In this document: positions 1 to 32,834 of the stretch, one piece after another
Position numbering within the stretch: position 1 is the first letter of the stretch
Layout: every line of letters begins with the position of its first letter
Assembly (NCBI GenBank): GCA_964582035.1
Contig: CAZOPZ010000001.1
Location: 27,879-60,712 of the forward strand
Direction: 5' to 3'
From: an uncultured Methanosarcinales archaeon
Lineage (GTDB): Archaea; Nanobdellota; Nanobdellia; Woesearchaeales; GW2011-AR9
Length of the DNA: 32,834 nucleotides
Notes under the pieces: generated by a model
What the model saw: the letters and a program-made list of their open reading frames with translations, nothing else
Databases searched by the model: none
Told to the model about the DNA's origin: nothing
Made by a program: the position numbers and the translations under genes

Positions 1-36
1 CAGTATTGCTTGTTCTTTTCCAAATAGATTTCCATT

Positions 37-594
37 TTATTTTATTCCAAATTTATTTTTCTCTATTGAATCATATATCAAATTGACAATACGTTCTGAT
101 GCTTTACCATCTAATTTATAGAAAATATTTGAGAGGTCTTTGTTATGTTCTGAAATATCTAATGGCTGTTCTAATATTCTTTGAAGAGCAAGAGTTAAAT
201 TATCGCGCCATTGAAAAAGGGGGGTCATACCAAAATGGGGTTTAAGTAAATAAAAATGGTTTTTTTCATCAAAGGGGTCAATAATTACAGTTTTACAGCC
301 ATAAGCTTTCGCTTCTAATGTTACTGTTGAAGCAAAAGTTATAACAAGGGAAGAATTTTTTAAAAGAGAAACGTATTCTTCTTGGTCAACTTTGGAAATT
401 AGTGTGATCCCTTGTATTTTTTGATATTCTTTGAGATGTTTCTCGCGAGGATGTAATTTAACAATAAGATTGATGTTTTCTAATAGTTGGATATCTTTAA
501 TTATTTTATTTATGATGATAAAATATTCTTTTTTTGTGAAAAACCTCTCCTCAATATAAGGTCCGGTTGCCAACAAAATTTGGTGTTTCTCCAT
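37..594 (-). CDS. stand-alone C-terminal half of a GT-B-fold sugar enzyme (TagF/capsule-biosynthesis/2-epimerase-like); possible gene remnant
   Basis: 185-aa ORF. KLHPREK, VITFASTVTLEAKAYGCKTVII and the C-terminal DGKASERIV resemble the second Rossmann half of GT-B enzymes. There is no room for an N-terminal half, because the next gene starts 104 nt away on the other strand. Hand counts give about 22-27% GC in the first two 60-nt lines. Confidence 0.4.
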   Translation of the reverse strand: MEKHQILLATGPYIEERFFTKKEYFIIINKIIKDIQLLENINLIVKLHPREKHLKEYQKIQGITLISKVDQEEYVSLLKNSSLVITFASTVTLEAKAYGCKTVIIDPFDEKNHFYLLKPHFGMTPLFQWRDNLTLALQRILEQPLDISEHNKDLSNIFYKLDGKASERIVNLIYDSIEKNKFGIK

Positions 595-671
595 GTTTTT
601 ATTTTCACCAACGAGACAGCTCTTTCTTCACGACCATTCAATGCATACTGCAATATTATGAGTTACCCCTA

Positions 672-678
672 TTTAAAT
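672..678 (+). promoter_or_regulatory. TATA-like box (TTTAAAT) 26 nt upstream of the wHTH ATG
   Basis: A/T-only heptamer at the archaeal TATA distance from the start codon. No SD-like motif lies between the box and the start. Confidence 0.35.
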
Positions 679-697
679 GTTATGATAATATTGCAGT

Positions 698-943
698 ATG
701 TCGAAACGATCTTCACATGAGATAAAAAGGAAAATTCTTCTTGCAATAAAAGAGACGCCGGCAACGTACGCTCAATTAGAAAGAAGAGTAAATACTGGTT
801 ATCGAAGCATAAAAGCTAACTGTGAAGAACTCAAATATTTCGATCAAATCCATATCGAAGAAAAACAACACCCTGCAAATGGAAAAATTTCCCATTCTGT
901 CTCAATTACGCCTAAAGGACTAAAAACAATAGATGAAAAGTAA
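698..943 (+). CDS. small winged-helix DNA-binding protein (putative transcription regulator)
   Basis: 81 aa. KRKILLAIKETPATYAQLERRVNTGYRSIKANCEEL has an HTH pattern and is followed by a beta-wing-like SHSVSITPKGLK. The size and layout are typical of small archaeal wHTH proteins. Confidence 0.5.
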   Translation: MSKRSSHEIKRKILLAIKETPATYAQLERRVNTGYRSIKANCEELKYFDQIHIEEKQHPANGKISHSVSITPKGLKTIDEK

Positions 944-994
944 TTTGAATTTTTCTTTACACCTTAAAGGTCTTTGATAGTTATGTCCTTCGGA

Positions 995-1093
995 TACAAG
1001 AAGGCGAAGCCTTCTGTACAGAAATGAAGTCTTTGCTTCATTTCGAGTATAGTAAGTGACTCGTTTGTATGAATATTTATGTCACTTACTATA
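995..1093. repeat. three back-to-back stem-loops, the last a perfect 13-bp inverted repeat
   Basis: Hairpin 1 spans 995-1018 (core agaaggc/gccttct with a GAA loop). Hairpin 2 spans 1021-1044 (gaaatgaag/cttcatttc, 9 bp, 6-nt loop). Hairpin 3 pairs 1048-1060 tatagtaagtgac with 1081-1093 gtcacttactata (13 bp, 20-nt spacer). Function unknown. Confidence 0.55.
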
Positions 1094-1161
1094 AATGCGC
1101 GGAGAGATTCGTCACGAATACTTGCCAAAGATAGTTCTTTCATTTGTTTGTTGGGCTTGGG

Positions 1162-1192
1162 AACCCCACCGCTTGCTATGGTTGGGTTTTTT
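1162..1192 (+). terminator. stem-loop followed by a T6 run (intrinsic-terminator-like / oligo-T stop)
   Basis: aaccccacc (1162-1170) pairs with ggttgggtt (1180-1188) with one C-T mismatch and a 9-nt loop. It runs into tttttt at 1187-1192. Confidence 0.35.
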
Positions 1193-1203
1193 ATTTAATA
1201 AGG

Positions 1204-1211
1204 TTTTTAAG
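1204..1211 (+). promoter_or_regulatory. TATA-like box (TTTTTAAG) 30 nt upstream of ATG 1234
   Basis: A/T-rich octamer at the archaeal TATA distance from the start codon. Confidence 0.3.
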
Positions 1212-1233
1212 ATTGATAGACAGCGAGTGAAGC

Positions 1234-2412
1234 ATGAGCCAGTTAGTGCCGCCGCACGGAGGAAAATTAATAGACAGAATTCTCACGAACCATTCGCAGA
1301 TAGAAGAGTGGTGTTCTGACCAGAACCTCTTTCGCCTCGAAGTCCCCAGCACCATCTTGGTGGAAGCCGAGAACCTTGCTCATGGCTGTTTCAGCCCGCT
1401 TCAGGGCTTTCCCGGCGAGAATGAAATCGCGTCTATCCTAAATAACTGGCGGCTCCGCGATGGAACAACTTTCCCCATCCCGCCGGTGTTCGCTATCAAC
1501 GAACAGATAAAAAATCAGCTCGAAGTGCCTTCACGAATCATCCTTACGTATCAAAACACCCCTTTCGGAATTATGGATGGGGAAGAGATTTTCCCATTTG
1601 ATAAAAAATTCTTCATGCAATCAGTATTTAAGACTGCGGACCTTACGCACCCAGGCGCCGCTCTCATCGCAAAGATGGGAAACTTCTTGCTGGCCGGAAA
1701 AGTGTCCATTTTCGAAAGAAATTCCTATCTTTTTAGGGAAGCGCTCACCCCAAAAAAAGCTCGGGAGATCTTTTCAAAAAGAGGATGGAAAACGATTGCT
1801 GCTTTCTCGACGACGAACGTGCCGCACCGAGCCCACGAATATTTGCAACGCTGTGCTTTGGAGATGGCTGATGGGCTATTTATCCATGCCCTGCAAATAG
1901 TGGGGGGGAATGAAGATGAAGCCAAATACCCCCCACAAATTATTGCCGCAACCTATAAAGATCTGATCCGCAACTATCTCCCCGAGCCGAGAATAATTTT
2001 TTCGCTCCTGCCCCAGCTCGTGCGCAGTGCCGGCCCACGCTCCAGTGTCCTCCAAGCAATCATCCGCCAGAATTTTGGCTGTAGCCACCAAATTTTCGGC
2101 CGGGATCACGAAGGGTTTTCTCGCTTTTATGGGAAGTACGAATCACAAGAGATTTTTACGAAATTCTCCGATCTGCACCTCCAGCCGCTCTGCTTCAGAG
2201 AGCCATTCTACTGCCCAAAATGTGAGCTAATAGTAACTGAAAATTCCTGCCCGCATGCACTAGGGGGCATAAAAATAAGTGGCACAGAAATTAGAAGGAA
2301 ATTGAAACAGCAAGAACTGGTAGAACCATTTATTGTCCGCCCAGAAATCCGGAAGATCCTCTCTTCTCATCAGGTTTCTCGGGAGGTATCTCCTCGAGTC
2401 AACAAAGGATAA
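1234..2412 (+). CDS. sat: sulfate adenylyltransferase (ATP sulfurylase) family protein with divergent active-site motifs
   Basis: 392 aa. N-terminal LVPPHGGKLIDR, an HRAHEYL motif, GRDHEG, and a C-terminal CPKC...CPH zinc-site pattern as in short thermophile-type Sat. The canonical FQTRNPxHRAH reads FSTTNVPHRAH (nt 1804-1836), and GRDHAG reads GRDHEG (nt 2098-2115). Confidence 0.7.
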   Translation: MSQLVPPHGGKLIDRILTNHSQIEEWCSDQNLFRLEVPSTILVEAENLAHGCFSPLQGFPGENEIASILNNWRLRDGTTFPIPPVFAINEQIKNQLEVPSRIILTYQNTPFGIMDGEEIFPFDKKFFMQSVFKTADLTHPGAALIAKMGNFLLAGKVSIFERNSYLFREALTPKKAREIFSKRGWKTIAAFSTTNVPHRAHEYLQRCALEMADGLFIHALQIVGGNEDEAKYPPQIIAATYKDLIRNYLPEPRIIFSLLPQLVRSAGPRSSVLQAIIRQNFGCSHQIFGRDHEGFSRFYGKYESQEIFTKFSDLHLQPLCFREPFYCPKCELIVTENSCPHALGGIKISGTEIRRKLKQQELVEPFIVRPEIRKILSSHQVSREVSPRVNKG

Positions 2413-2472
2413 CCGTACTGGAAATGAACATCATAAGGCTAATAAGGGGAAAGAAGCCATCCCTTCTCTAAA

Positions 2473-5337
2473 ATGGGTGAAAAAGCAATAAAGAAAGTAG
2501 CTTATAGCCCGGTGGTAGCAGATTTATTCCATTACGGCCATCTACAATCATTGCAATTTGCTTATGCGGCAGCGGATTATCATATATGCGGTATCTTAAG
2601 TGACGAAGCAGTACAGTCTTTCAGAGGAAAACCCATCGCTAATCTGCAAGAGAGGAAAGCGGTGGTTTCAAATTTAACCTGTGTTGATGAGGTGATGATA
2701 CAAACAGCTTTCGACCCGTCTGACAACCTCAAAAAGATCCAAGAGCGGTTCCCCCAGGCAGAACTTATTGTTATCAGGGGCTCGAACTGGAAAAAAGTTC
2801 CTGAGCTCCCCTATTTAAAACAAATCGGAGGAAGAATTCTGCAACACCCTTACTATGAAGAGCTTTCCGATTTTAAGGTCGTTAACAAGATTTTTGAGCA
2901 TTATGGGAAAATGTTCAGAGATTTTGAAACGTTCTCAAAATTTTTTAAGATTAATGACCTGACATCTCTAAAAGAAACAAATGGCACTACGGCTTTATCA
3001 ACGAAAGCTGAAACATTGCGGTCGTTACAGGCTGTACTGCAGCATGGGAAAATCGAAAAATCTTTTGTCTTTACCGTCGCAGAATGGGCCACAAAAGAAG
3101 AAGAGATTATGGGTAGGATACAAAAGCTGTTCCCCGAGGAGCTAGTGGTGGTGCGTAGTTCAGCAGTGCAGGAAGATAGCATCAAATCTTCACTGGCAGG
3201 ATTTTTTCATAGTGAATTGAACGTAGCGACAAAGAATAAGGAGAGCACCAGAGAAGCAGTAAACAAAGTTATCCGCACCTATGCGGAGAAAAAATCTTAT
3301 GATGCAAATAACCAGGTACTCATTCAGCGGCAGACCAGAAATGTTCAGTGTAGCGGGGTGGTTTTCACCCGCCAGCTGGAGACAAATAATCCTTATTATG
3401 TTATAAATTACGACGACCTGACTGGATTGACGGACACCGTTACCAAAGGCATGGAGAATCGAGTGGTGTATATCTCGAGATTCTGTGAAGAGAAAGATGT
3501 CCCGCCACCGCTACGGGGGGTTATTACCGCAGTGCGAGAAATAGAGTCTTTACTCCCCACTATGGGGTTGGACATAGAATTTTCTGTGAACAAACGGGGC
3601 GAGGTTATTATCTTTCAAGTGCGGCCCCTGAGCGTAAATATAAAAGTTGATCTCCCGCCAGACATCGAGATAAAAGAAAAGCTCGAAGAATTAAAAAAGC
3701 AATTTGATTATCTCTCTCAGAAGAAAGAGCATTTAAGTGGAACAAAGACCATCTTTGCTGACATGCCGGATTGGAATCCGGCAGAAATTATTGGAGACAA
3801 CCCCCACTACTTGGATTATTCCCTGTATGACTATCTTATTACAGATAGCGCCTGGCACCAGGCACGCACTTCACAAGGGTATTATAACGTCTCCCCAGCA
3901 AAATTAGTTTTTTCATTTGGCAACAAGCCCTATGTGGATGTCCGCCATAGTTTCAACTCTTTTCTTCCCGCCTCTTTGCCAGAAAGATTGAGGGAGAAAC
4001 TCATTAATTTTTACATTGATAAACTCCAGAAAAACCTGCACTTACAAGATAAAGTAGAATTCGAAGTCCTCCACACCTGCTATGATTTGACGTTCGATCA
4101 CCGATCAAAAGAGCTTCTGGCTGCAGGGTTTACCGCTGAAGAAGTTTGTTGCCTGAAAAAGTCTTTGTTACAATTAACCAACTCTCTTGTTTCTGATAGC
4201 TCTCTCAGAGATGACTTGGCGTTTATTCAAGAAAAAAAGGGGGGGAATGCTCCCCCAATCAGAATCCCCCAAGCCTGCCTAAAGCAGGCGATACAGCTCC
4301 TTGATAATTGCCGCTCATCGGGAACAGTGCAGTTTTCCCGACTGGCCAGATTAGCTTTCATTGGGAAGATTCTGGTCAAAAGTTTGGTCACAGAAAGGAT
4401 TCTTGAAGAGAGGTATTACCACCTATTTATGAGCTCTATTATAACGGTGGTATCAGAGATGAATGAGGATTTTTATTCTTTGAGCCGGGGGAGCATGGCA
4501 AAAAAATATTTCCTTGAAAGATACGGTCATCTGCGGCCGGGAACCTATGACATTACTGCTTTGCGCTATGACCAAAATGAAAATCTATTTGGGCGCTTGG
4601 TTCAGCTGCAGAAGCCGGAAAAAATTGCTTTCTCGCTTCCTCAGCAGATTCAGGAGAATATCTCGGCAACTTTTCGGGAACAGGGGCTGGCTTTTGACTC
4701 CAACACCCTATTCTTTTTCACAAGAGCGGCGCTGGAAGCCCGAGAGTTGTCCAAGTTTGAATTTACGCGAGAATTGAGTGACGCCCTGGAGCTGATTGCC
4801 CAAGCCGGAAAGATGTGGGGGTTCTCCCGGGAAAGCCTGTCCCATCTCGATGTCGACACTCTGAAGATAATAGCGGGGATAGAAGACGATAAAAAAGCAA
4901 GATCTATCCTCGAAAATATTATTGAGCATCGCAGCAAAGAGCGAAGGATAAACGACTCTTTGCTCTTACCTCCCGTAATAGCGTCGAAGAGAGACTTCGA
5001 AGTAGTTTCTTCTTATCGAGCCAAGCCAAACTTTACAACACAGAAGTCCGTGGAAGGCGAAATTATGACCCCATCTGGATTAAACAAAGGGGAGCTATCT
5101 GATTTTACAGGAAAAATTATTCTTTTAGAGAATGGTGACCCGGGGCATGACTGGATTTTCACTAAAAATCCTGCTGGTTTGATCACCAAATATGGGGGGG
5201 TCGCTTCCCACATGGTTATCCGCTGCGCCGAATTGGGAGTGCCTGCGGCTATTGGTTGTGGAGACATTTTTGACGAGATAAAGAAAGCACAAAAGGTTCT
5301 GCTCAACTGTAAAGAGCAAAAAATAACACCATGTTAA
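2473..5337 (+). CDS. fusion of a TagD-type cytidylyltransferase domain with a PEP-synthase/PPDK-like ATP-grasp kinase carrying a C-terminal phosphohistidine swivel domain (Cj1418 glutamine-kinase-like architecture)
   Basis: 954 aa. Residues 1-145 carry VVADLFHYGH (HxGH, nt 2530-2541) and ...ERKAVVSNLTCVDEV, marking a CTP_transf_like domain. The middle has VVVRSSAVQEDSIKSSLAGFFHSELNV, SGVVFT and IIFQVRPL (PPDK_N nucleotide-binding domain). The C-terminus has GGVASHMVIRCAELGVPAAIGCG (swivel His913, nt 5209-5211). There is no PEP/pyruvate TIM-barrel domain. Confidence 0.8.
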   Translation: MGEKAIKKVAYSPVVADLFHYGHLQSLQFAYAAADYHICGILSDEAVQSFRGKPIANLQERKAVVSNLTCVDEVMIQTAFDPSDNLKKIQERFPQAELIVIRGSNWKKVPELPYLKQIGGRILQHPYYEELSDFKVVNKIFEHYGKMFRDFETFSKFFKINDLTSLKETNGTTALSTKAETLRSLQAVLQHGKIEKSFVFTVAEWATKEEEIMGRIQKLFPEELVVVRSSAVQEDSIKSSLAGFFHSELNVATKNKESTREAVNKVIRTYAEKKSYDANNQVLIQRQTRNVQCSGVVFTRQLETNNPYYVINYDDLTGLTDTVTKGMENRVVYISRFCEEKDVPPPLRGVITAVREIESLLPTMGLDIEFSVNKRGEVIIFQVRPLSVNIKVDLPPDIEIKEKLEELKKQFDYLSQKKEHLSGTKTIFADMPDWNPAEIIGDNPHYLDYSLYDYLITDSAWHQARTSQGYYNVSPAKLVFSFGNKPYVDVRHSFNSFLPASLPERLREKLINFYIDKLQKNLHLQDKVEFEVLHTCYDLTFDHRSKELLAAGFTAEEVCCLKKSLLQLTNSLVSDSSLRDDLAFIQEKKGGNAPPIRIPQACLKQAIQLLDNCRSSGTVQFSRLARLAFIGKILVKSLVTERILEERYYHLFMSSIITVVSEMNEDFYSLSRGSMAKKYFLERYGHLRPGTYDITALRYDQNENLFGRLVQLQKPEKIAFSLPQQIQENISATFREQGLAFDSNTLFFFTRAALEARELSKFEFTRELSDALELIAQAGKMWGFSRESLSHLDVDTLKIIAGIEDDKKARSILENIIEHRSKERRINDSLLLPPVIASKRDFEVVSSYRAKPNFTTQKSVEGEIMTPSGLNKGELSDFTGKIILLENGDPGHDWIFTKNPAGLITKYGGVASHMVIRCAELGVPAAIGCGDIFDEIKKAQKVLLNCKEQKITPC

Positions 5338-5999
5338 TTGCCATCTCGCTCAGCGTGGGGGATAATCAACAAAAGCGAGTTCAGGACATATTGGAACATA
5401 ATTATGTTCGCTATTTTGAAAAATTTGGCGCAACGATACTCCTCATTCCCAATTCGACAGACAGCATAGCTACCTATTTTAGCCAATTCCCCATCAATGC
5501 TATCATCCTCTCTGGAGGGGGCAATATCAGTATCTCTCCCAGCACCGCCCAGAAACCCGAAAAGCCAGTCCATCCGAAACGGGAAGCGCTGGAAAGAAAA
5601 CTTATCGAAATCGCGGCAGAGAGAAACATTCCCATTTTAGGAATTTGCCGGGGGATGCAACTGATCAACATCCACTTTGGCGGTAGGCTGGTGCCCAGCC
5701 GCCATCCCATAGGGGAACACCAGATAGAGATTATCGCAAGGAAAGAAGAGCTGGGCGAGAAAGCGAGGGTAAATTCGTTCCATGATTGGGCTGTTATAAA
5801 AGAGACGCAGGCGGTGGAACTGAAACCATTTGCCTTTGCTGAAGATGGGGGCATAGAAGGCCTATACCACCCCCATTTGCCTATCGGCGGGGTGCAGTGG
5901 CATCCTGAGCGTATGTCCTTCGATGATGCACTGAATAAAATATTGGTTACAGCACTCTTAAAGAGAGAATTATTTTGGGGGCATGAGAATAGGCTATGA
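5331..5999 (+). CDS. class-I glutamine-amidotransferase-like / peptidase C26 gamma-glutamyl hydrolase (Cj1417-like candidate)
   Basis: 222 aa. PILGICRGMQLINIHFGG holds the nucleophile Cys106 (nt 5646-5648), and GVQWHPE holds the catalytic His. The start overlaps the upstream stop by 7 nt. Confidence 0.8.
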   Translation: MLIAISLSVGDNQQKRVQDILEHNYVRYFEKFGATILLIPNSTDSIATYFSQFPINAIILSGGGNISISPSTAQKPEKPVHPKREALERKLIEIAAERNIPILGICRGMQLINIHFGGRLVPSRHPIGEHQIEIIARKEELGEKARVNSFHDWAVIKETQAVELKPFAFAEDGGIEGLYHPHLPIGGVQWHPERMSFDDALNKILVTALLKRELFWGHENRL

Positions 6000-6024
6000 A
6001 AATGGGGTCTCTCTTTTACATAAA

Positions 6025-6032
6025 TTTTATAA
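6025..6032 (+). promoter_or_regulatory. TATA-like box (TTTTATAA) 30 nt upstream of ATG 6055
   Basis: A/T-only octamer whose centre lies about 27 nt from the start codon. Confidence 0.35.
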
Positions 6033-6054
6033 CCGGTAACCAAAAATCAATCCC

Positions 6055-6468
6055 ATGAGCCATTGCCCCCTCTGTGAAATCCCTGAAAAAGAACAGTATC
6101 GGGTAGTTAGGAATAATGATTTAGTATATGCAGCCATACCCTATGCTCCAATAACTGAAGGGCACGTGATGGTTCTGCCAAAACGGCACGCCCGCCTGCG
6201 GCAACTGATCCCCGAAGAATTAGTGAGCCTCAATGCAGTGATTGAAGACCTGAAAGACCGCTTGGTAGAGCTGTTCCCGGAACGGCACCCGTTCATATCT
6301 ACCATGAGCGATACGATGCACGCCTCCGTCCCCCAGCATGGCCATTACCACCTCATGCCGAGCAAATATAACCTGCGGGTTCTGTACGATTGCCGTGACC
6401 AAAGGATATTATCAAATAAGCCGGTAGAGAGATCAATCTTGGAAGAGATGGCACTCCGCCTGCGGTAA
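6055..6468 (+). CDS. HIT (histidine triad) family nucleotide hydrolase/transferase
   Basis: 137 aa. Histidine triad HGHYHLMP (nt 6337-6351), an N-terminal CPLCE, and GHVMVLPKRH. Confidence 0.85.
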   Translation: MSHCPLCEIPEKEQYRVVRNNDLVYAAIPYAPITEGHVMVLPKRHARLRQLIPEELVSLNAVIEDLKDRLVELFPERHPFISTMSDTMHASVPQHGHYHLMPSKYNLRVLYDCRDQRILSNKPVERSILEEMALRLR

Positions 6469-6594
6469 GGGAAAAAGCACATCGTAGAACGTAGGAGTGG
6501 GAGAAGTGCAGGATTACGATAACAAGCAACGCTGGGGGTTCCACGAACCTTTGTATAGCGCAGAAAGAGAATATTATTCTTTCGCTAAACTCCC

Positions 6595-7401
6595 ATGAAA
6601 GCCATCATCATTGCGGGGGGACTGGGAACCCGGCTATACAAATACACCAAAGACGTCCCGAAAGGGATGCTTACTTTCTTGGGGAGATCACTTCTGCAGC
6701 ATCAGGTGGATTGTTTTAGAAGCTGCGGCATAAGCAACATTGTTATCGTGAGAAAACATCTTGCGGACAAAATAAGCATCAAAGGCGTACGCTACATCGA
6801 TGAGGACCCTGCTTTAGAAGGCAATATGGTTCGGGGCTTATTCCATGCCCGGGGGGAGTTCGACGATGACATTATCATGACATATGGCGATGTCATATTT
6901 GAAGATAAAGTCATCCAGGTAGTCATTAACGACCCCTGCAGCGTTGGCTGTGTTGTTGATTTGGATTGGCGGGATTATTGGATAGCTCGATCAGGAAGTG
7001 ATAAAGAGGATACGGAAAGCTTGGTTTTAGAGGGGAAAAAAATTATTTCTTTGGGAGTGCCAGATCCAGACCCTGAAAAAATAGATGGCCGGTATGTCGG
7101 AATAGTCAAATTCTCCAAATCGGCGTTCTCTCCGCTTGAAGTAATATTTGACCGGCAGAAAAAATTATTCTGGGATAAAGATGAAAAATGGTATCGATCG
7201 AAAAACTTCAAGAGAGCATATATGACAGACTTCCTGCAATGCCTCATTGATAATGCCGTTCCTGTAGAAGCCATACCAATCTCCCATGGTTGGCTGGAAT
7301 TTGACACGAACGAAGATTATGAACGAGCGGTAAAATGGGCAAAAGAAGGGACTTTACACAGGTTCTACAGGCCTTCAAATGCCTCCAGCTCCCTTTTCTG
7401 A
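6595..7401 (+). CDS. LicC/GlmU-N-type nucleotidylyltransferase (sugar-1-P or phospho-base; Cj1416-like candidate)
   Basis: 268 aa. MKAIIIAGGLGTRL...PKGML signature, YGDVIF, and a C-terminal WLEFDTNEDYERA as in LicC-type cytidylyltransferases. Confidence 0.8.
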   Translation: MKAIIIAGGLGTRLYKYTKDVPKGMLTFLGRSLLQHQVDCFRSCGISNIVIVRKHLADKISIKGVRYIDEDPALEGNMVRGLFHARGEFDDDIIMTYGDVIFEDKVIQVVINDPCSVGCVVDLDWRDYWIARSGSDKEDTESLVLEGKKIISLGVPDPDPEKIDGRYVGIVKFSKSAFSPLEVIFDRQKKLFWDKDEKWYRSKNFKRAYMTDFLQCLIDNAVPVEAIPISHGWLEFDTNEDYERAVKWAKEGTLHRFYRPSNASSSLF

Positions 7402-8747
7402 TACCCTATCGCCAAAGTTCTTAACACAGGATGAATGGCATAGTATATTTCGCCCCCGGCGTTCTGTCGTTCTCCGCAGAGAGCGCCTTGCTGGGCCAAA
7501 GCCCCGGCGATATCAGCTAGGACTTGCGAGCGGATATAGGGGTCGTAGATCCGGCTAAAATCGACGTCGGCTGCTGGTGGGGGGAAATCACGAGAGGTGA
7601 TAATATCCCCCGCATCAATCTGAGGGGTCATAAAAAAACCTGTTGCTGTGCACTGCGCTTCAGAAAGAAAGCTATAGATAAACGTCGTGCTTCCACGGAA
7701 CTCCGGTAATCTCCCTGGGTGGACATGAATAAGCTTTTTTCCCGTCGAAAGAATGTCTTTTTTCAGTATGCCAGAGCCGCTAAATATGAAATATTCCTCA
7801 GCTGCTTGCCGCAAAGCGCTAATGACTTGAGCTTCGTTAAACCCTTGGGCGGGTATCAATTTGTAGGGAATATTCTCTTGGCGTACCGTTTCAATAAAAG
7901 ACTTTCCGGGATCAAAATATCTTTTTTCTCCAAGAATTGTCTCCAAACCTCCCTCGACCGAGGTTTTGTCTTCCAAGATAATCGCGGCGTGCGGCTTGTA
8001 GCCCGCCTGCAGCAGCCCTTGAATGTATGCTCTGGCCCGAATCTTGTCTTGCACGATCATCCCCAGATCCTCTATTGTTCTTTTGTCAACTGTTATTTTA
8101 TCGACTGCCAATGGGGACTGCGGCAATAAGCGTTGCGTAAGGGGCCGCTCTTTCAGATTACCATAGAGCCCGCGGATAGCATCGAGCTCGCTACTCAGGA
8201 CGGAAGAGAACACCAGAGCATAAGCATTATCTACCTCTTCAGCGCGGGAGATAATCTTATCATTGACTTTCAGTAAAGTGCTTAATGATTGCAGGCTATT
8301 GGTTGAGCAATAATGGCTGCTTAAAGCTCTCGCGAGACGGAGATAATGCTCAAGGTCAGCGTCAGCAGCACTGCAAACAGAAAGATTCTGGCCGCTGTAG
8401 GCATTCCTTACTTTCTGTAGCTCTGCTTTTCTGCGCAACTTTTTTAACAAAGTTTCATCCCCCCCAAATACGGCATCTAGGAGCTGAGAAGTGGCAATCT
8501 CCCCCGGACCGAGCTCTGCCCGCCCTGCGAGATGGTGCTGCGCTGGAACTCCGGCTGAAGATTGGTTTAAAAGAGGTCTTAAGTTCGCTAAAGCTTGTCT
8601 TCTTGTTTGAAGATAATCCCTGATAAATTCGTTCCCTTGGTATTCTACAAAAGGATAAGGCACCGATAGCCGCTGTTGTTCTGGAGTAGCATAAAAATAC
8701 AAAGGGGGCATGAGAAAAGACATAAGAAAGCTTCTTCTCAGGAGCAT
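7365..8747 (-). CDS. two-domain protein with an unknown N-terminal region of about 250 aa and a formyltransferase-fold C-terminal domain
   Basis: The C-terminal KLIHVHPGRLPEFRG...MTPQIDAGDII matches the Formyl_trans_N core (xINxHxSLLPxxRG...D). I take the start at Met63 of the track ORF (8747). The longer 8933 start would overlap the divergent GT4 gene. ATGs at 8723 and 8711 are alternative starts. Confidence 0.55.
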   Translation of the reverse strand: MLLRRSFLMSFLMPPLYFYATPEQQRLSVPYPFVEYQGNEFIRDYLQTRRQALANLRPLLNQSSAGVPAQHHLAGRAELGPGEIATSQLLDAVFGGDETLLKKLRRKAELQKVRNAYSGQNLSVCSAADADLEHYLRLARALSSHYCSTNSLQSLSTLLKVNDKIISRAEEVDNAYALVFSSVLSSELDAIRGLYGNLKERPLTQRLLPQSPLAVDKITVDKRTIEDLGMIVQDKIRARAYIQGLLQAGYKPHAAIILEDKTSVEGGLETILGEKRYFDPGKSFIETVRQENIPYKLIPAQGFNEAQVISALRQAAEEYFIFSGSGILKKDILSTGKKLIHVHPGRLPEFRGSTTFIYSFLSEAQCTATGFFMTPQIDAGDIITSRDFPPPAADVDFSRIYDPYIRSQVLADIAGALAQQGALCGERQNAGGEIYYAIHPVLRTLAIGYQKRELEAFEGL

Positions 8748-8795
8748 TATAAATCTTCGTGAACTGTTGTCCAGACTATCATTTCTTCGATAAGA

Positions 8796-8803
8796 TTTAA
8801 ATA
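8796..8803 (+). promoter_or_regulatory. TATA-like box (TTTAAATA) 29 nt upstream of GTG 8825
   Basis: A/T-only octamer in the 77-nt divergent intergenic region. Confidence 0.3.
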
Positions 8804-8824
8804 AGCTCTTTCTGCCCACCGCTC

Positions 8825-9985
8825 GTGAACATCGCACTGGTCGCGCCCGGATTTCTCCTGAACAGAAAAGAGGCCACATGGATAACGCTGGTTGAATTGG
8901 CAAAAAGATACCAATCTCTGGGGAATCGGGCATTTATCATTGCCCGAAAACACGCCTCTCAGCCACAAATAGAGAGCGTTGGAGGAGTTAAAGTTTATCG
9001 CTTTTATTCGGGGAAATACGGAACCCAATTATTCAATGCAGGGTGGAGCCTTAAGCTCCTGAAAAAAAAAGAAAAACTCGGCCAGCTCCTGGTTCATGGT
9101 TTCGGTTCAAGCTCTTTTTTTGCGTTCAGTACGTTCCTCGCCGGTAAAGCGGTGAAAGCGCCAACAGTTTACACGATAAAATCGCAGCCAAAAAAAGATT
9201 GGATTGATCGGCTGTTCTGCCCCAGCTTGAGAATGGTAAACACCATTACCGTCCCCACGGAGGTTATGAAAAATAGGATTGTAGCCACTTGCCCGCCCGA
9301 AAGGATCAGAGTGATTCATTCGAATATCGACACGGCAAAATTCAAGCCGCGTGACCGACAGTGTCTCAAAGAGAAATATGGCTTAGCAGATAAACAGCTT
9401 ATTCTGTACTACGGGGCCATTCGGAAAGAAAAAGGGGTCGACTGCCTTTTGCAGGCCATGCCGGAGGTGCTAAAGCAATTCCCCCGTGCTCTTTTTTTCT
9501 TGGCCATCCGCTCCAAAGCCTTAGCAGCGCGGGAAAAATATTGGTCTTTCGTAAAAAAGATGGGATGTGAAAAAAAATGCATTATTACCGTAGAGGATCT
9601 CCCGATCGAAGAATATGTGAGCATGGCGGACCTAGTGGCGTTAGCATACCCGACCATGGCAGGAACTGAAGGAAACCCCTCCTGCCTTTTGGAAGCAATG
9701 GCCAGCAAGACGCCGGTAATAACAACCAATCTGCCAGAATTAAGAGAGATAGTCGTGCCGGATGAAGAAGTCTTAATGGCGCAGCCGGGGGATGCACATT
9801 CTCTGGCAGAAAAAATAAGCCAGTTGCTTACTGATAGTTTACTCCAGAAAAAAATGGTCGAAAATGCTTTCATGAAATCCCAACAGTTTAGTACGGAGAT
9901 TATTGCCGATCAATTTCTGAAGCTGTATGAGAAGCTGTTGAGAAAATGGGAGGGTGTTGGGGAAGATACCGGCAGACGATCGTGA
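8825..9985 (+). CDS. GT4-family (Glycos_transf_1, GT-B) glycosyltransferase
   Basis: 386 aa with a GTG start. The C-terminal EGNPSCLLEAMASKTPVITTNLPELREIV is the EX7E-type retaining GT-B signature. Confidence 0.85.
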   Translation: MNIALVAPGFLLNRKEATWITLVELAKRYQSLGNRAFIIARKHASQPQIESVGGVKVYRFYSGKYGTQLFNAGWSLKLLKKKEKLGQLLVHGFGSSSFFAFSTFLAGKAVKAPTVYTIKSQPKKDWIDRLFCPSLRMVNTITVPTEVMKNRIVATCPPERIRVIHSNIDTAKFKPRDRQCLKEKYGLADKQLILYYGAIRKEKGVDCLLQAMPEVLKQFPRALFFLAIRSKALAAREKYWSFVKKMGCEKKCIITVEDLPIEEYVSMADLVALAYPTMAGTEGNPSCLLEAMASKTPVITTNLPELREIVVPDEEVLMAQPGDAHSLAEKISQLLTDSLLQKKMVENAFMKSQQFSTEIIADQFLKLYEKLLRKWEGVGEDTGRRS

Positions 9986-10002
9986 AATAAGCTGAAGCGT
10001 TG

Positions 10003-11496
10003 TTATTTTTTTCGAAGCACCATGGAAGAATACTGCCGTATCTCTTTAAATCGAAGAAGCCCGAAGAGGTAGGCCAATACTCCGTAAACCACCAGGCTGC
10101 CTCCCGCAGAAATAAGCATCTCGAATACCACTGGAAAATGCAGCAACTCTTCTATAATTGAAACAGTCCCAAAAAAAGAGAGAGATAGCGGGAGGAGAAG
10201 AAGCCACTCTTTCCAGGGATAGGGGGAACGAAGATACCGGGAAACATGGTATGTAGACAGAATAAACATCAAGACGTAACTGCCAACGGTAGCTAAAGCT
10301 GCTCCCCGCAGGCCCAGGCGGGGAATGAAGAGAAAATTGAACAGAATATTGAATAAAGCGGCTAAGAGAATTATTACAGTGACAGTTTTGGGCTTGCCAA
10401 TCCCTGCGATGAGGACGGTGTTTGTGGAAGCGACCACATAGAAAAGCATACCGACCATGAGCAGCTGTAAAATGGGGTAACCAGCAGCATACTCTTCACC
10501 AAATAAAGCCCGCACCAAAAATTGAGCATAGTATATGACAGTAAGGATAACCGGAGTAACAAAGAGAAAGACATAGCGATGCAGAATAGTTATCCCCATT
10601 GATAGGCGAAAAGTATCTTTCTTCACCCACAATTCGCAGGAAAGAGGGAATAACACTGCCCCAATTGCTTTGCTAAACAAAGAGAAAATAAGCGCCGACG
10701 GCAAAATGACATTGTAAATTCCCACGTCGCTAAGGCTAACAAAATACGTCAACATAAGGGTATCAACATACCCAATAATCTGGCCGCCAATATCCGTCAA
10801 AATGACGGGTATGCCAAAAGAAAAAAGATTTTTTGTTATCCCCACAAAATTTTCGGCTTTCTGCTTAATGAGGGGCCTGCCTATTCTGAGGAGAAACGGA
10901 GAATAGATTAAGAAGAGCAGGGGGCTTACTAAAACAAAAGCTATTACGGGAGCAAAAACCCAAAAATTCAGTTTTAAAAAGACTAAGATCAGAATAAGAA
11001 CGATCACATTCTTCAAAAATTCCACAGAAGAATAAAGAAACATTCTTTGGAACCCCTGAAAAATTTGCTTGGTGATGATAAATAGGATGCTAAGCAGCAC
11101 ATAAAGAACTAAGATTTTCAAGATGAGAGAGGCCAGAGGATTCTTAAAATAATGCTCTCCAAGATAGCCAGCTAAGAGGAAAAAAAACATGCCAAAAATT
11201 ATTGAACTGCTCAGTTGCATGGAAAAGACAGATAAAATTGCCGTCTTTATCTGGCCATATCTCTGCAATGCTCTAAACTCTGAAATATATTTCACCAAAG
11301 CTTGGCCTAAGCCGAGGTCTCTAAAGAACAGGAAAAAAATGATGAAAGTAAATACAGCATAAAAGAGCCCATACTCTTCCGGCTGAAGTCTCCTCGCCAA
11401 GACTATACGGGTGATGTAAGCAGTTACGGCAGCAAGGAAGCCAAAAACAAAAGCTGTGCTTACCCCCCGAACGGCTTTCTGTGTATAGCTGACCAC
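10003..11496 (-). CDS. MOP/Wzx-type oligosaccharide (polysaccharide) flippase
   Basis: 497 aa with about 12-14 hydrophobic segments. The N-terminus VRGVSTAFVFGFL...ARRLQPEEYGLFYAV...LGLGQALVKYISE is typical of the polysaccharide biosynthesis protein family. Confidence 0.8.
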   Translation of the reverse strand: MVSYTQKAVRGVSTAFVFGFLAAVTAYITRIVLARRLQPEEYGLFYAVFTFIIFFLFFRDLGLGQALVKYISEFRALQRYGQIKTAILSVFSMQLSSSIIFGMFFFLLAGYLGEHYFKNPLASLILKILVLYVLLSILFIITKQIFQGFQRMFLYSSVEFLKNVIVLILILVFLKLNFWVFAPVIAFVLVSPLLFLIYSPFLLRIGRPLIKQKAENFVGITKNLFSFGIPVILTDIGGQIIGYVDTLMLTYFVSLSDVGIYNVILPSALIFSLFSKAIGAVLFPLSCELWVKKDTFRLSMGITILHRYVFLFVTPVILTVIYYAQFLVRALFGEEYAAGYPILQLLMVGMLFYVVASTNTVLIAGIGKPKTVTVIILLAALFNILFNFLFIPRLGLRGAALATVGSYVLMFILSTYHVSRYLRSPYPWKEWLLLLPLSLSFFGTVSIIEELLHFPVVFEMLISAGGSLVVYGVLAYLFGLLRFKEIRQYSSMVLRKK

Positions 11497-11518
11497 CCGC
11501 CAACCAGTAAGAAGAACG

Positions 11519-11528
11519 TTTTTAAAAG
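11519..11528 (-). promoter_or_regulatory. TATA-like box (TTTTTAAAAG on the plus strand) centred about 28 nt upstream of the flippase ATG (11496)
   Basis: A/T-rich 10-mer at the archaeal TATA distance. Confidence 0.3.
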
Positions 11529-11645
11529 TAATGATTCTTGGCTCCCCTCTGGCATTTTGACAACCCTCCGCGCAGAACAGCGGCAGGGTTTATCTTTTAC
11601 GACTTTAAGACCATATTGGGGATTCACCAGCTAAACACCCATACC

Positions 11646-11655
11646 TTTTTAAAAA
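11646..11655 (+). promoter_or_regulatory. TATA-like box (TTTTTAAAAA) centred about 28 nt upstream of GTG 11679
   Basis: A/T-only 10-mer. It supports the internal GTG start of the GT2 gene. Confidence 0.3.
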
Positions 11656-11678
11656 GTAGTAATCGCCGGAAAGATAAA

Positions 11679-12437
11679 GTGAACAAAACTACAGTCGGAC
11701 CTCATCTCGACATAAGTGTCGTTACAATTACCTATAACGAACGGGAGAACATCCGCGAAGTTATTGTCATTGTGAACAAAATTTTTCAGAACCATAGCCT
11801 GGTCGGGGAGATTATTGTGGTTGATGACAGTTCTCCCGACGGAACTGCAGACGTAGTTTTGGAACTAAAGAAAGAGTACCCAAATACTACTCTGCTAAAG
11901 AGGCCGGCAAAAATGGGTGTAGGAAGCGCCTATCGGGATGGCCTGGCCCTTGCTAAAGGGGAGATAGTCATCCCTTTGGACGCCGATTTAAGCCATTCGC
12001 CGGAAGTTATCCCGGAAATGTGCCGCATTGCCAAAGAAGGGAAGATTGGGTGGGGATCGCGGTACTTAGGAAACACCCGTTTTGAGACCGACTTTCCTCA
12101 CAAAGTAGGAACTTTTCTCTTGAATCGCTGGGTAAGCACAGTCCTAAACACTAAAGTTCTGGACAACAGCATGGGATATTTTGCGATGAAGAGGGAGCTC
12201 CTCAATCGCCTCCTTAATCACGGAAAAGAAAAAAATATTTATCCTTTTGGCCGCATTTTATACGGAATACCCCTCGCAGCCTTAGCTCAACAACTCCAAA
12301 TCCCCATCACAGAAGTAAAGACTCATTATAACCGCCGAAAATATGGGAAGACAAAAATTCCATTTCTCCGGGGGCTAAAAACGGTATTGGGGGATATGGG
12401 CTATGCTTTGGAGCTTCGCAACAGGCTTCGCCGATAA
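11679..12437 (+). CDS. GT2 polyprenol-phosphate hexosyltransferase (Dol-P-Man/Glc synthase-like), soluble type
   Basis: ISVVTITYNERENI...IIVVDDSSPDGT...PLDADLSH has the GT-A DxD pattern. The track ORF begins at TTG 11538, but its first 47 aa are low-complexity and non-homologous. I prefer GTG 11679, which has a TATA-like box at about -28. Confidence 0.8.
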   Translation: MNKTTVGPHLDISVVTITYNERENIREVIVIVNKIFQNHSLVGEIIVVDDSSPDGTADVVLELKKEYPNTTLLKRPAKMGVGSAYRDGLALAKGEIVIPLDADLSHSPEVIPEMCRIAKEGKIGWGSRYLGNTRFETDFPHKVGTFLLNRWVSTVLNTKVLDNSMGYFAMKRELLNRLLNHGKEKNIYPFGRILYGIPLAALAQQLQIPITEVKTHYNRRKYGKTKIPFLRGLKTVLGDMGYALELRNRLRR

Positions 12438-12447
12438 TTGTCAAAAA

Positions 12448-13176
12448 ATGGCTGATTCTCGGCCGTTTTACGATAGGATCTGGGCTTCGCAAGAAGCGGC
12501 GAAGAAAGAGGAGCGGATGCTGTTTCTGCGCCAACAAGCGATTGAACACTCGTACTCCCTCCTGGGAGACCTCCGCAATAAGACCCTCCTCGAGATTGGC
12601 AGCGGGTCTGGAAAACAAGCTGTCTTCTTTGCAAAGCAAGGCGCGAAAGTAAGTGTTGTGGACATTTCCTCAGAGAGCCTAAAAGCGGTTTTGCGGATGG
12701 CAGAAAAGCAGGATGTAGCTGTTCAGAGCTATCAGATGAACGCTGAAAAAATGGGCTTTGAAGATGAAACGTTTGACCGAGTGTATATAAATTCAGTATT
12801 AATGCACGTAGAGCAGGAAAAAGTGTTACAAGAGTGCTCTCGAGTATTAAAGCCCGGCGGAAAGGTGATCATCGTGGAGCCTCTTCGCTATGCTCCTTTT
12901 GTTCAAATTTATCGCTTTCTGTCCTCATACCGCAAGATGTGCCCTCACTATGCTACCCCGAAGATGTTTACGAAAAATAGCCTTTTTTTTACAACGTTCT
13001 CCCATGAAGAATTTTATTCTCTCTCTTCAGCCTTGCTTCCGATGGGGTATAGTACAATTCCTCTCCTCAAGAAGATGTATACCTTAACAAGCAAAGCTGA
13101 CCGGGCGCTTCTTAAGAGAATCCCTTTTTTAAAAAAACTGTGCTGGATTTCTGTGGTTTGTTATACGAAGTTATGA
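12448..13176 (+). CDS. class I SAM-dependent methyltransferase
   Basis: LLEIGSGSGKQAVFFAKQGAKVSVVDIS (motif I) and VLKPGGKVIIVEP. I prefer ATG 12448 (MADSRPFY...), which lies just after the upstream stop at 12437. The track start at 12403 overlaps the upstream gene. Confidence 0.8.
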   Translation: MADSRPFYDRIWASQEAAKKEERMLFLRQQAIEHSYSLLGDLRNKTLLEIGSGSGKQAVFFAKQGAKVSVVDISSESLKAVLRMAEKQDVAVQSYQMNAEKMGFEDETFDRVYINSVLMHVEQEKVLQECSRVLKPGGKVIIVEPLRYAPFVQIYRFLSSYRKMCPHYATPKMFTKNSLFFTTFSHEEFYSLSSALLPMGYSTIPLLKKMYTLTSKADRALLKRIPFLKKLCWISVVCYTKL

Positions 13177-13210
13177 AAATACGAGACAGAGTCCAAAGAT
13201 AAATAAAACA

Positions 13211-13217
13211 TTTAAAG
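13211..13217 (+). promoter_or_regulatory. TATA-like box (TTTAAAG) 28 nt upstream of ATG 13239
   Basis: A/T-rich heptamer at the archaeal TATA distance. Confidence 0.3.
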
Positions 13218-13238
13218 GCTAGTTGATTTTAAGCAGAG

Positions 13239-14387
13239 ATGAAGGCATATAAGTACTTTCTCAATGAGCCATCGCTTGATGATACAGAGCTGCTTTATGT
13301 GACTCGGGTGCTTCAGCAGGGATGGCTTTCTGCGGGGGGGGAGTTTACCAAAAAGTTCGAAGAAGCATTTGCCCGCCTCATCGGAACGCAGCATGCTTTG
13401 GCGGTCCAGTCAGGAACAGCTGCTCTTCATACAGCATTGTTGGCGATGGGAGTCGGTCCTGGAGACAAAGTAGTAATCCCAAACTATACCTGCGGTGCCT
13501 GCGTCGCTTCAGTTTTACAAGCAGGGGCCGAGCCCGTCATCATTGACATAGAGCCAAAAACTTTTGGTATGGATGTACGCCGTCTAGAAGAAGTTCTTTC
13601 TACAGATAGCATTAAGGCAGTTATGATTGTCCACGTCTATGGATTCCCCGTGCAAAATTTTGAGAAAATCGTTGCGCTCTGCCAGGAACACCACGCATTG
13701 CTGTTGGAAGATGCCAGCGAAGCGCACGGAGCAACCTATCAAGGAAAGACCATCGGATCATTTGGAGACGTTGCCGTTTTTTCTATTCGGAGCGAAAAAA
13801 TGATCGGCGTAGGAGAAGGCGGCTTGGTGCTAACGAACAATCAACATTTTTTTGAAAAAGCCCTGTTTTATGCTTCCCGAGCAGCTCCGAAACGAGGGGA
13901 GAAAGACCCCTGGTGGCATAAATACATTTATACCGACGTAGGAATGAACTATCGGCTTCCGCATGTGCTAGGAGCTATCGGCTTGGCGCAGATAGAAAAA
14001 TTCCCTTTCTTGCTGCAGAAAAAGAGATTCATCGCAGAGAGATATCGGGAATTACTGCAAGAGATTCCGGAAGTGCGTGTACAGGAAATTGCGCCATACT
14101 CCCACCCCTGCTACTGGTTGAATTGCATTCTCATTGACAAACCAGAAGAAATGGTACGGAAGATTGGCGAAGAACTGATGCAGCAGGCCATTGAGATCAG
14201 GCCCGCATTCTGGCCTTTGTCCGACTTGCCTGCATTTAAAAAATACGCACGGGGCAGCCAAGAGAACGGAATCGCTTTGTTCAAATCGATGATTGTCTTA
14301 CCTTCTTCCATCAAGTTGGCGGAACAGAATGGGCAAGGAATAGAAGAGATAGTAAAAATTCTCTCTAGAGTCATAAACACCATTTGA
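13239..14387 (+). CDS. DegT/DnrJ/EryC1/StrS PLP aminotransferase, GDP-perosamine-synthase-like
   Basis: 382 aa. EPSLDDTELLYVTRVLQQGWLSAGGEFTKKFEEAFA, SGTAALHTALLA, SIRSEKMIGVGEGG (PLP Lys) and IEIRPAFWPLSDLPAFKKY resemble Per/RfbE. The gene lies directly upstream of gmd. Confidence 0.75.
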   Translation: MKAYKYFLNEPSLDDTELLYVTRVLQQGWLSAGGEFTKKFEEAFARLIGTQHALAVQSGTAALHTALLAMGVGPGDKVVIPNYTCGACVASVLQAGAEPVIIDIEPKTFGMDVRRLEEVLSTDSIKAVMIVHVYGFPVQNFEKIVALCQEHHALLLEDASEAHGATYQGKTIGSFGDVAVFSIRSEKMIGVGEGGLVLTNNQHFFEKALFYASRAAPKRGEKDPWWHKYIYTDVGMNYRLPHVLGAIGLAQIEKFPFLLQKKRFIAERYRELLQEIPEVRVQEIAPYSHPCYWLNCILIDKPEEMVRKIGEELMQQAIEIRPAFWPLSDLPAFKKYARGSQENGIALFKSMIVLPSSIKLAEQNGQGIEEIVKILSRVINTI

Positions 14388-14514
14388 GGAGCTGGTAGAA
14401 CAAGGGGAGCGGGGTTTGTCTTTACTGGAGAATAGAAAAGCTTTTAATGGCCAGCTCGGCATACCCCTACCAACTGGCAAAGAAACGTGCTCATGAAGAT
14501 AAAGTGGAGATACC

Positions 14515-15600
14515 GTGGTTAAAAGAGCCCTTATCACCGGAATAACCGGGCAGGATGGCGCTTTCCTCGCACGGTTTTTGCTTGAAAAAGGGTACAAAGT
14601 ATATGGCACGTATAGGCGAGTTTCTACTCCAAACTTCTGGCGCCTGCAGCAATTAAACATTATTCATAAAGTAACGCTCATCCCTGCAGACCTCAGTGAC
14701 ACCACTTCCTTGTTAGAAGCCGTAACGATATCCCAACCCCAGGAGATTTATAATCTTGCTGCCCAAAGTTTTGTCGGCTCTTCTTTCGACCAGCCTCTTT
14801 TAACCACGCAGATAGATGGCAGTGGAGCAACGAGGTTCTTAGAGATCATACGCCATTTAAAGAAAAGCATAAAGTTCTACCAGGCCTCAACAAGTGAACT
14901 CTATGGCGACTCCAGCGCCGTCCCCCAAAGCGAAACCACCCCTTTCCTGCCCAATTCCCCGTATGCTATTGCCAAGCTACACTCTTTCCATATGTGCCGG
15001 GTATATAGAAAAGCGTATGGAATATTTGCCTGTAACGGAATTCTGTTTAACCACGAAAGCAGCTTGCGGGGGCTGGAATTTGTAACGAGAAAAATAACCA
15101 ACGCTGCAGCGAAAATAAAATTGGGGCTGCAAAAAGAATTACGTCTCGGAAATTTAGACGCCAAGCGTGATTGGGGCCATGCCAAAGATTACGTACAAGC
15201 CATGTGGCTGATGATGCAACAAGATCATCCGGATGACTTTGTTATTGCGACGGGAGAAACCCACACCGTGCGAGAATTCGCAGAACAAGCTTTTTCAGCA
15301 TTGGGCTTACGCTGGGAAGACTACGTGAAAGAAGATAATCGCTTATATCGGCCTTTAGAGGTCTCCATTTTATGCGGCGATGCGCAGAAAGCACAAAAGA
15401 CCTTGAAATGGAAACCCACACTGACGTTCAAAAAGCTCGTGGAAGTGATGGTGAAAACTGATTTGAGCCGGTGGAAGAGATACCTCAAAGGAGATTTTTT
15501 CCCTTGGGATGCCCCTAATTATCCCAGTGAAATAGATATCATCAGTCGGAATGCTTCCAAAGCACATAAAATACAGCCCCGATTGAAAAAATTGCTATGA
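14515..15600 (+). CDS. gmd: GDP-mannose 4,6-dehydratase
   Basis: 361 aa. GTG start preceded by GGAG (14506-14509). ALITGITGQDGAFLARFLLEKGY, YQASTSELYG, SPYAIAKL and ACNGILFNHESSLRGLEFVTRKIT. Confidence 0.9.
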   Translation: MVKRALITGITGQDGAFLARFLLEKGYKVYGTYRRVSTPNFWRLQQLNIIHKVTLIPADLSDTTSLLEAVTISQPQEIYNLAAQSFVGSSFDQPLLTTQIDGSGATRFLEIIRHLKKSIKFYQASTSELYGDSSAVPQSETTPFLPNSPYAIAKLHSFHMCRVYRKAYGIFACNGILFNHESSLRGLEFVTRKITNAAAKIKLGLQKELRLGNLDAKRDWGHAKDYVQAMWLMMQQDHPDDFVIATGETHTVREFAEQAFSALGLRWEDYVKEDNRLYRPLEVSILCGDAQKAQKTLKWKPTLTFKKLVEVMVKTDLSRWKRYLKGDFFPWDAPNYPSEIDIISRNASKAHKIQPRLKKLL

Positions 15601-16408
15601 GAACATCAGCAAAAAGAACAGCAAACCCCAGCTTCTCTAAGATAATTTTGGGAATGGTCCCCAGCGCATAATTGTCAACAGCACTCTGTTTATACTTCCA
15701 TCCCACTGGATAAAAATAGTATTGGTGCGTTTGGTCCACAGCATCGTAAGCCCCTAAAGGCATTCCAACACTTCCTTTATAAACTTCGAACGTAAGGACA
15801 TCGTTTCCTTTGATGGTCTCAACAAATTGCAGATTCTCCTGGAAATAAGAGCGCAAGCTTTCGCTAAAATTAAAGGCTCGCGCATAATCTTCCGGCTTCC
15901 AGCCACAGAGGCTATTTCTCCCACAACTGATGTAATAGAGGGGAACGACAGTTCTCTCTCTCGGAATGTTCTGCAATTGCTCCAAGAGGGGAGGAAAATA
16001 ATTCCCTTCCAAGTAGTGCTTATCTTGGAAAGACCAAGCATAAATCCCCCGGTAAACCAAAGGGTCGACAACAATGAGAGCATCATCTGAAATGCGAGAA
16101 GAAAATTGTTCCAGGAGCACTATGCTGGAAGTCGTGGTTATCTGAGGGGCCAAAAATATGGCATTCAGAACCCCAACAGCGCCGAGCGCGAGCCAGAACC
16201 CATTTCTAATACTGCTCCTCTGGTACAAACCGCTTATTTTTTCCGCAAGCACGACAAAAGAGTGCCCCGAAAACAGGGACAAGAGGAGAACAAAGATGAC
16301 AAAATGGGACGAACTGCCTGTCTTTCCCCCTGTATAAAAAAGGTGAATCAGGAAATAGCTACCAAAGAGATACGCCCACTTATTTTTTCTAAAAGACAAA
16401 GAGACCAT
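15542..16408 (-). CDS. C-terminal half (last TM helices plus an extracytoplasmic domain) of an ArnT/PMT_2-like GT-C glycosyltransferase
   Basis: 288 aa with TM segments and then a soluble domain ending ...TFEVYKG, like the C-termini of the two neighbouring GT-C proteins (...VVFKVG, ...KVYKYERG). Its frame stays open 165 nt upstream of the ATG and encodes hydrophobic sequence. Confidence 0.55.
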   Translation of the reverse strand: MVSLSFRKNKWAYLFGSYFLIHLFYTGGKTGSSSHFVIFVLLLSLFSGHSFVVLAEKISGLYQRSSIRNGFWLALGAVGVLNAIFLAPQITTTSSIVLLEQFSSRISDDALIVVDPLVYRGIYAWSFQDKHYLEGNYFPPLLEQLQNIPRERTVVPLYYISCGRNSLCGWKPEDYARAFNFSESLRSYFQENLQFVETIKGNDVLTFEVYKGSVGMPLGAYDAVDQTHQYYFYPVGWKYKQSAVDNYALGTIPKIILEKLGFAVLFADVLIAIFSIGAVFYVLWKHSD

Positions 16409-16446
16409 GCCAATAAATCCCAGAATGAATAAAATGGCATCGTATT

Positions 16447-17289
16447 TTAAGAATGATGATGAGCCACGCCAAATGCTCTTTGCAAAGCCCAGGGCTTCTG
16501 CCCCCCCAACCCCGCATAAATATTTTCTCCTATTCCCAGCATTGTCGTGAAGTAAAAATCGGTTATCCCTTTATCAGAATAGAGAAGATAATTGTATATG
16601 AGCACCGGCGATACCATCAAAAGCAGCAGGAGAATATTGACAAAGAGGAGTAAAACCATCTTTCGGTGGATAATAATCTTTTGTTCAGTAGCCTTTTCTC
16701 CGACCCAAGAGAATAAAGCTTTTTCTGGGGAGCGAAGAGAGTGGATGAGGTAAAAAATAACATACATGGGGATGATCAAGGCCACGAAAGGCTTAGACAA
16801 CAAGCCGAGCCCTAAAGCGATAGTCGAAAGATAGAGATACTTCGCTTTCTTCAAGATAAAGAGCATATAAAAATAGATGCTGAGCAGAAGAAAAAAGAAT
16901 GCCGTACTGTCCATCTCTACGTTATTCAGGATGGCATACCCGGAAATAGAGAATAAAAATGCCGATACTAAGCTTTTTCGATTATCCTGAAAAAGAAGTT
17001 GGACAATCAGAAAAACCAGCACTATGCTCAGCGAACCAAAGAGAATGGCGGGGAGGCGGGCGGTGATAGAGCTAAACCCAAAGAGCTGGTAGCCGATATC
17101 AGTTAAATAGAAAAAAAGGGGCGCTTGTTCTACCGTGGACAGCCTTCCTGCAGAGATGATGTTCACGGGAATTATCGTATAGATCATCTCGTCCGGATTG
17201 ACATCCAGGTTGTGTGCAGCAATAATGCGTAACCCTGCTCCTAAAAGAACAAACAAGAGAAGGGCCGCATGCGTTTTCTTGATTTTCAT
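16447..17289 (-). CDS. N-terminal half of an ArnT/PMT_2-like GT-C glycosyltransferase (probably one gene with 15542-16408, interrupted by a frameshift)
   Basis: 280 aa with about 8 TM helices. VNPDEMIY (first-loop DE motif) and SSITARLPAILFG as in the GT39/GT83 families. It ends in a non-hydrophobic tail just after a C7/G7 run (16501-16507). Confidence 0.6.
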   Translation of the reverse strand: MKIKKTHAALLLFVLLGAGLRIIAAHNLDVNPDEMIYTIIPVNIISAGRLSTVEQAPLFFYLTDIGYQLFGFSSITARLPAILFGSLSIVLVFLIVQLLFQDNRKSLVSAFLFSISGYAILNNVEMDSTAFFFLLLSIYFYMLFILKKAKYLYLSTIALGLGLLSKPFVALIIPMYVIFYLIHSLRSPEKALFSWVGEKATEQKIIIHRKMVLLLFVNILLLLLMVSPVLIYNYLLYSDKGITDFYFTTMLGIGENIYAGLGGQKPWALQRAFGVAHHHS

Positions 17290-17313
17290 GGTAGCTCTGC
17301 CTCGCCATTAACC

Positions 17314-19320
17314 TCAGCCAACTTTGAAAACCACAAACATATTTTGAACTTGATAAACAGGCGTAAACAGCCCGGAGTTTATAATTTCTTCATAGTTCCT
17401 GGGAAGTAGTTCGTTAGTTCTGTTTTCCCCATACTGGCTATTAAAAAAGCGTGCATCCATCCGGGCGTTGATGACTACATATTCATAATCCTGCGCTCTC
17501 AGGAATCGATGCAGCCCTGAAGCGTTTTGAGAGAGGGGGTCGGCACGAAAATCAATGACCTCCTGGCACCATGCGCAACTAAATGCTCCATACCCGATAG
17601 CGAGCTTATCCCTGGGTGCATACAGGAAAACGTTGGTGTTTGGTGGAAGGGTCTTAAACCATTCCCCATAGGCAAAGGGTTCTGAAGAGCCCCCGGAAAA
17701 TGAGCCGGAGGTGGGCCAAATAGAAGTATTGACCTGATATTTTTGATACGTGGACGTTAACAGAACTCCAACAACGAGAATAATAGCCATAAAAACCCGA
17801 ACAGCTTTGCTAGAGAATATATTTTTTAGAGTATAAAAACCTTCTGTAGCAATCAGAGCAGCAGGAATTGCTAACAGAAGCCAGACGCGGAAAGCCCCTT
17901 TTGCGACAGAGAGGGGAAAAGTTAGGCCATTGACTCCCCAGAAAGTGAAGATGAGCCAGAACAAAGCCACACAACGCCAGGCATTCTCTTCAGCAACGAG
18001 CTGTTTCTTATACTTCCAAAACAGATAAACAACCCCGATAAGAACGAGCAGTGACACGACTATCCCTACGCCGATGGGGTTGTTAATCATGTTCTCTCCC
18101 CGGGCAAAAAAGAAGTCACTAAAAGTATACGCCCGCGACGCTGAACCGCCAGGATTCGTGAGCGTTTTAATGCCAGAGACTATTATAGATATGCCGGATA
18201 CTAGTGCCCCAACCCATCCTGGAGATGAAGAAGCACTGCCTGCCGCTTCCCCTGCTGCTGAAACAACATTGGCGCCATAATAGTTCACAAACCCTTGCAG
18301 AGTGTATTTCTTAATCATCACCCCCCACCAGAGGAGAGACAGGATCATGCCGCCTCCCACTGCCAGAAATCCCTGTTTCCAGATTTTTTTCGTAGCTACA
18401 GAATAGGCAATGAGAAAAATGAGGAGAAGAGTAGTCAATTTTAAAGGCTGGTCAATATTCTGGGTAACCCACAGGCTAGAAACAAGGATCCCGGCTACGA
18501 GCAGCCATCTCCGGTCTTTTCTGGCTGCCAGAAAAGCATACATGGTCGGAAAAAACAAAGTTACGGCCAGAGCATGGGCCCAGATAAAATGGCTCAAATA
18601 CGAAGGGATGGACGCGAAGATGAATGTAGCTATGGCAGCTTTAGTTTGATCACCCATCAGCTCTTTTGCAAACAGATAGAAGAAGATAAATCCCAAGGAT
18701 ATGATAAGGGCATTAAAAAATTTCATGGTCCATGGAAGATCCGGAGACGTTTGATGGAGAACCCCCATAAGGACATCATATGCCGGAGGGTACGGATCAA
18801 TGTAAGAAAGAACCGGATCAATCGCGCCATCAACATTCTTTAAGAGGGGGTCATATGCGCTTTTCTCGAGAGCAACATATTTTGCCCCCACGGCATGGCC
18901 CCAGGGATCTTCATCTTCCAGATAAGGGTATGCAAAAGCGCCTTGGGCATACATATACAAAGAAAACAGGGCGATGATGACTACGATAAACAATACCGCG
19001 GTTGTTTTCGTCAGCTGCGACTTAGGGGCTGAAAAAGAAATTTTTTTGGTGATGAGCCTCTTCCCAAAGAAATAGAGGGGAAATGCCATGCTGAGCATTA
19101 AAAAAATCCTCCAGTCTAAAGGGATTCTTAAAAAATTGAGAAGGATGGAAAGTATGGGAAACAAGCCCAGCCCGACTCCAAGATTAAGAAAAAATCTTTC
19201 CAGAAGATGGAGTGGCTTCTTAAGAAAAGAAGTAGCGGTAAACCCCAACCCCCACGCATATACAAAAAACAAAAATATTGTTAGGACACTAATCATGAGC
19301 AATCCAATCTTTCGGGGCAA
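17314..19320 (-). CDS. large GT-C-fold membrane glycosyltransferase (polyprenol-P-sugar dependent; not a recognisable AglB/STT3)
   Basis: 668 aa with more than 12 TM segments. An acidic first loop, YLEDEDPWGHA, and a C-terminal soluble domain. The TTG start at 19320 has an alternative ATG at 19296. Confidence 0.6.
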   Translation of the reverse strand: MPRKIGLLMISVLTIFLFFVYAWGLGFTATSFLKKPLHLLERFFLNLGVGLGLFPILSILLNFLRIPLDWRIFLMLSMAFPLYFFGKRLITKKISFSAPKSQLTKTTAVLFIVVIIALFSLYMYAQGAFAYPYLEDEDPWGHAVGAKYVALEKSAYDPLLKNVDGAIDPVLSYIDPYPPAYDVLMGVLHQTSPDLPWTMKFFNALIISLGFIFFYLFAKELMGDQTKAAIATFIFASIPSYLSHFIWAHALAVTLFFPTMYAFLAARKDRRWLLVAGILVSSLWVTQNIDQPLKLTTLLLIFLIAYSVATKKIWKQGFLAVGGGMILSLLWWGVMIKKYTLQGFVNYYGANVVSAAGEAAGSASSSPGWVGALVSGISIIVSGIKTLTNPGGSASRAYTFSDFFFARGENMINNPIGVGIVVSLLVLIGVVYLFWKYKKQLVAEENAWRCVALFWLIFTFWGVNGLTFPLSVAKGAFRVWLLLAIPAALIATEGFYTLKNIFSSKAVRVFMAIILVVGVLLTSTYQKYQVNTSIWPTSGSFSGGSSEPFAYGEWFKTLPPNTNVFLYAPRDKLAIGYGAFSCAWCQEVIDFRADPLSQNASGLHRFLRAQDYEYVVINARMDARFFNSQYGENRTNELLPRNYEEIINSGLFTPVYQVQNMFVVFKVG

Positions 19321-19402
19321 GGGCTAGTATATAAAATTACCCTTGCTCCGCTTTGTTTGACAAGCCGAAGAGCTAAACCCTGAAGATATCGCTGGGATAT
19401 TT

Positions 19403-20881
19403 TCAGCCTCGCTCATACTTATAAACTTTTATCTGGTAGAATTCTTTCTCGTCGATAAGCTTAGCCTGATTATCCAACAGCTGCTTGAAGTAGTCATTGG
19501 TGTCGGGGTTCCGAGAAAGGACCAGCCAAAATTTATCCAAGCCAGCTATTTTTTCAGTGAGCTCTGGAGCAGATAACTGATGGAAATCCCGCCATTTCTC
19601 AAACCACGTTAACCGTATGACATCTATTGGAGATTGCGAGTAGTATCGCAAAAGAAACAAATGAGAAAAACCCCCGCGATCCAGGAGGATGGTGGGGTGC
19701 CCATCAGTCTGTTCTTGAATATAAGCAACTGCCTCTTTCCACTGGGCTTTTGTTGGAGTGCTGTAATAAGCTCCCAAGGAAAAAAAAGAAGCAATGAGCA
19801 GGATGATAACGGATAGAACGGCTATTTTTCTAGAAGAGGCTTTAATAATGAAGTAAGCAAAAGAAACATAGATAAGAGGAGAAAGGAAGAGGAGGTGCCT
19901 CGTTAAAAAATAGGAATTGGTCAGCGGAACGCGGATTAACGGCAACCCTAACGGCATAAAAGGGCGAAAAGAGAGATAAGCGTACAAGAGACTAAACGCA
20001 GTTATAACTAAGAACAAAAATAAAGGGGGGAGATGTAGCGAGTGAAAATACCCCCGCAGTCTTTTCTTGAAAAGAAGAACAACAACAGAAAGAAAGCCCA
20101 AAGTCAGGAACGGAATGCCAAAGACTGCGAGCCCCAACTGAGAGATGAACGGGGGCACTCCTCGCGTTTCCAAACTTCCTGAAGCGCCCGGCCCGATTGT
20201 TGAAAGCTGGTTCAGTGCCAGAGGCACCAACGGTAAAGCCGCAACAAGTATAAAAACCTGCACTGCAGCCCACCGCTTAAAGAATATTTTGGTCTCAGGC
20301 CAATGCCAAAGAAGGATTGTGGTATAGATACCGATCAAGAAAAGAGCTAAATAATTAGTATAAATTGCGAGAGCCATGCTCAAAAAATAAGAGAGATAGT
20401 GCCGTGCTGTTTTCTCTTTTTGCCGTTCCGCAAAAAAAATTTTCATGAAGAAGAAAGCCGATAACAAAGAAAGAAAAGTGAACAGGCCGTACAGCCTTGC
20501 TTCCTGCGAGTAAAGGATTTCAATCATGGAAATCGACATAAAAAAAATCGAAAGAAGAGCGATTTTCGTCGAGAAAAACGTCTTTACAATCTTGAATAAG
20601 AACACCAGCGAAAAAACGCCAAAAAGCACGGACGGAAAACGTAAAGAGAACTCTGAACTGCCAAAGAGCACTATCCAATAATGCAAAAGCAAGTAGTGCC
20701 CGGGGGGGGCCGCTTCCGTAGTGCTGACAAAAGTAAGAAGGGAAAACAAATCTTTTTCCTGTGCATGATGCACTGAAAAAGCCTCATCCATCCAGAGGCT
20801 TTCTTTGTCAAGCTGATACAATCGGAGGGCAAAGGCAAGAAGAATGACAAAGAGTAAGAGCCAAAACTGCTTAGAGAACAT
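19403..20881 (-). CDS. GT39/GT83 (PMT_2, ArnT-like) membrane glycosyltransferase
   Basis: 492 aa. LYQLDKESLWMDEAFSVHHA (DE motif), SEFSLRFPSVLFG and YSQEARLYGL are hallmark PMT_2 motifs. Confidence 0.85.
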   Translation of the reverse strand: MFSKQFWLLLFVILLAFALRLYQLDKESLWMDEAFSVHHAQEKDLFSLLTFVSTTEAAPPGHYLLLHYWIVLFGSSEFSLRFPSVLFGVFSLVFLFKIVKTFFSTKIALLSIFFMSISMIEILYSQEARLYGLFTFLSLLSAFFFMKIFFAERQKEKTARHYLSYFLSMALAIYTNYLALFLIGIYTTILLWHWPETKIFFKRWAAVQVFILVAALPLVPLALNQLSTIGPGASGSLETRGVPPFISQLGLAVFGIPFLTLGFLSVVVLLFKKRLRGYFHSLHLPPLFLFLVITAFSLLYAYLSFRPFMPLGLPLIRVPLTNSYFLTRHLLFLSPLIYVSFAYFIIKASSRKIAVLSVIILLIASFFSLGAYYSTPTKAQWKEAVAYIQEQTDGHPTILLDRGGFSHLFLLRYYSQSPIDVIRLTWFEKWRDFHQLSAPELTEKIAGLDKFWLVLSRNPDTNDYFKQLLDNQAKLIDEKEFYQIKVYKYERG

Positions 20882-20900
20882 ACTTTTTTTTCAGAAAGAG

Positions 20901-20910
20901 TATATATAAA
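20901..20910 (-). promoter_or_regulatory. TATA-like box (TTTATATATA on the minus strand) about 25-29 nt upstream of ATG 20881
   Basis: A/T-only 10-mer in the 122-nt divergent intergenic region. Confidence 0.3.
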
Positions 20911-21003
20911 GATTGTTAAATCATAACTCTTTTAAACCAAAAATAACCAGAAAGTTAGTACCCCGAAAATTAGTTCCGCCAATAGAAGAGCGAAACTGCG
21001 GAT

Positions 21004-21756
21004 ATGAGCCAGACCATGCTCCCTCTTAAAGAACTAACAGTATCTATCATCATCCCCTGCTTTAATGAAGAAGAAGGGATACCCCATCTCGCTGCACAGC
21101 TGGATCCGGTTATCGGGGAATTGCAAAAAACCTGTGCCGTAGAACTCATCTTTGTCGACGATGGCAGCACGGACAGAACGAATGCTTTGTTACACCATCA
21201 CTTTGGCCAAAGAAAGAATGCCAAAATTATTCGCCATGACGTAAATAAAAATTTGGGGGCGGCGCTCCGAACGGGATTCCAGCATGCTTCTGGAACACAT
21301 ATTGCGATGCTAGATAGCGATTGTACGTATGAGCCAAAAATACTTCTCACCCTGTTGGGGCTCCTCGACGAAAAAACGGACATCGTAACCGTTTCCCCGT
21401 ATCATCCGTTAGGTAAAGTAGAAAACGTTCCGGGCTGGAGAATTTTCCTGAGCAAAAGCTCTTCGCTGCTGTACAAACACTTGCTTGGTTCCGGAATTTA
21501 CACGCATGGTGCTATGGTAAGGGCATACAAGCGCGAGGTTTTGGAGAACGTCCATAGTGAGATACATGATTTTCTGTACGTCTCAGAAATTTTGATCAAA
21601 GCCTTGCTGAAAGGCTACAAAGTAACAGAGGTTCCCGCTACTCTGCGGGTCCGGCAATTTGGCGCCTCTAAAATGAAGCTGGCCCGTACAATCAAAAGCC
21701 ACTTGGGGCTGATGGGGAAGATTATCCTGTACAAAACGTTCAAGAGAGAACTATGA
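21004..21756 (+). CDS. GT2 polyprenol-phosphate glycosyltransferase (DPM1/ArnC-like), no TM
   Basis: 250 aa. VSIIIPCFNEEEGI...LIFVDDGSTDRT...MLDSDCTY. The stop overlaps the wecB start (ATGA). Confidence 0.8.
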   Translation: MSQTMLPLKELTVSIIIPCFNEEEGIPHLAAQLDPVIGELQKTCAVELIFVDDGSTDRTNALLHHHFGQRKNAKIIRHDVNKNLGAALRTGFQHASGTHIAMLDSDCTYEPKILLTLLGLLDEKTDIVTVSPYHPLGKVENVPGWRIFLSKSSSLLYKHLLGSGIYTHGAMVRAYKREVLENVHSEIHDFLYVSEILIKALLKGYKVTEVPATLRVRQFGASKMKLARTIKSHLGLMGKIILYKTFKREL

Positions 21757-22865
21757 AAGTTGTTACCGTTCTTGGAACCAGGCCGGAGATTATAAAGCTG
21801 TCAGCTCTTCTCCCCTTATTGGACCAGGAATTTGAACATGTTTTGGTGCACACGGGGCAACATTATGATTACAATATGGATGAAGTTTTTTTTGAGCTCC
21901 TAAAATTGAAAAAGCCCAGTTATACCTTAAACATTGGCTCTCATCAGCAGGGGAAACAAACTGCTTTGATGTTGGAAAGATTTGAAGAGGTGCTCTTAAA
22001 AGAGAAACCAGACCTGGTTATTGTGCAGGGAGACACCAATACGGCCCTAGCCGGGGCATTGGCTGCAGTTAAGTTGCATGTCCCGGTGATGCATGTAGAA
22101 GCAGGATGCCGGTCATTTAACCGTAAGATGCCGGAAGAGATAAATCGGGTTATTGCGGATCATGTTGCCGATTATCTTATCGCTCCTGATAATGAATGCG
22201 TCAACCATTTAAAAGACGAGGGTATCGCTGCAGAGAAAATAAAGCTTCTGGGAAGTACTGCGTTTGAAGCAGTCACCAAGAATAAAAGATTTATTGATCC
22301 GTCTTTGATTAAAAAGCTTTGTCTGGAAAAAAATGCATTTGTTTTGGTCACCATCCATCGTGCTGAAAACACAGATAACGGAGAACATTTACAGAATATT
22401 CTTTCCGTACTTAATGAAATTGCGGAGGAAACAACGGTAGTATTCCCCATGCACCCCAGAACTAAAAAAATGATAGCTAAAAATAATCTTCAAGTAAGCC
22501 AGAGAATAAAAGTCATTGAACCGCAGGATTACTTGTCATTTCTTGCTCTTCTTTCCGCATCAAAAGTCTGCATCTCTGACAGTGGCGGAATTCAGGAAGA
22601 AGCTTTAGTGTTTAATGTTCCCTGCCTTATACCCCGGGAAGAAACCGAATGGATGAGATTAGTAGAAAAAGGAAAGAACTTTCTTGTAGGCACCGATCCC
22701 AAGAGAATCATCTCTAACGTTCGGCGGCTCTTGGATGATGAGAAAGAGCTTCAACGGATAAAACGTATCTCCGTCCATTACGACGCAGCAGTAAGCCCGA
22801 AAATTATTCAGCTCATTAAATCACTTGCAGTTCATAACCTTACGAGTCGGAAGCCTCCTCTTTGA
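21753..22865 (+). CDS. wecB: UDP-N-acetylglucosamine 2-epimerase (non-hydrolysing type)
   Basis: 370 aa. VLGTRPEIIKL, HTGQHYDYNM, VQGDTNTALAGALAA, HVEAGCRSFNRKMPEEINR and SDSGGIQEE. Confidence 0.9.
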   Translation: MKVVTVLGTRPEIIKLSALLPLLDQEFEHVLVHTGQHYDYNMDEVFFELLKLKKPSYTLNIGSHQQGKQTALMLERFEEVLLKEKPDLVIVQGDTNTALAGALAAVKLHVPVMHVEAGCRSFNRKMPEEINRVIADHVADYLIAPDNECVNHLKDEGIAAEKIKLLGSTAFEAVTKNKRFIDPSLIKKLCLEKNAFVLVTIHRAENTDNGEHLQNILSVLNEIAEETTVVFPMHPRTKKMIAKNNLQVSQRIKVIEPQDYLSFLALLSASKVCISDSGGIQEEALVFNVPCLIPREETEWMRLVEKGKNFLVGTDPKRIISNVRRLLDDEKELQRIKRISVHYDAAVSPKIIQLIKSLAVHNLTSRKPPL

Positions 22866-22873
22866 TTTAAAAA
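22866..22873 (+). promoter_or_regulatory. TATA-like box (TTTAAAAA) 26 nt upstream of the lipA ATG
   Basis: A/T-only octamer in the 26-nt gap between wecB and lipA. It may be an internal promoter for the lipoyl/E1/E3/amino-sugar unit. Confidence 0.3.
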
Positions 22874-22891
22874 CAGTTTTTTCGGAAAAAA

Positions 22892-23803
22892 ATGCTCGAA
22901 AACGCAAAAAGAAAGTTCCCCCCTTGGTTAAGGGTGCCGTTCAGTTCAGCTCGCCAGTTTCAGAAAACGGTCGGCGTGATTGCGGATCTCCAGTTGAACA
23001 CTATCTGTGAAGAAGGCGCCTGCCCGAACAAAGCGGAGTGCTTCAGCCATGGAGTTGCCACGTTCATGCTCTTAGGGAAAACCTGCACCAGAAACTGTAA
23101 ATATTGTAACGTTCCTCCGGGAAAACCACGCCCCCTTGATGAGAGTGAGCCTCTTCGAGTTGCTGAAGCCGTACGAAGATTGGGCCTTTCTTATGTTGTC
23201 ATTACGTCAGTAAATCGCGACGACCTGCCGGTTGGCGGAGCTTCACAGTTCATCCAGACAATACAAGAGATAAAGCGGGTACAGCCTTCCTGTAGCATTG
23301 AGACCCTCATCCCCGATTTTAAAGGAAACGAAAAAGTGCTTAAAAATATTTCTACACTCCCTATTGAAGTGCTGAGCCATAATATTGAGACGGTTCAAGA
23401 AATTTTCCCTCGGATACGGCCGCAGGGGAACTATTTCCTTTCACTAGCCGTATTAAAAAAAATGAAACAAAGTAATCCTTTACTGAAAACCAAATCTGGC
23501 TTCATGCTGGGATTGGGAGAGACCGCAGAACAAATCGAACAGGTGTTAACCGATCTCCAAAAACAAGGATGTGACTTTGTTACCATCGGCCAATATCTGC
23601 CCCCCTCAGCCCAGCATTATCCTCTCTCTCGATACTATTCGCCGGAAGAATTTCAACTTTGGAAAGAGAACGCTTTGCAAAAAGGCTTTCTGCATGTGGA
23701 AGCGGGCCCTTTGGTGCGAAGCTCCTATCGCGCCGATAGGCTGATAGCCTACACTGCTCCCCCCACCAAAACAGATTATTGCGAGGTGAAGAGATTTGCC
23801 TGA
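22892..23803 (+). CDS. lipA: lipoyl synthase (radical SAM)
   Basis: 303 aa. CEEGACPNKAEC (auxiliary cluster) and CTRNCKYCNV (radical-SAM CxxxCxxC). Confidence 0.93.
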   Translation: MLENAKRKFPPWLRVPFSSARQFQKTVGVIADLQLNTICEEGACPNKAECFSHGVATFMLLGKTCTRNCKYCNVPPGKPRPLDESEPLRVAEAVRRLGLSYVVITSVNRDDLPVGGASQFIQTIQEIKRVQPSCSIETLIPDFKGNEKVLKNISTLPIEVLSHNIETVQEIFPRIRPQGNYFLSLAVLKKMKQSNPLLKTKSGFMLGLGETAEQIEQVLTDLQKQGCDFVTIGQYLPPSAQHYPLSRYYSPEEFQLWKENALQKGFLHVEAGPLVRSSYRADRLIAYTAPPTKTDYCEVKRFA

Positions 23804-25184
23804 GCAGCAGCATCCAATCTATGATGCAGCCATCATAGGAGGTGGCCCTGCAGGATATAGCGCGGCGCTCCGCATTGCGCAGTTGGGGGGAAAAGCGTGC
23901 CTTATTGAAAAAGATAAGGTGGGGGGCACTTGTGCTACTGTGGGCTGCATACCCACGAAAGCGCTCAGCCATCTTGCAGAATTTTCAAAAACAGCACAAC
24001 AGATGAAAGCTTTGGGGATTCGGAAGGGGGGCGGCTCTTGGAATTTTCAGAAAGTGCAGGCCCATATATGGCAGATTGTCGCAGATGCAGTGGCCGGCAT
24101 TCAATGGACACTCAAAAACCAGGGCATACCTGTAATTAGGGGAACTGCCGTCGTTACTGGAAAAAATGAAGTTGCAGTCTTAAATCAGGATGGCAAAGCC
24201 GAAACAAGCCTTGTTGCAAGAAACATTGTTTTGGCGACCGGATCATCCCCCAGACGGCTAGAACATCTCCCCCCCATCCTTTCAGTCATAACCAGTGATG
24301 AGGTGCTCTCCTTAGAAGCCTTGCCGAAAACTTTAGGCATCATCGGCGGAGGCTACATCGGGCTGGAATTTGCATCCATCTTTAGTGCTTTAGGAACAAA
24401 GGTGCATCTTATTGAAGCATTGCCAACCATTGCGCCCACAGAAGAACCGGAAATTGCCGATGCTATTCAGCGTTTTTTAAAAAAGTCCGGAGTAGAGGTC
24501 ATCACGAATGCCACAATAGGCACAGTACAGGAAACCAAATGTTCCCTCTCTCTCACTATCATCAGCGGGAATGATTGTCGATCACCACCTCTACAGGTTG
24601 AAAAGCTCCTCGTCGCCGTCGGAAGAGTTCCGAACCTGCCGGTCGAAGAGCTGCATCGCCTGGGTATCTCTTACACGCCAGCAGGCATCAGCGTGAATGC
24701 CTACCTAGAAACAAATGTTCCTGGAGTATATGCCATTGGAGATGTCATCTCCACGCCCCGGTTAGCGCATGTGGGTATCCATGAGGGGAGAGTCGCCGCT
24801 GAGAATATCATGGGAAAAAGAAGAGCAATATCGTATGCAACAATTCCCTCATGCATGTACACTGTTCCAGAAGTGGCCAGCATCGGCCAACGGGAAGGGT
24901 CTGTAGGAAGATGCTTTTTCTTAGCCAACGGGAAAGCCAAGGCCATGCACCGGACGGAAGGATTTATAAAAGTGTACCTCAAACAACAAAAACTAGTCGG
25001 AGCAGCAATAGTCGGATGGCAAGCTTCAGAACTCCTGGGGGTTGTTGCGGGTTTTTTAGGAGAAGATGTAGAAGAGATCAAGCAAAAGATTATAGCGCAC
25101 CCCACCCTCTCAGAAATGATTCCTGAAGCGCTGATTGATGCGGGACGGCAAGTTTCCTCCTCCCCGAAGCCGCTCTGGTCATGA
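23796..25184 (+). CDS. lpd: dihydrolipoyl dehydrogenase (E3)
   Basis: 462 aa with a TTG start overlapping the lipA stop. YDAAIIGGGPAG (FAD), GGTCATVGCIPTK (redox disulfide, nt 23931-23948), GGGYIGLEF (NAD) and the C-terminal HPTLSE. Confidence 0.9.
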   Translation: MPEQQHPIYDAAIIGGGPAGYSAALRIAQLGGKACLIEKDKVGGTCATVGCIPTKALSHLAEFSKTAQQMKALGIRKGGGSWNFQKVQAHIWQIVADAVAGIQWTLKNQGIPVIRGTAVVTGKNEVAVLNQDGKAETSLVARNIVLATGSSPRRLEHLPPILSVITSDEVLSLEALPKTLGIIGGGYIGLEFASIFSALGTKVHLIEALPTIAPTEEPEIADAIQRFLKKSGVEVITNATIGTVQETKCSLSLTIISGNDCRSPPLQVEKLLVAVGRVPNLPVEELHRLGISYTPAGISVNAYLETNVPGVYAIGDVISTPRLAHVGIHEGRVAAENIMGKRRAISYATIPSCMYTVPEVASIGQREGSVGRCFFLANGKAKAMHRTEGFIKVYLKQQKLVGAAIVGWQASELLGVVAGFLGEDVEEIKQKIIAHPTLSEMIPEALIDAGRQVSSSPKPLWS

Positions 25185-25960
25185 AACCGCTGGTAAAGAA
25201 AGAGATGGAATCCCTGCTGGAGAATAAAATCATGGAAAATAAAAGCGTGCAGATTCTCGAACACGAACGCCTCCCATATGCCGAAGGCCTAGCTTTGCAA
25301 CGCCGCCTCCAGATACAGCGGGAAAAAGAAGAAATTCCTGACACCATTCTCCTGCTGGAGCATGACTCCGTTTATACCGTGGGAAAAGATATGGCATCGG
25401 AGCAAGCCTTTATTAAAAAAAAACTTCCTGCACCTTTGGAGCATGTGGACCGAGGCGGAAAAATAACCTACCATGGCCCGGGCCAGTTAGTTGCTTATTT
25501 TGTATGGAAGATCACCCTGCCAGAAGTCGGCAATTTTGTCGATGCTCTAGAGAACCTTACAATCAGCCTTTTGCGCACGTATGGAATTGCGGCCTATTCC
25601 CGAAAAAGCGAGAAAGATGCGTATGGAAAAAACATTCGGGGGGCTTGGGCATGGGCAGACGGGATGCACAAAAAAATTGCCGCGCAAGGTATAGCGACTA
25701 AGAAAATAGCGGGAGAAGAGAACACGCTGGTGACTATGCATGGGTTTGCATTAAATGTTTCTACGGACTTGAGTTACTTCTCTTACATCCACCCCTGCGG
25801 ATTTACTTATGAAGTCATGGCTTCTATGGAATCTCTTCTGCAGAAAAAAATAGATATGCAAGAGCTGAAGCTGCTCCTCACGAATAAGCTTCAAAAAGGG
25901 TTATATGCTTCTGCTGATTGTTCCAAAGATAATTCCCCGGAAAGAACCCCTCTTACATAA
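25181..25960 (+). CDS. lipB: octanoyl/lipoyl transferase
   Basis: 259 aa. ATGA overlap with lpd. RGGKITYHGPGQLV, KKIAAQGI (catalytic Lys region), MHGFALNV and HPCG (catalytic Cys). Confidence 0.85.
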   Translation: MKPLVKKEMESLLENKIMENKSVQILEHERLPYAEGLALQRRLQIQREKEEIPDTILLLEHDSVYTVGKDMASEQAFIKKKLPAPLEHVDRGGKITYHGPGQLVAYFVWKITLPEVGNFVDALENLTISLLRTYGIAAYSRKSEKDAYGKNIRGAWAWADGMHKKIAAQGIATKKIAGEENTLVTMHGFALNVSTDLSYFSYIHPCGFTYEVMASMESLLQKKIDMQELKLLLTNKLQKGLYASADCSKDNSPERTPLT

Positions 25961-25970
25961 TTTTTAAATA
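25961..25970 (+). promoter_or_regulatory. TATA-like box (TTTTTAAATA) centred about 27 nt upstream of ATG 25993
   Basis: A/T-only 10-mer in the gap between lipB and E1 alpha. Confidence 0.3.
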
Positions 25971-25992
25971 ACCGAATAAAAGGCTTTTTTTG

Positions 25993-26949
25993 ATGGTTAA
26001 TTCCCCACAAGAAGCCCTCGCCCTCTACCAGAAAATGCTTTATATCAGGATGTTTGAAGAAAAAGTTACTTTTCTCTTTACCCGCGGGCTGATTCATGGA
26101 ACTGCCCATTTTTATATCGGACAGGAAGCGGTGGCTGTGGGTGTCTGTTCAGCTCTGCAGAAAGATGATTTTGTTACCAGCACGCACCGGGGGCATGGCC
26201 ATGCCCTTGCGAAAGGGCTTCATCCGGGCAGGTTCCTTGCAGAACTACAGGGGAAAAAAGATGGTTTTTGTGGAGGTCGGGCTGGCACGCAACATACCAT
26301 CTCTTTTACAGACCATTTTCTGGCAAATGGAGTAACCGGGGGTGCGGCAGTTACGGGAACAGGAATAGCTTTGGCTTACAAAATGCAAAAAAAAGAGCGG
26401 GTGGTGGTCTCTTTCATCGGTGACGGAGCCATGAATGAAGGGCACTTCCACGAAGCGCTTAACCTGGCAGCCGTTTGGAAATTGCCCATCATCTACGTGT
26501 GTGAAAATAATCTCTACGCCATGTCGACCCACACCCAAGAAACCATGATAGTCCAGGAGCTGTATAAAAGAGCAGCATCCTACGGCTTAGAAACGTTTGG
26601 TGTCGACGGCAATGATGTGCTCGCCGTACAGCAGCAGATACAAGCGATTATCGGCGGAGTGCGGGGAGGAAACGGCCCGGTATTCTTGGAGTGTAAAACC
26701 TATCGCCAGAGCGGCCACTCTAAAAATGACCAACGGGTCTATCGAACACGCAAGGAAGAAGAAGCATGGAAACAGAAAGATCCTATTCTCCGGCTTGCAC
26801 ACGTACTCAGAGGAACATTTCACGCTGCTGAAAGCGAGTTACAAGCAGTTCAGGCCGCTGTGGCTGAGCAAATAGAAGAAGCAGTGCACTTCGCAGAAAG
26901 CAGCCCTTTCCCGATGAAAGAAACGGCCCAGGACCACGTTTTTGCATAG
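25993..26949 (+). CDS. 2-oxoacid (pyruvate/acetoin-type) dehydrogenase E1 alpha subunit, ThDP-dependent
   Basis: GDGAMNEGHFHEALNLAAVWKLPIIYVCENN (ThDP motif) and YRQSGHSKNDQRVYRTRKEEEAWKQKDPI. The track start at 25990 is a TTG one codon upstream of the ATG. Confidence 0.88.
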   Translation: MVNSPQEALALYQKMLYIRMFEEKVTFLFTRGLIHGTAHFYIGQEAVAVGVCSALQKDDFVTSTHRGHGHALAKGLHPGRFLAELQGKKDGFCGGRAGTQHTISFTDHFLANGVTGGAAVTGTGIALAYKMQKKERVVVSFIGDGAMNEGHFHEALNLAAVWKLPIIYVCENNLYAMSTHTQETMIVQELYKRAASYGLETFGVDGNDVLAVQQQIQAIIGGVRGGNGPVFLECKTYRQSGHSKNDQRVYRTRKEEEAWKQKDPILRLAHVLRGTFHAAESELQAVQAAVAEQIEEAVHFAESSPFPMKETAQDHVFA

Positions 26950-26967
26950 GAGAATAAACACAAAAAA

Positions 26968-27930
26968 ATGAGAACCATCAGTTACCTGGAAGCGATCCGA
27001 GAAGCAATCATCGAAGAAATGAATAGGGACCCCACGGTATTTTTTATGGGGGAAGACATCGCTGCGTATGGGGGAGCTTTTGGTGTTTCCAAAGGCCTGC
27101 TCCAACTTTTTGGGCCGGAAAGAGTAAGGAACACGCCGATGTCAGAAGCGGCAATAACAGGTGTGGCTGCCGGAGCCGCCATTGCCGGCATGCGGCCCAT
27201 TGTTGAAATCATGTTCATGGATTTTATAACACTAGCCATGGACCAGCTCCTGAACCATGCCACACAATATCGCTACACCTCCAATGGGCAAATTAAAGTT
27301 CCTTTTGTCTTGCGGACGCCTTCAGGCGGTGGGAGGGGATACGGTTCGACGCATTCTAAATCCCTGGAACCCTTGCTGCAAGGAATACCTGGTCTGAAAA
27401 TAGTTGCTCCTTCTACAGCGTACGATGCCAAAGGGCTTCTCAAAGCTGCAATCCGGGATGACAACCCCATTATTTTTATTGAAAACAAACTCCTTTACTC
27501 AAAAGTTGGCGAAGTTCCCGAAGAGGAGTATATCCTCCCTTTGGAGCAAGCCACTATAGTGCGCGAAGGTTCGGTTCTCACAGTAATCTCTTACGGAAAG
27601 ATGCTTCAAGAGAGCGTGGAGGCGGTCACGCAGCTTGGGGCAGCAGTGGAGATTATCGACCTGAGAACACTGCGCCCAATTGACATAGCGTTGATAACGG
27701 CGTCCGTTAAAAAGACGGGAAAAGTGCTCATCGTCGAGGAGGGATTTAAAACGGGAGGCCTGGCAGCCGAGATTACGGCGCAGATTGGAGAACGGTGTTT
27801 CGATTACCTTGATGCACCCATAAGACGCCTGGCGTCGGAAGATGTCCCTATCCCTTGCACGCCCATTCTTGAACAGGAAGTTCTCCCCAACAAATCAAAA
27901 ATCATGAAAGCGATTCAAGAGCTGCTCTGA
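26968..27930 (+). CDS. 2-oxoacid dehydrogenase E1 beta subunit
   Basis: 320 aa. FMGEDIAAYGGAFGVSKGL, RVRNTPMSEAAITG, HSKSLEP and IDLRTLRPID. Confidence 0.9.
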   Translation: MRTISYLEAIREAIIEEMNRDPTVFFMGEDIAAYGGAFGVSKGLLQLFGPERVRNTPMSEAAITGVAAGAAIAGMRPIVEIMFMDFITLAMDQLLNHATQYRYTSNGQIKVPFVLRTPSGGGRGYGSTHSKSLEPLLQGIPGLKIVAPSTAYDAKGLLKAAIRDDNPIIFIENKLLYSKVGEVPEEEYILPLEQATIVREGSVLTVISYGKMLQESVEAVTQLGAAVEIIDLRTLRPIDIALITASVKKTGKVLIVEEGFKTGGLAAEITAQIGERCFDYLDAPIRRLASEDVPIPCTPILEQEVLPNKSKIMKAIQELL

Positions 27931-27931
27931 C

Positions 27932-29050
27932 ATGTACACCATAATCCTCCCAAAAATAGAGCCGAATACCGAGGAAGCAACTATTGTCGAATGGCTGAAG
28001 AAAGAAGGCGATCTTGTCAAAAAAGGGGAAGCCCTCTTTGTCATTGAAACTTCAAAGGCGGCAATTGAAGTAGAAGCAGAAGAAACGGGCACCCTCCGCA
28101 AGATCATGGTCCCCGAAGGGAAAACGGTTCCCGTCTTGAGCGTCCTCGGAGTCCTCGGGAGCAAAGAGGAGCCGCTGCCAGATCTTTCTTCTTTTTCTGC
28201 TCTGCCGACGAAACACAAACCAGAGCTTACAGAACAGATACCAAAAAAAATGGAAGGCCAAGAGCCAGCGCCTTTTCCAAAAGCTTCCCCCGCTGCCAAG
28301 AGGGTGGCTCGAGAGCAAAAGATTGAGCTCCACCAGATACCTGCCACCGGTCCAGGGGGGAGGATAGTCGAAAGTGATGTGTGGGATTACCTAAAAGCGA
28401 ACAAAGGAACCGGGAAAAATAACCAAAAGGATCGTGTTCTTATCATTGGTGCAGGGAGGGGTGGTGAAGTTGTTGCCGACATTCTCCAGCAGAATGGGTT
28501 GGTCGTGGTTGGCTTTTTAGATGACAACGAAACACTCTGGGGAAAAGAGCTTCTTGGTAAAAAAATATATGGGGGCCTGGGGCTTGTTGATCGGCTGCTC
28601 TCTGAAAAGATGTTTGATAGCGTGATTGTTTCTATCACGAGTAATATGAAGCTAAGAAAAATAATTTATGAGAGAATGGCTCTGAAGAGCATAAACTTTG
28701 TGAATGTTATCCATCCAAAAGCTGACATCAATTCTTCCGTAGAGCTGGGAAAAGGGAACATTATCGGGGCATTTGCGTATATTGGCTATGGCACAAGAGT
28801 CGGAAACAATAATCTCATAACGGCTCACAGTAATATTGAGCACCACAACATCTTGGGGAGCCACATCTTATTTGGGCCGGGAGTGATGACCAGCGGCAAC
28901 GTCACTATTCATGATGAATGTTCACTGGGAGCTGGCGTGAATATCGAGCCCCATGTGACGATTGGGAATAATGTGGCTATTGCCAGCGGGTCGACAGTTA
29001 TTTACGACTTGCCACCACACACGGTGCTGAAAAGCGAGGTAAAACGATGA
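27932..29050 (+). CDS. E2-like fusion of a lipoyl domain, a peripheral-subunit (E1/E3)-binding domain and a PglD/NeuD-type hexapeptide sugar N-acetyltransferase domain (no CAT-like E2 core)
   Basis: 372 aa. Residues 1-77 form the lipoyl domain (VIETSKAAIEVEA, K42 at nt 28055-28057). Residues 78-117 are a P/A/E-rich linker. Residues 118-154 are ASPAAKRVAREQKIELHQIPATGPGGRIVESDVWDYL (PSBD, nt 28283-28393). Residues 167-372 are RVLIIGAGRGGEVVADIL..GFLDDN followed by hexapeptide repeats with IEHHN (nt 28430-29047). No DHRxxDG motif is present. Confidence 0.8.
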   Translation: MYTIILPKIEPNTEEATIVEWLKKEGDLVKKGEALFVIETSKAAIEVEAEETGTLRKIMVPEGKTVPVLSVLGVLGSKEEPLPDLSSFSALPTKHKPELTEQIPKKMEGQEPAPFPKASPAAKRVAREQKIELHQIPATGPGGRIVESDVWDYLKANKGTGKNNQKDRVLIIGAGRGGEVVADILQQNGLVVVGFLDDNETLWGKELLGKKIYGGLGLVDRLLSEKMFDSVIVSITSNMKLRKIIYERMALKSINFVNVIHPKADINSSVELGKGNIIGAFAYIGYGTRVGNNNLITAHSNIEHHNILGSHILFGPGVMTSGNVTIHDECSLGAGVNIEPHVTIGNNVAIASGSTVIYDLPPHTVLKSEVKR

Positions 29051-30138
29051 TCCCTATCGCCAAACCCTTTCTCGGAGAAGAAGAAAAAATAGCGGTTTTA
29101 GAGGTACTGGATTCAGGAATCCTGGCGCAAGGCAAAAAAGTAAGAGAATTTGAACAGCAATTTGCGGCATTTGTCGGAGTGCAGCATGCGATCGCCACCT
29201 CCAACGGAACAACGGCGCTCCATGCAGCTTTGCTGGCTCATGGCATTCAGGAAGGCGACGAAGTTATCACCTCGCCTTTTTCTTTTATTGCAACGGCAAA
29301 TGCCATTCGCATGTGTGGAGCTACTCCCGTATTTGTGGATATCGATGAAAAAACATTGAATATAGATCCCGAGCTCATTGAAAAAAATATTACGAAAAAA
29401 ACCAAAGCCCTTCTCCCCGTGCACCTTTTTGGCTTACCCGCAGACATGGGAAGAATAACAGCTATCGCCGAAAGATACCAGTTAGCAGTCATTGAGGATG
29501 CCTGCCAGGCGCATGGTGCAGAAGTTCTCGGAAAGAAAGTAGGCTCTTTTGGCACCGGCTGCTTTTCGTTCTATGCAACGAAAAACATGACAACGGGAGA
29601 AGGGGGGATGATTACGACAGATGATAGCCATATTGCTGAGAAAGTTCGGAGAATTATCAATCACGGTTCCTCGCAGAAATATCATCACGAAATTCTGGGA
29701 TATAATTATCGCCTGACAGAGATAGCGGCAGCGCTCGGGCTGGCCCAATTAAAAAAATTGCCCAGATATAATGAAGCAAGAAAGCAAAATGCCGCACAAT
29801 TAACGGCTCTCCTCAGAGGAATACCGGGGCTCATTCTTCCCGTTTCACATGAAGGGCGCGTCTTCCACCAGTACACGCTGCGTATCACCGAAAAAAGTGC
29901 AAAGAATAGGGATGATGTGGTTCATTTTCTTGCCGATCACGGAATCCAAGCCGCGGTCTTTTATCCCGTGCCCATCCACAAACAGAAAGCGTACAGCGGA
30001 TATGAGACCGGCTCACTTCCGGTTGCGGAATGTATAGCAAAAGAAGTTCTTTCCCTCCCCATTCACCCAGGATTAGGATCAGAAGACTTGGCATACCTTG
30101 CTGCCCATCTCCACAAAGCGCTGGGTGAAAAGGACTAA
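29047..30138 (+). CDS. DegT/DnrJ/EryC1/StrS PLP aminotransferase (WbpE/GnnB/PglE-like nucleotide-sugar aminotransferase)
   Basis: 363 aa. ATGA overlap with the fusion gene. NGTTALHAALLA, SFYATKNMTTGEGGMI (PLP Lys) and GYNYRLTEIAAALGLAQL. Confidence 0.88.
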   Translation: MIPIAKPFLGEEEKIAVLEVLDSGILAQGKKVREFEQQFAAFVGVQHAIATSNGTTALHAALLAHGIQEGDEVITSPFSFIATANAIRMCGATPVFVDIDEKTLNIDPELIEKNITKKTKALLPVHLFGLPADMGRITAIAERYQLAVIEDACQAHGAEVLGKKVGSFGTGCFSFYATKNMTTGEGGMITTDDSHIAEKVRRIINHGSSQKYHHEILGYNYRLTEIAAALGLAQLKKLPRYNEARKQNAAQLTALLRGIPGLILPVSHEGRVFHQYTLRITEKSAKNRDDVVHFLADHGIQAAVFYPVPIHKQKAYSGYETGSLPVAECIAKEVLSLPIHPGLGSEDLAYLAAHLHKALGEKD

Positions 30139-30139
30139 G

Positions 30140-31117
30140 ATGATCAAAGTGGCGGTTATCGGAGTGGGCTCTATTGGACAACATCATGCACGGGTTTACT
30201 TTCACACTGAAGCGATACAGCTGGTAGCCGTCGCGGATGCTCAGGAAGAGCAAGCACAAAAAGTTGCTAAGCAATACAATACAAAAGCATACCAAAATTA
30301 CCAAGAATTGCTCGATAAAGAGGACTTTGATGCCGTGTCCATCGCCGTTCCTACGAGCTTACACCGCGAGGTCGCAGGCGCCATGCTCCGGAGAGGGAAA
30401 CACGTGCTTCTCGAAAAGCCGATTGCGGCTGCGGAACAAGAGGCCCAAGAGCTCATTGAACTGGCGGATAAAAACAATGTCAAATTAATGGTTGGGCATA
30501 TTGAGCGGTTTAATCCTGCGATTCTCGAATTAAAAAGGCGCTTGCAGAAAGGCGAGCTGGGAGAGATCTACCATGTCGATGTCCAACGGATCGGGCCTTT
30601 TCCTGCGCGGATCACTGATGTGGGGGTTATTATCGACTTGTCCGTCCATGATTTAGATATAATCACCCATCTTCTAGAGGACTTTCCTTCACGGATCTAT
30701 GCAGAAACCCAACAAAAGCTGCACCCCCATCATGAAGATTCGGTCACGGCCTTGCTTCGCTACCGAAACGGAGCGTTGGTCATCTTGAATGAAAATTATG
30801 TCTCGCCCACAAAGACCAGACAGCTTAAAATCTTCGGCAAGAAAGGGATGTTTCTGGTTAATTATTTGGATCAAGAACTGTATTTCTATGAGAATAAAAG
30901 CTTCTCAGCAGATAATTGGGAAAGCGTTACCGAAGGGGATATGAAGAAGATAATTATACCAAAAAAAGAGCCCTTGCAGCTAGAGATAGAAGCTTTTGTT
31001 TCCTCTTTCAGCCAGAATCTCCCCCCGCCAATAGATGGAACTGCCGGCTTAAACGCCCTGAAAATAGCCCATGCGGTCCTTCGTTCAGCAAGAGAGAAAA
31101 CAGTCATAGAATGGTGA
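30140..31117 (+). CDS. Gfo/Idh/MocA-family NAD(P) oxidoreductase (WbpB/GnnA-like nucleotide-sugar dehydrogenase candidate)
   Basis: MIKVAVIGVGSIGQHHARVY Rossmann start, VLLEKPIAAAEQEA (EKP motif) and MVGHIERFNPA. I prefer ATG 30140, 1 nt after the upstream stop. The track start at 30098 overlaps the upstream gene. Confidence 0.85.
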   Translation: MIKVAVIGVGSIGQHHARVYFHTEAIQLVAVADAQEEQAQKVAKQYNTKAYQNYQELLDKEDFDAVSIAVPTSLHREVAGAMLRRGKHVLLEKPIAAAEQEAQELIELADKNNVKLMVGHIERFNPAILELKRRLQKGELGEIYHVDVQRIGPFPARITDVGVIIDLSVHDLDIITHLLEDFPSRIYAETQQKLHPHHEDSVTALLRYRNGALVILNENYVSPTKTRQLKIFGKKGMFLVNYLDQELYFYENKSFSADNWESVTEGDMKKIIIPKKEPLQLEIEAFVSSFSQNLPPPIDGTAGLNALKIAHAVLRSAREKTVIEW

Positions 31118-31998
31118 ACAGTATGAAAGTGCTGATAACAATCCCTGCCTATAACGAAGAAAGAACTCTTCCTTTGGTTCTTGAAGAGATAAAAGAGGTC
31201 ATGAAGCAGACCAGCCATCAGTACGAAATTCTGGTCGTTGATGATGGCTCTCGAGATAGAACTGCAGAAATTTCCCAGAGGCATGGCGCAGTCGTCGTTT
31301 CAAAAAAGCACCAGGGCCTGGCAGAAACTTTCAAGAAAGAGATACAGGAATGCCTGAAGCGCAAAGCGGATATCATTGTCCACACGGATGCGGACGGGCA
31401 ATATCCCCCCCAGCACATCCCGGAGCTCATTAAAAAAATCCAGGAAGGATACGACCTCGTCCTCGGCAGCAGATTCCGGATACCGGGAGCGCCCCTGCCT
31501 TTTCTCAAACGAGTGGGGAATAGAGCTTTTTCTCGTATCTTAAGCTCTTTGACAAAAGTAAAGCTGACTGACACGACAACGGGCTTTCGGGCTTTCACTG
31601 CCGAAGTGGCCAGAGAGATCACTTTTATTAATACTTTTACGTACACGCAAGAACAAATAATTAAAGTAGCGAAGCAGGGATTCCGCATTGCTGAAATCCC
31701 CATACGAAGCAGAAAAACGCGAGAGAGCAGATTATTCAAGAATCCATTTCAATATGCCATGCGGGCCTGGATTAATATCTTTCGGATTTATCGAGATTAC
31801 GAGCCGTTGGCATTTTTTGGAAGAATTGGCGTTTTCGGGCTATCGGTGGGAATAAGTATTGGCTTTTATTTTGTCTATCTCCACTTCACTTCGGGAATTC
31901 GGGGACACTTGGGGTTATTATTTTTGATGATGATCCTTTTGGTATTTGGCTTACAGACGGTATTGTTTGGATTTTTGGCTGATATGATGAAACGTTAA
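31111..31998 (+). CDS. GT2 polyprenol-phosphate glycosyltransferase with two C-terminal TM helices (GtrB/DPM1/ArnC-like)
   Basis: VLITIPAYNEERTL...ILVVDDGSRDRT...HTDADGQY, with C-terminal hydrophobic LAFFGRIGVFGLSVGISIGFYFV and LLFLMMILLVFGLQTVLFGFLADMM. The start is ATG 31111 or 31123. The track start at 30916 lies inside the upstream gene. Confidence 0.85.
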   Translation: MVNSMKVLITIPAYNEERTLPLVLEEIKEVMKQTSHQYEILVVDDGSRDRTAEISQRHGAVVVSKKHQGLAETFKKEIQECLKRKADIIVHTDADGQYPPQHIPELIKKIQEGYDLVLGSRFRIPGAPLPFLKRVGNRAFSRILSSLTKVKLTDTTTGFRAFTAEVAREITFINTFTYTQEQIIKVAKQGFRIAEIPIRSRKTRESRLFKNPFQYAMRAWINIFRIYRDYEPLAFFGRIGVFGLSVGISIGFYFVYLHFTSGIRGHLGLLFLMMILLVFGLQTVLFGFLADMMKR

Positions 31999-32031
31999 AA
32001 AAAAACAAGAAGATAATCAGAACTGAGCAGT

Positions 32032-32834
32032 ATGAAGCAAAAAACGGAAGTCGTCGTCACCATCGGGCCGGCAACCTGGACTGAAGGAGATCTCCGAAAA
32101 ATAAAAGACAAAGGGGTCGACTTTGTGCGGGTGAATATGTCGCATTCCACCCTTGCCGATTTAAAGCGCTGCCTGGCTCTTGCTCAGAAAGTAGGGATCC
32201 CTTTCATCATTGATACGGAAGGCTCACAAGTGAGGACGGGAGAGCTGACGACGCCTTGCCTGACCGTCGAGGAAAATGATGAGATAAGAATCCATACGAC
32301 GGAGATTATCGGCGATAAAGAGAATTTCAATTTGAAACCAATCAGTGTCGTTTCCCAACTGGAAGTGGGAGACCTCATTTCTATCGATTTTGACACGGTG
32401 ACGCTCCGCATTTCCGATAATTCAGCGCTCGCACAGGGATATATTATGGCCCGCGTTGTAACGGGCGGCTCACTGGGGAAAAACAAAGCAGTAGTCATTG
32501 ATCCAGTTTCCCAGAAGAAGCTCGTTTTGCCGACGCTTTCCGAAAAAGATTTCCAGTCCATCGCTATTGGCTTGGAAGAAGGGGTCGGTTATATCGCTGC
32601 GTCGTTCATGCGCTCGGGAAAAGCCGTTGAAGAAGTGCGGGCCGCTACCCAGAACACCATGAAGATCATTTCTAAGATAGAGGGCGTCAATGCCCTGGAA
32701 AATCTGGATGACATCATCAAAAGATCCGATTTTCTCCTCATTGATCGGGGAGACTTAAGCAAAGAAATTCCTATCGAAAAAATTCCGTTTACCCAAAAGC
32801 TCATTATCAGCCGGGCCAAGAAGCAGGGCGTGGG
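32032..32834 (+). CDS. pyruvate kinase family protein, 3'-truncated by the window end
   Basis: Not in the ORF track because it is open-ended. My translation from ATG 32032 has no stop for 267 codons. It reads MKQKTEVVVTIGPA...FVRVNMSHS...IDTEGSQVRTG...LSEKDFQSIAIGLEEGVGYIAASFMR...IISKIEGVNALENLDDII...LIDRGDLSKEIPIEKIPFTQKLII. These match the PK motifs TIGPA, RxNxSH, DTxG, SKIE and RGDL. Confidence 0.75.
   Translation, partial: MKQKTEVVVTIGPATWTEGDLRKIKDKGVDFVRVNMSHSTLADLKRCLALAQKVGIPFIIDTEGSQVRTGELTTPCLTVEENDEIRIHTTEIIGDKENFNLKPISVVSQLEVGDLISIDFDTVTLRISDNSALAQGYIMARVVTGGSLGKNKAVVIDPVSQKKLVLPTLSEKDFQSIAIGLEEGVGYIAASFMRSGKAVEEVRAATQNTMKIISKIEGVNALENLDDIIKRSDFLLIDRGDLSKEIPIEKIPFTQKLIISRAKKQGV

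What the first reader, a model, noticed from the sequence alone, without database searches (positions are those of the whole stretch)
1234..7401. Phosphoramidate-donor-like cassette (Cj1416/Cj1417/Cj1418 logic) in a new configuration with Sat-like and HIT genes
Seen in sequence: five consecutive same-strand genes.
- An ATP-sulfurylase-like protein.
- A PPDK/PEP-synthase-like kinase that has the nucleotide-binding and phosphohistidine swivel domains but lacks the PEP/pyruvate domain, fused to a cytidylyltransferase.
- A GATase-I/C26 hydrolase with a Cys-His active site, whose start overlaps the kinase stop.
- A HIT protein.
- A LicC-type nucleotidylyltransferase.

Established knowledge: in Campylobacter jejuni the activated donor for O-methyl phosphoramidate capsule decoration is made by four enzymes. 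Cj1418 is a PPDK-like L-glutamine kinase that acts through a phosphohistidine. Cj1416 is a CTP:phosphoglutamine cytidylyltransferase. Cj1417 is a GATase-like gamma-glutamyl-CDP-amidate hydrolase. Cj1415 is a CysC-like kinase.

Inference: the kinase, cytidylyltransferase and C26 hydrolase triad here fits the same chemistry. It suggests P-N (phosphoramidate) decoration of glycans far outside Campylobacter. In this cluster the sulfate-pathway-derived partner would be a Sat homologue rather than a CysC homologue. The SAM methyltransferase at 12448-13176 could supply the O-methyl group, but that is speculative.

Alternative reading: an unrelated CDP-activated phospho-substituent, combined with ordinary sulfate activation for glycan sulfation.
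Basis: partly seen in the sequence, partly recalled or inferred. Interest (0 to 1): 0.8.

Follow-up and report, generated by a model that had tools for sequence, protein, structure and literature searches.

The report
Archaeal phosphoramidate-donor cassette with repurposed sulfurylase
A Woesearchaeota gene cluster encodes the same glutamine-kinase chemistry that Campylobacter uses to put P-N (phosphoramidate) groups on its capsule, and it carries an ATP-sulfurylase relative whose sulfate-binding residues are replaced and which probably no longer activates sulfate.

Summary
The five same-strand genes exist as described.

The core reading holds. The kinase domain passes the curated model shared with proteins named glutamine kinase. 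The C26 hydrolase's best model is the Cj1417 one. The order kinase-C26-LicC-type transferase recurs in about 70 of 80 species loci, bacterial and archaeal.

Three corrections:
- The Cj1416 equivalent is the fifth gene (LicC-type), not the fused N-terminal cytidylyltransferase domain. That domain is an extra, non-homologous module, common in DPANN archaea, and it anticorrelates with a nearby CysC-like kinase.
- The Sat-like protein does not stand in for CysC. It belongs to a small monophyletic clade with QXRN changed to STTN, D232 to K, and usually GRDHAG to GRDHEG.
- The clade was seen only in or beside these cassettes (10 of 10 contexts), once fused to the kinase. It usually travels with the HIT gene and a formyltransferase-fold gene.

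Ordinary sulfate activation is therefore disfavoured.

The cassette itself is a new member of a known kind, because database annotations and a Borg preprint already place it in archaea. The Sat-like/HIT/formyltransferase module appears undescribed. Its chemistry is inferred, not shown.

The parts
1234..2412 (+). ATP-sulfurylase-like nucleotidylyltransferase of the 'STTN' clade (NCBI MBI1968638.1, annotated 'hypothetical protein'). Motif FSTTNVPHRAHE at 1804-1839 and GRDHEG at 2098-2115.
   Evidence: Pfam PUA_2 + ATP-sulfurylase. It falls below both curated sulfurylase cutoffs, 365.6 vs 387 and 278 vs 323. It aligns with MtATPS 8A8D, where the motif is FQTRNVPH and GRDHAG. Clade-specific changes are Q192S, R194T, D231K, Y265S, H274Q, V295F and A304S. 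The clade is monophyletic in 99/100 bootstraps. dN/dS is 0.14.
2473..2952 (+). N-terminal HxGH cytidylyl/adenylyl-transferase domain (aa 1-160) fused to the kinase.
   Evidence: Pfam CTP_transf_like; NCBIfam rfaE_dom_II 54 bits. PDB matches are ethanolamine-phosphate cytidylyltransferase 3elb and the Fom1 cytidylyltransferase domain 5x3d. It is not homologous to the LicC-type enzyme. It is present in 36/80 loci and anticorrelates with a nearby CysC-like kinase.
2983..5337 (+). Cj1418-type L-glutamine kinase domain (aa 171-954): ATP-grasp, a family-specific middle region, and a phosphohistidine swivel domain (GGVASHM at 5194-5214, His913).
   Evidence: NF004508/PRK05849 841 bits (cutoff 501) over aa 171-952. 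Homologues are named 'glutamine kinase' by JGI. His913 is invariant in 35 homologues. No PEP-utilizers_C domain.
5331..5999 (+). Cj1417-type class-I amidotransferase/C26 hydrolase (presumed gamma-glutamyl-NDP-amidate hydrolase). Cys106 lies at 5640-5660 and His191/Glu193 at 5898-5909.
   Evidence: The best NCBIfam model is NF045546, gamma-glutamyl-CDP-amidate hydrolase, at 101 bits; the next family scores 58 bits. It is below the cutoff of 250. It follows the kinase in 74/80 loci.
6055..6468 (+). HIT-superfamily protein (CPLC at 6064-6075; HGHYHLM at 6337-6357). Accessory component.
   Evidence: Pfam HIT and CwfJ_C_1. PDB HIT/Hint/Ap4A-phosphorylase matches. Orthologues occur in L084, L086 (two copies), L088, L089, L006, L091 and L093 next to the Sat-like gene or the cassette. 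dN/dS is 0.07.
6595..7401 (+). LicC-type NTP transferase, the homologue of Cj1416 (L-glutamine-phosphate cytidylyltransferase).
   Evidence: Pfam NTP_transf_3. Full-length alignment, E 9e-31, with Pseudomonas P0440, whose cluster JGI names 'L-glutamine-phosphate cytidylyltransferase'. Present in 70/80 loci in the order kinase-C26-NTP3(-CysC-like).
7365..8723 (-). Formyltransferase-fold protein with a roughly 210-aa helical N-domain (P0241, 452 aa). It converges on and overlaps the 3' end of the LicC-type gene by 37 nt. Conserved accessory component.
   Evidence: Weak Pfam Formyl_trans_N hit. The AlphaFold model has pLDDT 89, and its C-terminal half matches Fmt/ArnA/WbkC at E 1e-10 to 1e-8. HxHPGxLPxxxGST and Asp370 are invariant, with the catalytic Asn replaced by His. 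Long or short forms occur in 23/80 loci and in every well-covered Sat-like context.
8864..9985 (+). GT4-family glycosyltransferase, transcribed divergently from the formyltransferase-fold gene. It is a conserved neighbour in the closest relatives.
   Evidence: Pfam Glycos_transf_1/Glyco_transf_4. Same position in L004 and L084.

Best explanation
The cluster is a glycan-decoration cassette of a Candidatus Woesearchaeota archaeon. It makes a nucleoside-diphosphoramidate (P-N) donor from L-glutamine.

Core pathway (inferred by homology and synteny):
1. The kinase domain of the fusion phosphorylates the amide N of glutamine through a phosphohistidine (His913).
2. The LicC-type enzyme (6595-7401), and possibly also the fused HxGH domain, joins phosphoglutamine to CMP from CTP.
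3. The C26 hydrolase removes glutamate to leave CDP-amidate.

No CysC-like 3'-kinase is encoded in the window, so the donor may be used unphosphorylated.

Accessory module (partly inferred): the Sat-like protein, the HIT protein and the convergent formyltransferase-fold protein travel together with such cassettes.
- The Sat-like enzyme keeps its nucleotide and pyrophosphate machinery (HXXH, GRDH, Asn).
- Its sulfate pocket is rebuilt: Q to S, R to T, Y to S, D to K and A to E.
- I therefore think it nucleotidylates a larger phospho-anion of this pathway, with phosphoglutamine or a phosphoramidate derivative as the most likely candidates, rather than sulfate.
- The exact reactions of the Sat-like, HIT and formyltransferase-fold enzymes are not established.
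For: Kinase: NF004508 841 bits against a cutoff of 501, and no more than 52 bits on PEP-synthase or rifampicin-phosphotransferase models. Homologues at 45-52% identity are named glutamine kinase by JGI.

C26: the top model is the Cj1417 equivalog, with the Cys-His-Glu triad present.

LicC-type gene: full-length homology to proteins named L-glutamine-phosphate cytidylyltransferase.

Synteny: kinase-C26-NTP3 in 74 and 70 of 80 species loci. Many bacterial loci continue with a CysC-like kinase that JGI names cytidine diphosphoramidate kinase, in the Cj1418-17-16-15 order.

Fusions: triple fusions APS-kinase-like + CT + kinase exist (P0038, P0039).

Sat-like:
- QXRN is changed to STTN in all 17 closest homologues, against QTRN in 87 of 120.
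- Only 7 clade-specific fixed differences exist. They include Q195, R197 and D232 (yeast numbering), which belong to the published active-site model.
- All other catalytic residues are kept.
- The clade is monophyletic in 99/100 bootstraps, and in 96/100 with the diagnostic columns masked.
- dN/dS is 0.14.
- All 10 independent genomic contexts place it with a glutamine-kinase cassette or with its formyltransferase/HIT partners.
- In P0130 the Sat-like domain is fused directly to the kinase, in the position the CT domain occupies here.
- The window has no APS-kinase-like gene.

Glycan context: a flippase, several glycosyltransferases, GDP-mannose dehydratase, DegT and PMT-like membrane proteins surround the cassette.
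Against: - No enzyme here has been assayed, and no P-N glycan is known from any archaeon.
- C. jejuni sequences could not be retrieved, so comparison with Cj1415-Cj1418 is indirect, through NCBIfam models and JGI names.
- The C26 score (101) is below the equivalog cutoff (250).
- NF004508 itself is titled 'hypothetical protein'.
- Three nucleotidyltransferases (Sat-like, CT domain, LicC-type) in one cassette is more than the known pathway needs, and I cannot assign them distinct steps.
- The closest relative (60% identity) works without Sat-like and HIT, so these are dispensable for the core.
- The Sat-kinase fusion rests on one metagenome contig.
- Co-occurrence counts use +/-10 kb and loci that are not phylogenetically independent.
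- No transferase that would move the group onto a glycan was identified in the window.
Confidence: 0.65

Rival explanations
1. The Sat-like gene is an ordinary ATP sulfurylase that supplies APS for glycan sulfation and merely sits beside a phosphoramidate (or other CDP-phospho) cassette.
For: - Strong family-level hits to ATP-sulfurylase models; 8A8D gives 293 bits over the full length.
- HXXH and GRDH are intact.
- 'Sulfatase'-family genes lie next to it in L084, L086, L090 and L092, and there is a faint Sulfotransfer_3 hit in L088.
- Other DPANN cassettes carry a Sat (HTRN type) plus APS kinase nearby.
Against: - The sulfate-contacting Gln and Arg of QXRN are both replaced, and D232 is changed to K.
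- It falls below both curated cutoffs, and NCBI names it 'hypothetical protein'.
- There is no APS kinase in the window.
- The clade was never seen away from glutamine-kinase cassette genes and is once fused to the kinase.
- The neighbouring 'sulfatases' lack the C/S-x-P-x-R formylglycine motif and carry a Thr nucleophile context, so they are phosphoesterase or phosphotransferase-like.
Confidence: 0.15
2. The cassette activates a different phospho-substituent. The kinase would phosphorylate some amide or amine other than glutamine, or the CT domain would make a CDP-alcohol/phosphonate-type donor. The product would then not be a phosphoramidate.
For: - The CT domain resembles ethanolamine-phosphate, glycerol-phosphate and Fom1 phosphonate cytidylyltransferases.
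- The closest relative L001 carries PEP-mutase/AEP-type phosphonate genes just upstream.
- Identity to bacterial kinases is only 36-40%.
- No CysC-like kinase is present.
Against: - The kinase passes an equivalog-type cutoff shared with bacterial cassettes that carry all four Cj1415-1418-like genes.
- A gamma-glutamyl-type C26 hydrolase is retained immediately downstream in 74/80 loci. This makes sense only if a glutamine-derived amide is cleaved.
- Triple fusions with the CysC-like kinase tie the CT-fused form to the same pathway.
Confidence: 0.12
3. Sat-like, HIT and the formyltransferase-fold protein form a salvage or proofreading set. They would break down mis-made or surplus nucleoside phosphoramidates (pyrophosphorolysis by Sat-like, hydrolysis by HIT) instead of building the donor.
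For: - HIT/Hint enzymes are nucleoside phosphoramidases, and sulfurylases run readily in reverse (established knowledge; PMC6429109 mentions AMP-NH2 chemistry).
- The module is dispensable in the closest relative and rare, being seen in 1 of 80 species loci.
Against: - Tight operon coupling with overlapping starts and stops: HIT-Sat in L088 and L093, formyltransferase-Sat in L090.
- Direct fusion of the Sat-like domain to the kinase suggests substrate hand-over in the biosynthetic direction.
- A formyltransferase fold has no obvious role in salvage.
Confidence: 0.12

Closest known systems
Campylobacter jejuni O-methyl phosphoramidate donor pathway (Cj1418 L-glutamine kinase, Cj1416 CTP:phosphoglutamine cytidylyltransferase, Cj1417 gamma-glutamyl-CDP-amidate hydrolase, Cj1415 cytidine diphosphoramidate kinase)
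   Same: - A kinase with ATP-grasp and swivel-His domains and no PEP domain.
- A C26 hydrolase directly downstream.
- A LicC-type nucleotidyltransferase.
- The same gene order as in bacterial cassettes.
   Different: - No CysC-like kinase in the window.
- An extra HxGH cytidylyltransferase domain fused to the kinase.
- Extra Sat-like, HIT and formyltransferase-fold genes.
- Archaeal (DPANN) host.
- No recognisable Cj1421/22-type transferase, and no conserved methyltransferase pair.
Predicted MeOPN-like cluster of Cobalt Borg (genes 308-311), bioRxiv 10.1101/2024.11.05.622173
   Same: An archaeal-associated cluster read as glutamine kinase + cytidylyltransferase + hydrolase next to phosphonate and glycan genes. 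The relative L001 likewise has PEP-mutase-NTP-transferase genes upstream.
   Different: The Borg cluster is described with a PEP-mutase-cytidylyltransferase fusion. No Sat-like, HIT or formyltransferase module or CT-kinase fusion is reported there.
Homo-oligomeric ATP sulfurylase (Sat), e.g. Methanothermococcus thermolithotrophicus MtATPS (PDB 8A8D) and yeast 1G8H
   Same: Three-domain architecture with the PUA-like domain. HXXH, GRDH, Asn198 and the Zn-ribbon cysteines are conserved. The 8A8D match is 293 bits over the full length.
   Different: - QXRN is changed to STTN.
- D232 is changed to K.
- RYAGP is changed to RSAGP.
- GRDHAGV is changed to GRDHEGF.
- It is below curated cutoffs.
- There is no APS-kinase partner.
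- It is always embedded in glutamine-kinase cassettes.
HxGH cytidylyltransferases acting on small phospho or phosphono compounds (ECT 3elb, TagD 1coz, Fom1 CyTase domain 5x3d, RfaE domain II)
   Same: The HxGH motif and domain length, with sequence matches at E 1e-9 to 1e-12.
   Different: Here the domain is fused to a glutamine kinase. Its substrate is unknown. One locus (L010) has CT-kinase + C26 but no LicC-type gene within 10 kb, which hints that the domain can do the cytidylyl transfer itself.
Hint/Fhit-type HIT proteins (nucleoside phosphoramidases; adenylylsulfate-ammonia adenylyltransferase activity, EC 2.7.7.51)
   Same: The HxHxHxx motif and small size. Known HIT chemistry touches both APS and P-N nucleotides (established knowledge).
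   Different: This is a distinct subgroup with an N-terminal CxLC and a T(L/M)(T/S)DTxH...HxHxHxxPS signature, found with the Sat-like gene. No activity is known.
Sugar and tRNA N-formyltransferases (WbkC, ArnA N-domain, Fmt)
   Same: The fold of the C-terminal half, the His and Asp of the catalytic triad, and a folate-loop-like HPGxLP motif.
   Different: The catalytic Asn is replaced by His. A novel roughly 210-aa helical N-domain is present, and in bacteria it is a separate gene. The protein is genomically tied to glutamine-kinase cassettes rather than to amino-sugar genes.

Membership tests
MeOPN-type nucleoside diphosphoramidate pathway (Cj1415-Cj1418) | Cj1418-type kinase: ATP-grasp (PPDK_N) plus a C-terminal phosphohistidine swivel domain, no PEP/pyruvate domain, scoring on the family model | tested here: met
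   NF004508 841 bits against a cutoff of 501. PEP-utilizers_C is absent. His913 is invariant.
MeOPN-type nucleoside diphosphoramidate pathway (Cj1415-Cj1418) | Cj1417-type gamma-glutamyl-CDP-amidate hydrolase (class-I amidotransferase with a Cys-His-Glu triad) | tested here: inconclusive
   NF045546 is the best model at 101 bits but is below the cutoff of 250. The triad is present. A Pseudomonas cassette with all four genes scores even lower, 74.7 bits.
MeOPN-type nucleoside diphosphoramidate pathway (Cj1415-Cj1418) | Cj1416-type LicC-like L-glutamine-phosphate cytidylyltransferase | tested here: met
   The gene at 6595-7401 aligns full length (25% identity, E 9e-31) with P0440, whose cluster JGI names L-glutamine-phosphate cytidylyltransferase. 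Its position after C26 is conserved in 70/80 loci. No curated model matched either protein, and no direct comparison with Cj1416 was possible.
MeOPN-type nucleoside diphosphoramidate pathway (Cj1415-Cj1418) | Cj1415-type CysC-like 3'-kinase | tested here: not met
   tblastn with three APS-kinase-like queries finds nothing in the window (best E 0.59). The gene may lie elsewhere in the genome.
MeOPN-type nucleoside diphosphoramidate pathway (Cj1415-Cj1418) | Cj1421/Cj1422-type phosphoramidate transferases and Cj1419/Cj1420 methyltransferases | not testable with these tools
   C. jejuni sequences could not be obtained. The methyltransferase at 12403-13176 gives only weak, sporadic hits in 8/80 loci.
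MeOPN-type nucleoside diphosphoramidate pathway (Cj1415-Cj1418) | A P-N bond in the product or glycan | not testable with these tools
   Needs 31P NMR or MS.
ATP sulfurylase (sulfate adenylyltransferase, EC 2.7.7.4) | QXRN motif (Gln195 and Arg197 contact sulfate) | tested here: not met
   The motif is STTN, at 1807-1818.
ATP sulfurylase (sulfate adenylyltransferase, EC 2.7.7.4) | HXXH and VGRDHAG motifs | tested here: inconclusive
   HRAH is present. The second motif is FGRDHEG, with Ala293 changed to Glu and a flanking Val changed to Phe.
ATP sulfurylase (sulfate adenylyltransferase, EC 2.7.7.4) | Curated family score cutoffs | tested here: not met
   PRK04149 365.6 against 387. TIGR00339 278.3 against 322.95.
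HIT superfamily | Histidine triad HxHxHxx | tested here: met
   HGHYHLM at aa 95-101. Pfam HIT 28 bits against a cutoff of 21.5.
Formyltransferase (Formyl_trans_N) family | Asn-His-Asp catalytic triad and the fold | tested here: inconclusive
   The fold is matched (Foldseek E 7e-11). His335 and Asp370 are invariant, but Asn is replaced by His333. The Pfam score of 22 is below the cutoff of 26.1.

The most novel reading that the evidence does not exclude
ATP sulfurylase has been recruited into P-N metabolism, just as Cj1415 was recruited from APS kinase. The STTN-clade enzyme would nucleotidylate the glutamine-kinase product or a phosphoramidate derived from it, giving an APS-like adenosine (or cytidine) diphospho-amidate. 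Together with a HIT nucleotidyl-transfer enzyme and a formyltransferase-fold enzyme, it would produce an N-modified (for example N-formyl) phosphoramidate decoration on archaeal and some bacterial surface glycans.
Probability: 0.25. Interest if true: 0.8.

Novelty: new variant of a known kind. Interest (0 to 1): 0.6.

Why it matters
Phosphoramidate decoration of glycans is experimentally known only from Campylobacter. There it affects phage recognition, serum resistance and vaccine design.

- The biosynthetic core is encoded in hundreds of species, including DPANN archaea with tiny genomes. This suggests P-N groups are a widespread and overlooked surface chemistry.
- Several cultured organisms carry the cassette and make the idea directly testable: Parabacteroides goldsteinii, Haloferax elongans, Pseudomonas chlororaphis and Leptospira ilyithenensis.
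- The Sat-like clade is a clean case of a sulfate-activating enzyme with a rebuilt anion pocket. If its substrate is a P-N anion, it completes a parallel between sulfate activation (Sat, CysC) and phosphoramidate activation, and it adds a new enzyme activity.
- Database annotation pipelines currently label these proteins either 'sulfate adenylyltransferase' or 'hypothetical'.

Tried and rejected
1. Direct comparison with Cj1415-Cj1422. The single genome-contig scan returned the 80 best loci, none from Campylobacter. The Raushel papers (PMC5938747, PMC5938751, PMC5629633) are not held. I therefore used NCBIfam models and JGI names as proxies.
2. Looking up the window's own contig through the fusion protein found nothing on record. 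The organism was identified later from P0241 and the cluster look-up.
3. A 'sulfate theme' from the neighbouring Sulfatase-family genes was rejected. They lack the C/S-x-P-x-R motif, and they also follow cassettes that have no Sat.
4. A TagF-like transferase as a universal phosphoramidate transferase was rejected. It occurs only in Pseudomonas and Alteromonas loci and is absent from the window.
5. The methyltransferase at 12403-13176 as O-methyl supplier has no support. It gives no conserved association.
6. The Sat-like gene as a decaying pseudogene was rejected. dN/dS is 0.14, and all nucleotide and PPi-binding residues are kept.
8. No tRNA genes were found.
9. An Rfam scan was not run, as it was not relevant.


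Full report
**Observation.**
- 1234-2412: Pfam PUA_2 + ATP-sulfurylase.
- 2473-5337: CTP_transf_like (N-terminal), PPDK_N and the PEP-utilizers swivel domain, with no PEP/pyruvate-binding domain.
- 5331-5999: Peptidase_C26/GATase.
- 6055-6468: HIT.
- 6595-7401: NTP_transf_3.

The catalytic signatures can be read directly from the sequence:
- FHYGH in the cytidylyltransferase domain.
- GGVASHM in the swivel domain.
- GICRGMQ and WHPE in the C26 protein.
- HGHYHLM in the HIT protein.

The C26 start overlaps the kinase stop by 7 nt. NCBI holds these exact proteins as MBI1968634-38 from a Candidatus Woesearchaeota archaeon MAG. Their names there are 'hypothetical protein' (the Sat-like one), 'adenylyltransferase/cytidyltransferase family protein', 'gamma-glutamyl-gamma-aminobutyrate hydrolase family protein', 'HIT domain-containing protein' and 'phosphocholine cytidylyltransferase family protein'. 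The block 1189-12374 is collinear at 87% nt identity with independent metagenome contigs. All its genes are under purifying selection, with dN/dS of 0.07-0.23.

**The core is a Cj1418/Cj1417/Cj1416-type cassette.**
- *Kinase.* Residues 171-952 of the fusion score 841 bits on NF004508/PRK05849 (cutoff 501). They score at most 52 bits on PEP-synthase models and 29 bits on the rifampicin-phosphotransferase model. Homologues 45-52% identical are labelled 'glutamine kinase' by JGI.
- *C26 hydrolase.* Its best NCBIfam model is NF045546, gamma-glutamyl-CDP-amidate hydrolase, at 101 bits; the next family scores 58 bits. The score is below that model's strict cutoff of 250.
- *Distribution.* One scan of species-representative genomes found at least 576 genomes with a relative of the kinase.
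- *Gene order.* In the 80 best loci, tblastn with the window proteins finds the C26 gene in 74 and the LicC-type gene in 70, nearly always in the order kinase-C26-LicC. Many bacteria and some archaea (Haloferax, Pacearchaeota) follow this with an APS-kinase-like gene.
- *Pseudomonas example.* A Pseudomonas locus of this type gives the same NCBIfam pattern. JGI names members of its LicC-type and APS-kinase-like clusters 'L-glutamine-phosphate cytidylyltransferase' and 'cytidine diphosphoramidate kinase'.
- *LicC-type gene.* The window's LicC-type protein aligns with that Pseudomonas protein over its full length (E 9e-31). The N-terminal CT domain of the fusion shows no similarity to it.

The Cj1416 equivalent is therefore the fifth gene. 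The fused CT domain is an additional module.

**The fused CT domain.**
- It is an HxGH-type transferase. Its closest matches are RfaE domain II, ethanolamine-phosphate cytidylyltransferase and the Fom1 phosphonate cytidylyltransferase domain.
- The fusion is common. More than 100 clusters at 90% identity carry it, mostly Woesearchaeota and Nanoarchaeota but also Lachnospiraceae, Bacteroidales and Synergistales. It is in 36 of the 80 loci.
- CT-fused loci rarely have an APS-kinase-like gene within 10 kb: 6 of 36, against 27 of 44 without the fusion. Fisher p is 8e-5, and 2e-4 when at least 8 kb of flank is required. This is not corrected for phylogeny.
- Triple fusions of APS-kinase-like, CT and kinase domains nevertheless exist.
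- One well-flanked locus (L010) has CT-kinase + C26 next to an STT3/AglB oligosaccharyltransferase but no LicC-type gene.

I cannot assign the CT domain a step with confidence. A second cytidylyl transfer onto the kinase product is the simplest idea.

**The Sat-like protein is not a normal sulfurylase.**
- *Scores.* It is below both curated sulfurylase cutoffs.
- *Motifs.* Aligned to the solved archaeal enzyme 8A8D, 'FQTRNVPH' reads 'FSTTNVPH' and 'GRDHAG' reads 'GRDHEG'. QXRN, HXXH, VGRDHAG and PFR are the four conserved sulfurylase motifs. Gln195 hydrogen-bonds the sulfate group, Arg197 makes many contacts with sulfate and the alpha-phosphate, and the Ala293 backbone NH contacts a sulfate oxygen (PMC6607087).
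- *Clade membership.* Among the 120 best database hits, the 17 closest all carry STTN, STSN or STGN, and mostly GRDHEG. The remainder are 87 QTRN, 7 HTRN and a few other variants.
- *Fixed differences.* Comparing 17 clade members with 120 canonical sequences gives only seven fixed differences: Q to S, R to T, D to K (yeast Asp232, part of the published active-site model), Y to S, H to Q, V to F and A to S. T193, N195, both HXXH histidines, GRDH, the Zn-ribbon cysteines and distal arginines are conserved in both groups.
- *Monophyly and size.* The clade is monophyletic in 99 of 100 NJ bootstraps, and in 96 of 100 with the diagnostic columns masked. It is small, with about seven representatives at 50% identity among the best 150 Sat relatives.

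Three bulky residues become small and two new charges appear. The pocket looks enlarged and repolarised, which fits a larger, possibly zwitterionic phospho-anion better than sulfate. This last step is inference.

**Genomic company of the Sat-like clade.**
Every context I could recover places it in or beside a glutamine-kinase cassette.

| Context | Gene order |
|---|---|
| Window | Sat-like, CT-kinase, C26, HIT, LicC, formyltransferase-fold on the opposite strand |
| L084/L085 (93% identity) | Same order as the window |
| L086 | Sat-like, CT-kinase, C26, LicC, formyltransferase-fold; two HIT genes |
| L092 | Sat-like followed by CT-kinase |
| L006, L089 | kinase, C26, HIT, LicC, formyltransferase-fold, Sat-like |
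| L090 | kinase, C26, LicC, formyltransferase-fold, Sat-like |
| L088 (bacterial) | kinase, APS-kinase-like, C26, LicC, 239-aa protein, formyltransferase-fold, HIT, Sat-like, glycosyltransferase, then a 342-aa APH-like protein and two methyltransferases |
| L093 | formyltransferase-fold, HIT, Sat-like |
| L091 | formyltransferase-fold, HIT, then one ORF in which the Sat-like domain is fused to the kinase where the CT domain sits here |

- L088 shows that Sat-like is not a substitute for the CysC-like kinase.
- The 60%-identical relative L001/L004 has neither Sat-like nor HIT, so neither is needed for the core.
- The HIT proteins of these loci form a recognisable subgroup.
- The 'Sulfatase'-family neighbours in four contexts lack the formylglycine motif. 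They also follow Sat-less cassettes in Thaumarchaeota, so they point to phosphotransfer rather than sulfate. They are absent from the window.

**The formyltransferase-fold partner (7365-8723, minus strand).**
- Its AlphaFold model (pLDDT 89) matches Fmt, ArnA and sugar N-formyltransferases in the C-terminal half. The roughly 210-aa helical N-domain matched nothing.
- The family keeps the catalytic His and Asp but has His in place of the Asn.
- Long or split versions occur in 23 of 80 loci. These include Pseudomonas, Leptospira, Alteromonas and Desulfovibrio, where the gene sits between the APS-kinase-like gene and the kinase.
- An N-formylation of the NDP-linked amide is an attractive but untested idea.

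**Mechanism.**
- *Shown.* Family membership, motifs, gene order, co-occurrence, selection and fold.
- *Inferred for the core.* Glutamine is N-phosphorylated through His913, cytidylylated, and deglutamylated to a CDP-amidate-type donor for the surrounding glycan machinery. That machinery comprises a flippase, GT2 and GT4 enzymes, PMT-like membrane proteins, GDP-mannose dehydratase and DegT.
- *Inferred for the accessory set.* The Sat-like enzyme nucleotidylates a pathway phospho-anion rather than sulfate. The HIT and formyltransferase-fold enzymes modify or exchange the nucleotide-linked amidate.
- *Unknown.* The acceptor glycan, the transferase, whether the group is O-methylated, and why three nucleotidyltransferases coexist.

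**Comparison and novelty.**
The cassette works like the C. jejuni MeOPN donor pathway and is a member of that family for three of its four enzymes. The CysC-like kinase test fails within the window. Occurrence outside Campylobacter, including archaeal elements, is already implied by JGI/KEGG-style names and by a Borg preprint. The core is therefore a new member of a known kind. I found no description of the STTN Sat-like clade, or of its linkage with HIT and a formyltransferase-fold enzyme, in the held literature. For that reason I rate the whole as a new variant of a known kind, interest 0.6.

Noticed in passing
window 22892-31117 (+): A complete lipoyl-dependent machine sits inside the glycan cluster. 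It comprises lipoyl synthase, an E3-like oxidoreductase, LipB/LplA-like, E1alpha and E1beta. Its 'E2' (27932-29050) has lipoyl and E3-binding domains, but its catalytic domain is replaced by a PglD-like hexapeptide N-acetyltransferase. DegT aminotransferase and a GFO/IDH/MocA oxidoreductase follow. This suggests acyl transfer from a lipoyl arm directly to an amino sugar.
   Followed up: no
window 1-1188: This segment is 31% GC against 42-50% elsewhere. It holds a 185-aa GT-B C-terminal fragment (37-594, minus strand; weak Epimerase_2/Glyphos_transf hits). Collinearity with the 87%-identical contig L084 stops at 1189. L084, L086 and L092 have two alkaline-phosphatase-superfamily genes at this position.
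   Followed up: partly
L084 8706-9887; L042 11963-13051; L036, L012, L023, L028, L090: A 'Sulfatase'-family protein lacks the C/S-x-P-x-R motif and has a Thr nucleophile context. It recurs next to glutamine-kinase cassettes, and in Thaumarchaeota it lies directly after the LicC-type gene. It is a candidate phospho(ramidate) transferase. It is absent from the window.
   Followed up: partly
L016 14405-16672, L018 2332-4620, L021 10603-12876, L054 6159-8420: These roughly 755-aa proteins fuse a pyruvate-kinase-like N-terminal half to a Sat domain with an HTRN motif (Gln changed to His). In L021 and L054 an APS-kinase-like gene follows directly; L018 has one about 2.8 kb away and none was detected in L016. 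They lie near CT-fused glutamine-kinase cassettes. H[TS]RN-type sequences make up about 48 of the 150 best Sat representatives.
   Followed up: partly
L065 7120-13791 (Pseudomonas morbosilactucae); also L082 and L083: A compact bacterial cassette reads TagF-like Glyphos_transf (355 aa), APS-kinase-like, short formyltransferase-fold, glutamine kinase, C26 and LicC-type. The TagF-like enzyme is a plausible CDP-amidate-using transferase in these gammaproteobacteria.
   Followed up: partly
L010 9998-17885: CT-fused kinase + C26 with no LicC-type gene within 10 kb. An FAD oxidoreductase and an STT3/AglB oligosaccharyltransferase follow, which links the cassette to archaeal N-glycosylation.
   Followed up: partly
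L001 855-8219 (closest relative, 60% identity): A phosphonate-decoration set lies immediately upstream of the cassette. It contains a PEP-mutase-NTP_transf_3 fusion, an NTP-transferase-aminotransferase fusion, an NTP-transferase-methyltransferase fusion and two CDP-alcohol phosphatidyltransferases. The window has none of these.
   Followed up: no
P0267 (651 aa, from the representative search): A Sat-like protein with an 'STSS' motif is fused to a roughly 290-aa C-terminal region that has no Pfam match.
   Followed up: no

What the first reader, a model, noticed from the sequence alone, without database searches (positions are those of the whole stretch)
2473..5337. Cytidylyltransferase fused to a swivel-histidine kinase, suggesting channelled phosphorylation and CMP-activation
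Seen in sequence: a TagD/ECT-like HxGH domain (FHYGH at nt 2530-2541) is fused in frame to an ~800-aa PPDK_N plus swivel-His enzyme (His913 at nt 5209-5211, 41 residues from the C-terminus). A second, LicC-type nucleotidylyltransferase is encoded 1.3 kb downstream, so the cluster has two potential nucleotidyl-transfer steps.

Inference: the fusion may phosphorylate a substrate and immediately convert it to a CDP-adduct. I do not recognise this domain combination as characterised.
Basis: partly seen in the sequence, partly recalled or inferred. Interest (0 to 1): 0.6.

Follow-up and report, generated by a model that had tools for sequence, protein, structure and literature searches.

The report
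Glutamine kinase with extra cytidylyltransferase domain
The 954-residue protein is a relative of the Campylobacter L-glutamine kinase that starts phosphoramidate (P-N) decoration of surface sugars, here carrying an extra, uncharacterised cytidylyltransferase domain; this fused form is common in tiny archaea and gut bacteria, but what the extra domain does is still open.

Summary
ORF 2473-5337 (+) is one open frame of 954 aa. It has an HxGH cytidylyltransferase-like (CT) domain (aa 1-141, HYGH at nt 2530-2541), a flexible linker, and a complete PRK05849-type kinase body with swivel His913 (nt 5209-5211).

The fusion is not an assembly artefact. More than 150 independent sequences share it, from Woesearchaeota and other small archaea and from bacteria, including cultured Parabacteroides goldsteinii.

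The kinase body belongs to the Cj1418 L-glutamine kinase family. It always travels with a Cj1417-like CDP-glutamine hydrolase (5331-5999) and a Cj1416-like cytidylyltransferase (6595-7401). Together these form the cytidine-diphosphoramidate cassette known from Campylobacter jejuni capsule O-methyl-phosphoramidate synthesis.

However, the Cj1416-type enzyme is kept in every genome examined, so the HxGH domain is an extra. Its closest relatives are the Fom1 cytidylyltransferase domain of fosfomycin synthesis and a stand-alone CT found in archaeal phosphonate clusters. Its active-site residues are conserved in 141 of 151 sequences.

The domain's role is unresolved. It could be an in-cis cytidylylation, a distinct second nucleotidyl transfer, or nucleotide sensing. 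I rate this a new variant of a known kind, of moderate interest.

The parts
2473..5337 (+). Whole ORF, 954 aa: HxGH cytidylyltransferase-like domain fused to a Cj1418-type L-glutamine kinase
   Evidence: Single open frame. Pfam and NCBIfam matches. The same architecture is present in all 120 best homologues.
2473..2895 (+). N-terminal HxGH nucleotidyltransferase domain (aa 1-141), Fom1-CyTase-like
   Evidence: PF01467 E 5e-9. Fom1 CyTase 5x3d aligns over aa 8-136, E 5e-11. Foldseek TM 0.80, rmsd 2.4 A to 5x3d. The domain is as conserved as the kinase, 0.67 vs 0.65 mean column identity.
2530..2541 (+). HYGH (HxGH) signature, His20 and His23
   Evidence: Seen in the sequence. Both His are kept in 141 of 151 full-length fused homologues.
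2896..3000 (+). Variable linker (aa 142-176) between the two modules
   Evidence: Lowest conservation in the protein, 0.42. pLDDT 36-61 in the model.
3001..3630 (+). ATP-grasp / PPDK_N-like nucleotide-binding domain of the kinase (aa 177-386)
   Evidence: PF01326 aa 179-312. Foldseek matches rifampin phosphotransferase and its ATP-binding domain.
3631..5109 (+). Central, mostly helical domain (aa 387-879), presumed glutamine-binding part of the kinase
   Evidence: Covered by NF004508. Many invariant residues, for example DMPDWNPAEI at 430-439 and HLRPG at 686-690. Its role as the substrate-binding domain is inferred from the domain order of rifampin phosphotransferase.
5110..5316 (+). C-terminal swivelling phosphohistidine domain (aa 880-948)
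   Evidence: PF00391 E 4e-11. The GGxASHMxIR motif is invariant.
5209..5211 (+). His913, predicted phospho-carrier histidine
   Evidence: Codon CAC. Invariant in 118 and in 31 aligned homologues.
5331..5999 (+). Class-I glutamine amidotransferase / Peptidase_C26 protein, Cj1417-like gamma-glutamyl-CDP-amidate hydrolase. It overlaps the kinase gene by 7 nt.
   Evidence: Pfam match. The best NCBIfam hit is NF045546 GCDPHdlase, but at 101 bits it is below the cut-off of 250. The GICRG Cys and HPE motifs are present. It is adjacent in 34/34 loci of the fused type. JGI names an orthologue N5-(cytidine 5'-diphosphoramidyl)-L-glutamine hydrolase.
6595..7401 (+). NTP_transf_3 (LicC/MobA-type) nucleotidyltransferase, Cj1416-like L-glutamine-phosphate cytidylyltransferase
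   Evidence: Pfam match. GGLGTRL and PKGM motifs are intact. It falls in one clade with the NTP_transf_3 of all three cassette types. JGI names an orthologue L-glutamine-phosphate cytidylyltransferase.
1234..2412 (+). ATP-sulfurylase-like protein with altered anion motif (STTNVPHRAH). An accessory gene of a subset of cassettes.
   Evidence: Pfam PUA_2 + ATP-sulfurylase; below the NCBIfam cut-off. The same variant recurs with HIT and a formyltransferase-like gene in L051, L054 and L059.
6055..6468 (+). HIT-family protein (HGHYHLM triad), accessory gene
   Evidence: PF01230. Present in 5/34 loci of the fused type and in 0/24 unfused loci.
7365..8933 (-). 522-aa protein with a weak C-terminal formyltransferase-like domain. 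A recurrent neighbour; a candidate tailoring or transfer enzyme, not tested here.
   Evidence: PF00551 E 1.5e-4, below cut-off. Homologues lie next to the cassette in L006 and L051. Small Formyl_trans_N-like genes lie inside bacterial cassettes L093 and L136.

Best explanation
Identity and pathway. ORF 2473-5337 encodes a Cj1418-type L-glutamine kinase.
- The ATP-grasp domain takes phosphoryl groups from ATP.
- His913 on the swivelling C-terminal domain carries a phosphoryl group to the central domain.
- The downstream NTP_transf_3 protein (6595-7401, Cj1416-like) joins the product to CMP from CTP, giving CDP-L-glutamine.
- The amidotransferase-like protein (5331-5999, Cj1417-like) hydrolyses that to glutamate plus cytidine diphosphoramidate.
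- Cytidine diphosphoramidate is the activated P-N donor, here for a glycan made by the surrounding polysaccharide cluster.

The extra domain. The kinase carries an N-terminal Fom1-type HxGH nucleotidyltransferase domain on a flexible ~35-residue tether. Most likely this domain is catalytically competent and CTP-dependent. I propose it cytidylylates a small P-N acid made by the same polypeptide (glutamine phosphate, or phosphoramidate). It would work beside, not instead of, the Cj1416-type enzyme.

Shown versus inferred.
- Shown: domain composition, family membership by profile, conservation of the three-gene cassette, conservation of the active-site residues, and phylogenetic placement.
- Inferred: every chemical step, and above all the substrate of the HxGH domain.

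Confidence split. About 0.85 that this is a glutamine-kinase / CDP-amidate cassette. About 0.45 that the HxGH domain performs an in-cis cytidylylation of a pathway P-N intermediate.
For: Kinase identity:
- NF004508/PRK05849 matches end to end, 841 bits against a cut-off of 501.
- JGI annotates five fused homologues as 'glutamine kinase'.
- The predicted fold matches rifampin phosphotransferase (ATP-grasp, then substrate domain, then swivel His), E 3.6e-21.
- His913 and the GGxASHMxIR motif are invariant.

Cassette:
- Kinase, Peptidase_C26 and NTP_transf_3 are adjacent in every locus with the fused gene read.
- Among well-flanked loci, 34/34 have the hydrolase and 33/34 the NTP_transf_3. The missing NTP_transf_3 was found on another contig of that genome.
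- JGI names the neighbours after Cj1417 and Cj1416.
- In gut-bacterial loci the trio is the only conserved unit.
- cj1415-cj1418 are the C. jejuni O-methyl-phosphoramidate biosynthesis genes (PMC3907429). L-glutamine kinase is EC 2.7.3.13 (PMC6429109).

HxGH domain:
- It is as conserved as the kinase.
- D17, G22, R61, D72 and S132 are invariant, and H20 is near-invariant (97% or more); HxGH is intact in 141/151 fused sequences.
- It is closest in sequence and in predicted fold to the Fom1 CyTase domain.
- With a stand-alone CT from archaeal phosphonate clusters, it forms a clade sister to Fom1-type domains.
- GlnK is its only recurrent fusion partner among 150 representative clusters.
Against: - No enzyme assay exists for any member of the fused form.
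- The Cj1416-type enzyme is never lost, while 10/151 fused proteins have lost one HxGH histidine yet keep the rest of the site. Catalysis by the N-domain is therefore the more dispensable of the two, or the domain may mainly bind a ligand.
- The canonical RTxGISTT motif is replaced by HPYYxxLSxF; only the Ser is invariant.
- If the aim were to fuse consecutive steps, fusing the adjacent Cj1416-like gene would be simplest. Instead a foreign CT type was recruited.
- The analogous NTP_transf_3-kinase fusions carry a domain with a decayed GxGTRL/PK motif.
- The link between PRK05849 and C. jejuni Cj1418 rests on my own knowledge and on source annotations. I could not retrieve the C. jejuni sequence for a direct comparison (one search did not list it).
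- The GATase scores below the NCBIfam cut-off for the Cj1417 equivalog, 101 against 250 bits.
Confidence: 0.55

Rival explanations
1. The HxGH domain catalyses a distinct, second nucleotidyl transfer that does not exist in the C. jejuni pathway. It would create a different activated P-N donor, or re-activate a phosphoramidate monoester. In these cassettes it would functionally take the place of the Cj1415 3'-kinase step.
For: - Two unrelated nucleotidyltransferase folds (HxGH and NTP_transf_3) are found fused to the N-terminus of the kinase, while the Cj1416-like gene is retained.
- The fused NTP_transf_3 domains form their own clade, next to phosphonate-type NTP_transf_3 domains and away from the Cj1416-like ones.
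- An APS-kinase-like gene without sulfation genes is present in 15/24 loci with an unfused kinase. It is present in only 1/34 loci with the HxGH fusion and 1/8 with the NTP_transf_3 fusion.
- Four of six near-complete small-archaeal genomes with the HxGH fusion (G000, G305, G380, G035) have no convincing APS kinase anywhere.
- Closely related unfused small-archaeal cassettes (L104, L132, L125, L116) do have an APS kinase.
Against: - After allowing for relatedness there are only 6-7 independent contrasts: about 3 opposite, 0 the same, about 3 unchanged; sign test p about 0.25.
- Triple fusions of APS kinase, CT and GlnK exist (P0038, P0039, locus L008). The two functions can therefore coexist.
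- 10/151 fused proteins lack an HxGH histidine, which an essential step would not tolerate.
- The fused NTP_transf_3 domain looks catalytically decayed.
- No substrate can be named from the data.
Confidence: 0.2
2. The HxGH domain is not a pathway catalyst. It would be a nucleotide-binding sensor or scaffold. For example it could bind CTP or CDP-amidate to gate the ATP-costly kinase, or hold the partner enzymes together.
For: - In the 10 fused proteins that lost H20 or H23, the remaining pocket residues (Y11, D17, G22, G40, D44, E60, R61, D72, Q77, N85) stay conserved.
- 2 of 7 stand-alone relatives read NYGQ in place of HYGH.
- The analogous N-terminal NTP_transf_3 domain in the other fusion type has lost the catalytic Arg/Lys motif in most members.
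- The Cj1416-like enzyme already covers the known cytidylylation.
- About half of the fused proteins and the stand-alone relatives carry a further ~35-residue N-terminal extension, which hints at an interaction module.
Against: - 93% of fused proteins keep both catalytic histidines across archaea and bacteria, down to about 37% overall identity.
- All positions that are invariant are active-site positions of GCT/CCT/Fom1-type enzymes. That pattern is typical of working enzymes.
- The resemblance of the extension to AbrB/MazE is not significant (E 0.03).
Confidence: 0.25
3. The fusion is an assembly or gene-calling artefact. The cytidylyltransferase and the kinase would really be two separate genes.
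For: - In two related records the two parts are separate ORFs: L070 (CT 258 aa + kinase 684 aa) and L075 (CT 237 aa + kinase 757 aa).
Against: - There is one uninterrupted frame in the window.
- The same fused frame is present in over 150 independent sequences from many assemblies, samples and phyla. These include an isolate genome and a closed chromosome.
- F154 in the linker is invariant in the 31-sequence alignment.
Confidence: 0.01

Closest known systems
Cj1418 L-glutamine kinase of Campylobacter jejuni (EC 2.7.3.13), with Cj1416, Cj1417 and Cj1415 of the O-methyl phosphoramidate pathway
   Same: - The kinase body has the same family profile (PRK05849) over its full length: ATP-grasp plus C-terminal swivel His.
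- It has the same two neighbours: a Peptidase_C26-type hydrolase and an NTP_transf_3 cytidylyltransferase.
- It sits in a surface-polysaccharide locus with a methyltransferase nearby.
   Different: - It has an extra ~140-residue HxGH nucleotidyltransferase domain at the N-terminus.
- There is no Cj1415-type 3'-kinase in the locus or in the 91%-complete genome.
- The accessory genes differ: an ATP-sulfurylase-like gene with an altered anion motif, a HIT gene and a formyltransferase-like gene.
- The host is a small (1.15 Mb) archaeal genome rather than an epsilonproteobacterium.
Fom1 of Streptomyces wedmorensis (cytidylyltransferase domain fused to PEP mutase; PDB 5x3d)
   Same: - It is the closest solved relative of the N-domain in sequence (E 5e-11 over aa 8-136) and in predicted fold (TM 0.80).
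- It shares the Q77..D81..N85-L86 and HGxDW motifs.
- As here, the CT domain sits at the N-terminus of the enzyme that makes the first unusual phosphorus bond of a pathway, and it activates a small P-X acid as a CMP conjugate (PMC6697681).
   Different: - Its partner enzyme is PEP mutase (C-P bond), not a glutamine kinase (N-P bond).
- Fom1 has PYTPGISST where this family has HPYYxxLSxF.
- The substrate here is unknown.
Rifampin phosphotransferase (RPH-Lm; PDB 5hv1, 5fbs)
   Same: It is the best structural match of the kinase body. The domain order is the same: ATP-grasp, then substrate-binding domain, then swivelling His domain.
   Different: Only 13-15% identity. It has a different substrate domain and no nucleotidyltransferase domain.
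PntC / LicC-type phosphonate and phosphocholine cytidylyltransferases (PF12804), often fused to PEP mutase
   Same: They provide nucleotidyl activation of a small phosphorus head group for surface tailoring. A parallel NTP_transf_3-glutamine kinase fusion exists (Haloferax elongans and others), and its N-domain clusters with phosphonate-type NTP_transf_3 domains (PMC6697681).
   Different: The fold differs from that of the HxGH domain studied here. The window's own PF12804 protein is the free-standing Cj1416-like one.

Membership tests
L-glutamine kinase (Cj1418 family; NCBIfam NF004508 / PRK05849) | End-to-end match to the family profile above its curated cut-off | tested here: met
   841 bits against a cut-off of 501; aa 171-952 on model positions 7-786 of 789. 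None of 14 control genomes exceeds the cut-off.
L-glutamine kinase (Cj1418 family; NCBIfam NF004508 / PRK05849) | N-terminal ATP-grasp (PPDK_N-type) nucleotide-binding domain | tested here: met
   PF01326 E 2.6e-12. Foldseek matches the RPH ATP-binding domain and ATP-grasp ligases.
L-glutamine kinase (Cj1418 family; NCBIfam NF004508 / PRK05849) | C-terminal swivelling domain with the phospho-carrier histidine | tested here: met
   PF00391 E 4e-11. His913 in GGVASHMVIR is invariant in the homologues.
L-glutamine kinase (Cj1418 family; NCBIfam NF004508 / PRK05849) | Encoded next to Cj1417-like hydrolase and Cj1416-like cytidylyltransferase genes | tested here: met
   Present in the window at 5331-5999 and 6595-7401. 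Present in 34/34 and 33/34 (+1 elsewhere in the genome) fused-type loci respectively.
L-glutamine kinase (Cj1418 family; NCBIfam NF004508 / PRK05849) | Direct similarity to the characterised C. jejuni protein | not tested
   No C. jejuni sequence could be fetched. The Raushel papers were not held and one search listed no Campylobacter protein. The link rests on JGI names and on my own knowledge that Cj1418 belongs to PRK05849.
L-glutamine kinase (Cj1418 family; NCBIfam NF004508 / PRK05849) | [quoted passage not shown] | not testable with these tools
   Needs an enzyme assay.
HxGH cytidylyltransferase family (PF01467; GCT, CCT, ECT, Fom1 CyTase) | Profile match above the cut-off and a Rossmann-like nucleotidyltransferase fold | tested here: met
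   36.9 bits against a cut-off of 21. TM 0.72-0.84 to 5x3d, 2b7l, 1coz and 5xf2.
HxGH cytidylyltransferase family (PF01467; GCT, CCT, ECT, Fom1 CyTase) | HxGH motif | tested here: met
   HYGH at aa 20-23. Intact in 141/151 fused homologues.
HxGH cytidylyltransferase family (PF01467; GCT, CCT, ECT, Fom1 CyTase) | C-terminal RTxGISTT nucleotide-phosphate-binding motif | tested here: not met
   The equivalent stretch reads HPYYEELSDF (family consensus HPYYxRLSxF). Only Ser132 is invariant, and Arg at position 130 is present in 53%. The region has low model confidence.
HxGH cytidylyltransferase family (PF01467; GCT, CCT, ECT, Fom1 CyTase) | CTP-dependent cytidylyl transfer to a phosph(on)ate oxygen | not testable with these tools
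   Needs an enzyme assay.
gamma-glutamyl-CDP-amidate hydrolase (Cj1417; NCBIfam NF045546), for the neighbour at 5331-5999 | Profile match above the cut-off, and a Cys-His-Glu triad | tested here: inconclusive
   It is the best NCBIfam hit, but at 101 bits against a cut-off of 250. The triad motifs GICRG and HPE are present. JGI gives the Cj1417 name to an orthologue.

The most novel reading that the evidence does not exclude
The N-terminal nucleotidyltransferase marks a second, undescribed branch of biological phosphoramidate synthesis. In it, a further nucleotidyl transfer replaces the 3'-phosphorylation of cytidine diphosphoramidate and yields a new activated P-N donor. The domain would have been recruited at least twice: once as an HxGH fold and once as an NTP_transf_3 fold. 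The branch would be the prevalent one in small DPANN-type archaea (Woesearchaeota and relatives) and in gut anaerobes such as Parabacteroides, Lachnospiraceae and Synergistota. That would imply P-N decorated surface glycans are far more widespread than the Campylobacter case suggests.
Probability: 0.2. Interest if true: 0.75.

Novelty: new variant of a known kind. Interest (0 to 1): 0.55.

Why it matters
P-N bonds in glycans are considered rare, and their biosynthesis has been worked out only in Campylobacter jejuni.

This work shows three things:
- The glutamine-kinase cassette is present in at least 580 species-representative genomes.
- The cassette comes in three architectures.
- The commonest form in small archaea and several gut-bacterial lineages carries an extra cytidylyltransferase domain that no one has assayed.

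If the domain is catalytic, it adds or re-routes a step in making the activated phosphoramidate donor. If it is regulatory, it is an example of a nucleotidyltransferase fold turned into a sensor on a kinase.

Either way there is a cheap, direct test. Cultured carriers exist for two of the architectures: Parabacteroides goldsteinii DSM 19448 for the HxGH fusion, and Haloferax elongans ATCC BAA-1513 for the parallel NTP_transf_3 fusion.

Tried and rejected
I relied on comparative evidence instead.
- The four primary Raushel-laboratory papers (PMC5629633, PMC5938751, PMC5938747, PMC6643271) are not held. Pathway chemistry is cited from secondary open papers and from my own knowledge.
- No solved structure of Cj1416 or Cj1417 turned up in the PDB sequence searches.
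- A homologue search seeded with an unfused gammaproteobacterial kinase listed no Campylobacter protein, so there is no direct comparison with Cj1418.
- Idea that the HxGH domain replaces the Cj1416-type enzyme: rejected. That gene is kept in every genome of the fused type examined and has intact motifs.
- Idea that the HxGH domain replaces the Cj1415 kinase: raw counts look striking (1/34 against 15/24). The independent-pairs test has too few contrasts (p about 0.25), and fusions of APS kinase, CT and the kinase exist. It is kept only as a rival.
- Reading the ~35-residue N-terminal extension seen in about half of the fused homologues as an AbrB/MazE DNA-binding domain: Pfam E 0.03, below cut-off. 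Not accepted, and the window's protein lacks the extension.
- A literature search found no paper describing the cytidylyltransferase-glutamine kinase fusion. A Borg preprint predicts O-methyl-phosphoramidate genes in archaeal extrachromosomal elements, but with a PEP-mutase fusion, not this one.


Full report
**The observation**

The window has one uninterrupted ORF at 2473-5337 on the + strand, 954 aa.
- Pfam finds three domains above their gathering cut-offs: CTP_transf_like (aa 17-90), PPDK_N (aa 179-312) and the PEP-utilizers mobile domain (aa 880-948).
- HYGH is encoded at nt 2530-2541, and His913 at nt 5209-5211, 41 residues from the end.
- The second nucleotidyltransferase is a PF12804/PF00483 protein at 6595-7401.

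The comparative evidence leaves little room for an artefact.
- All 120 best homologues in a 5.8-billion-protein collection carry the same three domains in one chain of about 950-1000 aa. One of them is 92% identical and comes from a different assembly.
- Thirteen other genomes of the same phylum have the fused frame without stops.
- Named records with it include a closed Woesearchaeota chromosome and the isolate Parabacteroides goldsteinii DSM 19448.

**What the kinase part is**

NCBIfam NF004508 (PRK05849) matches aa 171-952 over practically its whole length, at 841 bits against a cut-off of 501. In 14 control genomes nothing exceeds that cut-off.

JGI annotates several of the fused homologues as 'glutamine kinase'. 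To my knowledge PRK05849 is the family of C. jejuni Cj1418. That enzyme is the ATP-dependent L-glutamine kinase (EC 2.7.3.13), which phosphorylates the amide nitrogen of glutamine. This is the first committed step of O-methyl phosphoramidate synthesis (PMC6429109, PMC10971088, PMC3907429).

An AlphaFold2 model built on 31 homologues has mean pLDDT 82.9 and pTM 0.71. Its best structural match is rifampin phosphotransferase (E 3.6e-21). That enzyme has the same domain order: ATP-grasp, substrate domain, C-terminal swivelling histidine. His913 and its GGxASHMxIR context are invariant.

**The neighbourhood**

The gene is the second of five co-directional genes with short gaps; its 3' end overlaps the next gene by 7 nt.

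| Coordinates | Product | Notes |
|---|---|---|
| 1234-2412 | ATP-sulfurylase-like protein | altered anion motif |
| 2473-5337 | the fusion | subject of this report |
| 5331-5999 | class-I amidotransferase / Peptidase_C26 protein | best NCBIfam hit is the Cj1417 equivalog gamma-glutamyl-CDP-amidate hydrolase, below cut-off; Cys and His-Pro-Glu motifs present |
| 6055-6468 | HIT protein | |
| 6595-7401 | NTP_transf_3 protein | intact GGLGTRL and PKGM motifs |

The rest of the window is a polysaccharide cluster: GT4 and GT2 glycosyltransferases, a flippase, a methyltransferase, DegT aminotransferases and a GDP-mannose dehydratase.

In relatives the order kinase / Peptidase_C26 / NTP_transf_3 is kept wherever I looked. 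JGI names the two neighbours 'N5-(cytidine 5'-diphosphoramidyl)-L-glutamine hydrolase' and 'L-glutamine-phosphate cytidylyltransferase', which are the Cj1417 and Cj1416 functions. This is therefore the cytidine-diphosphoramidate cassette.

**How widespread, and in what forms**

A scan of one genome per prokaryotic species found at least 580 loci with a relative of the kinase. I annotated the best 80, plus 25 loci from other calls, with HMMs built from my own locus clusters. This shows three architectures.

| Architecture | Length | Where found |
|---|---|---|
| HxGH CT fused to kinase | about 930-1000 aa | Woesearchaeota, Nanoarchaeia, Altiarchaeales; Bacteroidales, Lachnospiraceae, Clostridia, Synergistota, Flavobacteriales, Desulfuromonadales, Gastranaerophilales, Gottesmanbacteria |
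| Unfused kinase | about 790-815 aa | Nitrosopumilus, Pacearchaeota, Omnitrophota, Planctomycetota, Leptospira, Alteromonas; also Aeromonas, Pseudomonas chlororaphis and Shewanella |
| NTP_transf_3 fused to kinase | about 1010-1100 aa | Haloferax elongans, Spirochaetaceae, Saprospiraceae, SAR86, Anaerolineales and others |

In a sample of 401 genomes of the window's phylum, about 16 carry the fused gene, so its distribution there is patchy. In gut-bacterial loci the trio is the only conserved unit. It therefore behaves as a self-contained donor-synthesis module that moves between glycan clusters.

**The extra domain**

The N-domain is as conserved as the kinase, 0.67 against 0.65 mean column identity; the linker scores 0.42. 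The invariant or near-invariant positions are D17, H20, G22, H23, G40, R61, D72 and S132, together with Q77, D81 and N85. These are the active-site positions of the GCT/CCT/Fom1-type enzymes.

Its closest solved relative is the cytidylyltransferase domain of Fom1. This holds over the whole domain, both by sequence (E 5e-11) and by predicted fold (TM 0.80, rmsd 2.4 A to the HEP-CMP complex 5x3d). Fom1's domain makes CMP-2-hydroxyethylphosphonate in fosfomycin synthesis (PMC6697681).

In a tree, the kinase-fused domains group with a stand-alone CT of about 180 aa (support 90). Together they are sister to the Fom1-type domains (support 99).

The stand-alone CT sits in archaeal phosphonate loci of two kinds:
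- next to a Fom1-like CT-PEP mutase, a phosphonopyruvate decarboxylase, an Fe-alcohol dehydrogenase and B12-radical-SAM enzymes;
- next to a PhnCDE-type phosphonate transporter and an NTP_transf_3 that is the sister clade of the cassette's own.

When the N-domain alone is searched against 1.84 billion representatives, the kinase is its only recurrent fusion partner (62 of the best 150). The canonical RTxGISTT motif is not present; the family has HPYYxxLSxF with only the Ser invariant.

**What the extra domain does**

The Cj1416-like NTP_transf_3 is kept in 33 of 34 well-flanked loci of the fused type. In the single exception it lies on another contig of the same genome.

In the NTP_transf_3 tree, the copies from loci with the HxGH fusion share a clade with copies from closely related small-archaeal cassettes with an unfused kinase. 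In those cassettes it is the only nucleotidyltransferase. By parsimony it is the glutamine-phosphate cytidylyltransferase everywhere, and the HxGH domain is an addition.

Three readings remain.

1. *In-cis cytidylylation.* The domain cytidylylates a small P-N acid made on the same polypeptide (glutamine phosphate or phosphoramidate) and overlaps in part with the free enzyme. This fits the conserved catalytic site, the phosphonate-activating relatives and the tethered arrangement. It also tolerates the fact that 10 of 151 fused proteins have lost one HxGH histidine.
2. *A distinct second nucleotidyl transfer that replaces the Cj1415 3'-kinase.*
   - An APS-kinase-like gene without sulfation genes is present in 15/24 unfused loci. 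It is present in 1/34 loci with the HxGH fusion and 1/8 with the NTP_transf_3 fusion.
   - Four of six near-complete small-archaeal genomes with the HxGH fusion have no convincing APS kinase at all.
   - The kinase tree offers only 6-7 independent contrasts, about three opposite and none the same, p about 0.25.
   - Triple fusions of APS kinase, CT and the kinase exist.
   - The signal is therefore suggestive only.
3. *A nucleotide sensor or scaffold.*
   - The histidine-less variants keep the rest of the pocket.
   - Two of seven stand-alone relatives read NYGQ.
   - The analogous N-terminal NTP_transf_3 domain has mostly lost its GxGTRL/PK catalytic motif.

I weight these about 0.45, 0.20 and 0.25. 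None can be settled without an assay.

**Comparison with what is known**

- The kinase body passes every membership test I could run for the Cj1418 family. The exception is a direct alignment with the C. jejuni protein, which I could not obtain.
- The N-domain is a member of the PF01467 superfamily by profile, motif and fold, but lacks the canonical second motif.
- The combination of the two is not described in any paper the library search could find. A Borg preprint predicts O-methyl-phosphoramidate genes in archaeal elements, with a PEP-mutase-nucleotidyltransferase fusion instead.
- Database pipelines label the fused proteins 'glutamine kinase' or 'adenylyltransferase/cytidyltransferase family protein'.

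**Verdict**

- This is a new variant of a known kind, a widespread and unassayed elaboration of the glutamine-kinase cassette.
- Interest is moderate. It gives specialists in phosphorus biochemistry a clear and cheap experiment, and it indicates that P-N glycan decoration is probably much more common than the literature suggests. The core chemistry, however, is already known.

**Earlier notes of this scan**

An earlier first-reader note on this same stretch (e1-3397193) already named the Cj1416/Cj1417/Cj1418 logic, and I reached it independently. Its notes on the altered ATP-sulfurylase motif and on the HIT gene gave me the lead to check how often they recur.

Noticed in passing
window 1234-2412, 6055-6468, 7365-8933; also L051, L054, L059: A ~390-aa ATP-sulfurylase-like protein has a sulfate-binding QTRNP motif that reads STTNV(I)PHRAH. 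It recurs together with a HIT protein and a formyltransferase-like protein in four loci with the fused kinase, none of which has an APS kinase or a sulfotransferase. A second class (~750 aa, HTRNV motif) instead travels with an APS kinase and Sulfotransfer_1, and looks like a true sulfation module. The first class may act on an anion other than sulfate.
   Followed up: partly
L124 8278-11439 (Haloferax elongans ATCC BAA-1513); L111, L117, L119, L123, L126, L127, L129, L135: There is a parallel fusion family, NTP_transf_3 domain + glutamine kinase (1010-1100 aa), again with a free Cj1416-like NTP_transf_3 and the hydrolase alongside. The fused domain forms its own clade near phosphonate-type NTP_transf_3 domains. 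In most members it has a decayed GxGTRL/PK motif.
   Followed up: partly
L036 6830-11660; L039 3965-9474; L041 7590-9418 (genomes G222, G153, G058 of the window's phylum): Small archaeal genomes carry a fosfomycin-like early pathway: a Fom1-like CT-PEP mutase, a TPP phosphonopyruvate decarboxylase, an Fe-alcohol dehydrogenase and B12-radical-SAM enzymes. These sit with a second, stand-alone HxGH CT and CDP-alcohol phosphatidyltransferases. This suggests CMP-activated hydroxyalkylphosphonates are used for surface or lipid tailoring.
   Followed up: partly
L037 8819-14174; L038 3964-9381; L042 8884-13405: The stand-alone CT is directly followed by an NTP_transf_3 (sister clade of the Cj1416-like one), a PhnD/PhnC/PhnE phosphonate ABC transporter and a second NTP_transf_3. 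This is an import-and-activate phosphonate module.
   Followed up: partly
P0017, P0023, P0031, P0045 and about half of the fused homologues; stand-alone CTs in L036-L042. Not in the window's protein.: A conserved ~35-residue N-terminal extension (MKKVVWKNKSNGQLCVTIPKxSGIKEGDxV) precedes the CT domain. The Pfam MazE/AbrB hit is weak and not significant, E 0.03.
   Followed up: partly
P0038, P0039; L008 8001-11393: Triple fusions of an APS-kinase-like domain, the HxGH CT and the glutamine kinase (1130-1143 aa) exist. They put a Cj1415-like domain, the extra CT and the kinase in one chain.
   Followed up: partly
L043 8814-12374 (G242, same family as the window's genome); P0146, P0148, P0150, P0168: Longer variants (1128-1208 aa) have the CT domain and only the N-terminal part of the kinase. 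This is followed by other sequence that includes a PEP-utilizers domain and a strong C-terminal PPDK_N domain. They may be a different kinase built on the same N-terminal module.
   Followed up: no
L136 7152-12761 (Alteromonas ponticola); L093 7172-13879 (Leptospira ilyithenensis): Bacterial cassettes with an unfused kinase read APS-kinase-like, then two small Formyl_trans_N-like genes, then kinase, hydrolase and NTP_transf_3. Formyltransferase-fold proteins are thus recurrent members of the cassette in all three architectures, and are candidates for an unassigned step.
   Followed up: no
L006, L008, L010, L044-L047, L052, L055 and others: CDP-alcohol phosphatidyltransferase genes (PF01066) lie near the cassette in 12/34 loci of the fused type against 4/24 unfused loci. 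Two families without any Pfam or NCBIfam match (~297 aa and ~425 aa) also recur next to it; the ~297-aa family was seen only with the fused type, the ~425-aa family in both fused and unfused loci. These are possible transferases for the activated donor.
   Followed up: no

What the first reader, a model, noticed from the sequence alone, without database searches (positions are those of the whole stretch)
22892..31998. Complete lipoate-synthesis, E1ab and E3 set hard-wired into a nucleotide-amino-sugar operon
Seen in sequence: nine same-strand genes are packed with overlaps or tiny gaps. The order is lipA, lpd (TTG start overlapping the lipA stop), lipB (ATGA overlap), E1 alpha, E1 beta, the lipoyl-PSBD-PglD fusion (1-nt gap), a DegT aminotransferase (ATGA overlap), a Gfo/Idh/MocA oxidoreductase (1-nt gap) and a membrane GT2. 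GT2-wecB lies immediately upstream and a pyruvate-kinase-like gene immediately downstream. No canonical E2 is present in the window.

Established knowledge: LipB and LipA build the lipoyl cofactor on a lipoyl domain. E1 reductively acylates it from a 2-oxoacid. E3 re-oxidises it with NAD+.

Inference: the only lipoyl carrier encoded here is the sugar-acetyltransferase fusion. The whole redox machine therefore appears dedicated to supplying an acyl group for glycan biosynthesis rather than to central metabolism. This could matter for reduced-genome organisms with limited CoA or acetyl-CoA supply.

An alternative role is ThDP-dependent C2 branching of a keto-sugar by E1 alone, as proposed for AviB1/AviB2 or as YerE does. 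That route would not need a lipoyl carrier, E3, LipA or LipB.
Basis: partly seen in the sequence, partly recalled or inferred. Interest (0 to 1): 0.9.

Follow-up and report, generated by a model that had tools for sequence, protein, structure and literature searches.

The report
Pyruvate-dehydrogenase-like machine that acylates sugars
A tiny archaeon's surface-sugar operon carries a complete pyruvate-dehydrogenase-like set in which the usual CoA-acetylating core is replaced by a sugar N-acetyltransferase, so it probably acetylates an amino sugar straight from pyruvate, and the same module is widespread but undescribed.

Summary
Eleven same-strand genes (21004-31998) are packed with gaps of -8 to +32 nt: GT2, wecB, lipA, lpd, lipB, E1 alpha, E1 beta, a lipoyl-PSBD-PglD_N-LbH fusion, DegT, a UDP-GlcNAc-3-dehydrogenase-like Gfo and a membrane GT2. 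No E2 catalytic core exists in the window.

The window matches a Woesearchaeota (DPANN) MAG. The 8-gene block GT2-wecB-lipA-lpd-lipB-E1a-E1b-fusion recurs in five distinct DPANN-type lineages. A sixth small-genome locus carries LplA and LipA instead.

The triad E1a-E1b-fusion sits in glycan loci of at least eight bacterial phyla, including cultured Bacteroides cutis. It usually lies next to a DegT aminotransferase, where WbpD or FdtC would normally be. Close relatives have unfused versions (free lipoyl protein, LbH, E1ab, DegT).

A profile search shows a large family: the top 150 representatives all score E <= 4e-86. The lipoyl lysine is kept in 181/182 members and the catalytic histidine in 182/182.

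Best reading: E1 loads an acyl group (probably acetyl from pyruvate) on the fusion's lipoyl arm. The fused LbH domain passes it to a nucleotide amino sugar without CoA, and E3 re-oxidises the arm.

Ten literature searches found no description. Woesearchaeota papers read such genes as an acetyl-CoA-forming PDH. The mechanism is inferred, not tested.

The parts
21004..21756 (+). GT2 glycosyltransferase, polyprenyl-phosphate sugar synthase-like (ArnC/PpgS-type hits). First gene of the conserved block.
   Evidence: Pfam PF00535, 98 bits. Best NCBIfam hits are ArnC, PgfS and PpgS, all below their cutoffs. Conserved upstream of wecB in L002/L023, L022 and L027.
21753..22865 (+). Non-hydrolysing UDP-N-acetylglucosamine-type 2-epimerase (wecB / WbpI-like).
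   Evidence: TIGR00236, 352 bits against a cutoff of 210. Overlaps the GT2 stop by 4 nt.
22892..23803 (+). Lipoyl synthase LipA, bacterial type.
   Evidence: TIGR00510, 352 bits against a cutoff of 310. Both Fe-S Cys motifs are present.
23796..25184 (+). Dihydrolipoyl dehydrogenase (E3, Lpd). TTG start overlapping the lipA stop by 8 nt.
   Evidence: TIGR01350, 416.6 bits against a cutoff of 408.8. Redox CATVGC and C-terminal HPTLSE are present.
25181..25960 (+). Lipoyl(octanoyl) transferase LipB.
   Evidence: TIGR00214, 114.8 bits against a cutoff of 83.55; Pfam LplA-B_cat. RGGKITYHGPGQ and HPCG motifs are present.
25993..26949 (+). 2-oxoacid dehydrogenase E1 alpha (ThDP-binding), PDH/acetoin-dehydrogenase type.
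   Evidence: E1_dh, 260 bits. TIGR03182, 336 bits, below its cutoff of 393.85. Best PDB hit is human PDH E1 alpha at 203 bits, against 110-123 bits for other E1 types. GDG...NN and the catalytic His in 'GHSKND' are conserved.
26968..27930 (+). 2-oxoacid dehydrogenase E1 beta.
   Evidence: NF006667, 369 bits against a cutoff of 321. Best PDB hit is Pyrobaculum PDH E1 beta, 293 bits.
27932..29050 (+). E2 surrogate, 372 aa. Lipoyl domain aa 1-80 (27932-28171), PSBD about aa 116-158 (28277-28405), PglD_N aa 168-250 (28433-28681), LbH acyltransferase about aa 255-369 (28694-29038).
   Evidence: Pfam. AF2 model pLDDT 88.8, with disordered linkers at 92-111 and 160-164. Foldseek: the C-terminal half matches PerB, PglB-ATD, VioB and PglD with TM 0.88-0.90, and the lipoyl domain matches 2dnc with TM 0.75. 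No PDB chain covers both halves.
28055..28057 (+). Codon of Lys42, the predicted lipoylated lysine (ETSKA).
   Evidence: Lys in 181/182 full-length family members. Codon checked.
28841..28843 (+). Codon of His304, the predicted catalytic base of the LbH domain (NIEHHN).
   Evidence: His in 182/182 members. Aligns with PerB His141, the residue mutated in PDB 4eaa and 4eab.
29047..30138 (+). DegT/DnrJ/EryC1 PLP-dependent sugar aminotransferase (WbpE-like role).
   Evidence: PF01041, 441.6 bits. ATGA overlap with the fusion. A DegT gene is near the module in most loci.
30140..31117 (+). Gfo/Idh/MocA oxidoreductase, UDP-GlcNAc 3-dehydrogenase-like (WbpB-like role).
   Evidence: Best NCBIfam hit is NF040723, archaeal UDP-GlcNAc 3-dehydrogenase, at 331 bits (cutoff 450). 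The next family scores 170 bits.
31111..31998 (+). GT2 with two C-terminal transmembrane helices (polyprenyl-phosphate sugar synthase-like).
   Evidence: PF00535, 87.8 bits. Hydrophobic C-terminus seen in the translation. Conserved after Gfo in L001 and L002/L023.
32032..32834 (+). PK-barrel gene cut by the window end. Possibly associated, since it could yield pyruvate from PEP. In relative L001 it continues into PUA_2 and ATP-sulfurylase domains.
   Evidence: PF00224, 161.7 bits. The L001 orthologue has PK + PUA_2 + ATP-sulfurylase.

Best explanation
This is a glycan-dedicated variant of a 2-oxoacid (pyruvate-type) dehydrogenase complex. Its E2 catalytic core has been replaced by a sugar N-acyltransferase.

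**Proposed cycle**
1. LipB and LipA build lipoate on Lys42 of the fusion protein.
2. The E1 alpha/beta ThDP enzyme decarboxylates a 2-oxoacid and reductively acylates that lipoyl arm. In the archaeal clade the substrate is most likely pyruvate, giving acetyl.
3. The arm swings into the active site of the fused PglD/PerB-type left-handed beta-helix domain, with His304 as catalytic base.
4. The acyl group is then transferred directly to the amino group of a nucleotide-activated amino sugar, without acyl-CoA.
5. E3 (Lpd), docked on the PSBD, re-oxidises the dihydrolipoyl arm with NAD+.

**Sugar route in this window**
- The amino sugar is most likely UDP-GlcNAc3N, made by the co-translated Gfo 3-dehydrogenase and DegT aminotransferase.
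- The product would be UDP-GlcNAc3NAc, possibly 2-epimerised by wecB.
- The two GT2 enzymes would load it onto a polyprenyl phosphate. The nearby PMT_2/ArnT-like GT-C enzymes would then deliver it to the cell surface.

**Shown and inferred**
- Shown: gene content, domain architecture, catalytic residues and cross-phylum linkage.
- Inferred: lipoylation of Lys42, direct lipoyl-to-sugar transfer, identity of the acyl group and identity of the sugar.
For: 1. The architecture is complete apart from the E2 core. E1ab, E3, LipA and LipB pass or nearly pass their curated cutoffs and keep catalytic motifs. The only lipoyl domain and PSBD are on the LbH fusion. No PF00198 core occurs in the window or in 403 kb of related loci.
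2. The linkage is conserved.
   - E1a-E1b-fusion is contiguous in 19/21 loci. These come from DPANN archaea, Planctomycetota, Verrucomicrobiota, Chloroflexota, Desulfuromonadaceae, Bacteroides, Saprospiraceae, Chitinophaga and Bdellovibrionota.
   - In L020 the module sits among WbpA-, WbpB- and WbpI-type genes, with DegT a few genes downstream, where WbpD would be.
   - In Bacteroides cutis it follows three FdtA genes and precedes DegT, where FdtC/QdtC would be.
3. Lipoylation genes travel with the module in small genomes: lipA-lpd-lipB in five DPANN-type lineages, and split LplA plus LipA (47% identical to the window's LipA) in the 804-kb contig L019.
4. There is Rosetta-stone support.
   - L025 has LbH, a free 89-aa lipoyl protein, E1a, E1b and DegT as separate neighbours.
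   - L024 has E1a, E1b and a free 76-aa lipoyl protein.
   - Their lipoyl proteins are 60-64% identical to the fusion's lipoyl domain.
5. Purifying selection acts on both ends: Lys42 in 181/182 and His304 in 182/182 of diverse members. His304 aligns with the PerB catalytic His141.
6. The E1 alpha histidine used for reductive acylation of lipoyl (GHS motif) is kept in every module E1.
7. From my own knowledge, there are precedents:
   - LbH acyltransferases LpxA and LpxD already take thioester donors tethered to a carrier protein.
   - CAT-fold and LbH-fold acetyltransferases are known functional analogues (CAT versus XAT).
   - ThDP/lipoyl systems that hand an acyl unit to an acceptor other than CoA exist (QncN/L/M, cited in PMC6335953).
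Against: - No biochemical test exists. The LbH domain is a normal member of an acetyl-CoA-using family by sequence and predicted fold, and nothing seen here shows loss of a CoA site.
- Free-living bacteria rich in acetyl-CoA keep the module, so a CoA-saving rationale cannot be general. The acyl group there may not be acetyl: bacterial-module E1 alpha forms its own clade, only 36-45% identical to canonical E1 alpha.
- LipB normally needs octanoyl-ACP, which a DPANN archaeon is not expected to make.
- Two short Anaerolineales contigs (L004, L007) lack E1 directly upstream.
- L022 and L027 lack DegT/Gfo next to the module.
- The rest of the genome could not be searched for a canonical E2. The published count table for UBA10194 lists extra pdhA, pdhB and pdhD copies.
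Confidence: 0.62

Rival explanations
1. Same machine, different acyl group. E1 uses a 2-oxoacid other than pyruvate (for example 2-oxobutyrate, hydroxypyruvate or a branched-chain 2-oxoacid) or acetoin. The module would then exist to install an unusual N-acyl group for which the cell has no acyl-CoA pool. This is a sub-variant of the best explanation. It is more likely for the bacterial clade than for this window.
For: - Bacteria with ample acetyl-CoA and ordinary WbpD/FdtC-type enzymes available still keep the triad.
- Bacterial-module E1 alpha is a separate clade: 44-70% identical within the clade and 36-45% to canonical E1 alpha.
- It also differs at a position next to the ThDP site: 'YAQ(S/T)T' against 'YAMST' in the DPANN clade.
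- The window's E1 alpha scores below the PDH equivalog cutoff, 336 against 393.85.
Against: - The window's E1 alpha is clearly nearest to pyruvate dehydrogenase E1 alpha: human PDH E1 alpha 203 bits against about 110-123 for Thermus and BCKDH E1.
- It is 51-54% identical to proteins annotated as pyruvate/acetoin dehydrogenase alpha.
- Acetoin would also give acetyl.
- PglD-family pockets usually fit acetyl.
Confidence: 0.2
2. Ordinary acetyl-CoA-dependent sugar N-acetyltransferase. Its lipoyl/PSBD extension only tethers a PDH-like E1/E3 that works with a canonical E2 encoded elsewhere. That arrangement would give local acetyl-CoA supply, or housekeeping PDH genes sitting in a glycan operon by chance.
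For: - The LbH half looks like a standard CoA-using enzyme.
- Woesearchaeota papers annotate pdhC as present in several MAGs and read the genes as PDH.
- The genome outside the window could not be inspected.
Against: - No E2 core lies next to the module in any of 24 loci.
- A lipoyl domain without an E2 core would be acylated by E1 and have no way to unload.
- The lipoyl Lys is kept in 181/182 members even in bacteria that have their own PDH.
- Unfused versions keep a dedicated free lipoyl protein inside glycan loci.
- The 'pdhC' calls may simply be the fusion itself. This is an inference: its N-terminal 160 aa hit E2 models at 60-94 bits.
Confidence: 0.1
3. E1 alpha/beta acts alone as a ThDP-dependent C-C bond-forming enzyme on a keto-sugar (two-carbon branching, as proposed for AviB1/AviB2). 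The lipoyl fusion, E3 and LipA/LipB would be unrelated passengers.
For: - E1ab genes without E2 are known in sugar and EPS clusters, for example the Crocosphaera EPS cluster (PMC3247675).
- A 3-keto sugar is made in this operon by Gfo.
Against: - This does not explain the strict E1b-to-lipoyl-fusion adjacency (often overlapping stop/start), the invariant lipoyl Lys, the E3 and lipoylation genes inside the operon, or the retained E1 alpha His needed for lipoyl acylation.
- The keto sugar is already consumed by the co-translated DegT.
Confidence: 0.04

Closest known systems
Pyruvate / acetoin dehydrogenase complexes of the E1 alpha-beta type (E1ab, E2, E3; for example Geobacillus PDH or AcoABCL)
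   Same: - Heterotetramer-type E1 with ThDP motif and catalytic His.
- Lipoyl domain followed by a PSBD on one polypeptide.
- A dedicated E3.
- LipB/LipA lipoylation.
- A trimer-based acyltransferase at the C-terminus of the lipoyl protein (LbH enzymes are trimers, from my own knowledge).
   Different: - The CAT-fold E2 core (PF00198) is absent. A non-homologous PglD_N + LbH sugar N-acyltransferase takes its place.
- The inferred acceptor is an amino sugar, not CoA.
- The genes sit in glycan loci, not with central metabolism.
NeuD/PglB/VioB family sugar N-acetyltransferases (PglD, PerB, VioB, PglB-ATD, WeeI)
   Same: - The C-terminal 205 aa have the same two-domain fold: TM 0.88-0.90 and RMSD 1.3-2.2 Å to PerB, PglB-ATD and VioB.
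- The catalytic His is the same.
- The genomic partnership with a DegT aminotransferase is the same.
   Different: - It carries an N-terminal lipoyl domain and PSBD and is always paired with E1ab.
- TIGR03570 score is 152.8, just under its cutoff of 160.8.
- The inferred donor is a lipoyl-tethered thioester instead of acetyl-CoA.
- The inferred substrates here are 3-amino sugars, whereas the characterised members act on 4-amino sugars.
WbpA/WbpB/WbpE/WbpD/WbpI pathway to UDP-ManNAc3NAcA (P. aeruginosa, Bordetella, Thermus; PMC10622841)
   Same: - Gfo-type 3-dehydrogenase, DegT 3-aminotransferase, LbH N-acetyltransferase step and 2-epimerase in one cluster.
- L020 and L026 also have the 6-dehydrogenase.
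   Different: - The WbpD/WlbB-type acetyl-CoA enzyme is replaced by E1ab plus the lipoyl-LbH fusion.
- No 6-dehydrogenase is in this window, so the product may be the non-uronic sugar.
QncN/QncL/QncM (and SclQ1-4) ThDP-lipoyl systems of natural-product pathways
   Same: A PDH-like ThDP enzyme loads an acyl unit on a lipoyl domain. A fused acyltransferase then hands it to an acceptor other than free CoA, for a dedicated biosynthetic pathway (PMC6335953).
   Different: - There the ThDP enzyme is transketolase-like and takes a C2 unit from a ketose phosphate.
- The acyltransferase is the usual E2-type domain.
- The acceptor is an ACP.
- Here E1 is a true E1_dh (260 bits against Transketolase_N 26 bits), the acyltransferase is an LbH, and the inferred acceptor is a sugar amine.
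LpxA/LpxD (LbH acyltransferases using acyl-ACP)
   Same: LbH trimer that takes a thioester donor tethered to a small carrier domain and acylates a UDP-sugar. The LbH half gives weak hits to LpxA and LpxD.
   Different: - The carrier is ACP-phosphopantetheine, not a fused lipoyl domain.
- The acyl chains are long.
- No redox cycle is involved.

Membership tests
2-oxoacid dehydrogenase complex (PDH/AoDH type) | E1 alpha/beta ThDP-dependent decarboxylase with GDG...NN motif and catalytic histidines | tested here: met
   - E1_dh 260 bits; Transket_pyr and Transketolase_C.
- E1 beta NF006667, 369 bits against a cutoff of 321.
- Motifs conserved.
- E1 alpha scores 336 bits, below the PDH equivalog cutoff of 393.85.
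2-oxoacid dehydrogenase complex (PDH/AoDH type) | E2 with lipoyl domain(s) and peripheral subunit-binding domain | tested here: met
   - Biotin_lipoyl 57.5 bits and E3_binding 50.2 bits on the fusion.
- Lipoyl Lys kept in 181/182 members.
- Bacterial members have only a degenerate PSBD-like segment: the Ala122 position is kept in 180/182 and the GPGGR loop is mostly deleted.
2-oxoacid dehydrogenase complex (PDH/AoDH type) | E2 catalytic core of the CAT fold (PF00198) that transfers the acyl group to CoA | tested here: not met
   - No PF00198 on any window ORF.
- tblastn with ten E2 cores: best E = 0.32 in the window.
- No hit in 24 related loci.
2-oxoacid dehydrogenase complex (PDH/AoDH type) | E3 dihydrolipoyl dehydrogenase | tested here: met
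   - TIGR01350, 416.6 bits against a cutoff of 408.8.
- CATVGC and HPTLSE present.
- Present in the operon only in the DPANN-type loci.
NeuD/PglB/VioB sugar N-acetyltransferases | PglD_N Rossmann-like domain plus LbH domain with catalytic His | tested here: met
   - PF17836 and PF00132.
- Foldseek TM 0.88-0.90 to PerB, PglB-ATD and VioB.
- His304 aligns with PerB His141.
NeuD/PglB/VioB sugar N-acetyltransferases | Curated family score (TIGR03570) | tested here: not met
   152.8 bits against a cutoff of 160.8. This is a marginal miss.
NeuD/PglB/VioB sugar N-acetyltransferases | Acetyl-CoA as acyl donor | not testable with these tools
   Needs an enzyme assay with and without CoA. Sequence and predicted fold neither show nor exclude a CoA site.
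Wbp-type UDP-2,3-diacetamido sugar pathway | UDP-GlcNAc(A) 3-dehydrogenase of the Gfo/Idh/MocA family | tested here: inconclusive
   Best NCBIfam hit is NF040723 at 331 bits, below its cutoff of 450. The next family scores 170 bits.
Wbp-type UDP-2,3-diacetamido sugar pathway | DegT-type aminotransferase and 2-epimerase in the cluster | tested here: met
   PF01041, 441.6 bits. TIGR00236, 352 bits against a cutoff of 210.
Wbp-type UDP-2,3-diacetamido sugar pathway | UDP-GlcNAc 6-dehydrogenase (WbpA) and WbpD/WlbB-type acetyltransferase | tested here: not met
   - No UDPG_MGDP_dh gene in the window.
- The acetyltransferase is PglD-type and fused to a lipoyl domain.
- A 6-dehydrogenase is present in L020 and L026.
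LipB/LipA de novo lipoylation | Octanoyltransferase with Cys/Lys dyad and radical-SAM lipoyl synthase with two Fe-S motifs | tested here: met
   - TIGR00214, 114.8 bits against a cutoff of 83.55.
- TIGR00510, 352 bits against a cutoff of 310.25.
- Motifs present.
- The octanoyl donor in an archaeon is unknown.
AviB1/AviB2-like E1 used for keto-sugar branching | E1ab acting without lipoyl carrier, E3 or lipoylation enzymes | tested here: not met
   A lipoyl carrier is adjacent in 19/21 loci, and E3 and LipA/LipB are in the operon here.
Qnc/Scl ThDP-lipoyl-ACP C2-unit system | Transketolase-like two-component ThDP enzyme, E2-type acyltransferase and ACP acceptor | tested here: not met
   - E1_dh 260 bits against Transketolase_N 26 bits.
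- No PF00198 and no ACP gene found in the ORFs scanned.
- The comparison is based on PMC6335953.

The most novel reading that the evidence does not exclude
A previously undescribed class of multienzyme complex: a 'glycan-acylating 2-oxoacid dehydrogenase'. The CAT-fold E2 core has been replaced by a non-homologous LbH sugar N-acyltransferase. An acyl group made by oxidative decarboxylation is carried on lipoate and placed directly on a nucleotide amino sugar with no CoA intermediate.

The family is large and spans many bacterial phyla and DPANN archaea. The top 150 cluster representatives at 50% identity all score E <= 4e-86, most of them full length.

In DPANN the full set (LipA, LipB, E3, E1ab, fusion) moved as one operon. 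At least part of the 'pyruvate dehydrogenase' credited to Woesearchaeota would then be a cell-surface tailoring device, not an energy or acetyl-CoA enzyme.
Probability: 0.55. Interest if true: 0.88.

Novelty: new variant of a known kind. Interest (0 to 1): 0.82.

Why it matters
- **A new role for lipoate.** If the mechanism holds, it adds a fourth kind of job for protein-bound lipoate, besides the 2-oxoacid dehydrogenases, glycine cleavage and the Qnc-type natural-product systems. It would also be the first case of a lipoyl arm feeding a glycan-tailoring enzyme.
- **Non-homologous replacement.** It would be a clean example of a CAT-fold trimer swapped for an LbH trimer inside a classical multienzyme complex.
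- **Correction of DPANN metabolic models.**
  - Published reconstructions of Woesearchaeota count pdh genes as evidence for acetyl-CoA formation from pyruvate and for aerobic-type metabolism (PMC8421398, PMC5994134).
  - Lipoylation and OADHC genes have also been proposed as markers of aerobiosis in archaea (PMC3904984).
  - The E1 alpha of archaeon GW2011_AR9, annotated as pyruvate dehydrogenase in NCBI, lies in exactly this glycan operon.
- **Better annotation.** It gives a function to a large family of proteins now labelled 'biotin/lipoyl-containing protein', 'E3 binding domain-containing protein' or 'NeuD family O-acyltransferase'.
- **Possible unusual acyl groups.** It may explain E1ab genes long noticed in polysaccharide loci, and could reveal N-acyl groups derived from 2-oxoacids.
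- **Testable.** Cultured carriers (Bacteroides cutis, Pelagicoccus mobilis) make direct tests possible.

Tried and rejected
- **Legionella lead.** From memory I expected the Legionella pneumophila LPS locus to contain PDH-like genes. The paper holds no such terms, so I dropped it.
- **Other papers.** Tenacibaculum O-antigen and Arcobacter papers had nothing relevant. 'Lipoylation' of flagellin glycans in PMC4875605 means fatty-acylation and is unrelated.
- **Prior description.** Ten full-text searches found no description of a lipoyl-LbH fusion or of lipoyl-dependent sugar acylation. The library lacks most subscription journals, so this is not proof.
- **Genome scan.** The first scan with the 44-sequence alignment failed for lack of a conserved stretch. 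It worked with 26 closer sequences.
- **Viral contigs.** No relatives were found.
- **L015.** It turned out to be a canonical E2 picked up through its lipoyl domain and was excluded.
- **Promoter and terminator scan.** It is bacterial-type only and gave chance-level promoter counts. I used it only to note that no + strand terminator-like site lies inside the unit.
- **Canonical E2 in these MAGs.** I tried to settle this from Supplementary Data 3 of PMC8421398. The table gives counts only and cannot tell a fusion from a true E2.
- **E1 substrate.** I could not infer it from active-site residues. Only clade membership and one ThDP-proximal position (Met against Gln) could be compared.
- **CoA site.** I did not find a way to test loss of a CoA-binding site from sequence.

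Full report
**1. What is in the window**

The + strand between 21004 and 31998 carries eleven tightly packed genes. In order they are:
- a GT2
- wecB
- lipA
- lpd (TTG start)
- lipB
- E1 alpha
- E1 beta
- a 372-aa fusion
- a DegT aminotransferase
- a Gfo/Idh/MocA oxidoreductase
- a GT2 with two C-terminal membrane helices

Junctions are -4, +26, -8, -4, +32, +18, +1, -4, +1 and -7 nt. No + strand terminator-like site lies inside the unit.

Family assignments are firm:

| Gene | Model | Bits | Cutoff |
|---|---|---|---|
| lipA | TIGR00510 | 352 | 310 |
| lpd | TIGR01350 | 416.6 | 408.8 |
| lipB | TIGR00214 | 114.8 | 83.55 |
| E1 beta | NF006667 | 369 | 321 |
| wecB | TIGR00236 | 352 | 210 |
| E1 alpha | Pfam E1_dh | 260 | 22 |
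| E1 alpha | PDH equivalog (TIGR03182) | 336 | 393.85 (not reached) |

The Gfo protein is best matched by the archaeal UDP-GlcNAc 3-dehydrogenase model (331 bits, cutoff 450, next family 170). Catalytic motifs of LipA, LipB and Lpd are intact.

The fusion has Biotin_lipoyl, E3_binding (PSBD), PglD_N and Hexapep domains. No ORF in the window has an E2 catalytic core. tblastn with ten such cores finds only noise.

**2. Where it comes from**

The fusion is 100% identical to a protein of a 'Candidatus Woesearchaeota archaeon' MAG (GCA_016177285.1) and 89% identical to one from a Nanoarchaeia MAG. The whole window is a surface-glycan island. It holds a Wzx-type flippase, GT4 and GT2 enzymes, a methyltransferase, a second DegT with a GDP-mannose 4,6-dehydratase, and two PMT_2/ArnT-like GT-C enzymes.

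**3. The fusion protein**

- An AlphaFold2 model built on 44 homologues is confident (pLDDT 88.8). It shows four folded units joined by disordered linkers.
- Foldseek superimposes the C-terminal half on PerB, PglB-ATD, VioB and PglD (TM 0.88-0.90). It superimposes the N-terminal domain on a human lipoyl domain (TM 0.75). No solved chain covers both halves.
- His304 aligns with PerB His141, the residue mutated in PDB entries 4eaa and 4eab. Lys42 sits in an ETSKA turn typical of lipoyl domains.

**4. It is a family, not a one-off**

- A word-indexed search found about 45 full-length relatives.
- An exhaustive profile search of 1.84 billion cluster representatives returned 150 listed hits, all with E <= 4e-86. 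Most are full length, so the list was far from exhausted.
- In 182 full-length members Lys42 is Lys in 181 and His304 is His in all 182.
- Database names are generic: 'biotin/lipoyl-containing protein' (Pelagicoccus mobilis WP_200356433.1), 'E3 binding domain-containing protein' and 'sugar O-acyltransferase NeuD family'. No NCBIfam model fits the whole protein.

**5. Gene neighbourhoods**

A scan of one genome per GTDB species found relatives in two DPANN archaea and in:
- Planctomycetaceae
- Anaerolineales
- Verrucomicrobiota
- Desulfuromonadaceae
- Bacteroides cutis (a cultured strain)
- Saprospiraceae
- Bdellovibrionota
- Chitinophaga
- another Bacteroidota MAG

tblastn with the window's proteins and precomputed gene calls show E1 alpha, E1 beta and the fusion contiguous and co-directional in 19 of 21 loci. 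The two exceptions are short Anaerolineales contigs. In several Bacteroidota and Bdellovibrionota loci E1 alpha and beta are one polypeptide.

The module keeps the company of sugar-nucleotide enzymes:
- In L020 it sits after wecB, a UDP-sugar 6-dehydrogenase and Gfo, with DegT a few genes downstream. That is the Wbp pathway (PMC10622841) with the module where WbpD would be.
- In B. cutis it sits in a UpxY-WecA capsule locus after three FdtA genes and before DegT and Wzx. That is an Fdt/Qdt-type 3-amino-3,6-dideoxyhexose route with the module where FdtC/QdtC would be.

The module therefore looks like a portable N-acylation cassette.

**6. Lipoylation genes and E3 ride along in small genomes**

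- The block GT2-wecB-lipA-lpd-lipB-E1a-E1b-fusion occurs in the window, L001, L002/L023, L022 and L027. L002 (UBA10194) and L023 (archaeon GW2011_AR9) give identical identities, so I count them as one lineage. DegT-Gfo-GT2 follows in three of these lineages.
- A different solution appears on an 804-kb contig (L019): Gfo-DegT-E1a-E1b-LplA_C-LplA_N-LipA-fusion. Its LipA is 47% identical to the window's.
- In bacteria, which have housekeeping lipoylation and E3, these genes are not in the locus.
- The nearest E1 alpha relatives of the window that are not next to a fusion sit in unfused versions. L025 has LbH, a free 89-aa lipoyl protein, E1a, E1b and DegT. L024 has E1a, E1b and a free 76-aa lipoyl protein. 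Those lipoyl proteins are 60-64% identical to the fusion's lipoyl domain.
- This is classic Rosetta-stone evidence that the fused parts work together. No PF00198 core lies in any of these loci.

**7. Mechanism**

The simplest scheme that uses every conserved part is as follows.
1. LipB and LipA lipoylate Lys42.
2. E1 decarboxylates a 2-oxoacid and reductively acylates the lipoyl arm. The E1 alpha histidine needed for this step is kept in all module E1s.
3. The arm delivers the thioester to the LbH active site, where His304 activates the sugar amine.
4. E3 re-oxidises the arm.

An E2 core is not needed, because the acyl group never goes to CoA.

From my own knowledge:
- LbH enzymes are trimers with active sites at subunit interfaces, as E2 cores are.
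- LpxA and LpxD show that LbH enzymes can use carrier-tethered thioesters.
- CAT and XAT show that the two folds can do the same chemistry.
- The Qnc/Scl systems show a ThDP-lipoyl relay feeding an acceptor other than CoA (PMC6335953).

For this window the acyl group is most likely acetyl from pyruvate. E1 alpha is much closer to PDH E1 alpha than to other solved E1s (203 against 110-123 bits). It is also 51-54% identical to proteins annotated as pyruvate/acetoin dehydrogenase alpha.

The sugar is most likely UDP-GlcNAc3N, because fusion, DegT and Gfo are translationally coupled. The window also encodes a GDP-perosamine-type pair (GDP-mannose 4,6-dehydratase and a second DegT, 13239-15600) with no acetyltransferase of its own. 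The LbH half is PerB-like, so a second substrate is possible.

The downstream PK-barrel gene could supply pyruvate. In L001, however, it is fused to PUA_2 and ATP-sulfurylase domains, so its role is unclear.

**8. What does not fit, or is unknown**

- The LbH half shows no visible departure from CoA-using relatives, so CoA independence is inferred from the missing E2 core and not shown.
- Bacteria with plenty of acetyl-CoA keep the module. Their E1 alpha forms a separate clade (44-70% within, 36-45% to canonical E1 alpha) and differs at a ThDP-proximal position (Gln for Met). The bacterial module may therefore install another acyl group.
- The DPANN-type E1, and its canonical PSBD, are closer to ordinary PDH/Aco components than to the bacterial module. 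The two clades may have assembled partly independently.
- LipB needs an octanoyl donor that a DPANN cell is not expected to make.
- L022 and L027 lack DegT/Gfo beside the module.
- I could not inspect the rest of any genome. The published table for UBA10194 lists pdhA 2, pdhB 3, pdhC 1 and pdhD 2, which cannot separate a fusion from a true E2.

**9. Comparison with the literature**

Ten full-text searches found no description of this architecture or mechanism.

Woesearchaeota studies state that some members 'appear to employ pyruvate dehydrogenase' for acetyl-CoA synthesis (PMC8421398; PMC5994134). The latter cites the earlier GW2011 genomes. The E1 alpha of GW2011_AR9, annotated as pyruvate dehydrogenase in NCBI, lies in exactly this operon.

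In Supplementary Data 3 of PMC8421398, MAGs such as UBA489 and UBA544 score pdhABC while showing almost no glycolysis and no por, acs, pta or ack. That is odd for a catabolic PDH and natural for a glycan enzyme. I could not verify that their 'pdhC' is the fusion.

Lipoylation and OADHC genes have been proposed as a marker of aerobiosis in archaea (PMC3904984). This operon would be an exception.

E1ab genes inside an EPS cluster were listed for Crocosphaera without interpretation (PMC3247675).

**10. Verdict**

I file the system as a new variant of the 2-oxoacid dehydrogenase complexes, not as a member of the canonical family. It fails the defining E2-core test and appears to have a different acceptor.

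| Claim | Confidence |
|---|---|
| Lipoyl-to-sugar mechanism | about 0.6 |
| Acetyl from pyruvate in this window | about 0.5 |

The system is directly testable in vitro and in cultured carriers.

Noticed in passing
window 1234-7401 (+): Gene run: ATP-sulfurylase/PUA_2; a 954-aa protein with cytidylyltransferase-like, PPDK_N and PEP-utilizer mobile domains; a Peptidase_C26 glutamine amidotransferase; a HIT protein; and a MobA-like nucleotidyltransferase. From memory this resembles the Campylobacter jejuni O-methyl-phosphoramidate capsule-modification set (Cj1418 glutamine kinase, Cj1417, Cj1416, Cj1415). That would be unexpected in a DPANN archaeon.
   Followed up: no
window 32032-32834 (+); L001 10335-12290: The 'pyruvate kinase' after the operon is a PK barrel without the usual C-terminal domain. 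In the 89%-identical relative it is fused to PUA_2 and an ATP-sulfurylase domain, more than 652 aa in all and running off the contig. A second ATP-sulfurylase gene lies at window 1234-2412. A PK::ATP-sulfurylase fusion might couple PEP to sulfate activation.
   Followed up: partly
window 13239-15600 (+): A second DegT aminotransferase and a GDP-mannose 4,6-dehydratase form a perosamine-type pair, with no acetyltransferase gene beside them. The fusion's LbH half is PerB-like. It might therefore also acylate GDP-perosamine.
   Followed up: no
L009 8058-10004; also L010, L011, L012, L014: In Bacteroidota and Bdellovibrionota loci E1 alpha and E1 beta are encoded as one polypeptide of about 650 aa directly before the lipoyl-LbH fusion. 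Single-chain alpha-beta E1 of this type is unusual.
   Followed up: partly
L009 6737-8068: Three tandem FdtA/WxcM-type ketoisomerase paralogues (149, 155 and 141 aa) precede the module in the Bacteroides cutis capsule locus.
   Followed up: no
L026 1-9708: A standalone PglD-like LbH (49% identical to the fusion's C-terminal half) sits next to truncated E1 alpha (258 aa) and E1 beta (172 aa) fragments with no lipoyl domain. It lies downstream of a phage-type integrase, an HNH protein and about 15 small unannotated ORFs. This may be a decaying module on a mobile element, or assembly frameshifts.
   Followed up: partly
L020 2992-4863: The UDP-sugar 6-dehydrogenase upstream of the module carries an intein (PF14890).
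   Followed up: no
window 1-1000: The first kilobase has GC 0.31 against about 0.45 for the rest of the window. It holds only the C-terminal part of an Epimerase_2-like ORF on the - strand (37-594).
   Followed up: no
L024 and L025; also L023 2858-3901: LPG_synthase_TM (PF03706) membrane proteins recur beside the E1ab/lipoyl modules in DPANN-type glycan loci. In L025 one lies between E1 beta and DegT. Their role is unknown.
   Followed up: no
window 22892-27930 versus flanks: The lipA-to-E1 beta segment has slightly higher GC (0.486) than the upstream 20 kb (0.450). LipA and LipB are of bacterial type. Both points are consistent with acquisition from bacteria, but the signal is weak.
   Followed up: partly

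What the first reader, a model, noticed from the sequence alone, without database searches (positions are those of the whole stretch)
27932..29050. E2-like protein whose catalytic core is replaced by a PglD/NeuD-type sugar N-acetyltransferase
Seen in sequence: one uninterrupted 372-aa ORF encodes four parts in order.
- A lipoyl domain with the lipoyl-lysine context IETSKA (K42, nt 28055-28057).
- A Pro/Ala/Glu-rich swinging-arm linker.
- A textbook peripheral-subunit-binding domain (ASPAAKRVAREQKIELHQIPATGPGGRIVESDVWDYL).
- A NeuD/PglD-like module: a Rossmann-like N-lobe (RVLIIGAGRGGEVVADIL...GFLDDN) followed by a left-handed beta-helix of hexapeptide repeats containing IEHHN.
The CAT-like 2-oxoacid-dehydrogenase acyltransferase domain and its DHRxxDG motif are absent.

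Established knowledge: characterised E2 proteins attach the lipoyl and PSBD modules to the CAT-like core, which hands the acyl group to CoA. PglD, NeuD and WbpD enzymes instead take acetyl from the acetyl-CoA thioester and put it on the amino group of a nucleotide sugar.

Inference: the S-acyl-dihydrolipoyl arm, also a thioester on a long flexible arm, may replace acetyl-CoA as donor. An acyl group made by E1 from a 2-oxoacid would then go directly onto an amino sugar. Alternatively, the hexapeptide domain could be a non-homologous replacement of the E2 core that makes acyl-CoA locally. I am not aware of either arrangement having been described.
Basis: partly seen in the sequence, partly recalled or inferred. 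Interest (0 to 1): 0.93.

Follow-up and report, generated by a model that had tools for sequence, protein, structure and literature searches.

The report
Lipoyl-armed amino-sugar N-acyltransferase fusion
A real and widespread but unnamed protein family joins the swinging lipoyl arm of a pyruvate-dehydrogenase-type complex to a sugar N-acetyltransferase instead of the usual E2 core, and always sits beside its own E1 enzyme in glycan gene clusters, so it probably puts an acyl group made from a 2-oxoacid onto an amino sugar.

Summary
ORF 27932-29050 (372 aa) is uninterrupted and scores for Biotin_lipoyl, E3_binding, PglD_N and Hexapep, with no 2-oxoacid_dh domain. The structure model shows a lipoyl domain, a binding domain and a PerB/PglD-like body joined by two disordered linkers.

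It is not an artefact. The identical protein occurs in independent assemblies. At least 145 full-length representatives of 50%-identity clusters share the architecture, in DPANN archaea and several bacterial phyla. The lipoyl lysine K42 is kept in 144 of 145 and the catalytic His304 (PerB His141) in all 145.

In 18 of 19 distinct loci the gene lies directly next to E1 alpha and beta genes. It occupies the N-acetyltransferase slot of at least three amino-sugar pathways. In this window that pathway is UDP-GlcNAc 3-dehydrogenase, aminotransferase and WecB 2-epimerase, and the operon also carries LipA, LipB and E3.

Best reading (about 0.6): E1 loads an acyl group, probably acetyl from pyruvate, on the lipoyl arm. 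The fused domain transfers it to the sugar amine, and E3 re-oxidises the arm. Whether CoA is bypassed cannot be decided by computation. I found no description in ten literature searches. I rate it a new variant of a known kind.

The parts
27932..29050 (+). Fusion gene (372 aa): lipoyl domain - linker - peripheral-subunit-binding domain - PglD_N lobe - left-handed beta-helix acyltransferase
27932..28165 (+). Lipoyl domain (aa 1-78). The lipoyl-lysine K42 codon is at 28055-28057, in the motif IETSKA.
   Evidence: Pfam Biotin_lipoyl 4-72. K42 is invariant in 44/44 and kept in 144/145. Codon checked.
28166..28276 (+). Pro/Glu/Lys-rich flexible linker (aa 79-115)
   Evidence: pLDDT below 50 for residues 92-111
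28277..28405 (+). Peripheral-subunit (E3/E1) binding domain (aa 116-158)
   Evidence: Pfam E3_binding 116-150, 2.9e-13. Helices 120-128 and 147-158. A122 is conserved in 143/145.
28433..28675 (+). PglD_N Rossmann-like lobe (aa 168-248), the presumed nucleotide-sugar binding lobe. It has GAGRGGE in place of the GxGGH of its relatives, and GFLDDN is retained.
   Evidence: Pfam PglD_N. G173, G175 and D197 are conserved. Motif comparison.
28676..29047 (+). Left-handed beta-helix acyltransferase domain (aa 249-372). The catalytic His304 codon is at 28841-28843. The GPGVMTSG segment follows it. There is no C-terminal GxPAK motif.
   Evidence: Hexapep. H304 aligns with PerB His141 and is kept in 145/145. 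Foldseek match to PerB, TM 0.88. Motif absent in 0/145.
25990..26949 (+). E1 alpha, a ThDP-dependent 2-oxoacid dehydrogenase subunit of PDH type. The GDG...NN ThDP motif is present.
   Evidence: Pfam E1_dh 2.2e-77. TIGR03182 scores 336 bits, below the 393.85 cutoff. Human PDH E1a scores 203 bits against 111-123 for BCKDH.
26968..27930 (+). E1 beta. Its stop codon lies 1 nt before the start of the fusion gene.
   Evidence: Transket_pyr plus Transketolase_C. NF006667 scores 369 bits, above the 321 cutoff. PDB matches.
23796..25184 (+). E3, dihydrolipoyl dehydrogenase. The CATVGC redox disulfide and the HPTLSE motif are visible in the sequence.
   Evidence: TIGR01350 scores 416.6 bits, above the 408.8 cutoff. 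Pfam hits. Sequence.
22892..23803 (+). Lipoyl synthase LipA
   Evidence: TIGR00510 scores 352 bits, above the 310 cutoff. The CX3CX2C and CX4CX5C motifs are in the translation.
25181..25960 (+). Octanoyl/lipoyl transferase LipB
   Evidence: TIGR00214 scores 114.8 bits, above the 83.55 cutoff. Pfam LplA-B_cat.
30140..31117 (+). Gfo/Idh/MocA oxidoreductase, probably a UDP-GlcNAc 3-dehydrogenase. The ORF could start at 30098, but the gene caller starts it at 30140.
   Evidence: NF040723 (archaeal UDP-GlcNAc 3-dehydrogenase) scores 331 bits, below the 450 cutoff. Best PDB match is 7bvj. Start position.
29047..30138 (+). DegT-family sugar aminotransferase. Its start overlaps the stop codon of the fusion gene.
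   Evidence: Pfam DegT 3.1e-132. PDB matches are 7b0d, QdtB, perosamine synthase and WbpE.
21753..22865 (+). Non-hydrolysing UDP-GlcNAc 2-epimerase (WecB type)
   Evidence: TIGR00236 scores 352 bits, above the 210 cutoff
21004..21756 (+). Family-2 glycosyltransferase at the head of the operon
31111..31998 (+). Family-2 glycosyltransferase at the tail of the operon

Best explanation
The fusion is the acyl-carrying and acyl-transferring core of a dedicated, miniature 2-oxoacid-dehydrogenase-type complex whose end product is an N-acylated nucleotide amino sugar, not acyl-CoA.

**Proposed cycle**
1. E1 alpha/beta (ThDP) decarboxylates a 2-oxoacid. On sequence grounds this is most likely pyruvate. 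E1 then reductively acylates lipoyl-K42 of the fusion.
2. The flexible linkers let the S-acyl-dihydrolipoyl arm reach the active site of the fused PglD/PerB-type beta-helix domain, which is presumably trimeric.
3. There His304 deprotonates the amino group of a nucleotide amino sugar held by the PglD_N lobe, and the acyl group is transferred from the thioester to the amine.
4. E3, docked on the binding domain, re-oxidises the dihydrolipoyl arm with NAD+.

**Pathway in this window**
- The acceptor is most likely UDP-GlcNAc3N, made by the adjacent 3-dehydrogenase and aminotransferase.
- The product is then 2-epimerised by WecB and used by the flanking glycosyltransferases.
- LipA and LipB in the operon make the cofactor.

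**Shown versus inferred**
- Shown: domain content, conservation, synteny, and intact catalytic motifs.
- Inferred: every chemical step, the identity of the 2-oxoacid and of the acceptor, and the absence of a CoA intermediate.
For: **Architecture and conservation**
- The four domains are present and the CAT-like core is absent.
- All 44 aligned homologues have Biotin_lipoyl plus Hexapep, and none has PF00198.
- Both functional residues are under strong selection. K42 is kept in 144/145 and H304 (PerB His141) in 145/145 representatives of 50%-identity clusters.

**Synteny**
- E1a and E1b lie directly next to the fusion in 18 of 19 distinct loci, from DPANN archaea, Bacteroidota, Deltaproteobacteria/Thermodesulfobacteriota, Omnitrophota, SAR202 and others.
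- The E1b proteins linked to the fusion all lie outside the clade of E1b proteins linked to canonical E2 in a neighbour-joining tree.

**The cassette fills the N-acetyltransferase slot of different amino-sugar pathways**
- Gfo 3-dehydrogenase plus DegT plus WecB: window, L005, L015 and others.
- FdtA plus DegT, the 3-amino-3,6-dideoxyhexose route: L087.
- PseB-like dehydratase plus DegT plus NeuB plus CMP-transferase, the nonulosonic acid route: L088.
- No other acetyltransferase was detected among the ORFs of >=120 aa in the window.

**Dedicated cofactor machinery**
- In the three archaeal loci the operon carries its own LipA, LipB and E3, all passing curated cutoffs.
- L001 and L088 carry LplA and/or LipA next to the fusion.

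**Split version**
- L027 has a hexapeptide acyltransferase, a stand-alone 89-aa lipoyl protein, E1a and E1b in a row.

**Family-specific differences from acetyl-CoA-dependent relatives**
- 0/145 fusions have the C-terminal GxPA(K/R/E) motif, and 0/145 have the N-lobe GxGG(H/Q) motif.
- Stand-alone relatives have them in 6/7 and 7/7 cases, and both are visible in PerB, VioB and PglB-ATD.

**Established knowledge**
- Beta-helix acyltransferases can take a thioester tethered to a carrier protein. LpxA and LpxD use acyl-ACP.
Against: - No biochemical data exist for any member.
- The beta-helix domain is a near-threshold member of the acetyl-CoA-dependent NeuD/PglD family (152.8 bits against 160.8). 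Its thioester site is conventional, so acetyl-CoA use is not excluded.
- P0022, a stand-alone relative, is 52% identical and also lacks GxPAK and GxGGH. It sits between WbqC and a thermosome gene, with no lipoyl or E1 gene on its 2.9-kb contig. The motif losses are therefore not strictly tied to the fusion.
- L085 keeps a stand-alone acyltransferase (49% identity) next to truncated E1 genes, with no lipoyl domain.
- L013 has the fusion without E1 within 10 kb.
- Bacterial loci lack E3 in cis. Only 16/44 members have a Pfam-detectable E3_binding domain.
- If the acyl group is simply acetyl, the advantage over acetyl-CoA is unclear. This is especially so in bacteria, which presumably have ample acetyl-CoA.
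Confidence: 0.6

Rival explanations
1. CoA relay. The complex works as above, but the beta-helix domain first passes the acyl group from the lipoyl arm to CoA, free or tightly bound. It thereby acts as a non-homologous E2 core. It then uses that acyl-CoA in the same or a neighbouring active site to N-acylate the sugar.
For: - The fold and catalytic His are those of acetyl-CoA-dependent enzymes.
- The TIGR03570 score is near threshold.
- Close stand-alone relatives without a lipoyl domain exist.
- From established knowledge, CAT-fold and beta-helix-fold enzymes are known to be isofunctional (type A versus type B chloramphenicol acetyltransferases).
Against: - Thioester exchange to CoA is an unnecessary extra step when the donor is already a thioester on a flexible arm.
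- The C-terminal GxPA(K/R) motif common to CoA-dependent relatives is absent in 145/145 members.
- No CoA-handling gene is conserved in the neighbourhoods.
Confidence: 0.15
2. The acyltransferase domain is an ordinary acetyl-CoA-dependent sugar N-acetyltransferase. The lipoyl and binding domains only tether it to E1/E3, or serve another reaction, for example redox or regulatory coupling, or an E1-made C2 unit going elsewhere.
For: - Stand-alone P0022 and P0028 are 49-52% identical.
- L085 has the acyltransferase without a lipoyl domain.
- E1-like ThDP enzymes are known in sugar clusters for C-branching (my own knowledge: YerE, AviB1/B2).
Against: - The invariant lipoyl lysine and in-operon LipA/LipB/E3 argue for a working redox-acyl cycle.
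- After reductive acylation the acyl group needs an acceptor enzyme, and no other acyltransferase is conserved in the loci.
- The fusion and the E1 adjacency are kept across phyla and across different sugar pathways.
Confidence: 0.12
3. Minimal central-metabolic pyruvate dehydrogenase. The beta-helix domain replaces the E2 core solely to make acetyl-CoA for general metabolism of the DPANN host.
For: - E1 is PDH-like and E3 passes the equivalog cutoff.
- Published Woesearchaeota reconstructions assume a PDH in some lineages (PMC5994134, PMC8421398).
Against: - The nucleotide-sugar lobe PglD_N is retained and conserved.
- The gene is embedded in glycan clusters in every phylum and takes the N-acetyltransferase slot of sugar pathways.
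- The bacterial hosts presumably have canonical PDH or PFOR.
Confidence: 0.05
4. Artefact. Two genes (lipoyl/PSBD protein and acetyltransferase) were joined by an assembly or sequencing indel.
For: None found.
Against: - The identical ORF occurs in independent assemblies.
- 145 full-length representatives have one continuous match over ~365 profile positions.
- The 89%-identical and 53%-identical orthologues L005 and L015 are also single ORFs.
Confidence: 0.01

Closest known systems
Dihydrolipoamide acyltransferase (E2) of pyruvate, 2-oxoglutarate and branched-chain 2-oxoacid dehydrogenase complexes
   Same: - N-terminal lipoyl domain with the lysine at the beta-turn, a flexible Pro/Ala/Glu-type linker and a peripheral-subunit-binding domain.
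- Encoded right after E1 alpha/beta, with E3 in the operon.
   Different: - The CAT-like catalytic and core-forming domain (PF00198, DHRxxDG) is absent and replaced by a PglD-type domain.
- The residue before the lipoyl lysine is S, T or A, not D.
- The predicted acceptor is a sugar amine, not CoA.
- The assembly is probably a trimer, not a 24- or 60-mer (inference).
PglD / PerB / PglB-ATD / VioB / NeuD sugar N-acetyltransferases (TIGR03570)
   Same: - Two-lobe fold, with TM 0.88-0.90 to PerB, PglB-ATD and VioB.
- The catalytic His aligns with PerB His141.
- The FLDD nucleotide motif is present, and the gene sits in nucleotide amino-sugar pathways.
   Different: - Carries ~165 extra N-terminal residues (lipoyl domain plus binding domain).
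- Lacks the GxGGH and C-terminal GxPA(K/R) motifs of these enzymes.
- Has His rather than Asp/Glu after the catalytic His in 124/145 members.
- Always paired with E1 alpha/beta.
- Scores just under the family cutoff.
QncN/QncL/QncM (and SclQ1-4) C2-unit system of quinocarcin-type natural products
   Same: A specialised ThDP enzyme plus lipoyl domain plus acyltransferase diverts an acyl unit to a biosynthetic acceptor other than free CoA (PMC6335953).
   Different: - There the catalytic domain is the usual E2-type acyltransferase and the acceptor is an ACP.
- The donor is a ketose phosphate acted on by a transketolase-like enzyme.
- No sugar N-acylation and no beta-helix domain are involved.
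AcoC-type E2 of acetoin dehydrogenase (NF011457 / PRK14875): lipoyl domain fused to a non-CAT catalytic domain
   Same: - A precedent for an E2-like protein whose C-terminal catalytic part is not the CAT-like fold.
- The N-terminal 160 residues here match that model's positions 5-132.
   Different: - The C-terminal part of AcoC is an alpha/beta-hydrolase fold. This is my own knowledge and was not checked here.
- AcoC makes acetyl-CoA and has no link to sugars.
LpxA / LpxD
   Same: - Left-handed beta-helix acyltransferases that take their acyl group from a thioester on a carrier protein arm and put it on a UDP-sugar. LpxD acylates an amine.
- The beta-helix here hits the LpxA and LpxD models at 1e-15 to 1e-11.
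   Different: - The carrier is ACP-phosphopantetheine, not lipoyl-lysine, and it is not fused.
- There is no E1 or E3.
WbpB/WbpE/WbpD/WbpI (Pseudomonas), GnnA/GnnB and the Methanococcus UDP-GlcNAc3NAc(A) pathway
   Same: The same pathway logic sits around the fusion: 3-dehydrogenase, aminotransferase, N-acyltransferase and 2-epimerase.
   Different: The N-acetyltransferase step (WbpD/WlbB, acetyl-CoA dependent) is replaced by the E1-fed lipoyl fusion.

Membership tests
2-oxoacid dehydrogenase E2 (dihydrolipoamide acyltransferase) | Lipoyl domain with a conserved lipoyl-lysine | tested here: met
   Biotin_lipoyl 1.2e-15. K42 is kept in 144/145.
2-oxoacid dehydrogenase E2 (dihydrolipoamide acyltransferase) | Peripheral-subunit-binding domain | tested here: met
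   E3_binding 2.9e-13. It is detectable in only 16/44 family members, but the A122 helix is conserved in 143/145.
2-oxoacid dehydrogenase E2 (dihydrolipoamide acyltransferase) | CAT-like catalytic/core domain PF00198 with the DHRxxDG motif | tested here: not met
   No PF00198 hit at E <= 1 or in any of the 44 members. E2 equivalog models match only residues 3-165 and score far below their cutoffs. Foldseek gives no CAT-like match.
2-oxoacid dehydrogenase E2 (dihydrolipoamide acyltransferase) | Transfers the acyl group from dihydrolipoamide to CoA | not testable with these tools
   Needs an enzyme assay.
NeuD/PglD/PerB sugar N-acetyltransferases (TIGR03570) | PglD_N lobe plus a left-handed beta-helix, scoring above the curated family cutoff | tested here: inconclusive
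   Both Pfam domains pass their cutoffs and the fold matches at TM 0.88. TIGR03570 scores 152.8 bits, just under its 160.8 cutoff.
NeuD/PglD/PerB sugar N-acetyltransferases (TIGR03570) | Catalytic His (PerB His141 / PglD His125) | tested here: met
   H304 aligns with PerB His141, the residue mutated in entries 4eaa and 4eab. It is kept in 145/145.
NeuD/PglD/PerB sugar N-acetyltransferases (TIGR03570) | GxGGH N-lobe motif and C-terminal GxPA(K/R) motif shared by solved members | tested here: not met
   0/145 fusions have either motif. Stand-alone relatives have them in 7/7 and 6/7 cases, and PerB, VioB and PglB-ATD show both.
NeuD/PglD/PerB sugar N-acetyltransferases (TIGR03570) | Acetyl-CoA as acyl donor | not testable with these tools
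   Needs an assay or a ligand-bound structure.
2-oxoacid dehydrogenase multienzyme complex (E1+E2+E3) | E1 alpha/beta and E3 encoded with the lipoyl protein and catalytically intact | tested here: met
   E1b and E3 pass curated cutoffs, while E1a is PDH-like but under its cutoff. The ThDP motif, the CxxxxC disulfide and the HPxxSE motif are visible in the translations. E3 is in cis only in the archaeal loci.

The most novel reading that the evidence does not exclude
The S-acyl-dihydrolipoyl arm is itself the acyl donor for a beta-helix N-acyltransferase, so amino sugars are N-acylated without any CoA thioester. The E1 plus fusion pair would then be a portable cassette that has repeatedly replaced acetyl-CoA-dependent N-acetyltransferases in different glycan pathways. 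Depending on E1 specificity, it could install acyl groups (acetyl or others) taken straight from 2-oxoacids. It would be the first 2-oxoacid-dehydrogenase-type complex whose product is a glycan building block, and a new use of protein-bound lipoate.
Probability: 0.45. Interest if true: 0.9.

Novelty: new variant of a known kind. Interest (0 to 1): 0.82.

Why it matters
- **New chemistry:** if the mechanism holds, it adds a new output to the lipoyl swinging-arm chemistry (amide formation on a sugar instead of acyl-CoA). It also adds a new donor type for hexapeptide acyltransferases.
- **Unexplained N-acyl groups:** the cassette offers a route by which N-acyl decorations of surface glycans (O-antigens, capsules, S-layer and flagellin glycans, nonulosonic acids) could be made from 2-oxoacids. 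That makes several unexplained N-acyl groups testable.
- **Genome interpretation:** E1, E3, LipA and LipB genes in DPANN archaea have been read as evidence of a pyruvate dehydrogenase feeding acetyl-CoA (PMC5994134, PMC8421398). Where the only 'E2' is this fusion, that inference may be wrong, because the genes would serve cell-surface glycan synthesis instead. I did not check whether those particular genomes carry this operon.
- **Scale:** the family has at least 145 clusters at 50% identity and has no curated name.

Tried and rejected
- **Cryptic CAT-like domain:** rejected. Pfam at E <= 1, NCBIfam and Foldseek find none, and all 372 residues are accounted for.
- **Frameshift or assembly artefact:** rejected.
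- **Prior description:** ten full-text searches found nothing relevant. Six were combinations of lipoyl, PglD, NeuD, hexapeptide, E1, polysaccharide, diacetamido and O-antigen. One combined PglD with pantetheine. Two concerned Woesearchaeota and pyruvate dehydrogenase. One retrieved the Qnc precedent. The one apparent hit (PMC4875605) uses 'lipoyl' to mean lipid acylation.
- **Genome scan with the 44-sequence alignment:** failed because no stretch was conserved enough. I repeated it with the 15 closest sequences. The search patterns therefore came from the archaeal clade, so bacterial genomes are under-sampled.
- **Motif loss as proof of CoA independence:** weakened. The stand-alone relatives P0022 and P0028 also lack GxPAK and GxGGH.
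- **Published CoA contacts of PglD and PerB:** I could not read them because the papers are not held. The structural role of the lost motifs is therefore unverified.
- **L085 as a clean 'split gene' example:** rejected. Its E1 genes are truncated and no lipoyl remnant is found.
- **Identifying the 2-oxoacid from E1 sequence:** only 'PDH-like rather than BCKDH-like' can be said. Acetoin-type or other small substrates are not excluded.
Full report
**1. The observation**

ORF 27932-29050 on the + strand is one uninterrupted 372-aa frame. Pfam gives four domains:

| Domain | Residues | E-value |
|---|---|---|
| Biotin_lipoyl | 4-72 | 1.2e-15 |
| E3_binding | 116-150 | 2.9e-13 |
| PglD_N | 168-248 | 1.4e-9 |
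| Hexapep | best stretch 323-356 | 1.3e-12 |

- Nothing resembling the CAT-like 2-oxoacid_dh domain appears, even at E <= 1.
- In NCBIfam the C-terminal 200 residues match the NeuD/PglB/VioB family TIGR03570 at 152.8 bits, just under the 160.8 cutoff. The E2 equivalog models match only residues ~3-165.
The EHHN motif is E303-N306 at 28838-28849.
- An AlphaFold model built on 44 homologues has mean pLDDT 88.8. It shows a beta-sandwich at 1-76, a disordered stretch at 92-111, two helices at 120-158, a short disordered hinge at 160-164, and then a Rossmann-like lobe and a regular beta-helix.
- Foldseek matches the C-terminal half to perosamine N-acetyltransferase PerB (TM 0.88, rmsd 1.3 A), PglB-ATD, VioB and PglD. 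The N-terminus matches a human lipoyl domain. No CAT-fold match appears.
- H304 aligns with PerB His141, the residue replaced in the H141N and H141A entries 4eaa and 4eab.

**2. It is real and it is a family**

- The identical protein is called on an NCBI contig (GCA_016177285.1, named Candidatus Woesearchaeota) and in an independent Logan assembly.
- A word-indexed search found about 45 full-length homologue clusters at 28-89% identity and 358-405 aa.
- All 44 aligned members carry Biotin_lipoyl and Hexapep. PglD_N is found in 33, E3_binding in 16, and PF00198 in none.
- An exhaustive profile search of 1.84 billion representatives returned, among the best 150, 145 proteins of 330-420 aa. Those I inspected in the table are matched in a single stretch over about 365 profile positions, and the scores were still above 300 bits at rank 150. 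The family is therefore considerably larger than 145 clusters at 50% identity.
- In these 145, K42 is kept in 144, H304 in 145, P316 in 145, and A122 of the binding-domain helix in 143.
- Source databases give only generic names: 'E3 binding domain-containing protein', 'biotin/lipoyl-containing protein' and 'sugar O-acyltransferase NeuD family'.
- Genome hits are all metagenome-assembled genomes:
  - Woesearchaeota and Nanoarchaeia
  - Bacteroidota and Kapaibacterium
  - Deltaproteobacteria and Thermodesulfobacteriota
  - Omnitrophota
  - SAR202

**3. The surroundings in the window**

The fusion sits in a tightly packed + strand operon. Start and stop codons overlap or gaps are at most 30 nt.

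| Coordinates | Gene | Evidence |
|---|---|---|
| 21004-21756 | GT2 glycosyltransferase | |
| 21753-22865 | WecB 2-epimerase | passes TIGR00236 |
| 22892-23803 | LipA | passes TIGR00510 |
| 23796-25184 | E3 | passes TIGR01350 |
| 25181-25960 | LipB | passes TIGR00214 |
| 25990-26949 | E1 alpha | |
| 26968-27930 | E1 beta | passes NF006667 |
| 27932-29050 | the fusion | |
| 29047-30138 | DegT aminotransferase | |
| 30140-31117 | Gfo/Idh/MocA oxidoreductase | |
| 31111-31998 | GT2 glycosyltransferase | |

- The oxidoreductase best matches the archaeal UDP-GlcNAc 3-dehydrogenase model NF040723. Its best PDB match is 7bvj, which I recall to be GnnA, a UDP-GlcNAc 3-dehydrogenase.
- Catalytic motifs are intact in the translations: the E1 alpha GDG...NN motif, the E3 CATVGC and HPTLSE motifs, and both LipA cysteine clusters.
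- E1 alpha is much closer to human-type PDH E1 alpha (203 bits) than to branched-chain enzymes (111-123 bits).
- The rest of the window is a glycan island. It has glycosyltransferases, a flippase, PMT_2 proteins, a GDP-mannose 4,6-dehydratase with a second DegT, a methyltransferase and an ATP sulfurylase.
- I found no canonical E2 and no other acetyltransferase among the window's ORFs of >=120 aa. Smaller ORFs were not scanned.

**4. Comparative context**

I examined 19 distinct loci that carry the fusion.

- E1 alpha and E1 beta, separate or fused into one 650-aa protein, lie directly next to the fusion in 18 loci. The exception is L013.
- A Gfo-type dehydrogenase is present in 12 loci, and a DegT aminotransferase in 14.
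- The cassette is not tied to one sugar pathway:
  - L087 places it between two FdtA ketoisomerases and a DegT, the dTDP-3-amino-3,6-dideoxyhexose route where FdtC or QdtC would normally act.
  - L088 places it between a PseB-like dehydratase, DegT and CMP-transferase on one side and NeuB on the other. That is a nonulosonic-acid route where PseH or PglD would act.
  - L090 places it in a complex cluster with a dehydratase, DegT and amidotransferases.
- E3, LipA and LipB travel with the cassette only in the archaeal loci (window, L005, L015). L001 carries LipA and LplA, and L088 carries LplA. This fits hosts that have no other use for lipoate, while bacteria can rely on housekeeping enzymes (inference).
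- A neighbour-joining tree of E1 beta puts every fusion-linked E1 beta outside the large clade of E1 beta proteins encoded next to canonical E2. It is a crude tree with no support values.
- Split versions exist:
  - In a Methanosarcinales genome (L027) a hexapeptide acyltransferase of another subtype, an 89-aa stand-alone lipoyl protein (60% identical to residues 4-84), E1 alpha and E1 beta are consecutive.
  - In L048 a 76-aa lipoyl protein follows E1 alpha and beta.

**5. Mechanism**

The only chemistry known for an E1 alpha/beta plus lipoyl domain pair is reductive acylation of the lipoyl group. The acyl-dihydrolipoyl thioester then needs an acyltransferase, and the only one conserved with it is fused to the same chain.

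The fused domain keeps three things:
- the general-base His;
- the segment after it (GPGVMTSG), which I take, from recollection of PglD, to include the oxyanion-hole glycine;
- the nucleotide-binding lobe (GxGxG, FLDD).

I therefore propose that the arm delivers the acyl group to this site, where it is transferred to the amino group of the nucleotide amino sugar. E3 then closes the cycle. In this window the acceptor is most probably UDP-GlcNAc3N and the acyl group is acetyl from pyruvate. WecB would convert the product to the manno form.

Precedents for the two unusual features:
- Beta-helix acyltransferases use carrier-tethered thioesters. LpxA and LpxD use acyl-ACP (established knowledge).
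- A ThDP, lipoyl and acyltransferase set hands a C2 unit to an ACP rather than to CoA in quinocarcin-type pathways (PMC6335953).

The family differs from acetyl-CoA-dependent relatives at three points:

| Feature | Fusion family | Stand-alone relatives and solved structures |
|---|---|---|
| C-terminal GxPA(K/R/E) | 0/145 | 6/7; seen in PerB, VioB, PglB-ATD |
| N-lobe GxGG(H/Q) | 0/145 | 7/7; seen in PerB, VioB, PglB-ATD |
| Residue after the catalytic His | His in 124/145 | Asp in PerB and PglB-ATD; mixed (His or Asp) in the stand-alone set |

I could not verify what the lost motifs contact in the solved structures.

**6. What speaks against this, and the rivals**

- Nothing here shows that CoA is bypassed.
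- P0022 is a stand-alone protein 52% identical to the acyltransferase half. It also lacks the two motifs and lies between WbqC and a thermosome gene, with no lipoyl or E1 gene on its short contig.
- L085 keeps a stand-alone acyltransferase beside truncated E1 genes.
- These cases show that the domain may be able to work without a fused arm, perhaps with acetyl-CoA or with a lipoyl protein in trans.
- The rivals, with my confidence in each:
  - a CoA relay inside the complex (0.15);
  - an ordinary acetyl-CoA enzyme that is merely tethered (0.12);
  - a minimal central-metabolic PDH (0.05). This is contradicted by the retained sugar lobe and by the glycan context in every phylum.
- A remaining puzzle is why bacteria, which presumably have ample acetyl-CoA, keep a dedicated E1. 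This hints that some E1 enzymes supply acyl groups other than acetyl, but the sequences cannot tell.

**7. Comparison with the known, and novelty**

- It is not an E2 in the strict sense, because the defining catalytic domain was tested and is absent.
- It is at most a divergent member of the NeuD/PglD family. The fold and the His are met, the score is just under the cutoff, and two shared motifs are absent.
- It works like a 2-oxoacid dehydrogenase complex up to the acyl-lipoyl stage, and like a PglD/WbpD-type N-acetyltransferase afterwards.
- Non-CAT catalytic domains on E2-like proteins have a precedent in AcoC (my own knowledge; only the N-terminal match to NF011457 was seen).
- Ten full-text searches found no description of this architecture or of lipoyl-dependent sugar N-acylation.
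- I rate it a new variant of a known kind, with interest 0.82. It is a large, unnamed and strongly conserved family that makes a new use of protein-bound lipoate directly testable.
- It also bears on published inferences that some Woesearchaeota use pyruvate dehydrogenase to make acetyl-CoA (PMC5994134, PMC8421398).

Noticed in passing
window 2473-5337 (+): A 954-aa ORF combines a cytidylyltransferase-like domain (aa 17-90), a PPDK_N ATP-grasp-type domain (aa 179-312) and a PEP-utilising mobile domain (aa 880-948). This is an unusual fusion inside a glycan island.
   Followed up: no
window 1234-2412 (+) and 6055-6468 (+): An ATP sulfurylase and a HIT-family protein lie in the same glycan island. 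This may point to sulfated or otherwise activated glycan precursors.
   Followed up: no
window 37-594 (-): A 185-aa ORF matches only the C-terminal half (profile positions 199-346) of UDP-GlcNAc 2-epimerase. It is a truncated second WecB-like copy.
   Followed up: no
window 13239-15600 (+): A second DegT aminotransferase and a GDP-mannose 4,6-dehydratase form a perosamine-type branch. The window has no stand-alone N-acetyltransferase for it, and the fusion's closest solved relative is the perosamine N-acetyltransferase PerB. GDP-perosamine is therefore a possible alternative or second acceptor.
   Followed up: partly
window 25181-25960 (+): A LipB-type octanoyltransferase, which normally needs octanoyl-ACP, is encoded in a DPANN archaeon. 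The octanoyl donor in such a reduced genome is unclear.
   Followed up: no
L027 7356-10363: A Methanosarcinales MAG carries a split version. A 260-aa hexapeptide acyltransferase without a PglD_N lobe is followed by a stand-alone 89-aa lipoyl protein, E1 alpha, E1 beta, a membrane protein and DegT.
   Followed up: partly
L048 1801-3948: In a Woesearchaeota MAG, E1 alpha and E1 beta are followed by a 76-aa stand-alone lipoyl protein with no acyltransferase nearby. An upstream ORF (1345-1899, - strand) has an ACP-like C-terminus by eye but gave no Pfam hit.
   Followed up: partly
L085 6264-8708: This locus has a shortened E1 alpha (258 aa), an E1 beta reduced to its Pyr domain (172 aa), no lipoyl or binding domain, and a stand-alone acyltransferase 49% identical to the fusion's C-half. 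It lies beside Gfo, DegT and a UDP-sugar dehydrogenase on a contig with integrase and HNH genes. It is either a decayed cassette or a lipoyl-free variant.
   Followed up: partly
L003 4992-6863: A UDP-sugar dehydrogenase gene is interrupted by an intein (PF14890) in a bacterial glycan cluster that carries the fusion.
   Followed up: no
L087 6052-8004 and L090 6023-8008: In some bacterial loci E1 alpha and E1 beta are fused into one protein of about 650 aa, directly upstream of the lipoyl-acyltransferase fusion.
   Followed up: no
window 27932-29050; alignments: The residue before the lipoyl lysine is Ser, Thr or Ala across the family (E-T-S/T/A-K-A). Canonical E2 has Asp there (DKA). The family motif is closer to the H-protein motif ESVKA.
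   Followed up: no
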